From NCBI RefSeq assembly GCF_038871235.1, contig NZ_JAVZIN010000001.1:71926-135925 (forward strand): a stretch of DNA of 64,000 nucleotides, in the 5' to 3' direction. This stretch comes from Candidatus Hadarchaeum sp. Its GTDB lineage: Archaea > Hadarchaeota > Hadarchaeia > Hadarchaeales > Hadarchaeaceae. The translations under genes were made by a program, and so were the position numbers. Below the pieces are notes generated by a model, which had not been told where the DNA came from, ran no database searches, and was given only the letters and a program-made list of their open reading frames with translations. Positions 1-64,000 of this stretch are shown here, one piece after another (within the stretch, counting starts at the first letter, position 1; each line of letters begins with the position of its first letter).

Positions 1-13
1 AAGATTAATCTAC

Positions 14-2239
14 ATGGTGGCTAATCTTCTTGACGGTGTTGGCTTGCACATCAGTGAAGTATGCAAAAGATACGGACTAGACGCTCAGATACCGCAGATA
101 TTAGAAAGGTCAGGCATTTCCACCCTTTATCCACCGCAGCGGGAGGCCGTGAAAAAGGGAGCCCTCGATGGCAAGAATCTAGTGATGGCGATACCAACCG
201 CGGCCGGGAAGACTCTCATCGCTGAGTTGTGCATGCTCCGGTCGGCGCTGGGCGGTAGGGGCAAGTGTCTTTACATCGTCCCACTGCGCGCCCTTGCCAG
301 TGAAAAGTATGAAGACTTTAAGGAGAAATACGAGCCGCTGGGAATTAAGGTGGGCATAAGCACCGGTGATTTTGATTTTGCCGATCCCAGACTGGCCAAT
401 TATGATATTCTTGTCGCCACCTCGGAGAAGGTGGATTCACTGTTGCGCCACCGGGCTAAGTGGCTGGCTGACGTCGTTTCCGTGGTGGTTTTGGATGAAG
501 TTCATCTTATCGACGACCCGGGGCGAGGTCCAACGCTTGAGGTCCTGACGGCTAGGCTCAGACAGGTAAATCCCGATGTCCAGATCTTAGCACTTTCCGC
601 GACGGTGAAAAATGCCGACGAAATAGCTGAGTGGCTGGGGGCCGAGCTAGTCAGGAGTGAATGGCGCCCGGTCCCGCTCAAAAAAGGGATCTACTTTAAG
701 GGAAAGATAGCGTTTGACGACGGAAGCAAACTTAAGCTGGAGGTTGGAGAAATGGACGACCTCACGGCACTAGCGACCAGCACGGTGAGGGAAGGGGGTC
801 AGTCTCTAGTCTTTGTCAACACCCGGCGCTCCGCCCAGGCCGCCGCCGCTCTGATTTCCGAAACCATAGCCACCTTACTCTCAGAGGAGGATAAGGAGAA
901 GCTTGACGCCGTTGCCAAAACTGTGGAGAGCGCTCTAGGTGAACCCTCGCGGACCTGCCGAGAGCTGGCCAGCTGTGTCCGCAGGGGCGTTGCCTTCCAC
1001 CACGCCGGCCTCCATCATGTGCAGAGAAAAGCTATCGAGGATGCCTTTAGGAAGAACTTAATCAAGGTGGTCTGCGCGACGCCCACCTTGGCCATGGGAG
1101 TCAACCTGCCCTCCCGCAGGACCATCGTTCGAGATTACCGTAGATATGTGGAACCATACGGTCAAGTTTTCATCCCCGTGCTGGAGTTTTACCAGATGGC
1201 GGGGAGAGCTGGCAGGCCCCAGTATGATAAGCATGGGGAGGCGGTCCTGATTGCGAAGAGCAAGAGCGAGGTCGAGGCACTTTTTGAAAAGTTCATCAAA
1301 GCCGAGCCGGAGCGGATTACCTCTAAGCTGGCAACAGAGCCCGCCCTTAGGACGCACGTTCTCGCCTCGATCGCGGCCGGATACGTGAGCGATGAAAACG
1401 CTTTGCTCGAATTCATGTCGAGAACTTTCTTCGCCCATCAGTACGGCGTGACTGATGTCGAGAGAGTGGTTCATCGCGTGCTTGATTTTCTTGATCGGGA
1501 GGGGATGATTAAACGGGAGGAAAAGTTGTTGCTCGCGACTGAGTTCGGGAGGCGGGTTTCCATGCTCTATATTGATCCTCTTTCCGCGGTGATACTTCGC
1601 GACGGCCTTCGCGGGGCAATTTCCAAGGCGCCCACTGAGATCGGTCTGCTTCACCTAGTCTGCCATACTCCAGATATGGAGCTGTTGTACCTCAGGCAAG
1701 AAGATTATGCAGAAATGGAAGCATTTTTCTTGGAGCATGCGGACGATCTGCTGACGTCAATACCTGATGGACGGAGCGAGCCGGAAAAGTTTGAATCGTT
1801 GCTGGCGGAGTTAAAAACAGCGAGAATGCTTCAGTCTTGGATAAACGAGATGAAGGAGGATGACATTCACGAGATGTTCGGCGTTGGTGCCGGTGATATC
1901 CGCCGGGCCGCCGATACCGCCAAGTGGTTGCTCTATTCAGCGCACGAGCTTTCCAGCCTTTTCAGGATCAAGGCGACCCTGGCTCCACTGAGAAAGTTGG
2001 AGCAGCGGATCAAATATGGAATTAGGGAAGAACTTCTCGAGCTGGTGCAGTTGCGAGGAATCGGAAGAGTCCGAGGGCGAAGTCTGTTCCATGCCGGCTA
2101 CCGCAAGCTCTCGGATATCGAGAGAGCAAGCGAGCAGGAACTGGCTCGCGTCCCCTACATCGGCACCGAAATTGCCCGCAGCATCAAGCGGCAAGTGGAA
2201 CAGAAAATTGAACCAGAAATACCACAACCTGAAATTTAA
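14..2239 (+). CDS. hel308: Hel308/Hjm-type Ski2-like ATP-dependent DNA helicase
   Basis: 741 aa with a Walker A 'AIPTAAGKT' and a DEAH box 'LDEVH'. The N-terminus is collinear with archaeal Hel308 as I recall it ('...LYPPQREA...LVMAIPTAAGKTLIAE...SEKVDSLLRHRA'). Confidence 0.85.
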   Translation: MVANLLDGVGLHISEVCKRYGLDAQIPQILERSGISTLYPPQREAVKKGALDGKNLVMAIPTAAGKTLIAELCMLRSALGGRGKCLYIVPLRALASEKYEDFKEKYEPLGIKVGISTGDFDFADPRLANYDILVATSEKVDSLLRHRAKWLADVVSVVVLDEVHLIDDPGRGPTLEVLTARLRQVNPDVQILALSATVKNADEIAEWLGAELVRSEWRPVPLKKGIYFKGKIAFDDGSKLKLEVGEMDDLTALATSTVREGGQSLVFVNTRRSAQAAAALISETIATLLSEEDKEKLDAVAKTVESALGEPSRTCRELASCVRRGVAFHHAGLHHVQRKAIEDAFRKNLIKVVCATPTLAMGVNLPSRRTIVRDYRRYVEPYGQVFIPVLEFYQMAGRAGRPQYDKHGEAVLIAKSKSEVEALFEKFIKAEPERITSKLATEPALRTHVLASIAAGYVSDENALLEFMSRTFFAHQYGVTDVERVVHRVLDFLDREGMIKREEKLLLATEFGRRVSMLYIDPLSAVILRDGLRGAISKAPTEIGLLHLVCHTPDMELLYLRQEDYAEMEAFFLEHADDLLTSIPDGRSEPEKFESLLAELKTARMLQSWINEMKEDDIHEMFGVGAGDIRRAADTAKWLLYSAHELSSLFRIKATLAPLRKLEQRIKYGIREELLELVQLRGIGRVRGRSLFHAGYRKLSDIERASEQELARVPYIGTEIARSIKRQVEQKIEPEIPQPEI

Positions 2240-2296
2240 TTTTCGGAAAAGTTTCAAGATAGAAAGACTATTAATCAGCCTTTCCTATTTTATTTT

Positions 2297-3352
2297 ATGC
2301 GATCAAAATTTTTGAAAACCCCTACCCACCCGATAGAAGTTCAGCCCGGGCGCAGCATCAGCCATTTGACCGAAGGGCTGCTCGCGACCGGCTTCCAGGG
2401 CAGAAAGCTCGGCGAAGCCGTTGAAGTTTGGGCCAAGATGCTTCGGGAAAAACAGAACATAATTTGGCTAGGCTTAGCTGGGGCGATGGTCCCGGCGGGA
2501 ATGAGGAAAGTAATCTCCTACCTGATTAAACGCCGCATGATCGATGTCTTGGTCTCAACCGGAGCCAACCTTTACCACGATCTCCATGAAGCCAGGGGAA
2601 AGAGGCACTACGTTGGCAGCCACCTAGTCGACGATGTGAAGCTAAGAAAGCATTATGTGGATCGTATATACGATGTTTTCGCAGATGAAACCGAGTTTTA
2701 CAGGACTGATCTCTGGATAGAAAAGGAATTCTGCCCCCACCTCTCTGATATGTATCGCTATTCCTCGCGTGAGATAATCTATGAGCTGGGCAAGTTCCTC
2801 GACAGCTGGGGCGCGGAAAAGGATTCCATTATCCTGAGCGCTTACCACAGCGGTGTTCCGGTGTTCTGCCCGGCCCTGAACGACAGCTCGCTTGGCTTTT
2901 CCCTGATGTTTGCCAATAGAAGGCGCGGGAGGAGAATAATACTGGACTCCCTCAAAGACGTCGACGAGAGTTCAAGGATAACTGAAGTGGCTGGCACGAC
3001 CTCGGTTGTCTACATTGGTGGGGGCGTGCCCAAGAACTTCATCCAGCAGACGGCGGTGATAGCGGGTTATCAGACGCGTCATGACCGAAGCCACAAATAT
3101 GCCCTGCAGATATCGATGGATGCGCCGATGTGGGGTGGGCTGTCAGGATGCACTTTTGAAGAGGCGCAGTCATGGGGCAAAATTGATCTCCGCGCCAAGA
3201 AAGTGATGTGCTACGCCGACGCCACCATAGCGCTGCCAATAGTCGCACATGCGCTCGGGGAGAAGTTCAAGAAACTAAGAAGGGATGTCCCGGTCTTCGA
3301 GTGGGGTAGAAATGGCACCCTGACGATAAAGTACGAGAAGAGGTCGCTTTAA
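2297..3352 (+). CDS. dys: deoxyhypusine synthase
   Basis: 351 aa with DHS-like segments ('VSTGANLYHDLHEA', 'GGGVPKNFIQQ'). The length is typical for archaeal DHS. Confidence 0.65.
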   Translation: MRSKFLKTPTHPIEVQPGRSISHLTEGLLATGFQGRKLGEAVEVWAKMLREKQNIIWLGLAGAMVPAGMRKVISYLIKRRMIDVLVSTGANLYHDLHEARGKRHYVGSHLVDDVKLRKHYVDRIYDVFADETEFYRTDLWIEKEFCPHLSDMYRYSSREIIYELGKFLDSWGAEKDSIILSAYHSGVPVFCPALNDSSLGFSLMFANRRRGRRIILDSLKDVDESSRITEVAGTTSVVYIGGGVPKNFIQQTAVIAGYQTRHDRSHKYALQISMDAPMWGGLSGCTFEEAQSWGKIDLRAKKVMCYADATIALPIVAHALGEKFKKLRRDVPVFEWGRNGTLTIKYEKRSL

Positions 3353-3364
3353 ACCAAATAACGT

Positions 3365-3955
3365 TTAATCAATCCTGAGGACGTGAACCCTTCCATTTTT
3401 TATTTCTACGTCGGCTAGAGTTTTAACGTCCAATCCGGTTTCTCGTTTTACCCTCTCCGGGCCCTGACCGCGGTTCATCACTATGATCACGTCTTTAACG
3501 ATTACACCAACCTTCTTCAATCCTTGAATGACCCCGGAAACGGTGCCGCCAGTTGACATGACGTCGTCTATTATTATCACGCGATCGCCCTTTCTGACCG
3601 AGTTAATGTAGAATTTCTGCACCGTTTCCTTCCCGGCAATTTTGCGGTAGCTCTTTTTTACCTCAACTTCGATTTCCCCAGGCAGGTTGAACTTCTTCTT
3701 TCTGACGATAATTATTGGCACCTTGGTCATCGTGGCCACCAAGGCCGAGACATGTATGCCCATAGCCTCGATTGTTACTATCCTATCCACGTTGAAATCG
3801 GCTCTTTCAACTATTCGCTGGGCGATTTCCATCAAGAGTTCCGGCTTTAGGGGCGGTGCGACCCCCTGCGTTGGGTTCACGAAGTACTCATATTTGCCCA
3901 TTTTGACGACGATAGCATTTTCCAGCGCTTCCTTGAGAAGAGGTAATTTGGTCAT
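3365..3955 (-). CDS. purine phosphoribosyltransferase (Hpt/Apt family)
   Basis: 196 aa with a PRPP-binding motif 'VIIIDDVMSTGGT'. Lies next to GMP synthase subunit B. Confidence 0.6.
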   Translation of the reverse strand: MTKLPLLKEALENAIVVKMGKYEYFVNPTQGVAPPLKPELLMEIAQRIVERADFNVDRIVTIEAMGIHVSALVATMTKVPIIIVRKKKFNLPGEIEVEVKKSYRKIAGKETVQKFYINSVRKGDRVIIIDDVMSTGGTVSGVIQGLKKVGVIVKDVIIVMNRGQGPERVKRETGLDVKTLADVEIKNGRVHVLRID

Positions 3956-3974
3956 TTCACCTACCAGAACATTT

Positions 3975-4910
3975 TTACTCGAACTCTATAGTGGCTGGAG
4001 GCTTGCCGGTTAGATCATAGAGGACATGAGTAACAGAAGGATTTTCTTCCCTTATCCTCCGCTCGATCCGGCGCAGTATTTTCCAAGGCAAGGCCACGGG
4101 CTCAGCAGTCATGGCGTCCTTTGATTTCACCGCCCGGACAACTACGATTTCACCATATTTTCTCTTGAGATCCTTGGTGACTCCCGTGGCCCGGTCTTGA
4201 AGCAGCACTGCAAAAGCCTGGAAGCAGGGAATGTTTTTCGTTTCCTCTTCAACCACCTTGGTGGCCCTCCGGACCAGCTCCACCCTTTCCGGAGTTACCT
4301 CGCCGATGACTCTAATGGAAAGTCCCGGACCAGGGAAGGGTCTCCTCATTGACTCCGGCTTCATCCCAAGCGCCTTGGCGACGGCCCTCACCTCATGCTT
4401 GTAAATGTCCTTCAGGGGTTCAAGAATCTTCAACCCATATCTTTCCAACGGATGAACATTTATCTGCTCCAGAACATTGTGTTGAGTTTTCACCCCCGCC
4501 TTGGTTTCAACCACGTCGGCGGCAATGGTGCCTTGAATCATGAACTTGGCACCGAGCTCCTCAGATATTTTTCCTAGGGACCTGTAGAAAACCTCCCGGA
4601 AGGCTTTCCTTTTTTCCTCAGGGTCAATCAGTCCCTTCAGGGCTGCGAAGAAATCGTCCCAGAGGCGGTAGATCCTAGTATTTAGTCCCAGTTGCTTCAG
4701 GCGATTGTAGACCTGCTGTGGCTCACCGGCCCTCATCAGTCCGTCGTCCAGAAAAACCACCGTCAGTTTGTCACCGACGGCCATGTGTCCGAGCACCGCA
4801 GCAACCGTGCTGTCCACACCTCCGGAAACGGCAGCAAAGGCTTTTTCATCCCCAATCGTCTCCTTCAACCATTCAACCTTTTCTCGAACAAATTTTTTGG
4901 CATCAAACAT
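3975..4910 (-). CDS. guaA: GMP synthase (glutamine-hydrolysing) subunit B, ATP pyrophosphatase domain
   Basis: 311 aa with a PP-loop 'AVSGGVDSTVAA' and a GMP-synthase C-terminal dimerisation region. Confidence 0.85.
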   Translation of the reverse strand: MFDAKKFVREKVEWLKETIGDEKAFAAVSGGVDSTVAAVLGHMAVGDKLTVVFLDDGLMRAGEPQQVYNRLKQLGLNTRIYRLWDDFFAALKGLIDPEEKRKAFREVFYRSLGKISEELGAKFMIQGTIAADVVETKAGVKTQHNVLEQINVHPLERYGLKILEPLKDIYKHEVRAVAKALGMKPESMRRPFPGPGLSIRVIGEVTPERVELVRRATKVVEEETKNIPCFQAFAVLLQDRATGVTKDLKRKYGEIVVVRAVKSKDAMTAEPVALPWKILRRIERRIREENPSVTHVLYDLTGKPPATIEFE

Positions 4911-5041
4911 TCAACAACTCTCCTCGGTAATACACTGATAGGTTGAACTTCCATATTTTAGCCTTTGCTGTGGTGCCTTTCCAAGGCAAAAAACGATTTT
5001 CGCGGAAGAATTTTATCGTCTCGGTGGAGATCTTCAATTGA

Positions 5042-6190
5042 TTGTGCATGGATTTTTTCACGTCGAGACGCGGCTATAAAAGCAGATGTGTGCTCTGCGG
5101 CCTAGAGGCCAATTACGTCTCGGAGACCTTGGGTGTGTGTCCTAGCTGTGTCCGCAACCGTTTTGATGAAGCTAGGCCTTACCTCGCCACGGCCCATGCC
5201 AAAATTCGGAAGAGATACGGGCTGCCGCCTGAGCCGCCAAGGGACAAGAACGGGATTGAATGCCGGGATTGCGGTAATCTCTGTAAGATACCCCGAGGAG
5301 GGAAGGGATTCTGCGGCATGGTAGAAAATTTTGAGGGTAAGTTGGTCAGGAGATTTGGAACACCTGAACGGGGACTTCTGAGCTGGTACTACGATCCACT
5401 CCCAACCAACTGTGTACCGGCGGATTTTTGCGCCGGGTCTAGCGGAGCTGGTTATCCAAAGTGGTGTCGAACACCTCGTGGTGATATCGGTTACTACAAC
5501 CTCTCCATCTTCATGGGCAGTTGCACCTACAGCTGCCTCTACTGTCAGAACTACGGCTACCGCGATCTGACCGTCACCGGCTCCCCGACCATGAACGCGG
5601 CCCAGCTTGCAGAAAAGGCCGATGAAAGCGTCGGCTGTGTCTGTTACTTCGGCGGTGACCCCTCCAGCCAGATGCCCTTTGTGATCGCTTCGGCAGGGAT
5701 GATGCGCGACGACGCTGAAAAGGAAGGACGCATCCTGAGGGTCTGTCTCGAGACCAACCTCAGCATGAACCATGAAACTCTGGAAAAGTTCACCGAACTA
5801 TCCATTAACAGCGGCGGGGGAATAAAGGCGGATCTGAAATGCTGGTCGTCTGAAATCCTCTACGCGCTTTCCGGCATCGAACACCGCGCGGCTTACGATA
5901 ATTTCGTTTGGTTGGGGAAGCAGCATTCCCGGCGTCCTGAGGTGCCGCTCGCTCGTGCCAGCACCTTGCTTGTGCCAGGTTACATCGACGAAGAAGAGAT
6001 TCGATCGCTGGCTTCATTTATAGCCAACCTTGATCCTACCATACCCTACTCGCTTCTTGCCTTTCACCCCCTTTACCATATGGAGGACATGCCGTTAACC
6101 AAGAAGGAGGACGCTGAGAGGTTTCTCAAAATTTGCCGGGAGGAGGGCTTGCAAAGAGTCAGGATTGGGAATCCATGGCTCTTGGTATAA
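5042..6190 (+). CDS. radical SAM protein, PflX-like (pyruvate formate-lyase activase-related, COG1313-type) with N-terminal Cys-rich zinc-ribbon
   Basis: CX3CX2C motif 'CTYSCLYC'. N-terminal CxxC...CxxC pairs are present. Confidence 0.7.
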   Translation: MCMDFFTSRRGYKSRCVLCGLEANYVSETLGVCPSCVRNRFDEARPYLATAHAKIRKRYGLPPEPPRDKNGIECRDCGNLCKIPRGGKGFCGMVENFEGKLVRRFGTPERGLLSWYYDPLPTNCVPADFCAGSSGAGYPKWCRTPRGDIGYYNLSIFMGSCTYSCLYCQNYGYRDLTVTGSPTMNAAQLAEKADESVGCVCYFGGDPSSQMPFVIASAGMMRDDAEKEGRILRVCLETNLSMNHETLEKFTELSINSGGGIKADLKCWSSEILYALSGIEHRAAYDNFVWLGKQHSRRPEVPLARASTLLVPGYIDEEEIRSLASFIANLDPTIPYSLLAFHPLYHMEDMPLTKKEDAERFLKICREEGLQRVRIGNPWLLV

Positions 6191-6233
6191 CGAATGGAGT
6201 AGGCTTAAACATTCTCAAAGAGATTAAAAAACG

Positions 6234-6608
6234 ATGCCTATGGGGGCAAAAATTGAGCAGCTTATCTTGGAGATGCTTTCCCGCGAGCAAGAGGGGGGCT
6301 TGATCAAGACCAAGCTAGATACTGTCAGGGCGTTGATTCACTACCACGGTGCCATCTGGAAATCTGAACTTGTTCAGGAATTGACCCTGCAGGCCGCAGC
6401 AACCGGTTCTGAAGGGCCGGACATGGGGCAGCTCGACAAGGGGCTTCACGAACTGGAAAAATCAGGTATCGTGAAGATTAAAAAAGCGCTGAGGGCAACC
6501 CTGCAGTCCAGTAGTGGCGTGGAGGATGAACTGATCTCGATAGTTGACCTACACGCTGCCTACACGGCTCTGGCGAGGGACAAAAAGCTGGCCCTTCGCC
6601 GTTTTTGA
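6234..6608 (+). CDS. hypothetical protein (possible winged-helix fold)
   Basis: Clean 124-aa ORF with no recognisable motif. Confidence 0.3.
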   Translation: MPMGAKIEQLILEMLSREQEGGLIKTKLDTVRALIHYHGAIWKSELVQELTLQAAATGSEGPDMGQLDKGLHELEKSGIVKIKKALRATLQSSSGVEDELISIVDLHAAYTALARDKKLALRRF

Positions 6609-6877
6609 TGGCGGCCAAAGAAAATCTTCAGGGATTTAGGCTCTCCCTGCTTCGAAAACCTCCGATATAAGCACTCGGAAGTCATTTCTGCGGTCTTTGT
6701 GGGGTCTTCCTATCCCACCAGTAAGGATGCTTTTTATTCCGTTTTAAAAATTTCATACAGCACCAGTACAACTTGGGGCAAAGCCAGTTCAATTTTTTGT
6801 TTCAAAACTGGAAAATGAATTTCCCAACCGACCCCTAATTAATCATCCATGAGATATTGTTAATGGGGTGATAACCA

Positions 6878-7612
6878 TTGGTAAGGAAAGTGATTGGGGC
6901 AGTCTTGGTCGTCGTGGGCGCTTCTGTGCTGGTGCTTGCTTCCTTATTTGCACAACTTTATCCTAAGCCAGCAGTTGAGCCGACCACGGAAAACGAGATT
7001 GGCGTAACGCTACCACCGCCACGTCTTGACAGCGACTTCTCAATCGAGAAAGCGCTGTTCTTGAGGAGATCGGTTAGGGAGTATACCGGTGAACCGCTGA
7101 GCTTAAGTGAGGTCTCCCAGCTACTGTGGGCGGCGCAGGGAATAACGGATCCCCGCGGTTTTAGGACGGCGCCTTCTGCGGGCGGGCTTTACCCTCTTGA
7201 GGTTTACTTGGTGGCCGGAGATGTGGAGAACTTGGAGGCGGGTATTTACCGGTACCGGCCTCAGAGCCATGAGTTGGTCAAAATACAAACCGGTGATCTA
7301 AGAGAGGTGCTCTGCACGGCCGCGCTGGGACAGGCTTGGGTAAAAGAGGCCGCGATAGATATCGTTATCGTGGGAATCTATGAGCGGACAACGGTGAAGT
7401 ACGGTGACCGCGGAGTTCAATACGTACACCTGGAGGCAGGTCACGCGGCGCAGAACGTTTGCCTGCAGGCGACCGCGTTGGGGCTTGGCACGGTAACCGT
7501 CGGAGGTTTTTATGATGACCAAGTGCAGAAAGTCCTAATGGCCCCGGAGAATGAGAAACCGCTGTACGTGATGCCCGTGGGCAGACCTACTCGGGGTGGT
7601 GCGGGGGAATAG
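6878..7612 (+). CDS. nitroreductase-family / SagB-type dehydrogenase with N-terminal TM anchor
   Basis: 244 aa with a hydrophobic N-terminus and nitroreductase-fold segments ('RRSVREYTGEPL', 'GGFYDDQVQKVL'). Confidence 0.55.
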   Translation: MVRKVIGAVLVVVGASVLVLASLFAQLYPKPAVEPTTENEIGVTLPPPRLDSDFSIEKALFLRRSVREYTGEPLSLSEVSQLLWAAQGITDPRGFRTAPSAGGLYPLEVYLVAGDVENLEAGIYRYRPQSHELVKIQTGDLREVLCTAALGQAWVKEAAIDIVIVGIYERTTVKYGDRGVQYVHLEAGHAAQNVCLQATALGLGTVTVGGFYDDQVQKVLMAPENEKPLYVMPVGRPTRGGAGE

Positions 7613-7742
7613 GTTTATACTATCGTTTGAAGCTACTGAAACCACGCAGTGCTGAAATAGGGCAAGAAAGGGGGATTTTTAGCGCCCGCTGCTGGCTGCG
7701 ATTTTGGGATCTCACCAGTGTGGACATTCGAGTTCTGCCTTT

Positions 7743-10160
7743 TCACAGACCAAGCTTTCTGAACACATAGTACTTTGGGAAATCGATGGCTAACGTGAAC
7801 GCGGCAGAGAATACCAAGACAAAAGCAACCTCCAGTGCCGTGACGGGCGGGATGATTAATCCATACACGCCCAACAGCGCAAATCCAGCTGTTGCACCGA
7901 TGCTGGAAATGAGAAGCTCCCTGCCGGGTCTTGAGTGCCAGAAGTGCCCTCTTTCTCTCACGATGTAAACTCTGAACACACTTGTGAACACGAGAGCCAA
8001 CATAACAAGGGTCTGTAGAGCGGCCGGCGGCAAGCGGAAATAACTCGTGCCGACAAACACAATTATGCCACCTTCTATTACGAGTAAGAGCCCAACCAAA
8101 AGAGACGCTAGGAAGATGTTCTTAACATTCCACAGATTCGGGCTGATCGTGCTCTTGGAGTTGTCCGTCGCAAGCGACATCGTCACGAAGTCGTTTGCGA
8201 ATATCAGCAAAACCATGCCCAATGCGGTGAGCAAAAAATCGTGTAACCAGAAGAAGCCCAAGACCAGCAATCCTATGAATTGAATCACCTTGCTGATCTT
8301 GTTCAGCACCCACGTGAGCATGCGCTGGTAGATCTGCCTGCTGGTCTTTGTCGCGTCGATTATTCCTTTCATTCCCGGTTCGGTCAGGACTATGCTCGAC
8401 GAGACCTTTGCCACGTCGGTAGAGTTGCTCACCGCTATGCCGACTTCGGCCTGCTTCAATGCGGGGGAATCGTTCACACCGTCGCCGGTCATCCCGACAA
8501 CGTAGCCTTTGGATTGCAGGAGCCTGACGATTCTATACTTGTCCTCGGGATATATCTCAGCGAAGCCATCGTATTCCTCTATGATTTTTGACTGCTCTTC
8601 TTCACTTAGTCCTCTCAGATCAGGCATTCGGACGATCTTGTCCCCAATGGAAACCTGCCGAGCTACCTCCTTGGCTATCGCGATGTTATCCCCGGTCAGC
8701 ATCTTCACCGCTATGCCTAGCCCTTTTAGCTCCTCTATGATTTCTTTTGAATCGGGCCTTGGAGGGTCGGCCAGCGGCAGCAGACCCACGAGCTGAAGAT
8801 TGTCGAAGTCGGCTCCTCGGGACCTAGCTACCGCTAGAGTTCTGTAACCCTTTGAAGACAACTCAAGCACGAGTGGATCAATTTTACTGCAGGACTCTGG
8901 ATCCGTCTCTTGACATAGTGATGCTATCACTTGCGGGGCACCCTTGACCACTTTGAAGCGATGCCCTTCATGTTCGACTATCGCCTCCGATCTCTTCGTT
9001 GTCGGGTCAAAAGGCGTGAACGAAATCTGCTTGTATCTGGTCATCTCGGCGCCAACAGATTTTGCGTGCTCGATGACGGTGATGTCTATGAGGTCTCCAG
9101 TTTCAGCTCTGGATGCCAGGCTTGCCATGAGCGCAACGTCATCTTTCTTGAATTCCGAGAAAGGCATGCAATCGAAAACTGATAGCTTGTTCTGAGTGAT
9201 TGTCCCCGTTTTGTCCAGGCACAGTACCTCCATGGATGCCGCGTCTTCGATTGAACTAAGCTTGGTCACGAGGATCTTCTTCTTTGATAGTTCAATTGCG
9301 CCCGCCGCGAGGACCACCGCGAAAACGGCCGGCAACGCCACCGGGACCGCTCCCATCAGGAAAACTAATGTGAATGTCAGTATCATCATAATGTCTGTAT
9401 GCAATAGGGCAGCGTACGCGACAACTAGAATCAGCGCAGCCACGCCGACGTACATGCTGTACTTTACGACGGCCATCATTACTTGCTGCTGATGGGACTT
9501 GGGCCCGGCTGTCCTCACTAGTTCTGCGGTCCTGCCAAAGTACGTTTTCGCTCCGGTGGCGATTACGACGCACTTCGCGTCCCCACTTTTTACTATGGAG
9601 CTGGAGTATACGATGTCGGACTTGCGAGCCTTTACTGGTAGAGATTCCCCAGTAAGGGCTGATTGATCCAGAGTAACTTCATCATCGCTTATTATTTTGG
9701 CGTCAGCTGGCACCAAGTCGCCGAGACCAATGGCGATTACGTCCCCAGGGACTAGCTCCCTTGCAGGGATTGTCACTAACTTACCATCTCGCATGACTTT
9801 TGCCTTGACCGCTAACCGCTGCTTCAACAGTTCCAGCGCTTTTCGAGAACTGCGAGAATGCCAGAATCCTATCAACGCGTTTATCGTGAGCAGCGAGAAT
9901 ATCACCAAGAACTCGAGATAATGAGCAGAAATGTACGAAAGCACCATAGCAAATTCCAATAGCCAAGGCATAGGTCCCCAGTAGCGAGACAGAAAGTCCA
10001 AGGCGGGGCTTCTCTCCTTTTCCATCACCTCGTTGAATCCGAATTTGTTTAACCTTTCATTGGCCTGGGCACCGGTGAGGCCGTTAGCCGAAGTCTCTAA
10101 TAGGCGTATTGTTTCTTCGACGGAGATGCTCTTGAAATCGGATGTTCCTGTGGGTTTCAA
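7743..10160 (-). CDS. P-type ATPase, plasma-membrane H+-ATPase-like (P3A)
   Basis: 805 aa with the phosphorylation motif 'CLDKTGTITQN', 'MLTGDNIAIAKEVA', a 'GDGVNDSPALKQA' hinge and about 10 TM segments. Confidence 0.8.
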   Translation of the reverse strand: MKPTGTSDFKSISVEETIRLLETSANGLTGAQANERLNKFGFNEVMEKERSPALDFLSRYWGPMPWLLEFAMVLSYISAHYLEFLVIFSLLTINALIGFWHSRSSRKALELLKQRLAVKAKVMRDGKLVTIPARELVPGDVIAIGLGDLVPADAKIISDDEVTLDQSALTGESLPVKARKSDIVYSSSIVKSGDAKCVVIATGAKTYFGRTAELVRTAGPKSHQQQVMMAVVKYSMYVGVAALILVVAYAALLHTDIMMILTFTLVFLMGAVPVALPAVFAVVLAAGAIELSKKKILVTKLSSIEDAASMEVLCLDKTGTITQNKLSVFDCMPFSEFKKDDVALMASLASRAETGDLIDITVIEHAKSVGAEMTRYKQISFTPFDPTTKRSEAIVEHEGHRFKVVKGAPQVIASLCQETDPESCSKIDPLVLELSSKGYRTLAVARSRGADFDNLQLVGLLPLADPPRPDSKEIIEELKGLGIAVKMLTGDNIAIAKEVARQVSIGDKIVRMPDLRGLSEEEQSKIIEEYDGFAEIYPEDKYRIVRLLQSKGYVVGMTGDGVNDSPALKQAEVGIAVSNSTDVAKVSSSIVLTEPGMKGIIDATKTSRQIYQRMLTWVLNKISKVIQFIGLLVLGFFWLHDFLLTALGMVLLIFANDFVTMSLATDNSKSTISPNLWNVKNIFLASLLVGLLLVIEGGIIVFVGTSYFRLPPAALQTLVMLALVFTSVFRVYIVRERGHFWHSRPGRELLISSIGATAGFALLGVYGLIIPPVTALEVAFVLVFSAAFTLAIDFPKYYVFRKLGL

Positions 10161-10315
10161 GAAATCATGCCCCCCACTTTTTGTATTTCACCTGAAGAAG
10201 CCTTTGCAAAAGTTTGTCATAAAGCATTCGACTTCTAAAAATAGCCGTTGAGGCAAGGAATTACATGACTTTGCCTAAAATCTGCCTAAATCTTGCTCAG
10301 TTGGTCGTTGAAGAA

Positions 10316-10423
10316 TGGTGCGGGGGAGGGGATTTGAACCCCCGAACTCCTTCGAGACCAGCCCCTCAAGCTGGCGCCTTAGGCCGGCTTTTGAGACCAT
10401 TGACCTGGCTAGGCTACCCCCGC
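10316..10423 (-). tRNA. tRNA-Leu (anticodon GAG, class II) with a putative ~20-nt intron in the D-arm region
   Basis: Minus-strand RNA GCGGGGGUAGCCUAGCCAGGUCAAUGG[UCUCAAAAGCCGGCCUAAGG]CGCCAGCUUGAGGGGCUGGUCUCGAAGGAGUUCGGGGGUUCAAAUCCCCUCCCCCGCACCA. After the bracketed segment is removed the 3' portion folds as a perfect class II Leu tRNA (anticodon arm CCAGC/UUGAGGG/GCUGG, variable arm, T-arm, acceptor, encoded CCA). Confidence 0.55.
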
Positions 10424-10456
10424 GCCAGCAGAATTATCGCGTTTGCCTTTTAAAAA

Positions 10457-11269
10457 TCAGAGCTTTTTGACCAGCTTGGGGAACTCCTCAAACTTCGCCT
10501 GAAGGGATTCAACCGCCTTAAGTATTATCTGGTCCGGTGGCAGTGTTCCCGTTGACTCAACTCTGAAGATGAACTTGGTCGGGTCACCTGAAACCTTAAC
10601 CGCCTTGGAGTGACAGGCCTCCGCGCAGGTCTTGCACATGGTACACTGGGTCAAATCCTTAACCCGAACCTTTCTTTCCTCGATTTCGAGAATGTCCTTT
10701 GGACAGGCCTTGACGCAGTCGCCACAGGCATTGCAGAGTTTGGGATCAAACTCAAGCACCGGCATGTACTTGTAAGCCACGATTCCGGGTTGCCACTTGG
10801 CATGTTCCTTACCAAGACCTAGACGAGCGATAGCCACTAGCTCCAGCCTCTGCCCACTCTCCAGCCTCACTATCGGAATAGAACTATTGACTGGCCTTAC
10901 TTCCTCATCCGATGGGTTAAGTGAACCGCTGTAAACCATGCCGGGGCCCTCTGCTTTGAGTTCGAGTTCCGCGGAACACTTCTCACAACGCCCCTCGCGA
11001 CAACCGCACTCGCTGGGCAACACATAGCCCTTAGGTGGGGTGGTAAGCGGCACCATGGCGAGTCGGTGGGCAATGATCTCGTCGTACATTGCGGAATCAT
11101 TCACCTTGAACTCCACCTCGTCGACCGCCATGATCGGCACATCGCGCAAGGCTGCTCTACGGACGGAGTTGGCAAAGGCCGGGGTCGCGTTTGAGAGCAT
11201 GAACTCCATTTCGTCCCCGTCGAGTTTTCTGATTTCTATCTGCATACCGACACCAAAATCGTCCTTCAA
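10457..11269 (-). CDS. rpoD: DNA-directed RNA polymerase subunit D with 4Fe-4S ferredoxin-like insertion
   Basis: 270 aa with the Rpb3/RpoD fold ('MQIEIRKLDGDEMEF', 'FANSVRRAAL') and two Cys clusters (CxxCxxC...C). Confidence 0.8.
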   Translation of the reverse strand: MKDDFGVGMQIEIRKLDGDEMEFMLSNATPAFANSVRRAALRDVPIMAVDEVEFKVNDSAMYDEIIAHRLAMVPLTTPPKGYVLPSECGCREGRCEKCSAELELKAEGPGMVYSGSLNPSDEEVRPVNSSIPIVRLESGQRLELVAIARLGLGKEHAKWQPGIVAYKYMPVLEFDPKLCNACGDCVKACPKDILEIEERKVRVKDLTQCTMCKTCAEACHSKAVKVSGDPTKFIFRVESTGTLPPDQIILKAVESLQAKFEEFPKLVKKL

Positions 11270-11342
11270 GATGTTGTGTTCAGCTTAAATATTGCTTTCG
11301 GTGGGGTTTAAAAACACACACCAGGGCCATGAGACGGTAAAT

Positions 11343-11458
11343 CGGGCCCTGGGTCAAAATGGCGCCCTTCGGCAGAGCTATTGCTCCTTGGCCGGGATTT
11401 GAACCCGGGGCGGAGCCTCGACAGGGCTCCATGTTAGACCGGGCTACACCACCAGGGC
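11343..11458 (-). tRNA. tRNA-Asp (GUC) with ~39-nt intron at T-stem/acceptor junction
   Basis: RNA (GG)GCCCUGGUGGUGUAGCCCGGUCUAACAUGGAGCCCUGUCGAGGCUCCGCCCCGGGUUCAAAUCCCGG[CCAAGG...UUUUGAC]CCAGGGC. Anticodon arm is GAGCC/CUGUCGA/GGCUC and the T-arm is CCGGG/UUCAAAU/CCCGG. The acceptor 3' strand only appears after a ~39-nt insertion. Confidence 0.5.
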
Positions 11459-11612
11459 CCAAACTCACTAAATAATGTCTCGGTTTAAGACGCTTATGTC
11501 AGGTAGAGGTCCGCGGAAGTAAATACCCAACCAGCTGGCCCGCGCTCTTTTGGTGCTAAACTCACGAGTAACTCACCATATGGTAAACCTTGACAAAAGA
11601 ACTAAAATCAAC

Positions 11613-11734
11613 GGTTGGCAGCGAACCGGGCTTCCCTTTGGCTTGCGCACAAAAGTACAACCCGATACGCAGGCGAGCTTGACTTCCGGGATCTGACGAG
11701 ACCGGGTATTTCCTCGCCGCTATGGCCGCCAACC
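11613..11734 (-). rRNA. rrf: 5S ribosomal RNA
   Basis: Minus-strand RNA GGUUGGCGGCCAUAGCGGCGAGGAAAUACCCGGUCUCGUCAGAUCCCGGAAGUCAAGCUCGCCUGCG... is collinear with crenarchaeal 5S (GGUCACAGUGAGCGGG..ACCCGGACUCAUUUCGAACCCGGAAGUUAAGCCGCUCACG). Helix I closes as GGUUGGCGGC/GCUGCCAACC. Confidence 0.7.
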
Positions 11735-11770
11735 GAAATTATTGTTGTCCACTCAGTTTTAAAAGCTTGT

Positions 11771-11907
11771 GTGGTCCCGCGGGGGAGAGTTTCAGCGGCT
11801 TAATCCGCGTTTGAACTCCCGACATTTACCGGAATCCTCTAGATTCTGTCGGTTTCAGCGCGGTTTGGGTCTACAGCCGACCACTCTACCAGGCTGAGTT
11901 ACCGCGG
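11771..11907 (-). tRNA. tRNA-Tyr (GUA) with three introns (37/38, 45/46, 59/60)
   Basis: RNA CCCGCGGUAACUCAGCCUGGUAGAGUGGUCGGCUGUAG[ACCCAAACCGCGCUGAA]ACCGACAG[AAUCUAGAGGAUUCCGGUAAAU]GUCGGGAGUUCAAA[CGCGGAUUAAGCCGCUGAAAC]UCUCCCCCGCGGGACCA. The mature form gives a canonical cloverleaf and the CCA is encoded. Confidence 0.65.
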
Positions 11908-12016
11908 GACCGTTTAAGAATCTGGAATCTCCGTTATTAAGGTTTAACCTCTGCACTTACGAGTCTCATCTTCAGAAAAGATTGGTTTATAAAGTAGTGA
12001 GGAGACCTCATAGACG

Positions 12017-12913
12017 ATGTCAACCGAATTGGCCCAAAAAGGAGACGCTGCGCGGCGCAGGTTTTTCAAACCCATGATCGCTGTTCTGATGGTCGTCGTG
12101 ATTCTTCTGGTGACCGCCCCATCGATTGCCCAAGCTAAATCAAAGAGCACTGCTGCGGTAAAAGTTTATCAAGAACGTGATGGCGTAACTAGGTTCGAGG
12201 AATATACCCCGCTCTCATCCCAACTGGGCGTTCCACCAGGATTTTTCTACAAGGCCAATGTTTACGCTGTTAACTTCAAGGGAGGAATTGTTTTAATCGA
12301 TTGCGGCGCCGAGGATCTTTACTCCGATCTCATGGTGGCAATCAACAAAAAGTTACCCAGTAGACCAATTCTAGCCGTGCTGCTGACGCATGGACATGCC
12401 GATCATGCCGGAGCCGGACACTATTTCATAGACGCTGGAATCCCAGTTTACGCGTCCTTCGCGGATTCATATCTGATTCAGATGGGGATGAACTTCCCGG
12501 GAGTGCCGATCGACTTTACCTATACTGGCTACACGCCGACCCAGCTGCTCTATGGAGGCGAACATCTTTTTGGTCTAAACGTGATCCCGACTCCCGGGCA
12601 CACTTATGGATGTCTAAGTTTTCTGGAAGTGGAAACTAAATTACTTTTCAGCGGCGATGTCACGATATCCTATCCGGGTGACGATGTGGCACCTGAGGAC
12701 ATGACTTTTGAACTCGAATACATGACCTTGCAAGCAACCGATGACACAAGTTTGGAGATGCAGTTGAATTCTCTCAACTTACTTCTTGAGCTAACGGGCG
12801 ACAGGCAAGTCAAAGCGATTATGCCGGGCCACAACCAAACTTATTACGGCAAACACGTCGTTGATTACCTTAAGAACTCAATTGAAATGGTATCACAAGA
12901 GCTGGCCAATTAA
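12017..12913 (+). CDS. MBL-fold metallo-hydrolase, secreted/membrane-anchored
   Basis: Signal/TM N-terminus, then 'LLTHGHADHAGAGHYF' (HxHxDH), with downstream His/Asp ligands. Confidence 0.65.
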   Translation: MSTELAQKGDAARRRFFKPMIAVLMVVVILLVTAPSIAQAKSKSTAAVKVYQERDGVTRFEEYTPLSSQLGVPPGFFYKANVYAVNFKGGIVLIDCGAEDLYSDLMVAINKKLPSRPILAVLLTHGHADHAGAGHYFIDAGIPVYASFADSYLIQMGMNFPGVPIDFTYTGYTPTQLLYGGEHLFGLNVIPTPGHTYGCLSFLEVETKLLFSGDVTISYPGDDVAPEDMTFELEYMTLQATDDTSLEMQLNSLNLLLELTGDRQVKAIMPGHNQTYYGKHVVDYLKNSIEMVSQELAN

Positions 12914-12920
12914 TCCTTAG

Positions 12921-13352
12921 TTAGCGCCTGAGTCGCTTGTGCTCGAGCATGATGCAGCGGTCCATGACGACCTCGAGTCCGGCTTTTTCGGCCATCTCAG
13001 CTGCCGCCTCGTTGGCGATGCCCAGTTGCATCCAGACACCCCTGACTTTGCCGTGCCTTCTTCTCAGCTCAACTGCTTGTGCCACGATTGGAGGAACATC
13101 GTCCGATGGCCGGAAGATATCGACCAGCTCTATCTCCTTCTGCAGCTGCTCAGGCACGTCCAAAAGGCTCGGGTAACTCCTTTCACCAAGTATCTCCTCG
13201 GCCGATGGATTTACCGGAACTATGCGGTAGCCGTGACCCTTCAGGTAGGCTCCAACCTTGTGGCCATATTTTAAGGGGTCCTTTGACATTCCCACTACTG
13301 CGATCACCTTAGCGCTCAAAAGTGACCTTAACTTTTCATCACTTACGGCCAT
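12921..13352 (-). CDS. CoA-binding domain protein (YccU/COG1832-like)
   Basis: 143 aa with 'KVIAVVGMSKDPLKYGHKVGAYLKGHGYRIVPVNP', a typical CoA-binding Rossmann segment. Confidence 0.6.
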   Translation of the reverse strand: MAVSDEKLRSLLSAKVIAVVGMSKDPLKYGHKVGAYLKGHGYRIVPVNPSAEEILGERSYPSLLDVPEQLQKEIELVDIFRPSDDVPPIVAQAVELRRRHGKVRGVWMQLGIANEAAAEMAEKAGLEVVMDRCIMLEHKRLRR

Positions 13353-13371
13353 TTACCTCGTTACCTCGGAA

Positions 13372-14112
13372 TCAGGCATACATCTTCTCTGGCTCGGTGG
13401 CAGTGGCCTTCTCGTAGTTCTCCGCGATCTCCCTCAGCTTCTCCCGAATCTCATTGGCACCCGCGATCAATTCGGCGGTGTCAATTTTCAGCCCGTGGGT
13501 TCTGTTCAGCGCCTCGATCAGCACCGCGGCACCTTCGGGATCAGGAATGGTAGCCATCGCTGGGGTGAGGATGGCCGTTCCTTCTATTTTTCTCGTCAGG
13601 CATTCGCTGAGTATAGCACCGGCAATTCCGTAGATGATGCCCTTTCGAAGCAGATTGATTCCCCGATCCTTGAAGTGTTCGCACTTGCCCAGCTCGGTCA
13701 CGCAGAAGGGCTGGCGATCCGTAGGTAATCCCGGCACCGGTATGCCCTCAAGAACCAGAATTTCTTTGGTGTCATGCTTTTCGGCCCAATCGAGAAGTGC
13801 CGAAGATATTGAGTAGAGCCCCTCCTCTTTCAGTGGAATCTCGCAGATAACCACACAGAGGTTGTCCTTTTTGCTCGCGTGGATCCTAAAAGGATGCCTC
13901 AACTTTTCCCCAACAAATATCGCCACCGGAGGCAGGTGTTTAGATTTGATATAAGCCACCTCTTCCATTTTCAGCTTAGTTATTATCTGATCCACGGCAA
14001 TTGAGCCCACCAAACCAGCTCCGACAAAACCGGCGATAATCAGCGGGTTCTTCAGGCCCAGATCTTTAACCTCTACTATCTCAACTTCCGCCGCGTTTGA
14101 TCCCCTTGTCAT
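13372..14112 (-). CDS. PAC2-family proteasome assembly chaperone-like protein
   Basis: 246 aa with a PAC2/DUF75-like architecture ('LIIAGFVGAGLVGSIAVDQIIT'). Weak. Confidence 0.4.
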   Translation of the reverse strand: MTRGSNAAEVEIVEVKDLGLKNPLIIAGFVGAGLVGSIAVDQIITKLKMEEVAYIKSKHLPPVAIFVGEKLRHPFRIHASKKDNLCVVICEIPLKEEGLYSISSALLDWAEKHDTKEILVLEGIPVPGLPTDRQPFCVTELGKCEHFKDRGINLLRKGIIYGIAGAILSECLTRKIEGTAILTPAMATIPDPEGAAVLIEALNRTHGLKIDTAELIAGANEIREKLREIAENYEKATATEPEKMYA

Positions 14113-14158
14113 GGATATCCCAAATCAATTTTCGCCGCCAATATTAAAGGGCCTCAGA

Positions 14159-15280
14159 TCAACCAATGAACTCATGAAGCCTGCGGATCGCTTTCAACTT
14201 TTCCTCATGCCCGCACTTAGCCGCTTCAATGGCTCCTTCCAGGATCTCGGTTGTTTCTTGGTAGGTCTTCCTGTCCACAGGAAATGGAACACCGTCCTTA
14301 CCGCCGTGGGCAAAGGAATATCTAATCGGATCCCGCCAAGACGGGGGTTTTCCGTAGATCAAGGTTGAAACCAGAGCTAGGGCCCTAATCGCTTTAGGTC
14401 CAATTCCGGAGATGGCTATTAACTCCTCATAGTTCTCCGGTTGGATTTCATAGGCGCGCTGCAGGGCGGCGATGGTCCGCTTGGGCAGCTCGGTGATTCT
14501 ATGGCTGCGGGGCATCACGAGTCTCATGGTCCGCTCTTCCTTGCCCACAAAATCATCCAATGAGCGCTGCTCGAACTCGCGAATTTCGGCCAAAATCCTT
14601 TTTGGACCATCGCGTACTAGATCCACGCTTGTCCTCCTTGCCTCCTCACTATCCCGAGCAGTCATATCCAGCGCTACCTCCTCGGCACGTTCACCAATTA
14701 TTCCAGAATGGGGCTCCTCCACAAAGCTTCTCAATCCCTCGGAAAGCCAGTGATATCGCCGCGCAAAGTTTTCGTTCATCCCCTGCTGAACCACGGCCCA
14801 ATTTCCGTTCTCATCGACGAAAAAAGCGTGGTGGTAAAGCTGATAACCATCCTGAACGCAGGCGTTGTCCACCTTTGCGGCCATCCTGCTGGCATATTTG
14901 AGCCGCTCCGTCTTTGCCGTGGTGAATGAGAAGATATCCGTCAATCCTTCAATTTCCTGTGGCACCAATTTTGACACTTTTCCCTTGCCACCACAGACAG
15001 CTATTCCCAGCTCCTCGGGCATTAGTGCTTCTTTCAGGGCGCCGGTGAGCGTCGTGGTCAGACCTGAGGAGTGGAAATCAAAACCCACGATACAACCAAG
15101 TGACTGGAAGAAGAATGGGTCCGCCATCCTCTGCAAAAATTCCTCCGTGCCGTGTTCCAGCACAATGGCCTCAACTATTGCACCCGATAATTTAACCATG
15201 CGCCGGAATAGCCAAGGGGGGCAAGCCCCATAATGCAGAGGTAGTTCCGCGGTTCCGGTTCTTTTCATTTCAACACCCAA
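14159..15280 (-). CDS. conserved hypothetical protein (DUF763/COG1415-like)
   Basis: Clean 373-aa ORF. No catalytic motif recognised. Confidence 0.3.
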   Translation of the reverse strand: MGVEMKRTGTAELPLHYGACPPWLFRRMVKLSGAIVEAIVLEHGTEEFLQRMADPFFFQSLGCIVGFDFHSSGLTTTLTGALKEALMPEELGIAVCGGKGKVSKLVPQEIEGLTDIFSFTTAKTERLKYASRMAAKVDNACVQDGYQLYHHAFFVDENGNWAVVQQGMNENFARRYHWLSEGLRSFVEEPHSGIIGERAEEVALDMTARDSEEARRTSVDLVRDGPKRILAEIREFEQRSLDDFVGKEERTMRLVMPRSHRITELPKRTIAALQRAYEIQPENYEELIAISGIGPKAIRALALVSTLIYGKPPSWRDPIRYSFAHGGKDGVPFPVDRKTYQETTEILEGAIEAAKCGHEEKLKAIRRLHEFIG

Positions 15281-15437
15281 TCATTTTCATGGGTGGAAAC
15301 TGCACGCTTTTTCACTATCCTTTATCTTGGTCTGTTTTTTTATTTTCGATGGTGTTTGGGAAAAAGAATGCTGTGATTGTCTATAACCTAGTTACAACTA
15401 AGGCAAGATAAAAAAACAAAAAAGCAGGGGGGTGGAG

Positions 15438-15653
15438 TCACTTTAACAAATGATATCCCGCCGCCTTTTCTCTCGCCACGCGCTTGGCAAAGCCTTTCGC
15501 GACGAGCTCCATCAGCGCGTTGTTCACCATACCCTTGGGTAGGTGCGCGGTTCGCATCACATCGTCCGCTGTTTTCAGCACCTCAGGGCTTGTCGCGCCT
15601 AGCTTTTTAAGCGCATCGTAGACCTTCTGGGCATTGGGTGTCAATTCGGCCAT
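15438..15653 (-). CDS. small hypothetical protein (possible DNA-binding)
   Basis: Clean 71-aa ORF with basic/helical character. Confidence 0.3.
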   Translation of the reverse strand: MAELTPNAQKVYDALKKLGATSPEVLKTADDVMRTAHLPKGMVNNALMELVAKGFAKRVAREKAAGYHLLK

Positions 15654-15753
15654 ATGATCACCTCATTTTCTGCTATTCTGTCACCGATTATCTTAAAAAC
15701 GCTTACTGTTGCGGTCTCCAGTCACAAAAGACGGGTTTTGAATACCACCTCGC

Positions 15754-16605
15754 TCAAAGGGCCTCCCTTATCTTTAGCGTCATATCTATTGAATGCGAGC
15801 GCATTGTCATGTAGCTAGTCGATATTATTTCAACGCCAGTTGCCGCATAATCGGCGATATTTGCAGGAGTTATCCCCCCAGAGGCTTCCAAGGAGACTCT
15901 CTTTCTCAAATCTGCCTTTTCAAGCAACGTGATAGTACGTTTTATCTGGTCCGGTGTCATGTTATCCAGCATCACAATATCGGCACCGGCACTCGCCGCT
16001 TCCAGCACCTCCTCTGGCGTGGTGATTTCAATCTCGATCTTTCCGAACTTGCCTACCTCCTTAAACTTCTTCACCGCGGCAGCGATGGAACCCACCAGCT
16101 TGAGATGGTTGTCCTTAATGAGAACTTGGTCGCTCAAGTTGAAACGATGAGGATGGCCGCCAGCAATCTCCACTGCGCGTTTATCAAAATACTTTAACAG
16201 TGGGGCCGTTTTCCTCGTCGCCGCGATTATCACCTTGGGATTTTTTTCTCTCGCCAACTCGATCAGCTCACGCGTTGCCGTGGCTATGCCGCTCATTCTC
16301 ATCATCAAATTCAGCGCCACTCTTTCGGCGGCCAGTATCTTTCTCGCCGGGCCGTCCAATCTCATGATCACTTCATCGGGACGGATGCTCTCTCCATCAC
16401 GACGCAAAATTTTCACCCTAACGCCAACTTCCCTGAAGACCATCGCGGCCTCCTTCACACCGGCCAGCACCCCGTCCTGTTTTGAGATAATTTCAGCCTT
16501 AGCGCGGAGCTTCGGATCAATCAGAACGTTTGAGGTCACATCTCCGCTTCCTAGGTCCTCGGCCAGCATCTCCCGGATTTTCTTTCTAAGATAGTTTTCA
16601 GTCAC
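15754..16605 (-). CDS. nadC: nicotinate-nucleotide pyrophosphorylase (quinolinate phosphoribosyltransferase)
   Basis: 283 aa collinear with NadC ('GDVTSNVLI', 'IMLDNM'). Confidence 0.85.
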   Translation of the reverse strand: MTENYLRKKIREMLAEDLGSGDVTSNVLIDPKLRAKAEIISKQDGVLAGVKEAAMVFREVGVRVKILRRDGESIRPDEVIMRLDGPARKILAAERVALNLMMRMSGIATATRELIELAREKNPKVIIAATRKTAPLLKYFDKRAVEIAGGHPHRFNLSDQVLIKDNHLKLVGSIAAAVKKFKEVGKFGKIEIEITTPEEVLEAASAGADIVMLDNMTPDQIKRTITLLEKADLRKRVSLEASGGITPANIADYAATGVEIISTSYMTMRSHSIDMTLKIREAL

Positions 16606-17530
16606 GGGTAGCCCTCCCTGAGAGCTCCAACATCCTTCCCGTCGCTCGTCGAGCCCTTGCGGCGATGGCCGGCGGAACTGTCACCACGTGTTTCATATCC
16701 CGCAATGACTCGTATAGCTTTTGCAGGTTGTGTTTTTTCATCTGCTGACAGACAGCAGTCCCCAGCGCGGGTATAAACTCCTTTTCTGGGAACTCCCGCC
16801 TGAGGCGCTCCACCATACCTACTTCGGTGGTGATGATGAACCTTTTCGCTGGGGAGGCCTTGGCTCTGATCACCATCTGGCTGGTGCTGCACATGTGGCT
16901 GGCCAGCTTCTGTACCTCGGGGTCGCATTCAGGGTGAACCAGTACCTCGGCGTCCGGAAACCTCTCCTTTTTGAGGAGGATGTCAGCGGGAGTGAACATT
17001 CTGTGAACATAACAGTAGCCGAAATCTGGTATTGGAATAATCTTCTTGTCAGTTCTCTGCTGAACATACCAGGCCAAGTTTTTGTCAGGACCAAAAATGA
17101 TTTCCTCCTCATCGAGAGCATTGACTATCTGAGCCGCGTTAGCTGAGGTGCAGACAACATCGGCCTCGGCGCGAGTTTCGGCGAGGGTGTTGATGTAAAG
17201 AACCACCGCCGCCCCGGGATACTTCAACCTGACCTCGCGGACCGTTTCAGGGGGCAGCTGGGCGGCCATCGGGCATCGGGCATCTGGGTCCGGGATCAGA
17301 ATTGTTTTATCCGGGTTCAGCATCGCCGCGGTCTGGGCCATGAAATCAACTCCGGCAAAGAGCACTACTTTCTCCTTTACCTTAGCAGAATACCTTGCTA
17401 AATCAAGCGAGTCCCCGATGTAGTCCGCAAGTAGCTGTATCTCCTCCCGCTGATAATTGTGGGCGAGGATGATGGCCTCACGCTCGGCCTTCAGCCTCAA
17501 AATTTCGTCACGAAGTTGCTCTTGCTGCAT
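16598..17530 (-). CDS. nadA: quinolinate synthase A
   Basis: 310 aa with NadA-typical segments ('VCTSANAAQIVNALDEEEIIFGPDKNLAWYV') and conserved Cys. Confidence 0.85.
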   Translation of the reverse strand: MQQEQLRDEILRLKAEREAIILAHNYQREEIQLLADYIGDSLDLARYSAKVKEKVVLFAGVDFMAQTAAMLNPDKTILIPDPDARCPMAAQLPPETVREVRLKYPGAAVVLYINTLAETRAEADVVCTSANAAQIVNALDEEEIIFGPDKNLAWYVQQRTDKKIIPIPDFGYCYVHRMFTPADILLKKERFPDAEVLVHPECDPEVQKLASHMCSTSQMVIRAKASPAKRFIITTEVGMVERLRREFPEKEFIPALGTAVCQQMKKHNLQKLYESLRDMKHVVTVPPAIAARARRATGRMLELSGRATRD

Positions 17531-17567
17531 ACTGACACTAAGAAAACAAGTGGGCAGAGGTTATTAA

Positions 17568-18422
17568 CTATGTGCCAACTTGAACTGTCTCGCTTAGATT
17601 TTTTAAAGTTCGTGCTACTGAAAGTGCTGCCAGATAGCTGGTTCGCGGTGACTCCGGAAAGGGCACATTAAGCGACCTAGTCAAGAGTTCGCCTGCCTCG
17701 CCGCGGATTCTAATCTCGTGGATATTTCTTTTGATTCGCGGGTCGGCAACAATCCTCACTAATGTTCTATCAAAGCCGACACCGGCCAAGCTCAAGGTGG
17801 CGGCCACGTTGACGCTGGCTGGGAAGAACTTCACAGCCTCACGGGCTGTTCCACTAAAGATCACCTTTGGTCCCCTGAGTCCGCTTAGCTTTATTCCTTT
17901 TCTTTTGAGATATTCGTTATTCTTAAAAGCAGAAGGAGGTTTTCGCGTTGTCAGCCTCACCTCTTTAATTTCCCGTAGCGACGAAGCCTTTGCTCCGTCA
18001 ATTCCCACCACGGCGCCGGAGGGGATGTAGATCTTCCTGCCCAAGTTCATGGCTTCGGTTCGCAGACTGTTGAGGAGGTCCTCACCAGAAAGAGCGCCCA
18101 CACTAAGGATGATGAGGTCTTTTCCGGACCTGAGGACGTCCAGCGAATATTGTCTGACCGCCTCCTGAGAAGCGGCCTCGACAACTATGTCGACATCCTC
18201 GTCCTCGTAAATTTCGGCAACCCTGCGCAAAATTCTGGGCTTGTTTTTTAAGCCGGAAACCAGCCTCTTGCAGCGCTCCAGCTTCAAGTCATAGACCCAG
18301 CCCAGCTCCACCCCACCTGCTTCACCTGAATCAATCAACTGTGCCAATGCCGCGCCAATTGCGCCACAACCTATCAGGCCAACCTTCATCTCATCCACCA
18401 AAGTTTTGAGCTCATAGGTCAT
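17568..18422 (-). CDS. nadX: L-aspartate dehydrogenase
   Basis: 284 aa with an N-terminal Rossmann 'VGLIGCGAIGAALA'. In a nadX-nadA-nadC operon arrangement. Confidence 0.75.
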   Translation of the reverse strand: MTYELKTLVDEMKVGLIGCGAIGAALAQLIDSGEAGGVELGWVYDLKLERCKRLVSGLKNKPRILRRVAEIYEDEDVDIVVEAASQEAVRQYSLDVLRSGKDLIILSVGALSGEDLLNSLRTEAMNLGRKIYIPSGAVVGIDGAKASSLREIKEVRLTTRKPPSAFKNNEYLKRKGIKLSGLRGPKVIFSGTAREAVKFFPASVNVAATLSLAGVGFDRTLVRIVADPRIKRNIHEIRIRGEAGELLTRSLNVPFPESPRTSYLAALSVARTLKNLSETVQVGT

Positions 18423-18449
18423 TTTTCCATTGAGGGCATCCTAGTTACT

Positions 18450-19283
18450 TTAATGCGGGCTCTTAAAAGCGATTTCCAGAAGTTTTCTGTATTTTACATT
18501 ATAGTTAAAGAACCCAACGGCAAGTATGAGGTAGCCCAGATCCCAGAGAACGTCGATAATGTGGCCGCTCAGGTAGGAGCTCAATATAAGGGTGTAAAGG
18601 ACGTCTGCGACCGCTATTAATAACAGAGCAGCTAAAATTGTCACCCACAGCTTGAAAAGCTCTTTTCCCGAAATGTGGATCATCGTGGTGATGAGGGCGA
18701 TCAACAAAAAGGCGTCACCAATGATATAGCCTGCGGTGGTTGCCTTCTCCACAGCGGGCATGTCGACCGCTGTGAGTGTTGGCAACGAAAGGTAAAAAAA
18801 GAAGACTAAGATAATCGCTGACAGCATCAGATTGAAAATCAGCCTTTTATAATCGCGCTTTATTTTTGTCGAGTTCCAAACGAGCAAAATTCCCAGTATA
18901 AATAGAGGATAGCCGGCAATCCAAAAAACATCAGCAATGCTGGCCACGGGCGCTTCAACACCGAGAACGATTTTATATAAGCTCCAGCTTAATTCCCCAA
19001 GAAACCAGAAAAATATCCCCGCCGTCAAGAAAATCATGATTCTGCCTCTGATGTTAGAGAGACCATGCAGTTTGCAGGAAGCAGCGCCGAAAATTACTGC
19101 AAGAAGTGAGAAAAACATAGTGATGATATTGCTTACGAGGGAAAAGTCGTCGCCTAGGGGCTGAAAAATGTGGAGAAGCAAATCAACCAAAAAGGCAATC
19201 GCTAAGCCTACAGTTGTGGGACCAAGCCTTTTCATGTATGTCCTAAATGACTTGTTTTTTCGTTTTAAATGCTGTTGTGTCAA
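18450..19283 (-). CDS. polytopic membrane protein, unknown function
   Basis: 277 aa with about 7-8 hydrophobic helices. Lies 35 bp downstream of the B12-radical SAM gene on the same strand. Confidence 0.4.
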   Translation of the reverse strand: MTQQHLKRKNKSFRTYMKRLGPTTVGLAIAFLVDLLLHIFQPLGDDFSLVSNIITMFFSLLAVIFGAASCKLHGLSNIRGRIMIFLTAGIFFWFLGELSWSLYKIVLGVEAPVASIADVFWIAGYPLFILGILLVWNSTKIKRDYKRLIFNLMLSAIILVFFFYLSLPTLTAVDMPAVEKATTAGYIIGDAFLLIALITTMIHISGKELFKLWVTILAALLLIAVADVLYTLILSSYLSGHIIDVLWDLGYLILAVGFFNYNVKYRKLLEIAFKSPH

Positions 19284-19317
19284 CCAGCTAAATTGCCTTT
19301 TTCCCGCGAGCGGGTCC

Positions 19318-20811
19318 TCACATCTGCAACGGGTTTAATCCCTGTTCCATCGCCCTCAGATATGGCTTGAGCCCACGCTTGATGAACCCGATGAAAACCT
19401 TCTCCAGCATGATTCGATGGACGAACGACCTGAATTCATCCTTAGCTAGCTCGTCAATCCATTTCAGGTCATGTTTCACACAAGCGGCCAGCAGTTTCCA
19501 ATGTTCTGGCATCATGTCGTTAACGGTAAATCTCCTCGCTTCACTGAGCACCCCTAGCGGCACGAAAAAGAGGGGAACGATGAGGGATTTGTACTCCTTT
19601 AGTTCCTCCACCAGTTCAATCGTCTTTACAACATCTTCTGGTTTTTCCCCGGGCAACCCCATGATCAGCGTAGAACAGGGCACCCAGCAGTTATCGTGCA
19701 ACAGCTTGTGGGCCTCAATCACCACCTCCGGCCACTGCTCTGGTTTGAATGGTGCCACCTTTCCCCGCATATTTTTTTCTATGAGACGGGGCGACCCGGT
19801 CTCTATGCCAACCTGTCCCGCGATCCATGGTATTTTTCTGCTCGGCACCTCCATGAGCTCCTTCAGCTGCTTTATCAGCTCGGGTTTCGCCATAGCCGAG
19901 GCGAAGGCAAAGTGAGAGATATAGGCACCCCATCCCGTGACCTTTTTCACCTCTTCAAACAGCTTCAGGACCTTAGCTTCATCAGGGATGATACTTTTCG
20001 CCCCGTATCTCAGCACATCCTCGGCATGCAGGAGGATTCTGTCGAGCCCGGCATCGAGGTTGACCTTCACCTCCTCCAGAATTTTGTCGATCGGTCTGCA
20101 TCTGAAATAGCGGAGGGTGGGAACGCAGAACTCACATCCCCTGCCGCAACCTCGGGCGATTTCAACTATCCCATTTATCGTGGCGTGTTTTATGGATGGG
20201 ATTTCCTCAACGGGTACCACTTCACCCTCTACAATCCCCGGGAGCGTCTCACCTTTCAATGCCTTTTCAAATACCTTCACAGCGGTTCTTTCTCCCTCCC
20301 CTACAACCACACAATCTATCTCCAATTGTTTTCGCACCGAATCGTCCGCCAGCTGCCACGCCCCAGGGCCACCGACTATCGTCTTTAGACCATTGTCCTT
20401 AATTATGGGATTGGTGATCAGTTTCCGGAAGAAGATTGCCGAATAGGTCTCCTTACCCATCAGGCTGGAAAAAGTACTGGAAGCGGGACCTATTCCTAAG
20501 GGGTCGTTCGAGGTAATGCCCAAAACCTTGGTTTCGTTATCGATAACCTTATTCAACTGATCCGGATGCGCCACCACCACATCGAAGCCCTTCTCTAATA
20601 GGGCGGCCTCGATCTTTCTCGTTCCTCCGGGCGCATATTTCACCACCCCGTTGTGCCGGGGCACGGGGGGACATACCACCAACCTGTATAACCAATCTGG
20701 CACTATCTTCGGGGCGCAGGCGGCAAAGCCGAGAAACTCTGAACCGCGGTAATCGCTCATCAGGGAATACTCCGCGGTCAGAACTATCTCGCTCAGAGCA
20801 ACTACCCCCAT
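19318..20811 (-). CDS. B12-binding domain radical SAM protein (class B)
   Basis: 497 aa with an N-terminal cobalamin-binding-like Rossmann region and a radical SAM CX3CX2C ('CGRGCEFC'). Confidence 0.7.
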   Translation of the reverse strand: MGVVALSEIVLTAEYSLMSDYRGSEFLGFAACAPKIVPDWLYRLVVCPPVPRHNGVVKYAPGGTRKIEAALLEKGFDVVVAHPDQLNKVIDNETKVLGITSNDPLGIGPASSTFSSLMGKETYSAIFFRKLITNPIIKDNGLKTIVGGPGAWQLADDSVRKQLEIDCVVVGEGERTAVKVFEKALKGETLPGIVEGEVVPVEEIPSIKHATINGIVEIARGCGRGCEFCVPTLRYFRCRPIDKILEEVKVNLDAGLDRILLHAEDVLRYGAKSIIPDEAKVLKLFEEVKKVTGWGAYISHFAFASAMAKPELIKQLKELMEVPSRKIPWIAGQVGIETGSPRLIEKNMRGKVAPFKPEQWPEVVIEAHKLLHDNCWVPCSTLIMGLPGEKPEDVVKTIELVEELKEYKSLIVPLFFVPLGVLSEARRFTVNDMMPEHWKLLAACVKHDLKWIDELAKDEFRSFVHRIMLEKVFIGFIKRGLKPYLRAMEQGLNPLQM

Positions 20812-20847
20812 TTTAACTAGTCGCTAAGATGTTACGTTGCTCTTTTT

Positions 20848-21204
20848 TCACCCTGAAATCTTCTTCAGATAGTATAGACGCCGGCGTATCTCACATCCCA
20901 CTGCCCGGATGAAATCATCAGAATGCAACCTGAAATAGCGATAGGCTAACCGCCCTTCCTTTGTCACTGAGATTTCTCTCTGAACTAGTTTCAAATTAAC
21001 CAGCTTCTTCAGGTGCTCTTTAACGGCCCGCTCCGATCTTTTCGTGCCAGCGACAATTTCCGCCACTGAGAGTTTTTTCTCAGTTCGCGCCAAGAGGTCC
21101 AAAATTCTCCTTCCTGTGGACTTTATCCCTAATATCTTTGCCGCTTCATGAATCATGCCTTTGTCATTCATAACCTTACCCAATATGATGATAAAAAAAG
21201 TCAC
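20848..21204 (-). CDS. winged-helix transcriptional regulator (ArsR/TrmB-like); start uncertain
   Basis: HTH segment 'LSVAEIVAGTKRSERAVKEHLKKLVNLKLV'. Divergent from the ADH gene. Confidence 0.5.
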   Translation of the reverse strand: MTFFIIILGKVMNDKGMIHEAAKILGIKSTGRRILDLLARTEKKLSVAEIVAGTKRSERAVKEHLKKLVNLKLVQREISVTKEGRLAYRYFRLHSDDFIRAVGCEIRRRLYYLKKISG

Positions 21205-21280
21205 TTATAAATGCACACGTGTGCAAAAATATCTGCATCAGAAATTATCGGGGTAAAAGTTTTAGGTTCCGCAACACGAT

Positions 21281-21287
21281 TTTATAA
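21281..21287 (+). promoter_or_regulatory. putative archaeal TATA box upstream of ADH gene (leaderless arrangement)
   Basis: 'TTTATAA' sits about 24 bp upstream of the ATG at 21305. Confidence 0.3.
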
Positions 21288-21304
21288 CAAACTTTGGTGA
21301 GCTG

Positions 21305-22324
21305 ATGAGGGCAGCGGTGATCACAAAGATTGCTCCTGTCGAAGAAAATCCACTGGAACTAGTCGACCTGATCGACCCCGTTCCCGCTGGCAATCAGATT
21401 CTGATCAAGATATCCGCTTGTGGAATCTGCCACACCGAACTGGACGAAATCGAGGGCAGAGTGCCACCGACAAGATTTCCCATGGTGCCTGGACACGAGA
21501 TAGTTGGTCGGGTGGAAAAACTTGGCCCCCAAGCTTCCAAATTTAAGGTGGGTGACCGGGTAGGGGTGGCTTGGATCAACTGGGCCTGCGGCAGATGTCA
21601 CTTCTGCCTCGTCGGTGCGGAAAATCTATGCGCCGAGGCTAGATGGACGGGTAAGGATGAAGATGGAGGTTATGCCCAGTACACGGTCGTCTCCGAGGAT
21701 TTCGCTTACCCAATACCAGAGCTATTTACCGACTTCCAAGCCGCACCACTGCTCTGCGCAGGTGTAATCGGTTACCGGGCCCTGAGGCTGTCAGGGATGG
21801 CGGATGGAAAGGTTCTCGGCCTTTATGGGTTCGGTGCCTCGGCCCACATCGTCATTCAGGTGGTCAAACACCTTCAACCTAACTCAAGGGTCTTCGTCTT
21901 CACCAGAGTGGGACAAACGGAACATCAGGAACTGGCCCGGAAGCTAGGAGCCGATTGGGTTGGAGCCACTGGGGATACCCCTCCGGCCAAACTTGACTGC
22001 GCCATTGATTTTACTCCTGTGGGCGAACCAGTTCGGGAAGCGTTAAGAAACCTTCAGAAGGGAGGCAGAGTCGTGGTCAATGCGATCAGAAAAATAACCA
22101 CCATCCCTGAGCTAAACTATGCCGAGCATCTCTGGTGGGAGAAAGAGCTGAAAAGCGTCGCCAATGTGACTCGGAGAGACGTGCGGGAGTTTTTACCCTT
22201 AGCGGCCGAAATACCGATAAAACCGCAGATCAAATTGTTTAAGCTGGAAGAAGCAAACGACGCTTTGATTCTACTCAAGCAGGGAAAAATTAGCGGCGCC
22301 GGGGTACTAAATATAAACGGATAA
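21305..22324 (+). CDS. adh: zinc-dependent alcohol dehydrogenase (MDR family)
   Basis: 339 aa with a catalytic Zn motif 'GHEIVG', a structural Zn Cys cluster 'CGRCHFC' and a Rossmann 'GLYGFGASAH'. Confidence 0.8.
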   Translation: MRAAVITKIAPVEENPLELVDLIDPVPAGNQILIKISACGICHTELDEIEGRVPPTRFPMVPGHEIVGRVEKLGPQASKFKVGDRVGVAWINWACGRCHFCLVGAENLCAEARWTGKDEDGGYAQYTVVSEDFAYPIPELFTDFQAAPLLCAGVIGYRALRLSGMADGKVLGLYGFGASAHIVIQVVKHLQPNSRVFVFTRVGQTEHQELARKLGADWVGATGDTPPAKLDCAIDFTPVGEPVREALRNLQKGGRVVVNAIRKITTIPELNYAEHLWWEKELKSVANVTRRDVREFLPLAAEIPIKPQIKLFKLEEANDALILLKQGKISGAGVLNING

Positions 22325-22417
22325 TTTTATTTACCCTCTTTAAGCGTGGTGGTGACGAAATCCAAAAATATATTATGATTCATAAATTGTTCCTGAGATA
22401 CTAGTAATGAGAGCCAG

Positions 22418-23401
22418 ATGATAGAAACTATACTCAAATGCATGCTTGGTGCCAGATGGAAAACTGCCATCTTCAGTGTTACCTCCGCTTGCAACTGCCG
22501 GTGCTCGATGTGCAACATACCAAACCTGCCTCCTAAAAATCTTCCCATCGACGCTGCCTTTGAACTCCTGCGCCAGTGTGTGGAAAATAAAGTGGCCTTT
22601 CTTTCCCTCACCGGAGGTGAGCCTTTTCTCCACCCCCATCTTCCTGCGTTGGTAAAGAGGGCCCATGATTTGGGTATCTTCGTACACATAGCGACAAACG
22701 GAACCTTGCCCGACAGAGTCGACGAAGTAAAGGGCCACGTGGATGCGATCGGTTTTAGCATCGACAGCCATGTGAGTTCAGAACATGACCAAAACAGGGG
22801 GCACGCTGGTGCTTTTGAAAAATGCTTGAAAAGCGTGGGAAATTGTAAAAAGTTAGGAATAAGATCTTTTGCCAACACCCCACCCAACCGATACATAATC
22901 GAAAAAATAGAAGAATATGTCAGGTTTGTAAACGACGAAGTTGGCATTCCCGTTGGTTTCTGCTATCCCGAAACGAATGGCGGGGAATATTTTTCGAAGT
23001 GCAACAGCATCATCAGTGGCCTGAGAAATGAGCAGATAGCAGATTTCTTCAGCGCCGCGCTCAGGCTGAAAAAAATGGGTTACGATATCATCAACACTGA
23101 TATTTTTTTGCACGAGGCGATAGCATACGCAAAGGGTAATTTCAGTGACACGAGCCGTTGTGGCAGCGGGCGCGTCGTTTATTGGATTGATTGGTCCGGA
23201 AAAGTTCACCCTTGTTTTAAAAAGAGGACGGTGTTGAACAGGAACAAGAGCTGGGAAAAATACAACCCATTTGGTTGTAATGATTGTTTCGTTCAATGTT
23301 TCAGGGAACCGTCTTCATTTGTTTACCATCTACCCTTCTCGCTCAATGACCTGAAAACTTGGAAACGTTTTCTTGTGAAAAAACCAAGTGGCTCAAAGTA
23401 A
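22418..23401 (+). CDS. radical SAM protein with C-terminal Cys-rich SPASM/twitch-like domain
   Basis: CX3CX2C 'CNCRCSMC'. The C-terminus carries 'CGSGRVVYW...HPCF...GCNDCFVQC'. Confidence 0.65.
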   Translation: MIETILKCMLGARWKTAIFSVTSACNCRCSMCNIPNLPPKNLPIDAAFELLRQCVENKVAFLSLTGGEPFLHPHLPALVKRAHDLGIFVHIATNGTLPDRVDEVKGHVDAIGFSIDSHVSSEHDQNRGHAGAFEKCLKSVGNCKKLGIRSFANTPPNRYIIEKIEEYVRFVNDEVGIPVGFCYPETNGGEYFSKCNSIISGLRNEQIADFFSAALRLKKMGYDIINTDIFLHEAIAYAKGNFSDTSRCGSGRVVYWIDWSGKVHPCFKKRTVLNRNKSWEKYNPFGCNDCFVQCFREPSSFVYHLPFSLNDLKTWKRFLVKKPSGSK

Positions 23402-23549
23402 AAACCTCATTTTTACAAACGGGAAGTCCAGAGTTTAATTTGAGGAAGCTAATGAGGGATAAAAAGTTTATTTTCCACACGCACCAAGAAGTATATTTGT
23501 ACCTCAAAACTTTTTTGATTTTAAAACTACTTAACAGTTTCAGCCAAGT

Positions 23550-24089
23550 TTACCCTCCCGGAGTTCCATGATAAGGAACGTCTCTCCAGAGGGCACTCCA
23601 CCAGTCCTCCTCAGTTACCGTTTCACCTCGAATGAGAATCTCCAACACCTTTTTTAGCAATTCGTGATGTCTCTTCTCGTCCGAAAGTATCGCATCTAAA
23701 AGGAGTTTAACCTTCTCATTTTCGATGCTTGGCATCACTTCGCTGATCTTTTGAATCAGTTCTGCCTCAAGGCGGATGTGTTTTTTCACGAGTTCCTTTT
23801 GTTTGTCGAGATGCTCCTGTGTAAGGGCGCGGGTAATGCCAGTTAATAACTTAATGGCCGCATCGTACATTTCCGCGTGCTTTTTCGAATCCAAGGAGAT
23901 GCCTTTAAGAGCTCCCTTCACGGCGGGATTTCCAATTTCAACCAATGCGCGGTTCAACGAGCGAGTGATCTCTTTTTCGATCTTAATTTGTTCCTCAATG
24001 AAATTTACTAAGGCTTCCTTTGATTTCAAGGATTTCCCATATTTATTGTAAATTCGTTTGATAAATATTTTGCAGAAACTGAGGATCAC
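23550..24089 (-). CDS. ferritin-like/rubrerythrin-like helical protein, hypothetical
   Basis: 179 aa with repeated E...H pairs ('KKHAEMYD', 'EKRHHELL') suggesting a di-iron four-helix bundle. Confidence 0.35.
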   Translation of the reverse strand: MILSFCKIFIKRIYNKYGKSLKSKEALVNFIEEQIKIEKEITRSLNRALVEIGNPAVKGALKGISLDSKKHAEMYDAAIKLLTGITRALTQEHLDKQKELVKKHIRLEAELIQKISEVMPSIENEKVKLLLDAILSDEKRHHELLKKVLEILIRGETVTEEDWWSALWRDVPYHGTPGG

Positions 24090-24176
24090 GGAGACTGCAA
24101 AACCGATAGATGGTCAAAAGATATTAGATGGAGGACAAAAAGTCTACTAGGAAAGACTTATGAATTTGGTGATTTA

Positions 24177-24726
24177 TTGAAAAAACTTACGTCCATAACC
24201 GCCGCGATGGTCTTGGTGATTGCCCTAGCAGGGGTGGCTGGATATTTTCTAACGATGGGGAAAACCAGTCCTCAGGGTTCAGAAAATCGACCAGAGGAAA
24301 ATGACATTGGCATTGGAATCGGACAAATAGCCCCGGATTTCACCCTGACTGATATCGACGGTCACCCATTCAGCCTTAGCGATCATCGCGGCAAAATCGT
24401 GATCATCGATTTTCATGGCCACATGGTGCGGCCCCTGCGTTGCGCAGATGGGCCATCTCAAGGAAGTTTATGGCAACTACGGTAATAAAGTTGTGATAAT
24501 GTCGATCGATATCGACACAAATGAGACAAACGAGACCATCCGGGTATTCAAGGAGAGATACGGTGGTGAGTGGATCTTTGCAAGTGGACCAGACGTTGGA
24601 GTAACCTACGCGGTGAGTTATATTCCGACGATATACATACTTGACCAGCAAGGGCGCATCTCACATAAAAACGTGGGCGCGACATCCTACGCGGTCCTAT
24701 CGGCTGAAATCGACAGGTTAATCTAG
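24177..24726 (+). pseudogene. thioredoxin-fold thiol:disulfide oxidoreductase (TlpA/ResA-like), interrupted by +1 frameshift near 24414
   Basis: Frame 0 reads 'GKIVIIDFHGHMVRPLRC*'. Frame +1 from 24415 reads 'MATWCGPCVAQMGHLKEV...'. The canonical motif is DF-ATWCGPC, and a single extra C after 'gatttt' breaks the frame. Confidence 0.6.
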
Positions 24727-24738
24727 GTTGTCGTTGAT

Positions 24739-25416
24739 ATGGTAGATACTGCGCTCCTTTCGCTCGCTTTCGGAGCTGGCCTTGTCACCTTCTTTAACCC
24801 CTGTGCCTATGCCCTGCTTCCAGCATATGTCGCTTACCATTTCAGACGACGCGGAATTATCTCTATGCGGAAAAGTGTCGCCGAGGGAGCCAGTGTTGGT
24901 GCCGCGGTATCTTTCGGCTTCATCACCGTTTTTCTCATGACGGGCACACTGGTCTCACTGTTGGGCGTCCAAATCGGACCATACTCTCCCTGGGCGATGA
25001 TCGCAGTTGGGGAATTCCTCATCGCGCTCGGTCTCCTCTGGCTGGCCGGAGTTAAGCTCTCCCTCTCTGTCTCACTCCCCGCGCCACTTCGCGGAGGTCT
25101 GCTGTCCTTCTTCATCTTTGGAGTCGGCTACGCCATTGCATCCACCGCTTGTGCCCTCCCGGTTTTTCTGATGGTGGTCTTCACGGCGATAAGCTCGGGG
25201 GAACTCCTCTCGGGACTCTTAATCTTCTTGGCATATTCGCTAGGAATGGCCGTGCTGATGGTTCCACTGACGATAGCGGTTTCAACATCGAAAAATTTGA
25301 TCCTGCATCGCTTTGAGCGGGTTATACCACAGGTGCGAAAAATAGGGTGGAGTAATCCTGATCCTCGCGGGAGCTTATCTCATCTATCTTCAGAGCTGGA
25401 TCCTTTTTTTAACTAA
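24739..25416 (+). CDS. ccdA: cytochrome c-type biogenesis/disulfide electron transporter CcdA (DsbD-like)
   Basis: 225 aa with 6 TM. Conserved Cys in TM1 ('FFNPCAYALLP') and a second Cys in 'IASTACALPVF'. Confidence 0.75.
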   Translation: MVDTALLSLAFGAGLVTFFNPCAYALLPAYVAYHFRRRGIISMRKSVAEGASVGAAVSFGFITVFLMTGTLVSLLGVQIGPYSPWAMIAVGEFLIALGLLWLAGVKLSLSVSLPAPLRGGLLSFFIFGVGYAIASTACALPVFLMVVFTAISSGELLSGLLIFLAYSLGMAVLMVPLTIAVSTSKNLILHRFERVIPQVRKIGWSNPDPRGSLSHLSSELDPFFN

Positions 25417-25498
25417 AGTCAGTTCATGGCTGTCTGCGCTTCCAGCCCGGCCAATGTGATTTTACCGAGATGTCTTGGAATTTAATATCCAAAAGGTT

Positions 25499-25576
25499 TG
25501 GTGGGGCCGCCGAGATTTGAACTCGGGTCACCAGCACCCCAAGCTGAGAGGCTAGACCAAGCTACCCCACGGCCCC
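25499..25576 (-). tRNA. tRNA-Pro (GGG)
   Basis: RNA GGGGCCGUGGGGUAGCUUGGUCUAGCCUCUCAGCUUGGGGUGCUGGUGACCCGAGUUCAAAUCUCGGCGGCCCCACCA. Canonical cloverleaf with no intron. Confidence 0.75.
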
Positions 25577-25674
25577 CTAAGGATTAACAACTTGGTATAA
25601 GAAAATGTTTTCTGCTGAACATCGCCCACAAAATCGCTGTTTTTGGTGCGTACATTACTTAGTGACGTGGATGC

Positions 25675-26679
25675 CTAGATGCTCTCAGCGACTGGTTCCT
25701 CTTCAGATATCACGAAGAGAAAATCACCTTTTTTAAGTCTAAATTCACCCTTTGGGTTTATGTTTATTTCACCGCCTCTTTCCACTGCCAGCAGGATGAT
25801 GTCTTTCTCTCTACCAAATCTAACAAAGGTTTCCTTGAAACTTTTTCCGACGCAACTGTTGGGCAGTGGTATCCTATAGACCTCATCACCCTCCCCAAAC
25901 GTTAAAAGCGAGGAGAACATCTTCGACAAGCCTGGGCTGACACACGACTGCAGAATCAAATACTCCCCAAATTTACTGGGACAAATAACTTCATCGACCT
26001 TTGCCTTCGCTAGATGTCGCTCGTTCTCCGGGTCCAATATTTCCACACAGGTGTAAACATCCCTGTTCAGACTCTCCACCGTAAGCGTGGTGAGAATAGC
26101 TTGGGCATCGGGATTATCTGACTTTTCATCTGCCAAAATTATAGCGGCATAAGCAGACATGACGCCGGCTTTTCTCATGTCTTCGTCTTTGGTCGGGTCA
26201 CCGGAAATAAAATGGATGTCTTCCTCAGGGAGCGGGTTCTTTGGCTCCTTGGAGAGGTAAACTATTTGACGCTTGGTCTTTATGTCCGGTGACCTTAACT
26301 GAAGAATTATCCTTCGGGCTTTTTCCGGCGGGCCACATAAGATTATGTGGTTTTTAAACCCCTTGCCCTTCGTAATTGTCCCACCCTTCATGATATAGCT
26401 AGCAACTGCAGCGATAAATATTGAGAGGACGGCTAGACCCTCAATGACGACCATCGTGCAAACGATGCGTCCGGCTGTTGTCGCTGGTACTATCTCAGCC
26501 CCGCTCACCAGATAGATGATTATGAACCAAAATGCCTCAAAGGGATCACTGGCCTCTGGATTGGCCTGACCCTCAAATATCCAAAACAGCATCGCTTGAA
26601 CAAAAATTATAGCAGCCAGAATGGCGCCGACCTTCAGGGTTTTTATAACAGCTAGCTTAAACGACCTGCTAAAAACCAT
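25675..26679 (-). CDS. potassium channel with RCK/TrkA domain (MthK-like)
   Basis: 334 aa with 2 TM and a pore-like segment, followed by a Rossmann 'HIILCGPPEKARRI' RCK domain. Confidence 0.6.
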   Translation of the reverse strand: MVFSRSFKLAVIKTLKVGAILAAIIFVQAMLFWIFEGQANPEASDPFEAFWFIIIYLVSGAEIVPATTAGRIVCTMVVIEGLAVLSIFIAAVASYIMKGGTITKGKGFKNHIILCGPPEKARRIILQLRSPDIKTKRQIVYLSKEPKNPLPEEDIHFISGDPTKDEDMRKAGVMSAYAAIILADEKSDNPDAQAILTTLTVESLNRDVYTCVEILDPENERHLAKAKVDEVICPSKFGEYLILQSCVSPGLSKMFSSLLTFGEGDEVYRIPLPNSCVGKSFKETFVRFGREKDIILLAVERGGEININPKGEFRLKKGDFLFVISEEEPVAESI

Positions 26680-26781
26680 GCCCTGTCCCTAATATACCGT
26701 TTGCTACAATTTAAAACTATCTGCCGTGCCTTGCATCGTTTTACTTCAATAATTCACCGCTTTAAATTCTAGTATAACTAT

Positions 26782-27723
26782 TCACGTTTTTATCACGCGC
26801 AATATATTCTCATGCGTCTCGGCCGGTGGCGGCACGGTGTTGACCATGAAGACCTCCGATTTTTCTAGGAGCCTTTTGAAGAAGTTCTTTCGCAGCGCCA
26901 TCTTCCTGGCGTCCCTGACCAGCTGGTGGGGGTTGCAGAAATCGTTGGCGAGCAGGTATTCCAGTCCCTCCTCGGGCGAAATTCTGTAGACCCGTCTCTC
27001 ATCTGTGCTATCCCGCTTCAACAGGATGATCTTCCTAATCGTGGTCATGGGGATCACGCCACCTGAACCAACTATCCACCTCACGTTTACCACCGCTCGG
27101 CCCTTCTCGTCAAAGTGCGACCGTTCCACAAGCGGTAGATATTCACCCCAGATCTTGCCGATGTCGGCCTCGATGTAGCAGTTCTTCTCCGAGCCGAAGG
27201 CCAGATGCCCCCGGTCGAATAACCTCACGAAAAACCAGTCATCCGAGATCAGCCTTGCCTCAGGATGTCTGAGCAGCCCCCAGGAGTGCGTCGTCTTTCC
27301 CGTCCCAGAAGGCGCGATAATGCAAACACCGGTGCCACCAAAATCTATCGCCGCCCCGTGAACCGAGTAAATCCCGTGCTCATCCTCGAGAACATCTCCG
27401 GCCACGGCCAGCGCGATGCTTTTCACCCACCCATAGTAGTTCACGTTGGTGAGAAAGGCGGTGTTGGTGTAAGGATCGTACTTGACGTTCAGTTCGCCAC
27501 CTTTTTCCCTCAGCACGATAAGGCGGCCGTGGGAGCGGATGTTCTCATCCATCGTGTAAAAATTTTCCTCCCACCTGTCCTTGATCTCCTCAAGCTCGGT
27601 GAGCAATTTTATGCAGCAGCCGTAGATGTTGGCCTTCTTGGTGTAGAGGTAGCGGTGCAGGTTCTGGTTGAAAATTTCATCCTTTTCCTCAGGAGTGATC
27701 AGCTCAACATTATAAGGCGACAT
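26782..27723 (-). CDS. HprK/P C-terminal-domain-like P-loop kinase (function unknown)
   Basis: P-loop 'GVCIIAPSGTGKTTHSWGLLRHPEARLISDD' parallels HprK/P 'GDSGVGKSE...RGHRLVADD'. The ORF as called starts at a GTG at 27744 that overlaps the RuBisCO stop. The likelier start is the ATG at 27723, preceded by the SD GGAGAGGGAG. Confidence 0.55.
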   Translation of the reverse strand: MSPYNVELITPEEKDEIFNQNLHRYLYTKKANIYGCCIKLLTELEEIKDRWEENFYTMDENIRSHGRLIVLREKGGELNVKYDPYTNTAFLTNVNYYGWVKSIALAVAGDVLEDEHGIYSVHGAAIDFGGTGVCIIAPSGTGKTTHSWGLLRHPEARLISDDWFFVRLFDRGHLAFGSEKNCYIEADIGKIWGEYLPLVERSHFDEKGRAVVNVRWIVGSGGVIPMTTIRKIILLKRDSTDERRVYRISPEEGLEYLLANDFCNPHQLVRDARKMALRKNFFKRLLEKSEVFMVNTVPPPAETHENILRVIKT

Positions 27724-27725
27724 CG

Positions 27726-27735
27726 CTCCCTCTCC
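27726..27735 (-). promoter_or_regulatory. Shine-Dalgarno-like element for the HprK-like gene
   Basis: Minus-strand GGAGAGGGAG sits 4 nt upstream of the ATG at 27723. Confidence 0.35.
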
Positions 27736-27740
27736 ATTGT

Positions 27741-29030
27741 TCACTTCGGTCTGGTGTATCCCCAGGTTTCCAGAGCCCGCCTTAGCTCCTGGTGCGTCTT
27801 GGCATACTCGCTCAATGGGATCCCATCCATGGTGGCCTCAATCGCCTGCCGGAGCGCCCTAGCTCCAGCACGGCCACCATCAGGATGGCCCCAAATGCCG
27901 CCTCCGATCTGGATGAGGATGTCGTGACTCAAAAGCCTCATAACCTGTGGGACAAGGCCCGGATGAAGTCCACCGGAGCTGACTGGAAAGATCGGCCTGA
28001 GCCCGCACCAGTCCTGTGGCAAGAATCCATCAGATTCTTTTACCCGATCGCTGGTGATTGTTTCTTTGAGCGCGAGCACCTCTTCCTTGGGTGACTCCAG
28101 CTTACCCACCACTGTACCTACATGAAGCTGGTCAACGCCCTGCAACCTAGCTATCTTGGCGACCACGCGCATAGACATGCCGTGTTTCGGGTTCCTCGTG
28201 AAGGCCGCGTGGAAGGCCCTGTGGGCGTGGATGGCTAGGCCTAGCCGCTCACACTCCTCTCGCAACGTCTGCACCGCCGCCCAGCCGACTGTGAGGATAT
28301 CAACCATCACGTATTCGCCGCCGAGGCTCTTCACCATCCTAGCGCGCCTCAGCATTTCCCGGGTCTCGGCAGTAACGTTAATGAGATAGCTCTTTCTTTC
28401 ACCGGTTTCCTTCTCTGCCTTATTCCTCATCTTGAAAGAAAGCCTAGCCCTCCTTTCAAACTGGTTGAAGGTCTGGCTGGAGAGATTCTCATCGTCCTTC
28501 AACAAGTCCAACCCGCCCGACCAAGCCTCGTAACCAGCCTCGGCGTGCTCCTCGCTACTCATTCCAACCTTGGGCTTGGGCACCGAAACCGTCAGCGGTC
28601 TATCCTTAACTCCAAAGATACTTCTGATTCCTGAAATGCCGAACTGCGGCCCGGGAAATGATTTCACCAACGATGGCGGAAAACTGACGTCCTCCAGCCT
28701 GAGGTTTTTGATGGCCTTCATACCAAAGATGTTGCCCGCGATGGAGCTGAGCACCTGCGGCATGTTACCTAGTTCGAAAAGCTCAGAGGGGTAGGCGACC
28801 TTGACCCAAGGCTTGTTGATGTCGAAGGCCTTGGCCATAAGCCTCCTCCTCTCAGGAGTCATCGTCGTCAGCTTGGTCCAGGTCCCTATCGAGCTCTCAG
28901 AAGCCACCCTGCCCACTGCCTCAGGCATGCTGATGCCTTTAGCCGGCTCGACTCTAAAGAGGGCGACGAGCTCATCGCCAGAGGGCCGGTAGTCGAGGTC
29001 AACAAAGTCCAGATACCACTCGGTGCTCAT
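27741..29030 (-). CDS. rbcL: ribulose-1,5-bisphosphate carboxylase/oxygenase large subunit, archaeal type III
   Basis: 429 aa collinear with T. kodakarensis RbcL. Active-site 'GGLDLLKDDEN' and C-terminal 'GGGIWGHPDGGRAGARALRQA' are present. Confidence 0.9.
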   Translation of the reverse strand: MSTEWYLDFVDLDYRPSGDELVALFRVEPAKGISMPEAVGRVASESSIGTWTKLTTMTPERRRLMAKAFDINKPWVKVAYPSELFELGNMPQVLSSIAGNIFGMKAIKNLRLEDVSFPPSLVKSFPGPQFGISGIRSIFGVKDRPLTVSVPKPKVGMSSEEHAEAGYEAWSGGLDLLKDDENLSSQTFNQFERRARLSFKMRNKAEKETGERKSYLINVTAETREMLRRARMVKSLGGEYVMVDILTVGWAAVQTLREECERLGLAIHAHRAFHAAFTRNPKHGMSMRVVAKIARLQGVDQLHVGTVVGKLESPKEEVLALKETITSDRVKESDGFLPQDWCGLRPIFPVSSGGLHPGLVPQVMRLLSHDILIQIGGGIWGHPDGGRAGARALRQAIEATMDGIPLSEYAKTHQELRRALETWGYTRPK

Positions 29031-29069
29031 GTGTTTAAATTGATCCTTTGCGGCTAAAAAGCTGTTTGA

Positions 29070-29264
29070 CTACTTCTTGAACTTGGCGATTTCTTCGGTG
29101 AAATCGACGCTAGTGATAACCGCCGTCCTGCAGCAATAGCGCTTCAACCCTAAGTCATCCAACACTCGGGCGGGTTCCTCGCCCTTCTTGACCCGCTCCT
29201 CGAAAATGTCGTATTTATCGGCGAGGAGCTTGCCGCAGGTGAAACAGCGCACAGGTCTCATCAC
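29070..29264 (-). CDS. rpoN: DNA-directed RNA polymerase subunit N (Rpb10)
   Basis: 64 aa 'MMRPVRCFTCGK...RYCCR' zinc-bundle. Confidence 0.8.
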   Translation of the reverse strand: MMRPVRCFTCGKLLADKYDIFEERVKKGEEPARVLDDLGLKRYCCRTAVITSVDFTEEIAKFKK

Positions 29265-29270
29265 AACACC

Positions 29271-29672
29271 TCAACGATAGCTCTTCTGGAACTTGGCCCT
29301 AGCCCCCGGGCCTCCCGGCTTCTTCGTCTCCTTGAACCTAACATCGCTCTTGATCAGTGTCCAGTCATGGCGCCTGAATAACTCGCGAATTTTGGGATCC
29401 TTGGACCACTCAAAAAGCCCCCGGGCAATCGCCGTGCGGGCGGCCTCGGCCTGTCCCATGAACCCACCACCCTTCACCTCAATTTTTATGTCCACAGTCT
29501 TGGCGAGTTCCGGAACCAGCTGCAGCGGCTCCATGATCTTCAGGCGGGCCAGCTCCGGCTCATAGGCCTCTAGTGCCCGATTGTTCACAATAACTTTTCC
29601 CTTACCAGGTGTGATCTTCACCTTAGCCAGCGACGCCTTCCTTCTCCCGATGGCAATAACCGGCTTCATCAA
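29271..29672 (-). CDS. rps9: 30S ribosomal protein S9
   Basis: 133 aa with the S9 C-terminus '...GGPGARAKFQKSYR'. Confidence 0.85.
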   Translation of the reverse strand: MMKPVIAIGRRKASLAKVKITPGKGKVIVNNRALEAYEPELARLKIMEPLQLVPELAKTVDIKIEVKGGGFMGQAEAARTAIARGLFEWSKDPKIRELFRRHDWTLIKSDVRFKETKKPGGPGARAKFQKSYR

Positions 29673-30097
29673 AACCTACCGCCCAACAACTTGCTCAGCT
29701 CGCCAACCCTTATAAAGCGTCTGGTACCGAGGTCCGCCAAACTGGCTCGCGGCACCTTAGCGGTCTCCTTCCCGGTGAACTCCTCCGGCACCCCAACAAA
29801 AACACGAAGGCGACGAAAGGCTTCCCTGCCTTTGGGCTTATCGTACGGTAACATGCCCCTGACTGCGCGTCTTACGATGTCCTCAGGTCGTTTGGGGTGT
29901 TGAGGTCCTTTTCTTGGGTTGGCGACGTTCCTCGTTTCCAGCCACGCCCGGTAGGACTCCAGAGTAGCGTCTTTCCTTCCTGAGATAACCACCTGTTCCG
30001 CGTTCAGCACGACGACCTTCTCACCCTCCAGCAACCTCTTGGCTGCGAAACTCGCCAGCCTGCCCAGAACCAAGTCCTTTCCGTCAACGATAATCAT
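29669..30097 (-). CDS. rpl13: 50S ribosomal protein L13
   Basis: 142 aa with 'MIIVDGKDLVLGRLAS' L13 N-terminus. Confidence 0.85.
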   Translation of the reverse strand: MIIVDGKDLVLGRLASFAAKRLLEGEKVVVLNAEQVVISGRKDATLESYRAWLETRNVANPRKGPQHPKRPEDIVRRAVRGMLPYDKPKGREAFRRLRVFVGVPEEFTGKETAKVPRASLADLGTRRFIRVGELSKLLGGRF

Positions 30098-30101
30098 GAT
30101 A

Positions 30102-30467
30102 TCACTCCATCAACTTCACACCTTTGCCCACCGGGTTCTGCTCCAGCAGCTGTTGCAGGGTCATGGGGGTGCCACCTGCCGCCAAGATCTTGCGCTTCGC
30201 CGGGGCTGAGAACGCCAGCGCCGCGACCTTGACGGGATGATCCAACCTTCCCGCCGACAAAACCTTGCCAGGAACTGCAACGAAGCTTCCGTTTTCAGTA
30301 TAGCGATTGATCTGGCTGAGGTTGACCTCGGCGCGAGACCTCCGAGGTCGCTCCAATCGCTCGGCCAGATCCAGCCAGATCTTCGCCTTCTGCTTTTTAC
30401 CCTGCTCGCGAAGTAGTCGCAACAGCTTCCTTACTTGGGGGTTGGTCGGTCCCGTGGGCTTAGGCAT
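30102..30467 (-). CDS. rpl18e: 50S ribosomal protein L18e
   Basis: 121 aa. Position in the L18e-L13-S9-RpoN cluster. Confidence 0.7.
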   Translation of the reverse strand: MPKPTGPTNPQVRKLLRLLREQGKKQKAKIWLDLAERLERPRRSRAEVNLSQINRYTENGSFVAVPGKVLSAGRLDHPVKVAALAFSAPAKRKILAAGGTPMTLQQLLEQNPVGKGVKLME

Positions 30468-30585
30468 AGTATCAGCTTCACAAACTTATCCACTCACCCC
30501 AAATAAATGCTACGGTTGAGGACAATAACCTCGAACTCACCTGCCCGCAATCCAGCAGCTGGCCATAGAAAGGAACGACTTTGTA

Positions 30586-30825
30586 TCACTGCTCAGTTTT
30601 CTCGGCTGGGGCACCACCCGTTTCCGCAGGGCTGGGCTCAACCGGTCTTCTCTTCTCCAGCTCACCGGCTAGATTCAGGGCACCGACGACGATCAGGTAA
30701 ATACCCACCAGCCAGGAGATCAGCGCGGGAAAGGCGATGATCAGGGCACCGAAGATTATCATCAAAATCGCTGCCGCCATCCCGTGGATGCCAACTTTTT
30801 TAAGAAGCTTTTCCGGCGTTTCCAT
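30586..30825 (-). CDS. small membrane protein (two TM helices)
   Basis: 79 aa with two hydrophobic helices. Confidence 0.3.
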   Translation of the reverse strand: METPEKLLKKVGIHGMAAAILMIIFGALIIAFPALISWLVGIYLIVVGALNLAGELEKRRPVEPSPAETGGAPAEKTEQ

Positions 30826-30896
30826 CTCCCTTCACCTCCGATATTTTTCTCTTTCTCTCCTGCAAAAAAGCTTCTGGTCTTCTCCGATGACCAAAC

Positions 30897-30984
30897 TGGT
30901 GCAGGGGGTGGGATTTGAACCCACGAAGGCCTTAGCCACAGGGTTCTAAGCCCTGCTCCTTAGACCTAGCTCGGATACCCCTGC
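30897..30984 (-). tRNA. tRNA-Leu (UAG), class II
   Basis: RNA GCAGGGGUAUCCGAGCUAGGUCUAAGGAGCAGGGCUUAGAACCCUGUGGCUAAGGCCUUCGUGGGUUCAAAUCCCACCCCCUGCACCA. Confidence 0.75.
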
Positions 30985-31032
30985 CCGTGAGAATCTATTC
31001 CTCACTGAATTAAACTTATTTTGTTGAGCTGA

Positions 31033-31236
31033 TTATCTCCAATAATCGCGCTGGGCCATCCTCTCATAGCGTGACTGCTTTTTGCCCTCCTTGTAGCAGC
31101 TCCGGCAGTAGCTCTTTCCCAAGGTTTTCTTGGCGCACTGGCGATGCATCTCAGCACCGCATCGGGCGCACTTCACCGTGGCTTTTTCCAGCGGTTTTCC
31201 GCAAACAGCGCAGCTGGGCATGACTTCACCAACCAA
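31033..31236 (-). CDS. zinc-ribbon small protein
   Basis: 67 aa with CxxC...CxxC...CxxC. Confidence 0.35.
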   Translation of the reverse strand: MVGEVMPSCAVCGKPLEKATVKCARCGAEMHRQCAKKTLGKSYCRSCYKEGKKQSRYERMAQRDYWR

Positions 31237-31275
31237 AACGGCAGGTCCCGCCCATATAAATCATGGGTCTAAGAT

Positions 31276-31575
31276 TTACCTGATGGGAATTCTCTTGGTC
31301 TTTATCGGCTTCAGCAGCGGGGCAACTATCTCCAGCAGCCCCTCGACATCGTAGTACTTGGTCTTGACTTTGTTCGGGTCAACGGGGACATCAAGGGAAC
31401 GGCAGGTGGCGAAGACGAGATCATCCCTCTGAGCCTTGATACAGAATCCATTCTTGGAAAAGTTCAGCTCGATGTTCTCCTTTTTCACCTGTGGCAACCT
31501 GACGTGGATTTCGTATTTTTTTCCCGAATGGTAGTGTGCGCAGACCTCGGGAGCAACCAAAGGTCGTTTTACCAA
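31276..31575 (-). CDS. Hsp20/alpha-crystallin family small heat-shock protein
   Basis: 99 aa with an ACD-like beta segment ('YEIHVRLPQVKKENIELNF...'). Confidence 0.5.
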   Translation of the reverse strand: MVKRPLVAPEVCAHYHSGKKYEIHVRLPQVKKENIELNFSKNGFCIKAQRDDLVFATCRSLDVPVDPNKVKTKYYDVEGLLEIVAPLLKPIKTKRIPIR

Positions 31576-31638
31576 CTATTCACCTATAAACAATCCGAGT
31601 CGATGTTTTTATCTTTTTTTGCCCATCGCAAGGAGCGG

Positions 31639-32868
31639 CTACGAGAGCGGCGGCCTAGTGCCCAGCTCAACGGAGACATTAATGGTGGTGTTGCTCCTGA
31701 CTACCGTGAATTTAACCACCTGCCCCGGGGTGGTGTTTTCCTCAAGGTAGCTCATCAGATCATCAAGGGTAATTATGCGGTGCCCGTCGACGGCTATCAG
31801 GATGTCGCCCCCGATAGTCACCACAGCACCAGTTGAAGTCAAGTACTGCTTGGTGCCACCGCGCAGGCCCGCCTTATCAGCAGGGCCTCCAGGGACTACC
31901 GAGACGACCAGCCAACCGTAGGTCACGTCGGTGTTCATGGCTCGGGCAATCTCGTAGTCCATGTCGCGCCCCAAAATGCCAAGCCAGGGATGTTTGTTGT
32001 AGGTGCCTGTTTTTACCAGCGCCTCTATCTCGCGCAGAATTGTGTTTGAGGGAACGGCGAAACCCAAGCCCTGGGAATCGGCGACAATCGCGGTGGTGAT
32101 TCCAACTACCTGACCAAGAACGTTCAGCAGCGGCCCGCCTGAATTGCCGGGATTTATTGGTGCGCTGGTCTGGATGATGTTCGCGATTGAGTAGTTTCCA
32201 ATGGTTGACTCCTGTATTGTGCGACCGAGCTGGCTCACTATCCCCACCGTCATCGAGCCGGTGAGGCCGTAGGGGTTGCCCACCGCCACCACCGTATCAC
32301 CGACCTTCAACGTGGACGAGCTGACGATCTCCAGCGTCTTGATTTCATGGCTGGGGACGCTGAGGGAAAGCACGGCGAGGTCTGCATATGGATCCGAGCC
32401 GAGCAGCGTGGCGGGATAGGCGTTGCCGTTTCTGAGCGTCACCACTATCTCGCTGGCACCGCTGACCACGTGGTAGTTGGTCACTATCACTGGCTGGCCC
32501 TCAAAATTATACCAGAAACCAGAGCCCTGAGCCACCCTACCAGAAAGTGTGGAGCGAATCACGACGACGGCGTCCTTGACCTTTTCATATAAGTCAGGGA
32601 GAGAAAAATTCTCCTGCACCACGTGAATGACATTTTCCCTCGCCAGCCCAGAGATCTGGTCGCTGATTGACGAAATTTTGTTTTCCAGCGCTAAGAGCTG
32701 CTCCTCAAGTGAAGACACCTGGCCTTGGAGGTTTTTAACCTCCTGCCAGGTTATCATGTAACCGGCCACTGCACCGGCAAAAATGCCGACCGCCAGCACC
32801 AAAACGACCAACCCAACCAGCAGCCGGCCTGAGTAGCGGCCTCGGCGTCTCGGCAAACCATTCACCAA
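31639..32868 (-). CDS. htrA: HtrA/DegP-family serine protease with PDZ domain
   Basis: 409 aa with an N-terminal TM, a trypsin-like 'GNSGGPL' and a C-terminal PDZ. Confidence 0.8.
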   Translation of the reverse strand: MVNGLPRRRGRYSGRLLVGLVVLVLAVGIFAGAVAGYMITWQEVKNLQGQVSSLEEQLLALENKISSISDQISGLARENVIHVVQENFSLPDLYEKVKDAVVVIRSTLSGRVAQGSGFWYNFEGQPVIVTNYHVVSGASEIVVTLRNGNAYPATLLGSDPYADLAVLSLSVPSHEIKTLEIVSSSTLKVGDTVVAVGNPYGLTGSMTVGIVSQLGRTIQESTIGNYSIANIIQTSAPINPGNSGGPLLNVLGQVVGITTAIVADSQGLGFAVPSNTILREIEALVKTGTYNKHPWLGILGRDMDYEIARAMNTDVTYGWLVVSVVPGGPADKAGLRGGTKQYLTSTGAVVTIGGDILIAVDGHRIITLDDLMSYLEENTTPGQVVKFTVVRSNTTINVSVELGTRPPLS

Positions 32869-32926
32869 AACCCAATTTCGCTGCGATTTGTTTTAACCCT
32901 TATCATCTAGCGATCGTGGGTTGTTT

Positions 32927-33754
32927 TTACCTCATGAGCATGGCGCCGTTTGCTACCCATGCCGCCCAGAGAACCGCGATCAAAATGGCTAGGGCCAGAA
33001 GATAAATTGCGATTAAAACGGCCTTTCTCTTCCAGCCCGTGGATAAAAGTCCACCGAAGAATCTCCTCAGTCGATGTGGAACGAATGGAAGTAGAAAGGG
33101 AACCCGCCGTTGATATTCCAAGTACGCCTGGCCAAACTTTTCCTTGAGCCTCCCCTCCTCATCCTCGGCTAAGATTGCGTGGAGGAAGACTAGGTTGGCC
33201 CAAGCAATGAAATCAATTGGCCTCAGGCCGTAAAGCACAAAGCCAAGGGCCAAGATGTTGACGCCCAGATATTGCGGATGTCTGACCAGCGAATACAGTC
33301 CAGCTGTCACCAGCCCGCCACCGCGAATTTTTGACCTGATGATTTGAACAAGACCGACCACAAAAATTGCCAAGCCTAACACGGTGAGGATTGGGGCGAT
33401 AAGTTGGAACAGTTGCGGATCTGATGTTCGTCCTCTCACCAGCCAAGCGGTGGCCTCAGAGGAGAGCAGCGGGGCCCAGATTCCGTAGATGAGAGCAACC
33501 AGTCCACCGTAGATCAACGCCATGCCTACCGAGACCTGAAAGAGCGCTAGCAGGACTGGGGCGTAAAACGCCCACACCGCTCCGGCTCCGGCCCAGCTCA
33601 AAATTCGACGCTTCCATAGAACTCCTAACAAACCGATGGCGAGAAGCGCTACGACTAACAGTGCCGGAAGCAGCTGCGGAACGCTGCCCATGATCCAGAA
33701 GACAGAAAAGAGCGTCAGGAGGATGATAACAGTTTGTGCAAGCGTTTTTCTCAT
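32927..33754 (-). CDS. membrane methyltransferase of isoprenylcysteine carboxyl methyltransferase (ICMT/PEMT) family
   Basis: 275 aa. The C-terminus 'LVRHPQYLGVNIL...FLHAILAEDEEGRLKEKFGQAYLEYQRRVP' matches the ICMT signature. Confidence 0.55.
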   Translation of the reverse strand: MRKTLAQTVIILLTLFSVFWIMGSVPQLLPALLVVALLAIGLLGVLWKRRILSWAGAGAVWAFYAPVLLALFQVSVGMALIYGGLVALIYGIWAPLLSSEATAWLVRGRTSDPQLFQLIAPILTVLGLAIFVVGLVQIIRSKIRGGGLVTAGLYSLVRHPQYLGVNILALGFVLYGLRPIDFIAWANLVFLHAILAEDEEGRLKEKFGQAYLEYQRRVPFLLPFVPHRLRRFFGGLLSTGWKRKAVLIAIYLLALAILIAVLWAAWVANGAMLMR

Positions 33755-33869
33755 CTCAGACAGCCAATTAACTGACGTGGTTGAATAAATAAATTACATC
33801 ATTCGTAAAAACCGAAGCTGAAATTCTCAACTAGAAAAACCAATTTAAATATTATTCAAAAATATCAGA

Positions 33870-35366
33870 TTGAGTGCTCTTGGTGGATGTATGAACAAGG
33901 TGATGTTCACCATCATGATCCTGCTGATATTAGGAGCGTTAGGCACCAGTGTTTACTTATTTTTTATGAATCCGAGACAACTGACTCAAACGATATCCAC
34001 AACAACCACCTTGACATCCCTCCCGCCAGAGTTGCCACCATCTAACACGCCGACCACAACTGGAACCATAAAGCTGGAAGTGCCTGTTTATCCCGGCGCA
34101 AACGAATTTCTGATACCAGATTGGATGAAACTCAGACTGGGGATTCCTTCAGATGCCAGCCCTGAAGGATACACCACAAGCGCAGATGCTGAAGAAGTAG
34201 TGGACTGGTACCTCCAGCACATGGGCGAATGGGAATTGGTAAAGGAGAACAGCTTTTTCCCTGACACCAAAACTGCCGTGTATCTGCAGTACTACAGATC
34301 TGGTGACAGCGGTGTATTCATCTTTGCGGTAATGACCACTGAAATGGAAGGCACGATATTTGGCATCGTCACTGGGTCCTGGGCGGCTGTTCTGGGGTAT
34401 GGTCCAGCCGCAGAAGAGCAGGCCGAAGAGGAAAAAGTATTTGGCTTTGATCCCGCTCTTCCTCCGGGAGAACTTGAATTTACCTTTTCGCCCGTGGAAA
34501 TCGACTTAATCAAGTACATCATCCCCTTGGGTAACTTGGTGCCACCAGCCCATACCCTGCCCACGGACCACATCTACTTCGTTTACGGTGGGGCCAAGAG
34601 TGATGTTTTCGCTCCGACCTCGGGAAAGGTTTTAGAGATAAGACCCAGTGGCCCGGACGACAATCAGATCATCATCGGCGTATCCAGCAGCTTTTCCTAC
34701 TATCTGGACCACGTAATAGTGGACGAAAAAATAAAAGTCGGAGACTATGTGGATGCCGGGCAAAGGCTCGGAAACTTGGCACCGCCGACGGCGTTGGACC
34801 TAGGCGTACTCAACAAAGACTTGATAAATCCCTTTGTTAATCCGCAAAGATACAGTAGCAAAGGAATACACGGAGATAAACCTCTCCAGTACTTCGTCGA
34901 GCCAATCAAAACGCAGCTGTACTCGATGGTGGCGACCACCGGGGAGGACAAGAACGGGACCTTCTGCTCCGACGTCCCCGGAAAGCTGATCGGAAACTGG
35001 TTCTACGAAAACATCCCCCCAGAGGTCTTGAACACATCCGAGTTCGAGGAATATGCGATCGCTTTCGTTTATAGTAACTACGATCCATCTCAAGTTATGA
35101 TCTCAATCGGGAGCGAAATGGTCGGTCTGCCTCCTGCGGCTTACAAGGCCGAGGGACCACCTCCTGAAAGCGTTGCTCCTTCTTCAGGAAAGGTTGCATA
35201 CAAACTATACTCGTTCCAGTGTGGATGGCCGTTTAACTACGGTGGAAGAGTGGGAATTCTCATCGTGGAGATGCTCGACGAAAACACCCTCAGGGTTGAA
35301 GCTTTTTCTGATGTGGTTTCGGAGACTAGAGAGTTCACTTCGAACGCGAAAATTTACCTCAGGTAA
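33870..35366 (+). CDS. secreted hypothetical protein with Thr-rich linker
   Basis: 498 aa with a signal/TM N-terminus and a T-rich spacer. Confidence 0.35.
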   Translation: MSALGGCMNKVMFTIMILLILGALGTSVYLFFMNPRQLTQTISTTTTLTSLPPELPPSNTPTTTGTIKLEVPVYPGANEFLIPDWMKLRLGIPSDASPEGYTTSADAEEVVDWYLQHMGEWELVKENSFFPDTKTAVYLQYYRSGDSGVFIFAVMTTEMEGTIFGIVTGSWAAVLGYGPAAEEQAEEEKVFGFDPALPPGELEFTFSPVEIDLIKYIIPLGNLVPPAHTLPTDHIYFVYGGAKSDVFAPTSGKVLEIRPSGPDDNQIIIGVSSSFSYYLDHVIVDEKIKVGDYVDAGQRLGNLAPPTALDLGVLNKDLINPFVNPQRYSSKGIHGDKPLQYFVEPIKTQLYSMVATTGEDKNGTFCSDVPGKLIGNWFYENIPPEVLNTSEFEEYAIAFVYSNYDPSQVMISIGSEMVGLPPAAYKAEGPPPESVAPSSGKVAYKLYSFQCGWPFNYGGRVGILIVEMLDENTLRVEAFSDVVSETREFTSNAKIYLR

Positions 35367-35444
35367 TTTCCGTTCTTGTTATTTCGCCAAAGACCTAGGG
35401 AACCGGATGGCTGGAGATTAACTTAATTGAACATTGGCCAAGTT

Positions 35445-35521
35445 GGTGCCCCGGGCGGGATTTGAACCCGCGTCGCAGCCTCGAAAGGGCTGTATGATTG
35501 ACCGGCCTACACCACCGGGGC
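35445..35521 (-). tRNA. tRNA-Glu (UUC)
   Basis: RNA GCCCCGGUGGUGUAGGCCGGUCAAUCAUACAGCCCUUUCGAGGCUGCGACGCGGGUUCAAAUCCCGCCCGGGGCACCA. Confidence 0.75.
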
Positions 35522-35568
35522 CCACTATCTTTTACGCTTCAGATTATTAAACCCGATTTCATCAAAAG

Positions 35569-36273
35569 CTATTTCTCCATGATCCTGAACTCAACATCAC
35601 CCTTGAGCTGGCTGACCATCCCGCCACCCTGCGAGATCTTCCTCATCACGCTCGCGGGATCTTTCACCCTGACGCCGGCGAGCACATCCGCCCCGTAGTC
35701 AAAGAGAACCTCGGACATTGGCGTGGATGGTCCCATGATCACGGTGAACTTGCCCCGGCTCAGCTCCAGCAGCCTCTCCAGTGACTTGTTTATGATCGCC
35801 GACCCAGTGATGGCGACGATATCGGCTCTCGGTATCAGGTACTCCGCCGCGGTATCGGGGAGGTCCCCGGGTTGCGGGTTTCTCTCCAGCACCCAGACCT
35901 CCTTGGCCACCCTCTGCAAATCTTTGATATCGGGAAAGTGCCCCACCATCACTATCCTCTTGTTCCTGCCTACCTCCCTGATGATGTCAAAGGCGTTCTT
36001 CCTCTTCCCTCTGACATCGATCAGCGAGTTCAGGGTGGCGATGCCGATGCCCGCCTCAAGGAAGTTCCAAGATTTAGCGTAGGACAGTAGCTTAGAGCAC
36101 CCCAGCTTTTCCAGATTGCCGAAGCCCTCCGGAGCCGGGGTGTAAGGCCCACCGTAATTCTTCGCCAGCCCGCAGTGTTTGGTCACGACACCGATCCAGA
36201 GGTAACCGACGCGGACCTCCCTGACCTTACACTCCTTGTCCGGCAGGCTGGCGATCAGATCATCGATGAGCAT
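35569..36273 (-). CDS. DUF364-like (putative metal-chelate binding Rossmann) protein
   Basis: 234 aa. Overlaps the upstream NTPase gene by 14 nt. Confidence 0.45.
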   Translation of the reverse strand: MLIDDLIASLPDKECKVREVRVGYLWIGVVTKHCGLAKNYGGPYTPAPEGFGNLEKLGCSKLLSYAKSWNFLEAGIGIATLNSLIDVRGKRKNAFDIIREVGRNKRIVMVGHFPDIKDLQRVAKEVWVLERNPQPGDLPDTAAEYLIPRADIVAITGSAIINKSLERLLELSRGKFTVIMGPSTPMSEVLFDYGADVLAGVRVKDPASVMRKISQGGGMVSQLKGDVEFRIMEK

Positions 36274-36790
36274 CCACGTCCACCTGAAATTTTCCCATCA
36301 AATCAACGAGCAAACGGGGCAGCTCCTCCCGGTTCTCCTCTGTGACCTCAACAACCTTGAAGTCGATGCCGTCCAGCTCACGTAGCAGCCTGTCCTTAAG
36401 AGTGTCTTGGACTACGAGGATGACATTATCATGCTGTTTGAAGGTCTCCAGTGCATTATCGAAGCCCCTTCCCATCAGCTCCAGCTTGCCGAACTCGTCA
36501 ATTATCATCAGATCGCCTTTCTTTCCCAGCGCCCTCTTACCAAAATCGATTCCTTCCGGACTGAAGACAAAGTGACAGTGTGGTATCCCTCCCGGAATCT
36601 CGCGGGAACCGGTCACGGCGGCAAGAAGCTTTTTATCACCGCTGGCGATGTCCTCGACCACGAGTTCATCACCCTGCTGTGAAGTTATCGTGCCAGCACA
36701 GATGAGCCTCATCTCAGCAGCGATCTCGATGATCTTCCGGCAAATCGTTGTCTTGCCAACTCCCTTCTCTCCAGCTAAGATAACCCTCAC
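36260..36790 (-). CDS. P-loop NTPase, THEP1-like
   Basis: Walker A 'GEKGVGKTT', Walker B 'IIDEFGKLE'. Confidence 0.5.
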   Translation of the reverse strand: MRVILAGEKGVGKTTICRKIIEIAAEMRLICAGTITSQQGDELVVEDIASGDKKLLAAVTGSREIPGGIPHCHFVFSPEGIDFGKRALGKKGDLMIIDEFGKLELMGRGFDNALETFKQHDNVILVVQDTLKDRLLRELDGIDFKVVEVTEENREELPRLLVDLMGKFQVDVDAHR

Positions 36791-36794
36791 CGTC

Positions 36795-37583
36795 TCACCC
36801 TGCGAAGTTCTCCGGGGCCAGCTCCGCTATCGGTCGCTTCTCCACCTTTCTAAACACCAGTTTCATGCCATATATCCCTTTCAAGACCCGTTCCGTCAGC
36901 ACCTTGATCGGGTCTCCCTGAGCGATTATCCTGCCCCCGTTCAGTATCTTGACCTCATCCGCCACTAGTGAGGCCTCATTGACATCGTGGGTGGAGAAGA
37001 TCACCGTCTTTCCTGCCTTCGCCGCCTTTCTGATCGCCTGAAGCACTCGAGCCTTATTCCTAAGATCTAGGTGTACTGTGGGCTCATCGAGGATTAGCAC
37101 CTGAGTTTGCTGAACTAGGGCCCGAGCGATGAAGATTAACCTCTTCTCGCCGCCGCTCAGGTCGGTCGTCTTTCGGCAGCTAAGTTCCGAAATTCCCAGC
37201 TCAGCAAGGGTGCGCCTGAGTATCCGCTCGTCCTCACCCGTCGGCACGTCGAAGAAGCCGAGGTGCGGTGCCCGGCCCAGCATGAGATATTCGTGCACCG
37301 TGTAGGGAAACAGCGGCTCCTCCTCCTGTGGCACCCAGGCCACGATTTTGCTCAGCTCAGACAAACTCAACTGGTTTAGCTCTCTTCCGTTGAGATGGAT
37401 GCTGCCCGCGGTCGGGGTCAGCACCTTGAGGATTAACTTGAAAAGCGTTGTCTTTCCGGAGGCGTTGGGTCCGAGCAAAGCGGTGACTCTGCCTCCAGAG
37501 AAGACCGTAGAAACTCCTCTCAGAACATCCTCGCTTTGTCCCGAATATCGGAACCTCACTCCCTTGGTCTCTATCTTTGTCAT
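36795..37583 (-). CDS. ABC transporter ATP-binding protein (FepC/BtuD type)
   Basis: Walker A 'GPNASGKTT', signature 'LSGGEKRL', Walker B 'ILDEP'. Confidence 0.8.
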   Translation of the reverse strand: MTKIETKGVRFRYSGQSEDVLRGVSTVFSGGRVTALLGPNASGKTTLFKLILKVLTPTAGSIHLNGRELNQLSLSELSKIVAWVPQEEEPLFPYTVHEYLMLGRAPHLGFFDVPTGEDERILRRTLAELGISELSCRKTTDLSGGEKRLIFIARALVQQTQVLILDEPTVHLDLRNKARVLQAIRKAAKAGKTVIFSTHDVNEASLVADEVKILNGGRIIAQGDPIKVLTERVLKGIYGMKLVFRKVEKRPIAELAPENFAG

Positions 37584-38554
37584 CAGCTTTCACCCCCTCT
37601 TGAAAGCAGCAGGAGAAAGACCGGCGCTCCGCAAAGCGATGTGATTATGCCCAGTGGAATTTCACCGGCGGTAATGGCTCTGGCGATGGTGTCAAAGACA
37701 ATCATGAGCGTGGCGCCCAAGATCAGAGAAGCCGGGACAATCCGGCTGTTATCGGCGCCGAATATTTTCCGAGACATGTGTGGTACGATCAGGCCCACCC
37801 AAGCGATAACTCCGGCCACCGAGGTGACCGCCGCAGCGGCCAGTACGGCAAAAACAACCACCACGGCGCGTAGCTTCCCCGGATCGGAACCCAGTGAAAA
37901 GGTGACGTCATCCCTCAAGGTGAGCAGATTAATCCTCCAGCGAATTATCAGAAGCCCTGTAATTCCACAAAGAGTCAGCGGTAGCATGTAAATCAGGTCA
38001 TTCCACCGCACCCCGGAGAGACCACCCAGCAGCCAGAAGGTCAGTGCCGGAAGCTGGTTCAGCGGATCGGCCATGGTCTTGATAACCCCGACCCCGCCGG
38101 AAAACATCGCCGAGACCGCAATCCCAGCCAGAACCAGCCTGAGGATTTTTCCACCGTATTTTATTGACGAAGACAGCGTGTAGGCGACCAGAAGCGCCAG
38201 CAACCCGAACACGGTTGACGACGCCTCGATGACGAACGGCGAGTTTACCAAAAACAGGATGGCCAGCGCCGCACCGAAGGCCGAACCCTGGCTCACGCCA
38301 AGCAGGCTTGGCTCCACCAGCGGATTTTTAAACGCCGACTGCAAAGCCGCGCCCGCCGCCGAGAGCGCCATTCCCAGCAGAACCGCGGCGAGTATTCTCG
38401 GCAATCTAATGTTGAAAATTATTTCCGCGCCCAAGCCACTAGAGATCAAATCCCGAATATCCGCTGCGTATCTGCCCGCGAATAGGGAAACAAAGAAAAC
38501 CGCCAGCAAAACGACCGTTATCGCCAGAAAGCGGAAGTGGTGCCTCATGTCCAT
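37583..38554 (-). CDS. ABC transporter permease (FecCD/BtuC family)
   Basis: 323 aa, about 9 TM. Confidence 0.8.
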   Translation of the reverse strand: MDMRHHFRFLAITVVLLAVFFVSLFAGRYAADIRDLISSGLGAEIIFNIRLPRILAAVLLGMALSAAGAALQSAFKNPLVEPSLLGVSQGSAFGAALAILFLVNSPFVIEASSTVFGLLALLVAYTLSSSIKYGGKILRLVLAGIAVSAMFSGGVGVIKTMADPLNQLPALTFWLLGGLSGVRWNDLIYMLPLTLCGITGLLIIRWRINLLTLRDDVTFSLGSDPGKLRAVVVVFAVLAAAAVTSVAGVIAWVGLIVPHMSRKIFGADNSRIVPASLILGATLMIVFDTIARAITAGEIPLGIITSLCGAPVFLLLLSRGGES

Positions 38555-38556
38555 CT

Positions 38557-39678
38557 CTACAAATCCCCGGTGATCTGCTGCATGATCTCACCGGCCCCTA
38601 CCTCATCGAGACCATACATTTCCCTGTAGAACTGCCTCACCTCAGCCGTCAGATCCAGCTCCGTGAAGATGGTAGGCTGGATTTTCTTGGCCATCCAAAG
38701 CTGTCCCAGTATCCACCGGGAGTTTGGAGTATCCCAGCTTCCAATCGCGATCAAATGGGAATCATCCGGTACCGCATAAACCCGGCCCTCCTTAACCGCG
38801 GCCACATCTCTCCAGAGTGGATCATGGAGGATGTTTTCCTTGACGCTGGCTGGAGAAGGATTATCAGAATAGGTAACGATGAAGATGATCTCCGGATTCC
38901 ACTGTGCAATCTGTTCGAATGACACTGTGTTCCATCCCCCGCCGCCGAGTTCTTTGGACAGCGGGTAACCTCCGGCCACTTCAATCATCATTGTCTGCAG
39001 CCAGCGAGATCCCGGCGCGTTGAACGAGATGGTTCCTCCCTTGACGCTGTAAAATAGGAAGAGAGTTCGAGGTCTATTCGACAGCGGTAAGGAGGAGGTC
39101 TTGGAGAGAACGTAGCGGTATTTCTCCTCATAGTAGCCAGCGATTTTGTTGGCTCGAGGCTCTTCACCAAACAACTTCCCCATCAGCCTGACATCGCGGA
39201 GATAGCTGTCGATGTTCTCCAGATCAACATAGACCACGCTGATGCCGAGGGACTCTAGGGACTCAGCGACCTGGAGTTTTACCACCGTCTTGAATATCAC
39301 CAGATCAGGGTTCAGCTTGGCCAGCTCCTCGACGTTAGGGGCATCAGAGCCGGCGCCCAGATCACTGCTCACCGTCTTGGCGTCAATTGATGGATCGACC
39401 GCACGGAAAAGCGGCACGCTGGCGGTCCGCTGGTCCAGTCCATACAACACACTTCTGGCACTGGAAAACATGTAGGCCACGCTGGTGATGGGAAAGGCGC
39501 TCTTGCCGGTGATGATGACACGATCAACGGGAAGCTCGACCTGAACCGTCCTGCCGAGAGCATCGACAACGGAAATTGGCCCCGTTAACGGGGGATAGGA
39601 TGTCTGTCCGATAACCAGATAGGCGGCCACCACCACGACCAGTATCAGGACAATCGGAGAGATAAGATTCTTTTTCAT
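38557..39678 (-). CDS. periplasmic-type substrate-binding protein (BtuF/FepB class III)
   Basis: 373 aa with an N-terminal TM/signal. Confidence 0.6.
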   Translation of the reverse strand: MKKNLISPIVLILVVVVAAYLVIGQTSYPPLTGPISVVDALGRTVQVELPVDRVIITGKSAFPITSVAYMFSSARSVLYGLDQRTASVPLFRAVDPSIDAKTVSSDLGAGSDAPNVEELAKLNPDLVIFKTVVKLQVAESLESLGISVVYVDLENIDSYLRDVRLMGKLFGEEPRANKIAGYYEEKYRYVLSKTSSLPLSNRPRTLFLFYSVKGGTISFNAPGSRWLQTMMIEVAGGYPLSKELGGGGWNTVSFEQIAQWNPEIIFIVTYSDNPSPASVKENILHDPLWRDVAAVKEGRVYAVPDDSHLIAIGSWDTPNSRWILGQLWMAKKIQPTIFTELDLTAEVRQFYREMYGLDEVGAGEIMQQITGDL

Positions 39679-39791
39679 TCCCTTACACCAAGTTCCTTAA
39701 TTTTCAAACACTACTTTTTGTTAAACAATAATAGTATAAAAAAAGATATGTTAATTAAAAAAGGTTTACAGCTGGAGCACTCAAAATCAGA

Positions 39792-39904
39792 TGGTGGGCC
39801 CGGAGGGCTTCGAACCCTCGACCACCCGGTTTCCCCGGTCAACCTATGAGCCTCGCCCAACTTCTTCAGTTGTCGGGCGCTCCACCAGGCTGAGCTACGG
39901 GCCC
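39792..39904 (-). tRNA. tRNA-Met or Ile2 (CAU) with two introns (30/31 and 37/38)
   Basis: RNA GGGCCCGUAGCUCAGCCUGGUGGAGCGCCCG[ACAACUGAAGAAGUUGGGCGAG]GCUCAUA[GGUUGACCGGGGAA]ACCGGGUGGUCGAGGGUUCGAAGCCCUCCGGGCCCACCA. The mature anticodon arm is CCCGG/CUCAUAA/CCGGG. Confidence 0.55.
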
Positions 39905-39999
39905 ACAAAAAGCCATATGCAATCACTGCTAAAAAAAGTTTGCAAATCTCTAGCCCTGCTGAAAAAGTAGTCGTACCTGTTATGTAGCCATACTACATA

Positions 40000-40005
40000 T
40001 TTATA
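40000..40005 (+). promoter_or_regulatory. putative TATA box with adjacent inverted repeat (ATGTAG-N5-CTACAT, 39982-39998) upstream of ABC ATPase gene
   Basis: TTTATA sits about 20 bp upstream of the ATG at 40025. A perfect 6-bp inverted repeat lies immediately upstream. Confidence 0.25.
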
Positions 40006-40021
40006 GACATCGCCACATAGG

Positions 40022-40735
40022 TTGATGGTAAAAAGCCTGGTGGGCCGGATGAAAGAAGTGGTCAAGGTTGATGAGGTAACCAAGATCTACCGCATGGGTG
40101 AGGTTGACCTGCGGGCGCTGGACGGAGTGAGCTTAAAGATCATGCCCTCAGAAAATCTATCGATAATCGGTCCCTCGGGATCGGGAAAGTCCACCCTGCT
40201 GCACCTGATGGGCTGCCTGGACAGGCCGACCAGTGGCAGGATCTACATCGACGGTGTTGACACCTCGCAGCTCAATGGCACTAAGCTGGCCGAGATCAGA
40301 AGACACAAAATTGGCTTCGTCTTCCAGTTCTTTTACCTCATCCCGACGCTGAACGCCTTGGAAAATGTGGAACTGCCCATGATGTTCGCGGGTGTGAATG
40401 AAAGCGAGAGAAAAAAACGCGCCGCCGAGCTTCTGGAGCTGGTAAACCTGAAGGATCGGATGAAACACCGGCCCTCCGAGCTGAGCGGAGGCGAGAGGCA
40501 GAGAGTGGCCATAGCCAGAGCCTTGGCAAATAACCCCAAGATCGTGCTTGCCGACGAGCCCACCGGCAACCTCGACTCCCGTTCGGGCAGAGAAATCATT
40601 GACCTATTAAGAAGGTTGAACGAGGAGAAGGGGGTAACGCTGGTGATCGTGACCCATGATCCTTATATTGCCAGCACTATGAAGAGAACAATATATTTAA
40701 AGGATGGTCGAATCGTAAAGGAGGAGAGGAGATAA
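40022..40735 (+). CDS. ABC transporter ATP-binding protein (MacB/LolD type); ATG likely at 40025
   Basis: Walker A 'GPSGSGKST', 'LSGGERQRVAIARAL', 'LADEPTGNLD'. Confidence 0.8.
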   Translation: MMVKSLVGRMKEVVKVDEVTKIYRMGEVDLRALDGVSLKIMPSENLSIIGPSGSGKSTLLHLMGCLDRPTSGRIYIDGVDTSQLNGTKLAEIRRHKIGFVFQFFYLIPTLNALENVELPMMFAGVNESERKKRAAELLELVNLKDRMKHRPSELSGGERQRVAIARALANNPKIVLADEPTGNLDSRSGREIIDLLRRLNEEKGVTLVIVTHDPYIASTMKRTIYLKDGRIVKEERR

Positions 40736-40737
40736 TT

Positions 40738-41943
40738 ATGAAAAAAGCGATGTTGATGCTAACGGTCTCAGCTCTGGTCGCTCTGGCCATCATAGGGGGC
40801 GCGGGGTCGGCCTCGGCAGCTGATGGTTCGCTCAACTTGGGCTGGTCACTGCTCGATAACTACATCAGGCCGGGCGGAGAAACCACCCTGATAATTTCCA
40901 TTCAGAACGCCACGACCTCAAAAATTTACCACGTGGAAATCAGCTTTAAAACCGGGGATGAGCTTTCGCTTGACCCCTCCGATTTTTACCTCTATAGCAT
41001 TTCTCCGATGACTTCCCAGCTGACCTCGTTCAAGATCAAGGCAGGCGAAAATGCACCGCCCAAGGTCACCTATGTGGAAATCACGGCAAAATATCACGTC
41101 GGCAACGTCAGCGCCGAGGAAAACGAGCTCAAAATCTGGGTACCTGTAGTCATCAGGTCCGCACCGCTGCTGAAGATAGAGAAGATCGCGTTCGACAAAG
41201 ATCCAGTCAGCCCAGGCAGTGTTGTAACCGTTTCCTTTGAGGTGAAGAACTATGGTGATGGTCCAGCCAAGGATCTCATAGTTTCGCTGGACCAAGCTGC
41301 GGGTACTTTTGTCTCTGATCTGAACGAAAAATACGTGGGGGGGGTGCCGGTAAACGGCTCAGCAAAAATCTCCTTCAGGCTGAACATCAACCAGAACCTG
41401 AGCGCGGGAGTCTACTCGATCCCAATACTTTTGAGTTACTTGGATGAGACCAAGACACAGATTTTCACCGGCCGAGAATTTGCCGGGCTGAGGGTCTACG
41501 GCAGCATCAACCTGATAACCACGCTGAACTCACAGGACATGGTGGCGGCCGGTACCAGTGGCTCCATGGAAATAAAGATCGCCAACGCCGGGACGATGGA
41601 GGCTCAGTTCCTGCAGCTGAACTTTATCGGCTCCTCGGTCTTGGAAGATGTTTCGCCCACTAGCATCTATATCGGGCGCCTGAAATCCGACGACTACGAC
41701 ACCGAAAAAATATCCTTCCGGGTCAGCGGAAACGCGACCAAGGGGGTCTATCCTGTGAAGCTGGAGTTGGTCTACCAAGACCCGTTTGGCAAGGAGTTCA
41801 CCGAGGCCGAAACGGTGTACCTAACGGTGTTGTCTCAGGAGGACCTTAATAAAAATGTTGAAATTCCCCTCTGGCAGCTGGCCATCATTGGTCTAATTAT
41901 TGTCATCGTCGTCTACTCTTTCTGGCGTAAGAGGAGAAAATGA
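40738..41943 (+). CDS. secreted repeat-domain protein with C-terminal TM anchor
   Basis: 401 aa with a signal peptide, three repeats of about 110 aa (CARDB/DUF11-like) and a C-terminal hydrophobic helix with 'RKRRK'. Confidence 0.4.
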   Translation: MKKAMLMLTVSALVALAIIGGAGSASAADGSLNLGWSLLDNYIRPGGETTLIISIQNATTSKIYHVEISFKTGDELSLDPSDFYLYSISPMTSQLTSFKIKAGENAPPKVTYVEITAKYHVGNVSAEENELKIWVPVVIRSAPLLKIEKIAFDKDPVSPGSVVTVSFEVKNYGDGPAKDLIVSLDQAAGTFVSDLNEKYVGGVPVNGSAKISFRLNINQNLSAGVYSIPILLSYLDETKTQIFTGREFAGLRVYGSINLITTLNSQDMVAAGTSGSMEIKIANAGTMEAQFLQLNFIGSSVLEDVSPTSIYIGRLKSDDYDTEKISFRVSGNATKGVYPVKLELVYQDPFGKEFTEAETVYLTVLSQEDLNKNVEIPLWQLAIIGLIIVIVVYSFWRKRRK

Positions 41944-41946
41944 TGT

Positions 41947-43185
41947 ATGCTGAAGGGTTCCTTTATCCTGATCTTCAGGAACTTGACGCAGCGGAAGCTG
42001 AGGAGTTCCCTGACGACGCTGGGCGTCATCATCGGAATAGCGGCGATTGTCGGCATGGTCTCGGCCACTCAGGGAATCAGCAATTCCATCGGTGAACAGC
42101 TGGAAAAGCTACAGGGGAACAGAATCCTTATCACCTCGAGTAGCCGGGGTGGACTGTTCTCCCCCGGCACCGCCGGAGGATTGACGGAAAAGGATGTTGA
42201 AATTATTCAGAGGATCAACGGGGTCAGTGTCGCCTACGGCCAGCTTCAGACCTCGGCCCTCGTCATTTACGGGGGCGAAGGGCAGGGTCTGACCATCGTC
42301 GGGCTCTCGCCCAGCGATTTTGAAAGGCTGGACACCCTTGGCGTGGAGGTGGGGCGGTATCTCAAGGACTCCGATCGCTACGCCACCGTCATCGGCAATT
42401 CCGTGGCCTACGAAAAGTTCCAGAAGGAGGTTGGCCTGAGGAAGAAGCTGGTAATCAAGGACACCGAGTTTCAAGTCGTCGGCATCATGAACAAGGCTGG
42501 CGGCGCCCTGATGACCACCGACTCCACCGTTTATCTCCCCAAAGAGGCGATGAGGGAGGTATTCAACTTGCCCGAGGACCGTGTGGACTCAATTGTCGTG
42601 GGGGTAAAATCAGACGCGAACATCAACGAAGTGGCGGAGAGGATCTCCGAGGCCCTGCGCCGCTCCCACCGAGTCACCAAGAACAACGAAGACTTTACCG
42701 TGATAACGCCCGACTACGTCAAGAACATCGTGGGGCAGATAACCGGGCTGCTGTCCATCCTGCTGGGCGGCATCGCCGGCATCTCCCTGATCGTGGGGAC
42801 CATCGGCATCACCAACATCATGTTTGTCACCGTCTCCGAGAGGACGCGGGAAATTGGCGTGATGAAAGCGCTGGGATCGACCAACCGCGATATCCTGATG
42901 CTGTTCGTCTTGGAGTCCGGCATCATCAGCCTCATCGGTGGCGTCATCGGTGTGTTTGTAGGGCTAGGGCTTGGGGAGGGTCTGATATTCCTCTCCCGCA
43001 TGGCCATCAGCGGCACCACCATTGCCAACGGTGGTTTGAGTTCACTTCGTGCCAGTATAGCCATCATTCCAGAACTCATTGCCGGTGCCATTGCCCTTTC
43101 CTTCTTCGTGGGTGTTATCGCAGGATTTCTACCGGCCAGAAAGGCGGCCAACCTGAACCCCATCGAGGCCCTCCGCTACGAGTGA
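41947..43185 (+). CDS. ABC transporter permease, FtsX/MacB-like with large extracytoplasmic domain
   Basis: 412 aa with an N-terminal TM, a periplasmic domain and a C-terminal 3-TM FtsX module. Confidence 0.75.
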   Translation: MLKGSFILIFRNLTQRKLRSSLTTLGVIIGIAAIVGMVSATQGISNSIGEQLEKLQGNRILITSSSRGGLFSPGTAGGLTEKDVEIIQRINGVSVAYGQLQTSALVIYGGEGQGLTIVGLSPSDFERLDTLGVEVGRYLKDSDRYATVIGNSVAYEKFQKEVGLRKKLVIKDTEFQVVGIMNKAGGALMTTDSTVYLPKEAMREVFNLPEDRVDSIVVGVKSDANINEVAERISEALRRSHRVTKNNEDFTVITPDYVKNIVGQITGLLSILLGGIAGISLIVGTIGITNIMFVTVSERTREIGVMKALGSTNRDILMLFVLESGIISLIGGVIGVFVGLGLGEGLIFLSRMAISGTTIANGGLSSLRASIAIIPELIAGAIALSFFVGVIAGFLPARKAANLNPIEALRYE

Positions 43186-43245
43186 ACCTTTATGCCGCTG
43201 GCTCAAAGTTATTAGTTAAAAAATCTAACTGAGCGTGGTGCTGGC

Positions 43246-44223
43246 TTGGGGATAAAGATACTGACTCACGGCGACACCGATGGCATTTGCGCCGCCGCAC
43301 TGGCCCGATACCGGTTTCCCGATGCCGAGATTTGGTTCACCAGACCCATTAGGTTGCTAAGGGATCTGAACACCATCGAGCCGGGCACGGCGGTGATGAT
43401 CTTTGACGTGGCCATCGATGAAGCCAACAAGGATCAGATCTTCCAGCGGATGCGGGAGCTGGCCCAAAAGGATGAGGTTCTCTACGCGGATCATCACCCC
43501 CTCCCACCCGGAACTCTGAAAAGGGATTTCCCGGTGACGCAGTTTGCCCTTGATACTGGGGCAAGTTCTTCCGAGCTGGCCTTCAAGCTGCTCATTCAGG
43601 ACCCCAAATCTGACATGGACCGCGTCGCCCTCTGGGGAGCCATCGCCGACTACTGCTGGGACACCGAGTTCGTTCGGGGAAGGATGGACAAATACGACCG
43701 GAGAACCATCTACATGGAGGCGGGCCTGCTCACCCAGGGTCTGGGGGAAGCTGCCGGAGACTATCACTTCAAGAGGGATATCGTGATCAAGCTCGCCCAA
43801 GGAATACCGCCCACGGAGATGCCCGACCTGGTCGATCGAGCCCTGAAAGCTACCAAGAGGGAGTGGGACATCTACGAATATGTGAAGAAGCACGTTGTTG
43901 TTGAGGACAATATCGCCATCGTCTACGATCTCCCAGTAGGCAGCTTGGGAAAGGCTGCGCTTTACGCCTTGGGCATCACCGGAGTTGACGTCGGGATCTG
44001 CACCCGGGTAAAGAAGGACGATGTGGATATCAGCATCAGGCGCAGGACCGGGAGCAAGATAGACCTAAACGAGATGCTCCGCCACATCACGGCTAGGGTC
44101 GGTGGATCTGGCGGTGGGCATGAAGGGGCTGCCGGGGCCACCGTCCCAGTAAACCTGCTGGAGACATTTCTGGAGACGATAAAAAGGGAGGTTTCTCCCA
44201 TCAGTGGTTTGGGAACCGTTTAA
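43246..44223 (+). CDS. DHH-family phosphoesterase (NrnA-like)
   Basis: 'HGDTDGICAAAL' and 'YADHHP' DHH motifs. Confidence 0.6.
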   Translation: MGIKILTHGDTDGICAAALARYRFPDAEIWFTRPIRLLRDLNTIEPGTAVMIFDVAIDEANKDQIFQRMRELAQKDEVLYADHHPLPPGTLKRDFPVTQFALDTGASSSELAFKLLIQDPKSDMDRVALWGAIADYCWDTEFVRGRMDKYDRRTIYMEAGLLTQGLGEAAGDYHFKRDIVIKLAQGIPPTEMPDLVDRALKATKREWDIYEYVKKHVVVEDNIAIVYDLPVGSLGKAALYALGITGVDVGICTRVKKDDVDISIRRRTGSKIDLNEMLRHITARVGGSGGGHEGAAGATVPVNLLETFLETIKREVSPISGLGTV

Positions 44224-44230
44224 ACTCGCT

Positions 44231-45226
44231 TCAAAAAAGTTCGACCCACTTTCCCTTGCCCAGTTTTTTTGCCTTCTGATAAACGAACCAGTCGGTGGCG
44301 ATGTCCTGTATGGCGAGGCCGGTGGAATCGAACACGGTAATTTCATCGCGGGAAGTTCGACCTGGTTTTTTCTTGGTCACTATTTCACCGAGGTCTGCAT
44401 AGATATCGGACCTCGAGATCAAGCCTTTCGCCAGCGGGACGTTAACCTCTCCCCCATGAATCGCCTGCTCCACATCGTCGACGACCACCTTGGCGTGCAG
44501 GAGGATGGCCGGATCGAGCTCCTGTTTTCCCGGGGCATCGGCACCGATGGCGTTAATATGCGTACCGCTCCTGACATACTCGTTCATCAGGATGGGCTTC
44601 GTCGAGGGGGTGGTGGTTACTATAATGTCGGCTACCTCAACGGTTTCCTTCACCCTCCGAAAGACCTTCGTCTCCACCCCCAGCTCCTCGCGCATCTCAG
44701 CGGCAAAGCGCGAGGCATTTTTGGCATCGATATCGTTGACCCTGACCTCCTCTATCTTCAGCACCTCGTTCAGCCCCAGCAGCTGGGTCCTCGCCTGAAC
44801 TCCGGCGCCGAGCATCGCAACGACCTTGGAATCTCGCCGAGCCAAATACTTTGCCGCGACCGCCCCGCCGGCTCCGGTTCTCAGGTTGGTTATCAGTGTT
44901 CCATCCATGATGGTGAGGGGGGCGCCCGTCTTGGGGTCAAGCAGTAGTATCGTGGCCATGACTGTGGGCAACCGGTATTTTTTTGGATTTCTGGGGTGAA
45001 CGTTAACGATCTTGACACCTGCGGCGCCCATGTCCTCCAAGTAAGCGGGCATGACCCTGAAGTCGCCCCCGTACTTTTCAAAATTCACGTAGGACTTGGG
45101 CGGCATCTGGACCTTGCCCAGCCCCTTTGCCATGAAGGCCTTCTCGACCGCGTCTATAACTTCGCGCATCGAGATTAACCCCTCGATCTCCTTCTTTGAC
45201 AAAAGCAGGATTTTCATCTTTGGCAC
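44231..45226 (-). CDS. ornithine cyclodeaminase/mu-crystallin family protein (archaeal alanine dehydrogenase-like)
   Basis: 331 aa with a Rossmann 'VAMLGAGVQA'. Confidence 0.7.
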   Translation of the reverse strand: MPKMKILLLSKKEIEGLISMREVIDAVEKAFMAKGLGKVQMPPKSYVNFEKYGGDFRVMPAYLEDMGAAGVKIVNVHPRNPKKYRLPTVMATILLLDPKTGAPLTIMDGTLITNLRTGAGGAVAAKYLARRDSKVVAMLGAGVQARTQLLGLNEVLKIEEVRVNDIDAKNASRFAAEMREELGVETKVFRRVKETVEVADIIVTTTPSTKPILMNEYVRSGTHINAIGADAPGKQELDPAILLHAKVVVDDVEQAIHGGEVNVPLAKGLISRSDIYADLGEIVTKKKPGRTSRDEITVFDSTGLAIQDIATDWFVYQKAKKLGKGKWVELF

Positions 45227-45301
45227 CGATTACTGCTACCGGGACTAGGTTTTAACCGTTGCGCCTTAGCGCCCTATGGTAAGCGATCAAGGTTAGGAAA
45301 A

Positions 45302-45453
45302 TGGCGCCGGGGAGAGGACTCGAACCTCTGACCGCTCGGTTGCTGTGCCCAGACGTGTCGTCTTTTTTTATTGAGGTTCGTTCTTCATTCACATCCGGTT
45401 TAACAGCCGAGCACTCTACCTACTGAGCTGTCGGGCCGCAACGGAACCCCGGC
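45302..45453 (-). tRNA. tRNA-Asn (GUU) with two introns (near 8/9 and a ~58-nt intron at 37/38)
   Basis: RNA GCCGGGGU[UCCGUUGCGGCCCGAC]AGCUCAGUAGGUAGAGUGCUCGGCUGUUA[~58 nt]ACCGAGCGGUCAGAGGUUCGAGUCCUCUCCCCGGCGCCA. A second copy of the 5' acceptor half (GCCGGGGAAAU) lies immediately upstream at 45458-45464. Confidence 0.55.
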
Positions 45454-46028
45454 ATTTCCCCGGCACTTCTTACTTTTCCACCGAATTCATAAGCTTTTGC
45501 CCAGTTTATCCCTTGCCCCCTCAGGAGCAAACTGCCTCTGCTCAGCTTTACCTATTCAGCAGTCGACAATGGTTGCTCATGCTCCTCTCTTCGTCCAAGC
45601 GGGTTCCAAGCATTGAGTCAAAAATCGTACTGGGGAGTACGACACGGCTTTGTCTTTAAACCCATCAATCAGTACCGGGGAATACGAATTCTCAAAGACC
45701 GTTAGATCTGTGCGAGCACCTGAGCAGGCGAGCTAGAACCGAAATCGTCCAGCTGCTGATCGATAGAGTCGGGCCAATCGCGGGTCTGGCTAGGAGGGTA
45801 GGTGTCACTGAGGGTGCCGTTAGAAAGTGGCTGATCTCGACCCATCCATCCAATTTTACCCTGTTTTCATTGCTGATACTGGCCGCTTAAATTGAAAGAG
45901 AACGAGCTCTCGAGATACCGGAGCAGGATTTCCACAACTACTGAAAGGACCTCACCAATTTTATCAACCAAATTCATCTCCCACATAAACCAAGGCAGGG
46001 CCCCTACCGAACCGAAGGGTCTGGAATC

Positions 46029-46850
46029 TCATCGCCTCAAGGTGCCGGTTTCCGCCAGACGACGCAGCCCATCCTGCATTAATCGATAGGTTGCCCTCAA
46101 GCTAGAGTCATTGTCAAAATCGCCAATCGCCTTTTCAGCGCTCCTTCGGGACAGTTTGGAGAGACGCCTGGCCTCTGCGACCAAAAGCGGCATTGCCCTG
46201 ACGATGTTGTCCACAATGGTGATGTCCGCCGCCCGAGCCGTTCTTGACATGGGATTCAGGTCAATCGCAATCACGCGCTTACCGAGCCTCTTCAGGGCCT
46301 CCGTTCGGTCGCCGTCCTCCAGAGGAACCAGCACCACATCCGCGGCGGCTATTCCTCGCCTGTCAACCTTCCTCCGCTGGCTGTGTACTTCCCGGATCCT
46401 CGTGTAAAACCTAGGGTCGACTCCAAGAACCTCGCTGGCACCGTGTTGGCGTAGCCAGCGGGCGATGGCTCTCTCCCTCCCTCGTGAACCATGAAACAAG
46501 TTGACCTCAAGCTTCGCCCCAGTTACCCTCGAGAGCTCGACCAATTCCTCAGGGACAAGGGCCGCGGCATTTCCGTTGACAGAGATCACCGGCCGCTCAG
46601 CCAAGAGCAGCGCTGCGGCCGCGGCCTTTATCGCTCTTCTGGCCTCACGCGTGGTCCTTTCACTCAGCAGATAATCAAAGGCCTCCCCCCTTCCGTGCGC
46701 CGCCAGCCCTTCCTCGACGACCAGCCCCATCTTAAACCCATCCACGAGTTTTTTCCTTACCCTCAAGGACTCCGCCCGCGGATGCAGGGAAGAAATTTCA
46801 TCCATGGCTCTTCCTCCGGAGTCAAATTTACTTCCTGCTGATATCACCAA
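46029..46850 (-). CDS. possible archaeal phosphopantothenate synthetase (COG1701-like); start uncertain
   Basis: 273 aa. Tentative recall of the family from 'PVISVNGNAAALVPEE'. Confidence 0.35.
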   Translation of the reverse strand: MVISAGSKFDSGGRAMDEISSLHPRAESLRVRKKLVDGFKMGLVVEEGLAAHGRGEAFDYLLSERTTREARRAIKAAAAALLLAERPVISVNGNAAALVPEELVELSRVTGAKLEVNLFHGSRGRERAIARWLRQHGASEVLGVDPRFYTRIREVHSQRRKVDRRGIAAADVVLVPLEDGDRTEALKRLGKRVIAIDLNPMSRTARAADITIVDNIVRAMPLLVAEARRLSKLSRRSAEKAIGDFDNDSSLRATYRLMQDGLRRLAETGTLRR

Positions 46851-46858
46851 AAAGCTTT

Positions 46859-47716
46859 TTGAACAGGGAGAGAAGGTCTAAAGCGGTGAAGTTTAACATG
46901 CGGCTATATCCCCTCGCGATAATCCCATTGGTCTTGTCTCTGGGCGCGATAGTGGTCTCGGGCATAAATCCCGGGCCGCAGTCCTATCTTACCCTCGGCG
47001 TTGCCGGCGCCACTTTCTTGGTCTCCGCGGCGATATTATTCGCTTATTCTAGAAAATCCACTGAGGCCAAGCAGATCCCGCTGGAAAATTTCTCCGTCTG
47101 GGCTGACGTCGGCGAACCAGCTTCAGAGCTGAGAAGGCTGAGCCGGGGAGAGACCTTTGCCGCTGCCCAGATAGCTGCCACTGACCTAGATTCCCTCGCC
47201 GCAAACGCTGAACTGCTCCAAGCACGAACTTACATGCTCGTAGGCAAGGTCGGTTTTGAATCCGTCACCGAGGAGAAGATGCACAGGCGGGTGGAAGCGC
47301 TAGTGAACGACATCAACCATATCTCAAAATCCATCAGCACCTCTAAGGAATTAACTAAGGAAGTCATCCCTCAAATAGAACAGTGCGCCGCCCAAGCCGA
47401 ACGAATCGCCAATAAATTTTTTGAGCTTGAGGAAGGAAAACCAGAGACCATCTACATATACCTGGAGCCGCTGAGGAGAGCGGCTGAAAAGCTCTCCCGC
47501 GACCTGAGGCTGGCGGCAACCAACATCTCCAAATATCTGCTGTGGGAAGAAAAAGCGCCCGGCCAGGTAGAGACGCCCGCCCCGCTGGCTGCCTCCGGTG
47601 TTGAAGCCCCTCCTCAGCCCCCGCCAGCACCGACTGAACCTGAGTCGAAGACCTCGACCACTGAGATGCTCCCACAACCTGAACTACCCTCTGAACAACC
47701 GACCGAGAATAAATAA
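46859..47716 (+). CDS. hypothetical membrane-anchored coiled-coil protein with Pro-rich C-terminus
   Basis: 285 aa with two N-terminal TM helices, a helical middle and a C-terminal 'PPQPPPAPTEPE'. Confidence 0.3.
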   Translation: MNRERRSKAVKFNMRLYPLAIIPLVLSLGAIVVSGINPGPQSYLTLGVAGATFLVSAAILFAYSRKSTEAKQIPLENFSVWADVGEPASELRRLSRGETFAAAQIAATDLDSLAANAELLQARTYMLVGKVGFESVTEEKMHRRVEALVNDINHISKSISTSKELTKEVIPQIEQCAAQAERIANKFFELEEGKPETIYIYLEPLRRAAEKLSRDLRLAATNISKYLLWEEKAPGQVETPAPLAASGVEAPPQPPPAPTEPESKTSTTEMLPQPELPSEQPTENK

Positions 47717-47728
47717 AAGGGTCTGAAC

Positions 47729-48982
47729 GTGAAGCCGCATTTGAACCTGGTCTTTATCGGCCACGTTGACCACGGCAAATCAACCCTCATCGGGAGACTG
47801 CTGGTAGAGATGGGAGTCGTCAAGGAGAAGGAGCTTCTGGATGAAGCCGGAAGCTTCAAGTTCGCCTGGGTGATGGACAGGGAAAAGGAGGAAAGGGCGC
47901 GGGGGGTGACCATTGATATCGCCTACCAGAAGATCGAGACCCAGAAGAATGTCATTACCATAATCGACGCCCCGGGCCACCGCGACTTCGTCAAAAACAT
48001 GATCACGGGCGCGAGCCAGGCCGACGCGGCAGTGCTGGTTGTGGCCGCTGATGATGGGATTATGCCGCAGACCCGTGAGCACGCGGCACTGGCCTTTACC
48101 CTTGGTGTTGGCCAGATCATCGTCGCCATCAACAAGATGGACCTAGTGGGTTTTCGCCAGGAAGTTTATGAAGAGATAAAAAACAGCATGATCACCCTGC
48201 TCAGCAGCATCGGTTACCGAAATGCCTCAGAGTTGCCTTTTATCCCACTGGCGGCTTTCTTCGGCGAGGGCGTCACTAAACCCAGCCCAAAGATGCCCTG
48301 GTACAATGGACCCACCCTACTCGGAGCTCTGGAGAGGTTAAAGGAACCCGAGAAGCCGATAAACAAGCCCCTGAGGATCCCGATTCAAGATGTTTTCTCA
48401 ATTACTGGAGTTGGCACGGTACCGATAGGTCGCGTGGAAACCGGCGTCCTGAAAATTAAGGACATCGTCGTCTTTGAGCCTTCGGGCAGTAGCGGTGAGG
48501 TCCGCAGCATCGAGATGCACCACGAACAGATTCAGCAGGCGGTTCCGGGCGATAACATCGGCTTTAGCGTCAGAGGGGTCTCCAAGGATGAGGTGAGGCG
48601 GGGAGACGTCGCCGGCCATCTGACAAACCCGCCCACCGTCACCAATGAGTTCACAGGAAAAGTGGTCATCCTCGCCGTCCCTACTGAAATCTCGCCGGGA
48701 TTCACGCCGCTCTTCCACTGCCACGCGGCTCATGTCCCGGGAACCATAATCGAGATCCTGCAAAAAATAGATCCCAAGACCGGGGCGGTTGTCGAGGAAC
48801 ATCCGAAATCGCTGAGGAAGGGCGACGCGGGCGTCATCAGGGTCAGGCTGGCCAAGCCGATGGTGATCGAGCGATCCAGCGAACTCCCGGAGCTAAGCCG
48901 GTTCGCCATCAGGCACGCCGGACAGACCATTGCCGCCGGCATGTGCATTGACCTCGTTGAAATTAAGAGGGCCGCGAGATAA
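47729..48982 (+). CDS. EF1-alpha-family translational GTPase paralogue
   Basis: 417 aa. 'GHVDHGKST', 'IIDAPGHRDFVKNMITGASQADAAVLVV' and 'NKMD' are all present. Domains II and III are collinear with aEF1A. The segment after G3 reads 'AADDGIMPQTREH' rather than the longer a/eEF1A insert. Confidence 0.75.
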   Translation: MKPHLNLVFIGHVDHGKSTLIGRLLVEMGVVKEKELLDEAGSFKFAWVMDREKEERARGVTIDIAYQKIETQKNVITIIDAPGHRDFVKNMITGASQADAAVLVVAADDGIMPQTREHAALAFTLGVGQIIVAINKMDLVGFRQEVYEEIKNSMITLLSSIGYRNASELPFIPLAAFFGEGVTKPSPKMPWYNGPTLLGALERLKEPEKPINKPLRIPIQDVFSITGVGTVPIGRVETGVLKIKDIVVFEPSGSSGEVRSIEMHHEQIQQAVPGDNIGFSVRGVSKDEVRRGDVAGHLTNPPTVTNEFTGKVVILAVPTEISPGFTPLFHCHAAHVPGTIIEILQKIDPKTGAVVEEHPKSLRKGDAGVIRVRLAKPMVIERSSELPELSRFAIRHAGQTIAAGMCIDLVEIKRAAR

Positions 48983-49017
48983 CTCGATCACGAGTTACTC
49001 AGCTGCTTCGCCCTGAT

Positions 49018-49326
49018 TCATCTCATCTTTTCCCTTACCGCTTCCACCTTCGACTCCATGGTCATCCTTTTGTCGCGACGCTCATCTAGGTTTATCTTGG
49101 TCACGATTCGAGAAACGCCCATCTTGAAAACCGCCTCCTGCATCTCCAGAGCCAGCCGTAACAGCTCCTCAGTTTCTCCTTCCACGATGGTTCCCATGGC
49201 CGTGACCTGATACTTCGCCCCCTTGCTTTCCAGAACCCCCACCGCCGCAGCCACATAATTGCTGACCGAAGCACTCCCCGTGCCCACAGGGACGATGCTA
49301 ATCTCCATTAGTGCCATAACTGCCAC
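49018..49326 (-). CDS. MTH1187/YkoF-family (thiamine-binding-like) protein
   Basis: 102-aa DUF77 fold. Confidence 0.6.
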   Translation of the reverse strand: MAVMALMEISIVPVGTGSASVSNYVAAAVGVLESKGAKYQVTAMGTIVEGETEELLRLALEMQEAVFKMGVSRIVTKINLDERRDKRMTMESKVEAVREKMR

Positions 49327-49400
49327 CCAACCAAGCTTGCTCAGAGAAGTAAATAAAACCGTTGCCTCGCCACCAGCAACGAGGGAATGCAGCCGGGGAA

Positions 49401-50051
49401 TCAGTAATTTTCGCTCAGCAGCTCATAGTATGCCTGAGGGTGCTTGCAGGCGGGACAGACTTTTGGTGCCTCCATCCCCTCATGGACATAGCCGCAGTTC
49501 CGGCACTTCCACTTCACCACTCGGTCCTTTCGAAAAACAGTGTTGTTCTCCAAATTCTCCAGCAGCTTCCGATATCTCTTCTCGTGCTGCTCTTCAACCT
49601 CAGCTATTTCCCTGAAAGAATCGGCTATCTCGTCAAAGCCCTCTTCCCTAGCCACCTTTTCGAACTCGGGGTAAAGTGTTCCCCACTCCATCCTCTCCCC
49701 TTCGGCAGCGGCCAGCAAGTTCTCCTTGGTGGTCCCGATTTTCCCGGCAGGATAGGCCGCCTCGATAGCGACTTCCCCTCCCTCCAAGTATTGGAAGAAC
49801 ACTTTGGCGTGCTCCTTCTCATTATCCGCGGTCTCAAGAAATATCGCACCGATCTGCTCATAACCCTCTTTTTTGGCGACGCTGGCAAAATAGGTATACC
49901 TATTTCTGGCCTGGCTCTCACCGGCAAATGCCTTCAGAAGGTTCTTCTCCGTCCGACTACCCTTTAACCTCATTACATCATCCCCTGATAAACTAAAGCC
50001 CCCCTGTTTAAAAATATCTGCAAAATAAAAACCGATTTTCTGAATCAGCAA
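49401..50051 (-). CDS. rbr: rubrerythrin
   Basis: Di-iron ferritin-like N-domain plus a C-terminal rubredoxin 'CRNCGY...CPAC'. Confidence 0.8.
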   Translation of the reverse strand: MLIQKIGFYFADIFKQGGFSLSGDDVMRLKGSRTEKNLLKAFAGESQARNRYTYFASVAKKEGYEQIGAIFLETADNEKEHAKVFFQYLEGGEVAIEAAYPAGKIGTTKENLLAAAEGERMEWGTLYPEFEKVAREEGFDEIADSFREIAEVEEQHEKRYRKLLENLENNTVFRKDRVVKWKCRNCGYVHEGMEAPKVCPACKHPQAYYELLSENY

Positions 50052-50056
50052 ACCTT

Positions 50057-50863
50057 TTAGAGCTTCGGGATTTCCGGAGGCCTGAGCTTGTGGAGACTCC
50101 TGCGCTCACGTTCGACAATCGACTTCACTTCATCCAGCCTCAGACCAACTGTTTTTGCAATCGCAACTGGCTTAAGACCCAGATCCAAGCCAGCGAAAAT
50201 CATGTCAAGATTCTTATAACTTATACCTAACTCGCCCTCATCTGTTTGGCCCGGCCACAGCCCCGCCGTTGGTGTCTTATCCACTATCTGCTTAGGGATG
50301 CCAAGATAACAGGCCAGTTCCCTCACCTGTGTCTTATACAGCGCGCCCAAGGGGGCTAAATCAGATGCACCGTCCCCGTATTTGGTGAAATATCCCGTCC
50401 TAAGCTCGCTCCGGTTACTACATCCCACGACAAGCCTGTTCAACATGTTGGCGTAGTAATAAAGCACGACCATGCGAACCCTGGGCAGAATGTTGGCGTT
50501 TGGCAGTTTGGCCTCGGGTTTAAATTCCAGCTGGCCTCGCAGAGCCTTTACCACCGGAGCGATGTCAATAACCCTGAAATCTATGCCCAGCTTCTCCGCA
50601 ACCAGCCGGGCATCGGCTACGTCGCTAGGGTCTGATACCCCAACTTCAGGAAGTGAAATTCCCAACACCTTTTCTGGACCAAGTGCTCTTACGCAGAGGA
50701 CTGCCGTAACGGAGGAATCAATTCCGCCGCTGAGGCCTATGACAACACCATCGGCGCCAGACTCACGAACCTTGTTTTTGATAAAGGTAATCAGCTTTTT
50801 TTCCACCGCGACCGGATTAATTTTCAGCACTCTAGCAATCTGTTTCAATTCCTCTTCAGACAT
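50057..50863 (-). CDS. nadE: NH3-dependent NAD+ synthetase
   Basis: PP-loop 'GLSGGIDSSV'. Confidence 0.85.
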   Translation of the reverse strand: MSEEELKQIARVLKINPVAVEKKLITFIKNKVRESGADGVVIGLSGGIDSSVTAVLCVRALGPEKVLGISLPEVGVSDPSDVADARLVAEKLGIDFRVIDIAPVVKALRGQLEFKPEAKLPNANILPRVRMVVLYYYANMLNRLVVGCSNRSELRTGYFTKYGDGASDLAPLGALYKTQVRELACYLGIPKQIVDKTPTAGLWPGQTDEGELGISYKNLDMIFAGLDLGLKPVAIAKTVGLRLDEVKSIVERERRSLHKLRPPEIPKL

Positions 50864-50871
50864 GCCATCAC

Positions 50872-51693
50872 CTAGAATTTTCTGGGATAGGAACCGAGGA
50901 TCCTCAGCATCGCAGTTTTCCTTTCAACCTCTCTGAGGGCCTCCTTGACCTTTCTGTCCTCGCGGTGCCCCTCCAAGTCTATGAAGAAGAGGTAATCACC
51001 CAAGGCCTTTTTGGAGGGTCGGGATTCTATCTTGGTGAGGTTAATCTTCCTCACCGCGAACTCTCCAAGTATTTCATGCAAAATACCTGGCCTATCATCC
51101 GCCGTGTAAAAGACGATGGATGTCTTATCTCTGCCGGTTCTGCGGCTGTCCTCCTTGGCGATATGTAAAAAGCGAGTAATGTTCCTTTCGCCGCTTTGGA
51201 TGTTGTCCCTCAACACCTGCAAATTATATAATTTCGCCAGCATCCGGGGGCCAATGGCCGCAATGTGTGGCTGTCCTAGCTTGCTCACCTGCTCCGCTGA
51301 TCTCGCCGTGCTACCCATCTCCACTATCTCCGCCATGGGTAGATTCTTTCTCAAAAATTCCCGGCACTGGGCGATTGCCTGTGGATGTGAGAGGACCTGG
51401 GTTATCTTCTCAATCTTGGATCCCTTCACCCCGAGCAGAGCGTGCGTAATTGGGAGGACGATCTCACCCTTTATCTTAACATCGGCCCAGGTAAGTGCAT
51501 CAAGCGACTCGCCCACCGATCCTTCCCTCATGCTCTCCACTGGGATAACGCCGGCATCAACCTCGCCTCGAGCGACCGCCTCAACAACGTCCGATATCGT
51601 TGGATATAGTACTACCTCAGCCCGTCCCTTGAACTGGGACCAAGCGGCGATCTCCGAGTAGGTACCACGGGGGCCCAGCGCGCCAACCTTCAT
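50872..51693 (-). CDS. pheA: prephenate dehydratase
   Basis: 273 aa with PDT and ACT domains. Confidence 0.8.
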   Translation of the reverse strand: MKVGALGPRGTYSEIAAWSQFKGRAEVVLYPTISDVVEAVARGEVDAGVIPVESMREGSVGESLDALTWADVKIKGEIVLPITHALLGVKGSKIEKITQVLSHPQAIAQCREFLRKNLPMAEIVEMGSTARSAEQVSKLGQPHIAAIGPRMLAKLYNLQVLRDNIQSGERNITRFLHIAKEDSRRTGRDKTSIVFYTADDRPGILHEILGEFAVRKINLTKIESRPSKKALGDYLFFIDLEGHREDRKVKEALREVERKTAMLRILGSYPRKF

Positions 51694-52547
51694 GGTCCTC
51701 CTCCCTCAAACCGTCGATACAAATCTGCGTAGGCCCGCTTAACCTCATTCCTTCCGAACAAGGCCACCGCCTTGCCAACAATGGTTCTGACGGCCTTTAA
51801 ATCACCCCTAGCCAATAAAGCATTCAAGGAATGAAATGCCTCTATTGCCGATTGTCTCACCAGCTCGGAATATTTATTCTGCTGTTGAATTTCCAGATAC
51901 AGTTCCGGCTTGCCCGCCGAGGCCGCTTTCGCCAGCTCAACCAGCGCCGAGAACATCGGCGTCCGCATTCTTCGGGATATCTTCCCGCCATTGAGCGCCC
52001 TTAACGCTTGGACGTAGGAAAGTAGAATGAAATGGGACAGACATTGGACAACTGCCATGGTTCGGTCGTGAAGTTCTGCGTCCATCTCAATGACCCGTGC
52101 GCCATCACTCCTGAGCAGTTCCTTCAGCTTCCGATAACGTTTTCCTGGCCTGACTGGAATTGCCACCACGTCCTTGTTTTTCAGGCTTGAGGCCCCCGGT
52201 CCGAAGAGCGGGTGAATTGAAACCAGCTCAACGTCTTTTTCTATTCTCTCCATCGTCTTTACCACCTCTAGTTTAACCGAGGCCACATCAGCTATCAGCG
52301 CGCCGCTCTTGGCTTCCCCTGCTACCTCCAGCAAAACTTTTGGCGTGGCTGAAATAGGAACTGCAATAAATATTATGTCAGCCTCAGCCGCGGCATTTCT
52401 TGCCAGCGCGGCCTTGACCTTTAACTCCGCGGCCAACTTTCTGGCCTTAAGGCGATTGACATCAGAAACAACAACTTCGCCTAAGCGTTTGGAGAACTTT
52501 GCCAGCCACTTTCCCATTTCACCAGCACCTATAACTGCCGTCTTCAA
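51690..52547 (-). CDS. tyrA: prephenate dehydrogenase
   Basis: Rossmann 'VIGAGEMG'. Confidence 0.75.
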   Translation of the reverse strand: MKTAVIGAGEMGKWLAKFSKRLGEVVVSDVNRLKARKLAAELKVKAALARNAAAEADIIFIAVPISATPKVLLEVAGEAKSGALIADVASVKLEVVKTMERIEKDVELVSIHPLFGPGASSLKNKDVVAIPVRPGKRYRKLKELLRSDGARVIEMDAELHDRTMAVVQCLSHFILLSYVQALRALNGGKISRRMRTPMFSALVELAKAASAGKPELYLEIQQQNKYSELVRQSAIEAFHSLNALLARGDLKAVRTIVGKAVALFGRNEVKRAYADLYRRFEGGGP

Positions 52548-53398
52548 CCAACCACCTTCCCTATTTCACGTCTAACTGCGTCTTCCATAACTTTGATGGG
52601 TGCCCTCTTTCCTGTCCAAATCTCGAAGGCCAGAGCCCCCTGTCTCACCAGCATGCCCAAGCCATCAACTGTCATGGCCCCTGCTTTCTCCGCCTCCAGC
52701 AACAGACGGGTTCGAATGGGCTTGTAAACGATATCATAAACGGTCAGATTCCGGTGCATCATCTCCGCTGTCACCAGCGTCTCATCTATCCTCGGCCGCA
52801 TGCCAACCGAAGTGGCATTAATCAGGACCTCCGTGTTCGTGATAAATCTCTTAAGCGTCCTTCGGTCTATGGAGATAGTTGGCACCTCTTTTCCCAGCTT
52901 CTGCTCAATCAATGAAGCCAGTTCCTTCGCCCGCGACACCGTCCGGTTAGCGATGCTAAGCTCCGCCCCGGCCTTGAGCAACGAAAAGGCAATGGCCCGC
53001 GCGGCACCTCCGGCTCCAAGCAACAGTACCCTCTTGCCTTTCACTTTGCCAACTTTCTCTTCAAGATATCTCAGCGCACCTTCGCCATCTGTGTTAAAGC
53101 CAACCAGCTTGCCGCGGCTGTTTTTTATCGTGTTGACTGCCCCGGCTAAAGCCGCTGATTCATCCAATGCGTCTAAGAACTTCATCACAGCAATTTTGTG
53201 CGGGATGGTGACGTTGAGCCCGGCAATCCCCATTTTCCTAGTTCCGGCAATGGCATCCCCAAGTAAATTTTCTGGAACTCTAACGGCCACGTAGATATGG
53301 TTGAGCCTCAGTTTCTTGAAGGCCGCGTTCATCATCGCCGGGGAAAGGGAGCCCGCCACAGGGTCTCCGATAAGCATGAAGACCTTTAGGGATTTCAA
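52544..53398 (-). CDS. aroE: shikimate dehydrogenase
   Basis: 284 aa AroE fold. Confidence 0.8.
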   Translation of the reverse strand: MKSLKVFMLIGDPVAGSLSPAMMNAAFKKLRLNHIYVAVRVPENLLGDAIAGTRKMGIAGLNVTIPHKIAVMKFLDALDESAALAGAVNTIKNSRGKLVGFNTDGEGALRYLEEKVGKVKGKRVLLLGAGGAARAIAFSLLKAGAELSIANRTVSRAKELASLIEQKLGKEVPTISIDRRTLKRFITNTEVLINATSVGMRPRIDETLVTAEMMHRNLTVYDIVYKPIRTRLLLEAEKAGAMTVDGLGMLVRQGALAFEIWTGKRAPIKVMEDAVRREIGKVVG

Positions 53399-54150
53399 CC
53401 TCCGCCCTCCCTCGGCATTAGTTTTTGCAGCAGGAGTTTGGTCTCAGCGACATCAAACTGCCCAGGTGCGGTTGGTCTGCCGACGCTGGCGTAGGTTAAA
53501 GGAGAGCCAAGCATCAGGCTGGCGATTCTGGTTATCCTGCCTGCCTCCCCCATGGCAAAGGCCACCACCGGGACTGAAATTTCATCCTGAACATCAACGA
53601 GGAAATCCAGAACTCTTATCGAATCGGTGGGATCATGGGCCATCGTCACCAACTTAATCACATCTCCACCGGCCTTGACCATTTTACCCGCCATCCTCTT
53701 GAGCGCTTTAATTCCAGGCGTCATTGAAAAATCGTGCCATGACATCAACACCGAAACCCCTTCCTGTCTAGCCGCTGTCACCACCTTATCCCTGAGGGAT
53801 TTAGGTGTGGAGAACTCGAGATCCACGCAGGGCACCTGGTTCTCGATGGCCTCCAGAATTATCTCAACCCGTTCCCCCTCGCTTCCTGAAAAAGCTCCAC
53901 CCTCTCTCTTCGGCCGATGGGTAAAGATCAGGGGTAAATCATCCTTCAGAATTTTCTGCCAACCTTCCTTATCCCCAAGGCTGTCCATCCTCAGCTCAAC
54001 CAGATCGGCACCCCTCTTCAGCGCTAGAGAAATGGCCCGGCTCATCTCACGCACGTTCCTGCCCTCCACGGCGCCGCAAACTGCAGGAGTTTTGACAACG
54101 AGCCTTCCCAGTTTAAGCTCATTCAAAGAGAACACCGACTTATCTCTCAA
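53395..54150 (-). CDS. aroD: 3-dehydroquinate dehydratase, type I
   Basis: 251 aa. Confidence 0.8.
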   Translation of the reverse strand: MRDKSVFSLNELKLGRLVVKTPAVCGAVEGRNVREMSRAISLALKRGADLVELRMDSLGDKEGWQKILKDDLPLIFTHRPKREGGAFSGSEGERVEIILEAIENQVPCVDLEFSTPKSLRDKVVTAARQEGVSVLMSWHDFSMTPGIKALKRMAGKMVKAGGDVIKLVTMAHDPTDSIRVLDFLVDVQDEISVPVVAFAMGEAGRITRIASLMLGSPLTYASVGRPTAPGQFDVAETKLLLQKLMPREGGG

Positions 54151-55261
54151 CTACGGTCTCCTCAACACTGACGCCGAAGTGTCTCCCCGCCTTCTCCACA
54201 TGAATGAGAACTTCATCGCCGGGCCTCAGCTTGGCCACGGAAATCGGATTGCCATCCTTGCTGACGAGATTAATCGTCTCCGCGTTCTGGAGAAGGGTCT
54301 TGTAAATCTCGCCCGCGTATTCGACCTCGACCAACAGCAGCGGTCGTCTCTCTATCTTAACCCTGCCTACTGTGGCCACTCTGGTCTCCCCCCTGAAGTT
54401 CACCAAGAGAACCTCGTCACCAGCGCTGAGCTCCGACATGTACTTAGTCTTGCCTCCCGGCAATCTGATATAGGCATGGACGGCTCCGGCATTAACCCGA
54501 AACGGCCGCGGAGCCACAAATTCGCTGGTTAAGGTCTCCGAATGTACTAAAAACATGCCACTGCTTTGACTACCCACCAGCATGCCCTCGCCAATGGTCA
54601 TTAAAGAAGCAGTATCAATACAAGCCCGGTCGCCCATTCCCACTGGCCTGACCAACCTCACCGTGGCGGGGACGAGCTCCAGCCTCTCCCGCGAAAGTGA
54701 CTCCAGCATTTCACCGACCTTGTTAATTTCCTCCGGTCCTCGCTCTCTGGCATCCAGAAGAACGCCCGCAGTTCCCACCTCCAACGTTTCAACGGCGACC
54801 CTGGCCTCGGTGGCGTCTTTTACTCCAGCCAGGACCTTCACGTCCGTCCGCTGCAGCTCTGCGATCATGTTTTCTAAGGGGATAACCTTCCAGTCGGGTG
54901 TGACCGCTATCAGATAATCCACACCTTTTCCAACCTCGACCGCTGCCCTCTCCATTTCCTTGTTTGAAACCTCAACGAGAACGGCGACCTTCGCCTGGGC
55001 GCGCAGACTTTTTGCATGCCTCAGCACTTCTTCGACCTCACCGCTCTTCGCCAGGTTGAGGACGACAATGCTGATTCCAGGAGCAAGTTCCCGGGCGGCC
55101 ATCAGGATGGTGCCCTGCTTGAGGACTTCGGAAGCCTCCTCAGGCTTTATCAACACAGCGTCGGCTCCTGTTTCTATGGCTGCTTTGACAAACGGCTTCT
55201 TTGACTCCCAAGCTTCATCCCAGTCCGCCCTGACCCAGAGTAGCCTACGCAAAAGGCTCAC
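54140..55261 (-). CDS. aroB': 3-dehydroquinate synthase II (archaeal ADH-pathway type)
   Basis: 373 aa, COG1465-like. Confidence 0.75.
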
Positions 55262-56058
55262 CGCTTAAGCTCACGCATCGCCTGCTCGATAGTAGCGCCC
55301 TCATGAACTATACGCGCCAGAGCTCTAGTCATCGCGGTCGGGTTCTTGTGCTGGAAAATGTTCCGGCCGATGGAAATCCCGATGGCGCCGGCGCTCAGAG
55401 CCTCTGATGCTAATTTCAGAACATCCAAATCCGTGTTCATCTTCGGTCCCCCAGCGATCACAATTGGCACTGGACATCCTTTCACCACCTTACTAAAGGA
55501 CTTGACATCACCGGTGTAAACGGTCTTCACGATATCAGCGCCAAGCTCAGCGCCTACGCGGGCAGCATGGGCTACCAGTGTCGGATCATGTTGGTCCTTG
55601 ACCTTAGGTCCCCGGGGATACATCATCGCAAATAATGGCATGCCCCAAGTGTCGCAGGACTCAGCCACCTCGCCCAAGTGCTGCAGCTGTTCCTCCTCAT
55701 TGGGCGCACCGACGTTAATGTGAACCGAAACTCCATCGGCACCCAGAGCGATCGCCTCCTCCACACTAGCAACCGGCACCTTGCAGTTAGGGTCGGGCCC
55801 AATCGAGGTGCTACCGGAGAGATGGATAATCAGCCCCAGATCTCTTCCGTAACCTCGATGACCAGCACGAACGATTCCCTTGTGTAGCACCACGGCATTA
55901 GCGCCGCCATCGGCCACCTTGTTCACGATGGCTGCCATGTTTTCCAAGCCTGAGATGGGACCCATTGACAGCCCGTGGTCCATCGGGACGATTACCGTCC
56001 GTTTGGTCTTGCGGTCAATTATCCGCTCTAGCCTAATGCGCTTACCGGCTTCGGACAA
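55258..56058 (-). CDS. aroA': 2-amino-3,7-dideoxy-D-threo-hept-6-ulosonate synthase (class I aldolase DhnA-type)
   Basis: 266 aa class I aldolase fold. Position within the aro cluster. Confidence 0.7.
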
Positions 56059-56195
56059 CCTTTACACCTCCTTTTGAGATATGCCGCGCATGGATTAAAA
56101 ACGTGTAGGGGAGCTTTTCTGGACATTTAGACCACGGCTAGCTGAATAAGCGTCGGGCTGCCCCACCTCTTACTCATTGTTACCTATCCTTATCA

Positions 56196-57056
56196 TCATA
56201 TTGAAAGAAGAAATAAGCCCACCAAGAACGATGCGATGCCAATCGTTTGGTTAATGTCAACGGTTTCATGGTAAAATATCTTGGCCAAGATAATGGTGAC
56301 TATCGGTGAGGATGCTGTTATTGGCGCCACGATGGCGGTATATTCTGAGTTCACGCCCAAGCCATAACCCAAGAAAGCAAGAAACTCCAACAGCCCTATT
56401 AAAATTATGAATGTTGCGGCGACTTTTGGAAAAGACACGTTTCTCCCTGAGGTGCTTGAATAAATGATCAGCAGGGGGAGTGAAAAAAATTTGATGAAGA
56501 AAATCGGCAAGAACCAGCCAAGTTCAGAGACCAGGTAATCGACAATGGCATACTGAACGCCAAAGGCAAACAATGCCAAGAGCGCATAACTGACCCCAGC
56601 AGCCAAGTTCATCTGCCTTAGCCCCAGCATGTCTTGCCATTTGAAGGAAACCAACACAACGGCACAGATCACCAGAGCCACGCCAGCCAATCTAGCACCA
56701 GTCAATGTTTCATCTAAAAAGATCAGACAAAGGATCACCGTGAGAACGACCCATGAAGCGGAAATGGGCGTAACCACAGACACCTGCCCCACCTGTAAAC
56801 TCTTATAGAGGGCCAAGTAAGCCGTGATGTGAAGAAAGCTGCAGCCGAAAATAGTTCCCAGCAAAAATCCAGAGATTGGGGGCAACTCAAAGAAAAACAG
56901 AAGGGTCAAAAAATAAAAAAATAAGCTGACCACTTCCCCCCACAAAAATGCCCTGAAGACGCTTACGCTTTTGACAACTTTCACCACCAAAAAATCGGCG
57001 AGGCCCCAGCAAAACATGGCGACGAGTCCAAAAATGATGCCGACAGGTAAACTCAT
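56196..57056 (-). CDS. EamA/DMT-family transporter
   Basis: 286 aa with 10 TM and two EamA repeats. Confidence 0.65.
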   Translation of the reverse strand: MSLPVGIIFGLVAMFCWGLADFLVVKVVKSVSVFRAFLWGEVVSLFFYFLTLLFFFELPPISGFLLGTIFGCSFLHITAYLALYKSLQVGQVSVVTPISASWVVLTVILCLIFLDETLTGARLAGVALVICAVVLVSFKWQDMLGLRQMNLAAGVSYALLALFAFGVQYAIVDYLVSELGWFLPIFFIKFFSLPLLIIYSSTSGRNVSFPKVAATFIILIGLLEFLAFLGYGLGVNSEYTAIVAPITASSPIVTIILAKIFYHETVDINQTIGIASFLVGLFLLSI

Positions 57057-57169
57057 AAAAACAATTTTATAAACGGAGTACTTAAGCTAATCTGAAAAAC
57101 AACATTTTTCATCGATTAAAATTAAGATTCAGGCCAAAATATTTAACTAATAAAGTACATGTAAAATCG

Positions 57170-57811
57170 ATGTGTGAAGAGTTGATTAAGAAGCTATACA
57201 ATTCTGTTTTGGAGGGGGATGAAGAAAAAAGCCGGAAAGCCGCAGAGGAAGCCGTTGAAAAGGGGATCGATCCTGTTTTCGCCATCGAGCATGGTCTGGC
57301 AGCAGGTTTGAATGAGATGGGCTCGAAATTTGAACGTGGTGAGGTGTTTCTGCCGGATCTCCTTCTCTCTGCTGACGCGATGAAAGCCGGCATGGACATC
57401 CTCCTAGCAAAAGTGCCCAAAGAAATGTCCCAAAAGGCAGGTGTCATAGTAATCGGCACTGTCGAAGGGGACATTCATGACATGGGAAAGAGCTTGGTTG
57501 CGGCGCTGTTATCGGCTGCGGGCTTTCAGGTCCATGATCTGGGAAGGGACGTCAAAGCGATGAACTTTGTAAAAAAGGCCGAAGAAGTTAACGCAAACAT
57601 CATCGCTGCATCAGCCCTTATGTCAACCACCGCCCCTTTTATCAGAGACATTATCTCACTCCTGAAGGATAAGCAGGTTCGAGATAAATTTAAGGTGATC
57701 ATTGGCGGTGGGGCGGTAACTAAGGAATTCGCAGAATTGGTCGGGGCTGATGGCTATGGCCAAAACGCCACCGAGGCCGTTCGACTGGCCAAGGAGGCGA
57801 TGGGAACTTGA
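57170..57811 (+). CDS. corrinoid (cobalamin-binding) methyltransferase partner protein (MtmC/MtbC/MttC-like)
   Basis: 213 aa with an N-terminal helical cap and a B12-binding Rossmann carrying 'GTVEGDIHDMGK' (DxHxxG). Confidence 0.8.
   Translation: MCEELIKKLYNSVLEGDEEKSRKAAEEAVEKGIDPVFAIEHGLAAGLNEMGSKFERGEVFLPDLLLSADAMKAGMDILLAKVPKEMSQKAGVIVIGTVEGDIHDMGKSLVAALLSAAGFQVHDLGRDVKAMNFVKKAEEVNANIIAASALMSTTAPFIRDIISLLKDKQVRDKFKVIIGGGAVTKEFAELVGADGYGQNATEAVRLAKEAMGT
57791..57798 (+). promoter_or_regulatory. Shine-Dalgarno-like element for MtmB-family gene
   Basis: AAGGAGGC sits about 10 nt upstream of the TTG start at 57808. That start overlaps the corrinoid gene's TGA stop. Confidence 0.4.
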
Positions 57812-59178
57812 AGCTCACGCCGGCTGAGATCTATAACCGGGCTGAAACCGGCCCGATTATGGACGAAGGACAATTTGATAAAAAAATCCTGCCGAGGAAG
57901 CTCAGAGAGCTAGCAAGGGATTATGATATCAAGTATAATCCCGCTGAACCCGTACCTACCGACGATAGTCTAGCCGATGCCGTCTTCGAGGCAGGAAAAA
58001 GGTTGCTTCTCGATCTAGGCATCCTCTGCACTGACACGGGGAGGTTAATAAAATTCTCTGATGAGGAAATTAAAGAAGGGTTAAAGTCAGCACCGAACAA
58101 AATTGAGGTGGGGCAAGGAGAAAGAACAAGAATATTAACACCCAGAAAGGCCGGAGACAAAAGCGTGCCTTGGCTGGTTCCTGGACCTAGCGGGATGCCA
58201 ATATCCGAGGAACTAGCTCCAATCGTGGCCACATCCATTGCTAAGGAACCGCTCGCTGAGGGTTATTGGGGACCGACGATACCAAGATTTCAAGGTATCC
58301 AAGTAAAACTGCACTCACCGCTCGAGATCTTTGCCTCAAAGTATGAAATCACGTCTTCTAAGGAAGGTGTGAGGAGAGCTGGTAAGGAAGGCCTAGCTGT
58401 GGTCGGTGGGATGACGGGACTTGGCCTCCCTGCCTTCATGGCCGCTATGTCCGCCGGAGGGCTCACCAAGGGTGACTGCATTCTGACCAGCTGCGTCAAC
58501 GAGCTGAAGATCAATTACGACATTTTGTCCAAGGTGCTGTACACTTCGAGGTGCACCGATGTGAACCTGATGTACGACCCAACACCTGTCCTCGGCGGTA
58601 TTGCCGGCGGGCCTGAGACAACCGCAATCGTCTCGGCCGCGCAGGAAATAGAGTGTCTGTTACTGGGCGCAACTCTGAGCGGCGGAAACGCGATCGACAT
58701 CTGGTCTGGAACGAGTTCCAATCGTGAAGCCATCTGGGCCTCGGATCTGTTTCTAATCGGAATGAACAGAAACGTTGAGGCGCTGGAATATTGTTACCAT
58801 TTCGCAGCCGCAGGGCCGTGCACCGAGATGCTTCTCTACGAGGGGGCGGCGAAGACAATAGCCGCCGTCGCCTCTGGCTACGACTTCCACTGCGGCCCGC
58901 TAGCATTGAAAGCCGGAAAAGAAAACTACATCTCCCCGCTTGAATTCAGGCTGTGTATGGAAGTGGCCCATGCTGTCACCGGGATCAAACGAGGGGACGC
59001 CAACGATTTAATTAAACTGTTATTCGTCAAGTTCGAGGATAAGATTAAGAATCCGCCGCAGGGAAAAAGCTTCACCGAGTGCATGGATCTGAAATCGCTG
59101 GAACCATCCAAAGAATGGCAAGTAATTTATGAAAAAGTGAAAAAAGAGCTGGAAGATATCGGAATTCAATTTAGATAA
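57808..59178 (+). CDS. MtmB-family (monomethylamine methyltransferase-like) protein lacking pyrrolysine codon
   Basis: 456 aa collinear with Methanosarcina MtmB. 'LCTDT', 'NELKINYD', 'AAGPCTEMLLYE' and the C-terminal 'KKELEDIGIQF' all match. The ORF is uninterrupted with no in-frame TAG. The Pyl-aligned position is Leu in 'GGMTGLGLPA'. Confidence 0.8.
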   Translation: MKLTPAEIYNRAETGPIMDEGQFDKKILPRKLRELARDYDIKYNPAEPVPTDDSLADAVFEAGKRLLLDLGILCTDTGRLIKFSDEEIKEGLKSAPNKIEVGQGERTRILTPRKAGDKSVPWLVPGPSGMPISEELAPIVATSIAKEPLAEGYWGPTIPRFQGIQVKLHSPLEIFASKYEITSSKEGVRRAGKEGLAVVGGMTGLGLPAFMAAMSAGGLTKGDCILTSCVNELKINYDILSKVLYTSRCTDVNLMYDPTPVLGGIAGGPETTAIVSAAQEIECLLLGATLSGGNAIDIWSGTSSNREAIWASDLFLIGMNRNVEALEYCYHFAAAGPCTEMLLYEGAAKTIAAVASGYDFHCGPLALKAGKENYISPLEFRLCMEVAHAVTGIKRGDANDLIKLLFVKFEDKIKNPPQGKSFTECMDLKSLEPSKEWQVIYEKVKKELEDIGIQFR

Positions 59179-59235
59179 ACTTCTCTCGGCTGTCAGCTAC
59201 GCTCAAGGCTGGACCAGTGTCTTCAATAACGGTGA

Positions 59236-60579
59236 TTAATCCTTGATCTCTCTAAAGGTCTCGTAAGTCGCTTGGATGGTTTTCTCAATATCCTCGGGCT
59301 CGTGCATTGCTGAAACCATCCACTCCTCAAACCACGCTGAACCCGCCGGTATTACCCCGCGGTTCAACATGTGGAGCCAGTATCTACCCCACTTAGCAGC
59401 GTCACAGCGGGAGGCCTCACGGTAGTTCTTTGGCGGCTCATCCAGACCGAAGAAGATGCTACCCATCATGGTGCATCGACCCACAACAGCCTTTATGCCG
59501 GTGTCGGCTATGGCGTCAACCACTCCTTTGTAAAGCTCGTCACCCAGCTTGTTTATCTTCGCATAAGTGGTGTCGGTCATCACCTTTTTCAGCGAGGCCA
59601 AACCTGCGGCAATGGAAAGTGGGTTGGCGTTGTAGGTTCCATAGTGGACGACCCCGCCCAAAGGCGTTATCATCTCCATATATTCCCTCTTACCACCAAA
59701 TGCCGCCAGCGGAGCACCGCCTCCAATGGCCTTGGCGAAGGTAACTAGATCAGGCTCGATTCCGTAAAGCTGACTGCCACCACCTGCGGAGAGGTTGCAG
59801 CCCGTCTTAACTTCGTCCAGAATCAACAGGACTCCGTACTCATCGCAGAGTCTCCTGACCTCCCTGAAGTAATCCTTTTCGGGCGTTATGATACCACTAT
59901 TGGTCAGCACCGGCTCGGTGATTATTGCCGCGACTTCATTCTCGTGCTTTTGGAGAACCCTCTCCAAGCTACCGACATCGTTGAAGTGCGCCACCAAGGT
60001 CTGCTTAACGACCTCCTCCGGTGTGCCCAATGAATCTGGCGTTGAAGCTGGATTGTGTACCGAACCCAATATCACGCGCCTTCTGGGCTTATCGCTTATC
60101 ATCAGGACATCGCTGGCACCGTGGTAGCATCCTTCCATCTTCACGATCAGTTTTCTTCCGGTCGCTGCCCTCGCTAACCTAACGGCGTAGAAAGTCGCCT
60201 CTAGCCCGGTGTTAGAAAAGCGCAGCATTTCCACATAGGGATATCGTCTCATCAGCTCCTGGGCCAATTCATACGCGCCCTCGGCTTGGAATCCCAACAG
60301 CGTTCCTTTCTTTACCTGCTCATTTATGGCCTCGATTATAACGGGATTGGCGTGCCCCGCCGTCATAGCACCGTAGCCAAGGCAGTGGTCCACGTATTCC
60401 CTGCCATCCAAATCCCAAAGCTTACCACCAAGTCCCCTAGCCATATACAGCGGGTAAGGTCGGAAGAACTGAATAGCGGTGTTCACTCCTCCCGGAATTA
60501 TTTTAGATATTTTCTCAAAATATTCTCTAGACTTGGGCGTGTTTTTTATATAAATTTCCTCCTCGGGTAAAGAAGGCAT
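59236..60579 (-). CDS. class-III PLP-dependent aminotransferase (GSA-aminomutase-like)
   Basis: 447 aa with 'LILDEVKTGCN...' around the PLP Lys, and 'TFAKAIGGG'. Confidence 0.7.
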   Translation of the reverse strand: MPSLPEEEIYIKNTPKSREYFEKISKIIPGGVNTAIQFFRPYPLYMARGLGGKLWDLDGREYVDHCLGYGAMTAGHANPVIIEAINEQVKKGTLLGFQAEGAYELAQELMRRYPYVEMLRFSNTGLEATFYAVRLARAATGRKLIVKMEGCYHGASDVLMISDKPRRRVILGSVHNPASTPDSLGTPEEVVKQTLVAHFNDVGSLERVLQKHENEVAAIITEPVLTNSGIITPEKDYFREVRRLCDEYGVLLILDEVKTGCNLSAGGGSQLYGIEPDLVTFAKAIGGGAPLAAFGGKREYMEMITPLGGVVHYGTYNANPLSIAAGLASLKKVMTDTTYAKINKLGDELYKGVVDAIADTGIKAVVGRCTMMGSIFFGLDEPPKNYREASRCDAAKWGRYWLHMLNRGVIPAGSAWFEEWMVSAMHEPEDIEKTIQATYETFREIKD

Positions 60580-60699
60580 TCCACCCCCGCTAACTACTCC
60601 TTTCTTTCGCTATTTAAACCTGAGTTCAGGGACTGACCCTATAATATCGAAAAACGCGGAAAAAGAAGTTAAATTTTTTAACTGATATGAAAATGTTTA

Positions 60700-61764
60700 A
60701 TGGGACATATGAAAATTGATGTGGAAGTTAAAAACGTGACCAAGAAATTCGGAGAAGTTATTGCGGTGGATAATATTTCATTTACCGTTGAAAAGGGCCA
60801 ATTTTTCTCCCTCTTGGGACCATCAGGTTGTGGAAAAACCACCACGCTCAGAATGATCTGTGGCTTTGAAACCCCAACCGAAGGTGAAATATTCATCGAT
60901 GGAAAGCCAATGACAAACGTTCCTCCCTACAAGAGGCCCACCAATCTTGTCTTCCAAAATCTGGCCCTGTTCCCACATATGAACGTGTATGACAACATCG
61001 CCTTCGGTTTAAGAATAAAGAAAGTTCCAGAGCCTGAAATCCAGAAGAGGGTCAAAGAAATGCTCGAGCTCGTGCGGCTGCCCGGATATGAAAAAAGAAA
61101 GATAAGCCAGCTCAGCGGGGGTGAAAAGCAGCGGATAGCGATAGTGAGGGCGTTAGTGAACCGGCCTGCGGTGCTGCTGCTTGATGAGCCGCTGGGCCCT
61201 CTTGACCTGAAGCTCAGGGAGGAAATGGTCGTGGAATTAAAGCGAATCAAGCGTGAGGTAGGAACTACCTTTATCTATGTCACGCACGACCAGGGCGAGG
61301 CACTAACCATGTCAGACAAAATAGCCGTTATGAATAAAGGCAAAATTGTGCAGATGGGAACTCCACTAGAAATCTATGAAAGACCAAACTCCAAATTCGT
61401 GGCTGACTTCATCGGGGGGACCAATTTCTTTGAAGGAAGATACCGCGATGGTGTGGTGGAAGTTGACAAGCTGGGAAAAATCATCGTTGCGCCCGGACAG
61501 AGGATTTCCAAGAAAACCGTCCTGATCTCCGTGAAGCCCGAAAAAATATCCATAGGTAAAAAGTTGAGGAAGCTAGACAACGTCTTCGATGGGAAAATCA
61601 CCGAATCATTCTACCAAGGAAAGTCTGTCACCTATAAGGTTCTGTTGGAAAATGACTCTTTACTCACGGTAGTGGCACCGACCACCGGCGTGGAGTTCAT
61701 TTTCAAAATAGGAGAGAGAGTGAAGATCGGCTGGAACAAAAGAGATGCCCGAGTGATTGAATAA
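60700..61764 (+). CDS. ABC transporter ATP-binding protein, PotA-like with C-terminal TOBE domain
   Basis: 'GPSGCGKTT', 'LSGGEKQRIAIVRAL', 'LLDEPLGPLD'. Confidence 0.8.
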   Translation: MGHMKIDVEVKNVTKKFGEVIAVDNISFTVEKGQFFSLLGPSGCGKTTTLRMICGFETPTEGEIFIDGKPMTNVPPYKRPTNLVFQNLALFPHMNVYDNIAFGLRIKKVPEPEIQKRVKEMLELVRLPGYEKRKISQLSGGEKQRIAIVRALVNRPAVLLLDEPLGPLDLKLREEMVVELKRIKREVGTTFIYVTHDQGEALTMSDKIAVMNKGKIVQMGTPLEIYERPNSKFVADFIGGTNFFEGRYRDGVVEVDKLGKIIVAPGQRISKKTVLISVKPEKISIGKKLRKLDNVFDGKITESFYQGKSVTYKVLLENDSLLTVVAPTTGVEFIFKIGERVKIGWNKRDARVIE

Positions 61765-62692
61765 GCAGGAAAAACATGAGTTAGGGGGCCTGATGAAATC
61801 GGGTGAAGCCCAAAAGAACTCCCGGGGACCAAAAGCGGCACGATTAAAGGGATTGCTGTTGGTTGTCCCCACCTACCTCTGGCTCATTGTTACCTTTTTA
61901 ATCCCTGTCCTTTCGGTGTTAATGCTTAGTTTTGCTGAACTTCATCCGGCAACAAAGGATATTTTGAGATTCCCCATATTGGACAACTACGCCACCTTGG
62001 TAATAAACTTGGACTACATCTTCGTGCTGCTGAGAACTCTGCTCTTGACCGTGGCGGTAACCGTCTCTTCAGTTGGGCTGGCCTATGTCTTGGCCTATTT
62101 CATAACTTTCAAAATCCTAAAAAACAGATACACTATCCTCATAGCATTTCAAGCACCTTACATCGCCTCCTACATGATGGTGCTGCTGGCTTGGCGCCTG
62201 CTTTTGGGAAGGACGGGAGTAATCAACTCGTTGTTGATGTCGATCGGTTTGACCAACGCCCCAGTTGAGCTCCTAGGATACAATGCCTTTTCAGTCTGGT
62301 TGGTATTGACAGCCACTTGGTTCCCTTGGCTGATCCTACCGATTTTCGTTTCTCTGGAGAAAATAGACAGGTCCCTTCTTGAGGCTTCACAGGATCTGGG
62401 CGCCTCACCGACGAAAACATTTCTCAAAATCACCTTCCCCCTGAGCTTGCCCGGGGTTTTCGTGGCCATTTTATTCGTGTTCATCCCGACCATCGGAGAA
62501 TTCGTGGCCCCCAGCGTCGTGGGTGGTACCACTGGACTTATGTTCGGGAACCTGATCTATGATTTCTTCCTCAAGGGCTACAGATGGGAAATAGGCTCCG
62601 CCTTTGCCGTTTGCCTGCTCGGCATAGTTATCGTGGCCGTCGTTGCCCTTTTCCGGAAAATAGGCTTTGAGAAATTGATGGAGAGTCTCTAG
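61757..62692 (+). CDS. ABC transporter permease (PotB-like)
   Basis: 311 aa, 6 TM. Confidence 0.75.
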   Translation: MNKQEKHELGGLMKSGEAQKNSRGPKAARLKGLLLVVPTYLWLIVTFLIPVLSVLMLSFAELHPATKDILRFPILDNYATLVINLDYIFVLLRTLLLTVAVTVSSVGLAYVLAYFITFKILKNRYTILIAFQAPYIASYMMVLLAWRLLLGRTGVINSLLMSIGLTNAPVELLGYNAFSVWLVLTATWFPWLILPIFVSLEKIDRSLLEASQDLGASPTKTFLKITFPLSLPGVFVAILFVFIPTIGEFVAPSVVGGTTGLMFGNLIYDFFLKGYRWEIGSAFAVCLLGIVIVAVVALFRKIGFEKLMESL

Positions 62693-63472
62693 ATGAAAAC
62701 GGAAAAAATCTTTTGGACCATTGTTGTCGCCTTTGCTGTGGTTCTGGCATTCTCCCCAATAACCATCTTATTCCTGCTCTCCCTCAACGAATCACCGGCC
62801 CTGCCGCTGAAAAACTTCCCAACCACCAAATGGTATGAGGCGCTGTTCCAATTCCCGGGTGCGGTGGACTCGATTATCAACTCCTTCATGGTCGCAGGAG
62901 TTACTACGGTGGTAGCAGTAATCTTAGGAATCTGCGGTGGCTACGCGCTGGTCAGAACCAAATTCTATGGAAAAAACTTGTTTACCGGGCTGCTCCTGTT
63001 GCCGATGGTTGTCCCCTACATCATCATGGGTATAAGCCTGCTGTCCTTCCTGCTGAGAATGGGAATGCAGCCCTCGCTGGTTACTATCATCATCGGGCAT
63101 ATCTTATTGGCGATACCCTACTCCACGCTGGTGCTGACCTCTAGATTCATCGGGTTCAACATCAGCCTTGAAGAGGCAGCAATGGACCTAGGGGCTGACC
63201 GATTAACCACCTTCAGAAAGATCACCCTGCCCTTGATTATGCCCGGAATCGTGACCGCAGCTATCTTGTCCTTCATCATCTCGTGGGAGGATGTGGCCAT
63301 GGCGGTTTTGCTTGCCGGAAGTCAGCAGACAGCACCGGTCTTCATGTATACGTTGATTACCAAGTTGCCCAAATTCGTGCCAATATTGACTGCGATGTCC
63401 GCCATCATGTTCGCCATGGCCATCCTGCTTGCCGTGATAATGAGAAAGGCGGAAAGATTCTCGGTAAGTTAG
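62693..63472 (+). CDS. ABC transporter permease (PotC-like)
   Basis: 259 aa, 6 TM. Confidence 0.75.
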   Translation: MKTEKIFWTIVVAFAVVLAFSPITILFLLSLNESPALPLKNFPTTKWYEALFQFPGAVDSIINSFMVAGVTTVVAVILGICGGYALVRTKFYGKNLFTGLLLLPMVVPYIIMGISLLSFLLRMGMQPSLVTIIIGHILLAIPYSTLVLTSRFIGFNISLEEAAMDLGADRLTTFRKITLPLIMPGIVTAAILSFIISWEDVAMAVLLAGSQQTAPVFMYTLITKLPKFVPILTAMSAIMFAMAILLAVIMRKAERFSVS

Positions 63473-63559
63473 CTTAAAAAACGTGCCCATATAAAGTCAA
63501 AAAAATAAATTCTTCTTTAGCCCGTTGACGGGCAGCACCTTTGCCGTTGGCCTGTGATT

Positions 63560-64000
63560 CTATCCAACACCGGCAGCTGTTTTAGCCTCTGTCCACGCCT
63601 CAAAGTACCTGTCCCAGATTTCTGGATCTGGATGCTCCCAGTTATAGAAAATTCCCTTACTCAGCAACGCGTCCGGGTTGTCAAGCCCCAGCAGATGGAT
63701 AATCTCTGGATCTGCAATTTCCCATGCCTTTGTGTTCGTGGATGCATAGTAATAAACGTTGGTAAGGAATTGGCCCAATCTGGGATCCAGAAACGCGTTG
63801 ATGTAGTCATGCGCAAGTTCGTACGTTCCTCTTTCTTTTGCACCCTGACCCACATTCATACAGTAGGGCCAGATGAAGAGCGCTTCCCCCTGCCTATAAT
63901 CGTGTCCTGGTGTGAGACCCAAGTAGACCACATCCAGCCCGTCCTCAAGGCCCATCGCGTACACTTCCGTCCACATGGTTGCGATGGCCACCTCGCCTGA
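63560..64000 (-). CDS. extracellular solute-binding protein (PotD/PotF-like), C-terminal part; N-terminus beyond window
   Basis: Partial ORF open to the window edge. Confidence 0.55.
   Translation of the reverse strand, partial: SGEVAIATMWTEVYAMGLEDGLDVVYLGLTPGHDYRQGEALFIWPYCMNVGQGAKERGTYELAHDYINAFLDPRLGQFLTNVYYYASTNTKAWEIADPEIIHLLGLDNPDALLSKGIFYNWEHPDPEIWDRYFEAWTEAKTAAGVG

Follow-up and report, generated by a model that had tools for sequence, protein, structure and literature searches.

The 64-kb window (the whole stretch of 64,000 nucleotides that was analysed) carries a genuine tRNA-Tyr(GUA) gene interrupted by three introns, one at the canonical position 37/38 and two at the non-canonical positions 43/44 and 59/60. 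We consider this locus to be very probably a functional gene, which would be transcribed from its own promoter into a 137-nt precursor and matured by EndA cleavage and ligation at three introns of the bulge-helix-bulge (BHB) type. The preliminary description had placed the gene at 11771-11907; the length of 137 nt was right and the coordinates were one base off (Table 1). Its reading as tRNA-Tyr(GUA) with one canonical and two non-canonical introns was borne out. Indeed, excision of the three inserts leaves a 77-nt product that ARAGORN calls tRNA-Tyr(gta), and the minimum-energy fold of this product (-31.5 kcal/mol) is a cloverleaf with all stems intact. The product features C1-G72, A73, U8, G15/C48, G18G19, U54U55C56 and A58, and C1-G72 together with A73 constitute the archaeal/eukaryal tyrosine identity elements. 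The interrupted gene itself was not called by ARAGORN in the 64-kb window, with or without intron mode. Likewise, the Rfam tRNA model did not report the gene at the gathering score, nor at E<=1. A split or permuted tRNA gene was ruled out, as the four exons follow one another in order on a single strand, within 137 nt. Upstream, a TATA-like element within AAACCTTAATAA is located 26-32 nt from the 5' end of the gene, at an equal distance in L125, L126 and L127, and its TTAATAA motif is the putative promoter of tRNA-Tyr.

Table 1. Coordinates of the tRNA-Tyr gene, its parts and neighbours, and the other interrupted tRNA genes of the window
Feature	Position in window	Strand	Description
tRNA-Tyr(GUA) gene	11908..11772	minus	137 nt; ends CCCGCGG and CCGCGGG-A-CCA, read from sequence
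Exon 1	11871..11908	minus	Acceptor 5' strand, D-arm, anticodon stem 5' strand, loop to G37 (CCCGCGG...CUGUAG)
Intron 1	11854..11870	minus	17 nt, ACCCAAACCGCGCUGAA; canonical 37/38, anticodon loop
Exon 2	11848..11853	minus	A38-C43 (ACCGAC), anticodon stem 3' strand
Intron 2	11826..11847	minus	22 nt, AGAAUCUAGAGGAUUCCGGUAA; non-canonical 43/44, variable region
Exon 3	11810..11825	minus	Variable loop A44-C48 (AUGUC), T-stem 5' strand GGGAG, T-loop U54-A59
Intron 3	11789..11809	minus	21 nt, CGCGGAUUAAGCCGCUGAAAC; non-canonical 59/60, T-loop
Exon 4	11772..11788	minus	U60, T-stem 3' strand CUCCC, acceptor 3' strand CCGCGGG, A73, encoded CCA
Putative archaeal TATA box	11934..11940	minus	TTAATAA within AAACCTTAATAA, read from sequence
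5S rRNA gene	11613..11733	minus	Directly downstream of tRNA-Tyr; Rfam RF00001, 93.6 bits
tRNA-Leu(GAG)	10316-10423	minus	Class II; one 22-nt D-loop intron
tRNA-Met(CAU)	39792-39904	minus	22 nt at ~30/31 (anticodon stem), 14 nt at 37/38
tRNA-Asn(GUU)	45302-45453	minus	16 nt at 8/9 (BHB central helix 4/4), 60 nt at 37/38

The same gene is found, identical, in three assemblies of the same species. Syntenic loci were located via the neighbouring MBL-fold protein. In L125, L126, L127 and L130, where this protein is 55-71% identical (tblastn), all three introns are kept and the exons are identical to those of the window gene apart from D-loop variation, while the introns diverge. The synteny with the 5S rRNA gene is also kept in L125-L127. 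In L128, the T-loop intron is absent and the T-loop reads UUCAAAU. No tRNA-Tyr adjoins the MBL gene in P0018 (L131) or P0002 (L132), and in P0004 (L124) the locus is truncated at the start of the gene. A metagenome scan, using a pattern that runs from the anticodon through the start of intron 1, added 41 further loci, and the orthologue set comprises 27 distinct full genes plus L153, which is truncated at a contig end. A second pattern, from the D-arm to the anticodon, was too general (at least 120 tRNA-Tyr matches in many archaeal phyla) and served as a comparison set only; no close relative was present among the matches listed for it.

Apart from D-loop variation, exon 1 is invariant in the 27 distinct orthologues. 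Introns 2 and 3 are found in each of the four possible combinations of presence and absence, at the predicted junctions: introns 1, 2 and 3 together in 5 distinct genes, introns 1 and 2 in 9, introns 1 and 3 in 6 (truncated L153 included), and intron 1 only in 8. Only the syntenic Hadarchaeum-like group, characterised by a 5S rRNA at least 86% identical to that of the window and by a 17-nt intron 1, has the three-intron form; in lineages further removed, intron 1 is 12 nt long and is accompanied by no more than one extra intron. This distribution fits an accumulation of introns in the Hadarchaeum-like clade, and loss elsewhere is also compatible with it.

We searched for the junctions by scanning all cut-site pairs in the gene for a BHB with 3-nt bulges and a 4-bp central helix, cut after the second bulge nucleotide, a register supported by the published location of the first two anticodon bases in the central helix (PMC4090602). 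This unbiased scan ranked the 59/60 intron first and the 43/44 intron second. Shuffled introns equalled the observed helices in 0 of 20000 cases for intron 2, 3 of 20000 for intron 3 and 4064 of 20000 for intron 1, the motif of which is, taken alone, no better than chance. Shifting the junctions gave far worse BHB scores in each instance, whether by -3 to +1 in the T-loop (compared with 59/60), by -1 or +1 in the anticodon loop (compared with 37/38), or to 44/45 or 45/46 for intron 2 (compared with 43/44). The BHB folding for which the preliminary description proposed to check each junction is strict at 59/60 and relaxed at 43/44 and 37/38, being statistically weak at the last of these. A C/D-box guide RNA encoded in an intron, as in the tRNA-Trp of H. 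volcanii, was rejected on length alone, since introns of only 17-22 nt are too short for such a guide.

The 21-nt T-loop insert had been assigned to 59/60 from the outset, and this position holds. Intron 3 forms a strict hBHBh' motif: the outer helix is the 5-bp T-stem, the central helix has all 4 pairs (U54-A57 with UGAA), the bulges are AA|C and AC|U, and the inner helix of 4 bp carries a 6-nt loop. The motif forms in the minimum-energy fold. Moreover, in the ten variants available, 98.4% of the cells of this BHB are paired, against 35-60% in slid controls; five pairs show compensatory changes, and none of 500 shuffles reached the observed values. In the orthologues that have no intron 3 the T-loop reads UUCAAAU, the very product expected of splicing at 59/60, and the junction is therefore fixed there.

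For intron 1, both the length of 17 nt and the 37/38 position given earlier were confirmed. Its motif is a bulge-helix-loop, with the 5-bp anticodon stem as the outer helix and a 3' bulge AA|A. There is no inner helix, and the 5' cut site is therefore in the loop (a 13-nt terminal loop). The central helix has three pairs out of four, C32:G, G34:C and U35:G, interrupted by a U33xU mismatch. One could imagine that only the 43/44 and 59/60 inserts are classical EndA substrates, the 37/38 insert being processed differently or inefficiently, for example last or with a cofactor. The bulge-helix-loop form, the U33 mismatch and the failure to outscore shuffles speak in this direction, and the motif is predicted neither in the precursor nor in the intermediate left once introns 2 and 3 are removed, its probability in the thermodynamic ensemble being zero, with intron 1 paired to the D-arm instead. 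In addition, Kaneta et al. (PMC5829648) limit alpha4 and alpha'2 enzymes to strict BHB motifs unless they bear a specificity loop. We nevertheless regard this alternative as improbable. The 37/38 insert is present in 27 of 27 distinct orthologues (12-17 nt, with a variable interior), and in every one the pairing of its six 3' nucleotides with nt 32-35 is maintained, through one-sided compatible changes by which U35:G becomes U35:A and the U33 mismatch becomes, in some genes, U:G or U:A. Furthermore, bulge-helix-loop introns at 37/38 are, according to the same study, an established substrate class of broad-specificity EndAs (PMC5829648). The folding parameters hold for 37 C and ignore tertiary structure, and the organism belongs to a hot-spring lineage; the thermodynamic failure to form the motif is thus a caveat and not a refutation.

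We also noted how intron 1 behaves in the minimum-energy fold of the precursor. Its 3' part (GCUGA) pairs with UCAGC of the D-arm (window 11854-11897, minus strand, gene positions 12-55), and further bases of the intron are paired with D-loop and anticodon-stem bases, in a fold whose stability exceeds that of the cloverleaf-like conformers by 13 kcal/mol. In distant relatives, the 12-nt variants of intron 1 have no such complementarity.

The inserts might also have accumulated in a decaying tRNA-Tyr pseudogene, a separate intact gene supplying the tRNA. The locus is not recognised by standard tRNA finders, as such a scenario would have it, and our check for a second copy was confined to 64 kb of the genome. 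However, a pseudogene is highly improbable in view of the orthologues: the exons are invariant among relatives whose introns diverge and which share only 55-72% identity in the neighbouring proteins, the BHB helices are maintained by compensatory changes, and the promoter-like element and the 5S rRNA synteny are conserved. In addition, half of the other tRNA genes of the window are interrupted in like manner. A pseudogene was rejected on the features of the gene as well, with its invariant exons, stems that are intact after splicing and a conserved TATA-like element upstream.

The central helix of intron 2 is complete (A38:U, C39:G, C40:G and G41:C), nt 38-41 pairing with the CGGU 3' end of the intron. 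The 5' bulge is AC|A, the 3' bulge is AA|A, and a 6-bp inner hairpin has the loop AGA. The outer helix consists of only 1 bp, at the 3' cut site, and the whole fits a relaxed hBH-type motif. Intron 2 is absent from 13 distinct complete orthologues (14 with the truncated L153), and these genes read CCGAC-AUGUC-GGGAG, or have AUGUU or ACGCC as the variable loop, with AGGUC in none; the junction is therefore fixed at 43/44. A junction at 44/45 would lead to the same spliced product. Across the orthologues, 88.8% of the cells of this BHB are paired, against 11-55% in slid controls. Covariation is modest: A:U is replaced by G:C in three sequences, and 39 of 500 shuffles reached the observed score. 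The hairpin loops vary in length and sequence, and the variants that are too divergent for alignment (L128/L155, L146/L148 and L152/L166) keep the same geometry, the inner hairpin starting exactly two nucleotides past C43 in 14 of 14 intron-2 variants. The preliminary description had the 22-nt length right and put this intron at 45/46, which would make the mature variable loop AGGUC, a register that has next to no chance of being correct and that is, judging from the orthologues, already refuted: it too gives a 77-nt sequence called tRNA-Tyr by ARAGORN, and AGGUC-like variable loops exist in other archaeal tRNA-Tyr genes among the matches listed, but it forms only 2 of 4 central pairs and neither outer nor inner helix, this place reads A-U/C-G-U/C-C/U in all 13 complete orthologues that share the exons and have no intron 2, and the constant start of the inner hairpin counts against it.

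We propose the following maturation pathway for the gene. A TATA-type promoter of its own would drive synthesis of the 137-nt precursor, which EndA would cut at six sites, after the second nucleotide of each 3-nt bulge. An RtcB-type ligase would then join the four exons into the 77-nt tRNA, for which AUGUC is predicted as the variable loop and UUCAAAU as the T-loop. The T-stem would be the base on which the 59/60 intron forms its BHB, a textbook case of the strict type. At 43/44, the pairing of CGGU with nt 38-41 would open the anticodon stem, the stem that the 37/38 intron would use as its outer helix. In the minimum-energy fold of the precursor, the BHBs of introns 2 and 3 form together, and the intron-1 and intron-2 conformers, both of which use nt 38-41, are approximately isoenergetic (-41.1 vs -40.3 kcal/mol). 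Because these four nucleotides are shared by the intron-2 helix and the anticodon stem, the 37/38 and 43/44 motifs are mutually exclusive. As a consequence, the precursor would have to refold between cuts, implying ordered or alternating splicing. The simplest order would be removal of introns 2 and 3 first and of intron 1 afterwards.

Two of the three junction pairs are relaxed, one by its weak outer helix and the other as a bulge-helix-loop, and the enzyme would therefore need a broad specificity. The relaxed-specificity endonuclease suggested by the preliminary description is thus supported, in agreement with a study in which relaxed motifs require an endonuclease with a specificity loop (PMC5829648). 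There, an EndA of the homotetramer (alpha4) type with an L3 loop is reported for Hadesarchaea archaeon YNP_N21, of the same lineage as the host of the window (Kaneta et al. 2018, NAR 46:1958, PMC5829648), and the enzyme acting here may be of this type. No EndA homologue was found among the 186 window ORFs (phmmer, with M. jannaschii EndA, verified against PDB 1A79, as the query), and none of the 105 EndA homologues from a large protein search was labelled Hadarchaeum or Hadarchaeota. Kaneta et al. also described a marked disruption of tRNA genes in Hadesarchaea, given in the main text as proportions and with no individual genes. Disruption of tRNA genes is thus already published for the lineage at the summary level; the three-intron tRNA-Tyr, its junctions, the presence/absence series and the conformer conflict do not appear in that text. 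In the literature searched, we found no account of this tRNA-Tyr gene, its junctions or its intron polymorphism, and positions 43/44 and 59/60 are not explicitly listed in two reviews (PMC4090602, PMC4033280).

The host was identified by its proteins. Four window proteins, including the neighbouring MBL-fold protein, are identical to proteins of several Candidatus Hadarchaeum sp. MAGs (NCBI), and more distant homologues are labelled Hadarchaeaceae; the lineage is thus phylum Hadarchaeota, kingdom Methanobacteriati. Within the archaeal tree, Hadarchaeota belong to the euryarchaeal side. Work by Sugahara et al. in 2007/2008 and by Fujishima et al. in 2010 reportedly dealt with tRNA genes of Thermoproteales that have multiple introns. 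For that order, the occurrence of several introns in one tRNA is established, with three as the published maximum (PMC4033280). The gene described here resembles those of Pyrobaculum, Thermofilum and Caldivirga in having three BHB-type introns, at canonical and non-canonical positions, with strict and relaxed motifs, in a genome segment where a large share of tRNA genes is interrupted. It differs from them in its host, Thermoproteales belonging to the Thermoproteota, and in the enzyme, which is reported for the Hadarchaeum lineage (PMC5829648) as alpha4 with an L3 loop and not as (alpha-beta)2 with the crenarchaeal loop. The attribution to a Thermoproteales-type archaeon in the preliminary description must therefore be abandoned and, given a three-intron gene in a Hadarchaeota host, multi-intron tRNAs are not a signature of Thermoproteales.

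Other known systems offer partial parallels. Canonical 37/38 introns, as in the tRNA-Trp of Haloferax volcanii and the Methanocaldococcus jannaschii substrates, share with intron 1 its position, the anticodon stem as the outer helix, and the pairing of nt 32-35 with the 3' end of the intron (geometry according to PMC4090602), whereas intron 1 has no inner helix and a conserved U33 mismatch. Among the matches listed for the D-arm-to-anticodon pattern, tRNA-Tyr genes of Nitrososphaeraceae (L109, L111, L113, L102, L099 and others) are ~160 nt long and have a long insert in the anticodon loop and a second one inside the T-arm (GCAGGCTCAA...ATCCTGC), making up another two-intron tRNA-Tyr family outside Thermoproteales. 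These genes are like the window gene in combining a canonical-site insert with a T-arm insert; unlike it, they have much longer inserts, another T-arm junction and no variable-region insert, and they belong to another phylum.

The preliminary description also mentioned other intron-containing tRNAs and suspected a genome-wide trait, which holds within the window: 4 of its 8 tRNA genes, for Leu(GAG), Met(CAU) and Asn(GUU) besides Tyr, are interrupted, by a total of eight introns, five of them at non-canonical positions. ARAGORN found the four uninterrupted tRNAs. In intron mode it miscalled tRNA-Leu(GAG) as an intron-containing tRNA-Trp(cca); once the intron is removed under BHB guidance, the call is tRNA-Leu(gag). 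The same mode modelled tRNA-Met(CAU) with a single 21-nt intron; the ~30/31 intron of this gene has a good BHB, with 31/32 as an alternative register. As for tRNA-Asn(GUU), it was missed by ARAGORN, and Rfam aligned model positions 9-63 only. A second copy of its acceptor 5' strand, GCCGGGG, is located 11 nt upstream of this gene (GTGCCGGGGAAATGCCGGGG). On inspection by eye only, the eight introns showed no sequence similarity to one another that would suggest transposition.

These observations bear on the annotation of related genomes. Neither ARAGORN nor the Rfam tRNA model detects the only recognisable tRNA-Tyr gene in the region, and two further tRNA genes of the window are miscalled or partly detected. 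Since standard finders miss interrupted tRNAs, Hadarchaeota genomes will seem short of essential tRNAs unless a BHB-aware search is applied. The three-intron maximum is reached outside Thermoproteales, here shown gene by gene, and the 27 orthologues, with every combination of the two non-canonical introns, provide material for studying intron gain and loss as well as the substrate range of L3-loop alpha4 endonucleases. We advance tentatively, as a serious possibility towards which we do not quite lean, that Hadarchaeota arrived independently at the three-intron maximum, with recurrent gain and loss at 43/44 and 59/60 and with programmed refolding or an obligatory splicing order. If this were true, the changes at 43/44 and 59/60 among near-identical tRNA-Tyr genes would be a natural series on the origin of BHB introns, and the 43/44 intron would be presented to the enzyme only by unfolding the anticodon stem that the 37/38 intron requires.

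Some further variation was seen at the locus. The T-stem is either GGGAG/CUCCC or GCCGG/CCGGC in otherwise identical orthologues (L128, L136, L137, L144, L152, L159, L166 and L172, compared with the window), that is, four compensated differences at once. Genes with the GCCGG stem mostly, though not always, have no T-loop intron; L159 has both. Four simultaneous compensated differences are suggestive of recombination rather than stepwise mutation, and from these sequences the switch may reflect replacement of the gene's 3' portion.

Two MAGs of the same species (GCA_038872675.1 and GCA_038873675.1) have an IS6/IS240-family insertion sequence 2 nt past the CCA of tRNA-Tyr (L002:9617-10634, and also L001 from 12344), the breakpoint corresponding to window position 11770. 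The element is bounded by perfect 21-bp terminal inverted repeats (GGCTTTGTTTCAAAGTCGGGA) and encodes a DDE transposase (PF13610, E=1e-11). The window lacks the DNA on the far side of the element and carries the 5S rRNA gene there; the breakpoint reflects either a rearrangement at the strain level or a join made by the assembly at a repeat. Finally, a conserved CTTTTAAAA element is found between tRNA-Tyr and 5S rRNA (window 11750-11765, minus strand), ~24-31 nt upstream of the 5S start and likewise placed in L125-L127; it could be an oligo-T terminator for tRNA-Tyr and also the TATA box of the 5S gene.

Follow-up and report, generated by a model that had tools for sequence, protein, structure and literature searches.

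Introduction

Non-pyrrolysine (non-Pyl) homologues of the methyltransferase MtmB occur widely and were recognised long ago, but only one of them has a known substrate. We counted 286 loci in GTDB species genomes, and a published tree comprises 1,061 sequences (PMC13044021). The homologues are numerous in Asgard archaea, Bathyarchaeia, Methanomethylicota, Hadarchaeota and in bacteria that reduce sulfate or ferment. The one characterised member, MtqB of Methanococcoides methylutens Q3c, gene ACT9XH_RS04775, was described together with MtqC in 2026 as a tetramethylammonium/choline:corrinoid methyltransferase (PMC13044021). MtqB methylates cob(I)alamin from both tetramethylammonium and choline, has slight activity on monomethylamine, and has a modelled pocket rich in Met/Cys and aromatic residues (PMC13044021); the corrinoid gene precedes that of the MT1 (PMC13044021 supplement). 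A preliminary description of the locus presented here had considered such a non-Pyl MtmB with its own corrinoid protein to be uncharacterised, a statement that MtqB/MtqC now limits to all members but one.

The characterised Pyl-independent enzymes of the superfamily use mainly quaternary amines, and their products are tertiary amines. The products of the characterised non-Pyl MttB enzymes are not known to pass to a co-encoded transaminase.

Here, we analyse a non-Pyl MtmB homologue (MtmBh) encoded near the end of a 64-kb stretch of DNA (the window) from a Hadarchaeote, a non-methanogenic hot-spring archaeon. Hadarchaeota have so far been described as CO/H2 oxidisers, fermenters of sugars and amino acids, and alkane oxidisers.

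Organisation of the Locus

The features of the locus are listed in Table 1. The EamA transporter, class-III aminotransferase (AT), PotA-like ATPase and two permeases were found on the flanks as previously noted. Two parts of the locus had been missed: the importer binding-protein gene, which encodes 389 aa and extends past the window end (L001:15753-16922), and, shortly beyond that end, a second corrinoid protein with a non-Pyl MttB homologue. The latter is 497 aa long, has Thr in the Pyl334 column and lies 6 kb downstream in the locus. It is doubtful that the EamA transporter is part of the module, as it was found beside it in Hadarchaeota contigs only and is absent from the versions in Hecatella and the Bathyarchaeia.

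Table 1. Features of the MtmBh locus, in window coordinates.
Feature	Position	Strand	Basis and remarks
EamA/DMT-family membrane transporter	56196..57056	-	PF00892 twice; divergent from corrinoid gene
Cognate corrinoid (B12-binding) protein, 213 aa	57170..57811	+	PF02607 + PF02310, TIGR02370
Shine-Dalgarno-like AAGGAGG	57791..57797	+	Sequence read directly; within the end of the corrinoid gene
Non-Pyl MtmB-family methyltransferase homologue (MT1), 456 aa	57808..59178	+	PF05369
GSAM-like class-III PLP aminotransferase (AT)	59236..60579	-	PF00202; convergent with MtmB homologue
PotA-type ABC ATPase with TOBE domain	60700..61764	+	PF00005 + PF08402, TIGR01187
ABC permease, PotB/PotH-like	61757..62692	+	PF00528; NCBI start at window 61793
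ABC permease, PotC-like	62693..63472	+	PF00528
Importer substrate-binding protein, C-terminal part	63560..64000	-	PF13416/PF13343 on full gene

The MtmB Homologue and Its Corrinoid Partner

The 456-aa protein matched PF05369 with a score of 333.8 bits (cut-off 25; E 2e-99) along positions 5-450 of the 450-position profile and aligned over its full length with M. barkeri MtmB (1L2Q; E 9e-67, 30-31% identity, 450 columns), placing it inside the MtmB family, as had been proposed. An AF2 model (pLDDT 93.9, pTM 0.93) was compared with known structures using Foldseek, which superimposed it on 1NTH, 1L2Q and 1TV2 with a TM score of 0.97 and an rmsd of 1.3 Å over 456 columns; the next-best matches, MttB and MtgB, reached a TM of only about 0.55. 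The protein is thus predicted to have the MtmB TIM-barrel fold.

The reading frame contains no TAG codon, in agreement with the preliminary description. The position of the missing Pyl, however, had been assigned to Leu205 in GGMTGLGLPA, whereas our alignment places Val199 (GLAV-V-GGMTGL; codon GTC, 58402-58404) in the column of Pyl202 of M. barkeri MtmB (GMGV-O-GPETSL). Across the clade, this column is occupied by Val, Ile or Leu. Four MtmB residues, Glu205, Glu229, Glu259 and Gln333, are reported to have roles around Pyl (work attributed to Hao et al., 2002/2004); they align with Met202, Leu226, Asp257 and Tyr330 in the window protein, so that the acidic/polar surround of Pyl seen in MtmB proper appears not to be preserved. 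Because both Pyl and the surrounding acidic residues are replaced, a Pyl-adduct mechanism is ruled out for this protein. Neither pyl genes nor a tRNA with a CUA anticodon were found within the 64-kb window, where TAG serves as the stop codon of 9 of the 54 genes. These observations support the identification of a Pyl-free MtmB-family protein with its own corrinoid partner.

That partner combines a B12-binding_2 cap with a Rossmann B12-binding domain, scored above the cut-off of TIGR02370, "methyltransferase cognate corrinoid protein" (222.5 bits, cut-off 215.3), and carries the expected DxHxxG motif as DIHDMG (residues 101-106, nt 57470-57487). Among the substrate-specific equivalogs, MtgC and MtbC were the best named models, but none of MtgC, MtbC and MtaC reached its cut-off. 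The TTG start of MtmBh (57808-57810) overlaps the TGA stop of the corrinoid gene (57809-57811) in the 4-nt sequence TTGA, with AAGGAGG 10 nt 5' of the start. This arrangement, described earlier, can be read directly from the DNA; the same start is used in the NCBI gene calls on identical contigs, and homologues align with MtmBh from residue 1. In most of 79 related loci, a corrinoid gene directly precedes that of the MtmB homologue. Since corrinoid-then-MtmB is the usual gene order of the family, the pairing in itself is ordinary.

What sets the protein apart is its distance from other members. Identity to anything outside its own cluster did not exceed 41-42% in the collections searched, which included NCBI proteins, and only one 50%-identity cluster representative, P0007 (57%), was above 41%. 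The MtmB family falls into many clades, each with a particular pocket signature, and the signature VGGM/C-L-C/D/I/YHF/C was confined to the clade of the window protein. By these alignments, the window copy belongs to an isolated subfamily marked by a particular active-site signature.

This distance bears on whether MtmBh could simply be an orthologue of MtqB, demethylating tetramethylammonium or choline while its neighbours handle the products, such as ethanolamine derivatives. No other non-Pyl MtmB homologue than MtqB has been characterised, and it shares the corrinoid-then-MT1 gene order (PMC13044021). Its pocket is described as rich in Met/Cys and aromatic residues, and the positions that surround Pyl in MtmB hold Met202, Cys224 and Tyr330/Phe332 in the window protein. 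We nevertheless consider orthology unlikely: the identity ceiling of 41-42% argues against MtqB being a close orthologue, the family divides into many clades with separate pocket signatures, and no sign of methanogenesis genes was seen within the 64-kb window.

Conservation of the Neighbourhood

The flanks could be read in four close relatives, and in each of them MtmBh is adjacent to, and convergent with, the AT gene. These are Hadesarchaea MAG-18, Hadarchaeum yellowstonense YNP_45, Hecatella orcuttiae (Bathyarchaeia) and a second Bathyarchaeon (loci L010, L011, L012 and L013/L089), which span two archaeal kingdoms and vary in their flanking genes. Identities to the window proteins were 56-93% for MtmBh and 74-97% for AT, making AT the most tightly conserved partner in the module. 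The Pot-type importer is present in YNP_45 and Hecatella, at 67-89% identity, and in a near-identical metagenome contig (L091); in Hecatella, the ATPase is 77%, the permeases 69% and 67%, and the binding protein 75% identical to those of the window. The MAG-18 contig, at 3 kb, is too short to show the importer, and none was seen in L013/L089 (10 kb of L089). Thus, the link of MtmBh to AT and, less consistently, to the importer is supported as conserved synteny rather than chance, in line with the earlier proposal that the neighbourhood be compared across genomes.

Other members of the clade have different neighbours: a deacylase of the AstE/AspA family takes the place of AT in P0008 (50% identical), and P0006 (61% identical) has an APC-like permease in its neighbourhood instead. 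The AT partnership is therefore limited to part of the clade. The EPSP synthases of this archaeon and of other Bathyarchaeia share only 39-42% identity, so that the module looks to have been shared horizontally as a unit.

The surroundings also raise the question of whether the methyl donor is an amine at all. Here, as in three Bathyarchaeia, MtmB homologues lie beside an operon for aromatic amino acids (aro), a single member of the family has ever been assayed, and the pocket differences from clade to clade are large enough that substrate classes may have changed; the donor could then be a non-amine compound, such as a methyl sulphide or an aromatic methyl ether, or the protein might not be a methyltransferase. 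The partners retained in the clade are, however, of amine-handling types (the class-III transaminase and, in most loci, the Pot-type importer), the corrinoid protein is of the methylamine/glycine-betaine type (TIGR02370; MtgC, MtbC), and the fold and barrel are essentially those of MtmB in the predicted structure. We therefore regard a non-amine function as improbable.

The Aminotransferase and the Importer

The AT had been taken for a class-III omega-aminotransferase. All of its best solved matches are glutamate-1-semialdehyde aminomutases (GSAMs; E 1e-92 to 1e-79, 313 bits); outside the GSAMs, the best structure is 6K8H, an omega-transaminase of Sphaerobacter thermophilus (245 bits). The latter enzyme acts on β/γ-amino acids. 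AT scored 442 bits against the NCBIfam "subfamily" model PRK00062 (cut-off 398) but 434.9 against the hemL equivalog TIGR00713, under its cut-off of 527.3. The invariant GSAM motif GGVNSPVRAF, which appears as SPVRAF in the three solved GSAMs compared, is changed to GGVNTAIQFF, with Gln replacing Arg, and this TAIQ-type change is common to more than 100 AT homologues at ≥50% identity. The lid region has an 8-residue insertion, and the catalytic Lys is conserved. On these sequence features, AT is a member of a GSAM-like subfamily and neither HemL nor a generic omega-transaminase, so that of the earlier assignment only the class-III family stands.

If AT were nevertheless HemL, its role would be to feed tetrapyrrole/corrinoid synthesis rather than to process the demethylated product. 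The GSAM structures, the PRK00062 score and the annotation of AT homologues as GSAM by their sources are all compatible with this, but the TIGR00713 score, the altered motif and the lid insertion are not what would be expected of a HemL, and neither is the gene context: AT homologues occur in clusters with aldehyde oxidoreductase (AOR) and ferredoxin genes, away from hem or cob genes. Together with 6K8H as the nearest non-GSAM structure, this makes the HemL assignment highly improbable. A 65%-identical AT is located in a Fer4-AOR-AT cluster; Hecatella encodes AOR, ferredoxin, a corrinoid protein, MtbB and AT on a single strand; and Mo-dependent aldehyde/xanthine dehydrogenase genes lie near AT in L089 and L092. 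Of 16 diverse loci with MtmB homologues, 3 have an AOR gene close by. These surroundings favour an aldehyde as the product of AT.

The importer ATPase passed the cut-off of the potA subfamily model TIGR01187 (362.4 bits, cut-off 355.6). Its permeases gave their best NCBIfam scores below the cut-offs, at about 137 bits for PotH/PotB (first permease) and 138 bits for PotC (second), and the binding protein matched Pot models only below their cut-offs. The nearest solved relative of the binding protein is PotF (E 3e-9), and SpuD-type proteins are also among its closest structures. The N-terminal motif of PotD and PotF is WTEY or WSDY. Here, it reads WAGY, and because the acidic residue is lacking, a polyamine-like cargo is unsupported; from this motif and the E 3e-9 match to PotF, the ligand is probably not putrescine or spermidine.

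Discussion

We infer from the gene context that the locus serves to import a methylated amine and demethylate it by a corrinoid-dependent reaction, after which its skeleton is transaminated; we put this somewhat above an even chance. Family membership, the predicted fold, the absence of Pyl, the coupling to the corrinoid protein and the conserved synteny come from the analyses above, and the substrate class, order of steps, importer cargo and methyl acceptor are proposed. The neighbouring, divergent Pot-type importer would probably supply the substrate. MtmBh, as the substrate-specific MT1, would bind a methylated ammonium compound in its TIM-barrel pocket, where hydrophobic, sulphur-containing and aromatic side chains (Val199, Met202, Cys224, Leu226, Tyr330 and Phe332) would replace Pyl and its acidic neighbours, and would pass a single methyl to the Co(I) corrinoid carried by the 213-aa protein to which it is translationally coupled. 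The second corrinoid protein and the non-Pyl MttB homologue would probably strip other methyls from the same or a related compound. The demethylated amine would be deaminated by the convergent GSAM-like AT to an aldehyde or ketone, which could be oxidised by an AOR that would be encoded elsewhere in this genome and lies beside the module in Bathyarchaeia. As tertiary amines are not transaminase substrates, either several demethylations would have to precede this step or AT would act on another amino group.

The methyl group would be handed on by an MT2, MtrH- or MtaA-like, encoded outside the locus. The window and clade loci L001-L007, L089 and L091 contained neither an MT2 (URO-D/MtaA/MtbA, MtrH or pterin-binding) nor a RamA/RACo activase. 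In a Bathyarchaeote of another subclade, an MtrH homologue follows the corrinoid-MtmBh pair; a search seeded with this MtrH gave no match named Hadarchaeota.

A rival reading is that MtmBh is a Pyl-independent monomethylamine methyltransferase. MtqB itself is slightly active on monomethylamine, Methanosuratincola petrocarbonis grows on it (PMC12244365), and Verstraetearchaeota, reported to lack Pyl (PMC6783470, PMC6421429), carry non-Pyl MtmB homologues. The Hecatella homologue, moreover, adjoins a Pyl-type MtbB, which would fit a path from dimethylamine via monomethylamine to ammonia. However, if its mtbB is functional, Hecatella reads UAG as Pyl and has no obvious need for a Pyl-free MtmB. 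Glu205 and Glu229 are replaced by Met and Leu here, while the Methanosuratincola clade keeps the Glu205 equivalent, and ammonia as the product would leave the linked AT and aldehyde oxidoreductases without a substrate. Monomethylamine is thus a very unlikely substrate, and the demethylation of another methylated amine, followed by transamination, remains our preferred reading. A more specific version, that the subfamily demethylates a secondary or tertiary N-methyl amine without Pyl and forms, with AT and AOR, a complete and horizontally mobile route using both methyls and skeleton, is put forward only tentatively. If it is correct, the route would let non-methanogenic Hadarchaeota and Bathyarchaeia use a methylated amine that has so far gone unrecognised, both its methyls and its carbon skeleton. 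Hadarchaeota would thereby gain their first methylotrophic trait, and the non-Pyl MtmB family a second function, chemically distinct from the one known.

The conserved partners narrow the search for the substrate far more than sequence alone. The binding protein lends itself to ligand fishing, and AT, which elsewhere is linked to aldehyde oxidoreductases, should take the demethylated product as its substrate. Knowing what MtmBh demethylates would give the family a second function, show how Pyl-free pockets get retuned, and show whether Hadarchaeota live also on methylated amines.

Comparison with Known Systems

The result is a well-supported annotation with a testable hypothesis, and not a new kind of system. 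The importer resembles PotFGHI/PotABCD in its PotA-class ATPase, PotB/H- and PotC-like permeases and PotF/SpuD-like binding protein, but differs in the weak match to PotF (E 3e-9) and the WAGY motif. AT shares fold-type I, the class-III family and the conserved catalytic Lys with HemL/GSAM and 6K8H, and differs from HemL by TAIQ for SPVR, the lid insertion and the sub-cut-off score against the hemL equivalog. Non-Pyl MttB enzymes (MtgB for glycine betaine, and those for carnitine, proline betaine and butyrobetaine) follow the same logic of a Pyl-free enzyme with a cognate corrinoid protein, acting on quaternary amines, but belong to PF06253 rather than PF05369, with a fold TM of only about 0.55. 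With MtmB/MtmC of Methanosarcina barkeri, the pair shares the Pfam family, the fold and the type of DxHxxG corrinoid partner, whereas the window protein has Val199 for Pyl and Met, Leu and Tyr for Glu205, Glu229 and Gln333. From MtqB/MtqC, it is separated by an identity of at most about 41%, a value taken from the identity ceiling outside the cluster rather than from direct alignment, by the conserved transaminase and Pot-type importer, of which no counterpart is reported for mtqBC, and by a non-methanogenic host, with no MtbA/MtqA-type MT2 found near the window pair. [quoted passage not shown]

The methyltransferase and its corrinoid protein

Re-reading of the window placed the open reading frames of the corrinoid protein and of the MtmB homologue (MtmBh) exactly where the preliminary description had put them. 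The 213-aa corrinoid protein comprises B12-binding cap and Rossmann domains, scores above the NCBIfam cut-off for methyltransferase cognate corrinoid proteins, and carries the DxHxxG motif attributed to it, as DIHDMG at residues 101–106. The product of the downstream gene (456 aa) is a full-length match to Pfam MtmB (E = 2e-99), in agreement with its earlier assignment. The described overlap of its TTG start with the TGA stop of the corrinoid gene (ACTTGA), with AAGGAGG 10 nt ahead, is also present; the same start is used in the public gene calls on identical contigs and agrees with the N-termini of homologues. As claimed, the frame contains no in-frame TAG.

The residue at the pyrrolysine (Pyl) site had previously been given as Leu205. 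This did not hold: in a HMMER alignment of M. barkeri MtmB (1L2Q; GMGV-O-GPETSL) with MtmBh (GLAV-V-GGMTGL), the Pyl202 column is occupied by Val199. The AlphaFold model of MtmBh (pLDDT 93.9) superimposes on MtmB crystal structures with a TM score of 0.97 and an rmsd of 1.3 Å, compared with a TM score of about 0.55 at most for MttB/MtgB. According to Hao et al., Pyl of MtmB is reportedly surrounded by Glu205, Glu229, Gln333 and Tyr335; the aligned residues in MtmBh are Met202, Leu226, Tyr330 and Phe332, so that hydrophobic, sulphur or aromatic residues surround the column. The rival reading of MtmBh as a Pyl-free monomethylamine enzyme has to be weighed against this altered pocket.

No pyl genes were found in the 64-kb window or in loci of the MtmBh clade, and no tRNA with a CUA anticodon was found in the window by a search that included intron-containing tRNAs. 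TAG is an ordinary stop there, ending 9 of 54 genes. Intron-containing tRNA-Trp(CCA) and tRNA-Met(CAT) were seen by Rfam and by intron-allowing ARAGORN and missed by default ARAGORN; Rfam also gave a weak third tRNA match (30.6 bits) and one 5S rRNA, and no riboswitch or other regulatory RNA near the MtmBh locus.

Genes for a methyl-acceptor-side methyltransferase (MT2) or a RamA-type activase were found neither in the window nor in any clade locus. MT2 genes rarely adjoin MtmB homologues in the family at large: 104 adjacent ORFs included one MtrH and one RACo. In a Bathyarchaeote, an MtrH homologue follows the corrinoid–MtmBh pair; a search seeded with this MtrH gave, among 120 matches listed, none named Hadarchaeota, the named matches being from Bathyarchaeia/Nitrososphaeria. 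Elsewhere in the window, a BtuFCD/FecCD-type importer precedes a gene whose DUF364/DUF4213 product is annotated as a "heavy-metal chelation" protein. Judged by sequence, this importer may serve corrinoid or metal uptake relevant to B12-dependent metabolism, the B12-binding radical SAM protein is a potential further corrinoid-dependent enzyme, and the RuBisCO homologue is presumably an archaeal form III enzyme of nucleotide salvage.

Features of the MtmBh locus, of related loci and of the remainder of the window (window positions unless a contig is named)
Feature	Position	Strand	Remark
tRNA/5S rRNA features	10316-10423, 39792-39904, 45313-45429, 11613-11733
B12-binding radical SAM protein	19318-20811		497 aa
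RuBisCO large-subunit homologue	27741-29030		429 aa
BtuFCD/FecCD-type ABC importer (binding protein, permease, ATPase), then NTPase, DUF364/DUF4213 protein	35569-39678
aro operon	50872-56058
Corrinoid protein	57170-57811	+
MtmBh	57808-59178	+
Class-III aminotransferase	59236-60579	-
Pot-type ABC importer genes	60700-63472	+
Binding protein, C-terminal part	63560-64000	-	Fragment of 389-aa PotD/F-family protein, complete on L001 (15753-16922)
Second corrinoid protein (219 aa) and 497-aa MttB homologue	L001:17028-19184	-	About 1.0-3.2 kb past window end
AOR (tungsten-type), ferredoxin, corrinoid protein, MtbB, aminotransferase	L004:11433-17979, MTLY02000003.1	same strand	Hecatella orcuttiae JdFR-11

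Place in the non-Pyl MtmB family

The proteins closest to MtmBh are encoded in Hadesarchaea MAGs and in Hadarchaeum yellowstonense YNP_45. Pyl-free MtmB homologues, about 455–465 aa long, are common: when one genome for each GTDB species was scanned with a pattern, 286 relatives were obtained, hosted by Asgard archaea, Bathyarchaeia, Methanomethylicota, Thermoplasmata, Desulfobacterota, Chloroflexi and Spirochaetes, and 187 clusters at E 1e-30 or better emerged when 1.84 billion cluster representatives were searched exhaustively with HMMER. A corrinoid gene lies immediately upstream in most of the 79 related loci examined, and the pairing seen here is thus the norm for the family. Such homologues and their corrinoid partners are already known, one system having been characterised. 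A literature search returned no paper on the Hadarchaeota/Bathyarchaeia MtmBh subfamily or its transaminase/importer module, and nothing about the locus was found in the literature on Hadarchaeota/Hadesarchaea with MtmB, corrinoid or pyrrolysine.

A rough neighbour-joining tree combined with a 13-position pocket signature resolved many clades, each with a distinct signature. The MtmBh clade is small and long-branched, and its signature is unique among them. It comprises the window, Hadesarchaea MAG-18, YNP_45, Hecatella orcuttiae JdFR-11, one more Bathyarchaeon and a few metagenome contigs; beyond its own 50% cluster, the best identity of MtmBh is 41–42%. These data bear on the rival possibility that MtmBh is isofunctional with MtqB. 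The best 80 of the 286 relatives included none from Methanococcoides, the host genus of MtqB.

Methanomethylicota loci, including those of Methanosuratincola (L066, L067, L078), carry non-Pyl MtmB homologues as tandem pairs, one member of each retaining the equivalent of Glu205 of Pyl-MtmB. Since, in addition, cultured Methanosuratincola petrocarbonis grows on monomethylamine (PMC12244365) and the Verstraetearchaeota group is reported to lack Pyl (PMC6783470, PMC6421429), these homologues are candidates for Pyl-independent monomethylamine use.

Extent and conservation of the locus

The contig L001 (JAVZDV010000003) is 100% identical to window positions 47808–64000 and extends beyond the window end. 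Past the binding-protein gene it continues with genes for another corrinoid protein, a non-Pyl MttB homologue and EPSP synthase. Thr occupies the Pyl334 column of the MttB homologue, whose score is under the trimethylamine equivalog cut-off. The corrinoid–MtmBh pair is therefore one half of a locus with two pairs of substrate-specific methyltransferase (MT1) and corrinoid protein. Upstream lies an archaeal ADH-pathway shikimate operon; the GC content of the module (46–54%) differs too little from that of the adjacent aro genes (50–57%) to be evidence of transfer.

The flanking genes had been correctly described as encoding an EamA protein, a class-III aminotransferase, a PotA-type ATPase and two permeases. 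When conservation of this neighbourhood was checked, the four close relatives whose flanks could be read all had this aminotransferase gene in convergent orientation to that of MtmBh (identity to the window 56–93% for MtmBh and 74–97% for the aminotransferase). Importer genes are present in YNP_45 and Hecatella (67–89% identity), and a near-identical metagenome contig (L091) has a matching Pfam layout. The MAG-18 contig (3 kb) stops right after the aminotransferase gene, so the importer cannot be assessed there; in the second Bathyarchaeon (L013/L089) it was not seen within 10 kb downstream, the upstream side being cut by the contig end.

Hecatella is a Bathyarchaeon, from another archaeal kingdom than the window host, and its module is surrounded not by aro genes but by genes for ribosomal proteins and acetyl-CoA synthetase. 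Chance synteny was rejected, the module being kept across two kingdoms with differing flanks. Between the window archaeon and other Bathyarchaeia, the identity of EPSP synthase is only about 40%, and the module therefore appears to be transferred as one unit. Which accessory methyltransferase is present depends on the host: in Hadarchaeota it is the non-Pyl MttB homologue, paired with a corrinoid protein of its own, and in Hecatella there are a corrinoid protein and an MtbB gene whose only in-frame TAG, at codon 356, lies at what we take to be the canonical pyrrolysine site. Given this TAG, either the lineage decodes Pyl or the gene is truncated; neither pyl genes nor a tRNA-Pyl were found within 10 kb. 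The partnership changes at lower identity, a 61%-identical relative having an APC-like permease among its partners and a 50%-identical relative with a differing pocket an AstE/AspA-family deacylase.

MtmB homologues adjoin the aro operon in two phyla. In the window host, the module lies between ADH synthase and EPSP synthase. Three Bathyarchaeia (L016/L036, bin28, CP070759; L026; L087) have a corrinoid-less homologue directly after prephenate dehydrogenase, and in bin28 a corrinoid–MtmBh–MtrH set lies on the opposite side of the operon. These homologues share only 37–40% identity with that of the window. The adjacency may reflect coincidence, old synteny or a functional link.

The aminotransferase and the importer

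The aminotransferase is annotated in public sources as glutamate-1-semialdehyde aminomutase (GSAM), and solved GSAMs are indeed its best structural relatives. If it were HemL, its position beside MtmBh would reflect a supply of precursors for tetrapyrrole/corrinoid synthesis. However, it falls below the hemL equivalog cut-off, has GGVNTAIQFF where three solved GSAMs have GGV(N/S)SPVRAF, and differs from the solved GSAMs by an 8-residue insertion in the lid region. It also lacks the Arg of GSAM that, following Hennig et al. 1997, is said to bind the substrate carboxylate. Over 100 homologues with at least 50% identity share the TAIQ/SAIQ motif and thus form a distinct, widespread subfamily. Homologues adjoin genes for aldehyde:ferredoxin oxidoreductase (AOR) plus ferredoxin, or lie near molybdenum-dependent aldehyde/xanthine dehydrogenase genes, which argues against a role in tetrapyrrole synthesis; the HemL identity was rejected on motif, cut-off and context together. 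The context fits an amine-to-aldehyde-to-acid route. Among structures other than GSAMs, the closest is that of the Sphaerobacter omega-transaminase, which acts on beta/gamma-amino acids. Of 16 diverse loci with MtmB homologues, 3 have AOR nearby.

Three Chloroflexi/Anaerolineae loci (L055, L059, L063) contain two to four MtmB homologues in tandem, with another class-III aminotransferase (28–32% identical to that of the window) directly after the array in L059 and L063 and a short distance on in L055. This suggests that the MtmB–transaminase pairing arose more than once.

The importer ATPase scores above the potA subfamily cut-off; for the permeases and the binding protein, similarity to Pot proteins is only weak. 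The PotD/PotF motif WTEY/WSDY carries an acidic residue, which is absent from the WAGY of the binding protein. From these sequences, the cargo is likely an amine-type compound and probably not putrescine or spermidine; the competing proposal, that the methyl donor of MtmBh is not an amine, has to be set against this likely cargo. Importers of different types, e.g., Bmp/BPD_transp_2, accompany other MtmB clades, a variety that fits one substrate per clade.

Proposed function

On the combined context, we lean slightly towards MtmBh being a corrinoid-dependent MT1 that would demethylate an imported methylated ammonium compound, the demethylated skeleton then being deaminated by the linked transaminase. 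This joint reading is the most economical. Pyl-free enzymes of the methylamine-methyltransferase type have been characterised mainly on quaternary amines, and to our knowledge the products of quaternary-amine demethylation are not transaminase substrates; the linked aminotransferase therefore poses a difficulty for the model. Possible ways round would be sequential demethylation by the MttB (Hadarchaeota) or MtbB (Hecatella) partner, or a substrate that carries an additional, primary amino group. The MtmBh subfamily offers a concrete route to a substrate. The chemistry suggested for MtmBh is drawn by analogy with MtqB, the only characterised non-Pyl MtmB homologue, which uses tetramethylammonium and choline as methyl donors for cob(I)alamin (PMC13044021).
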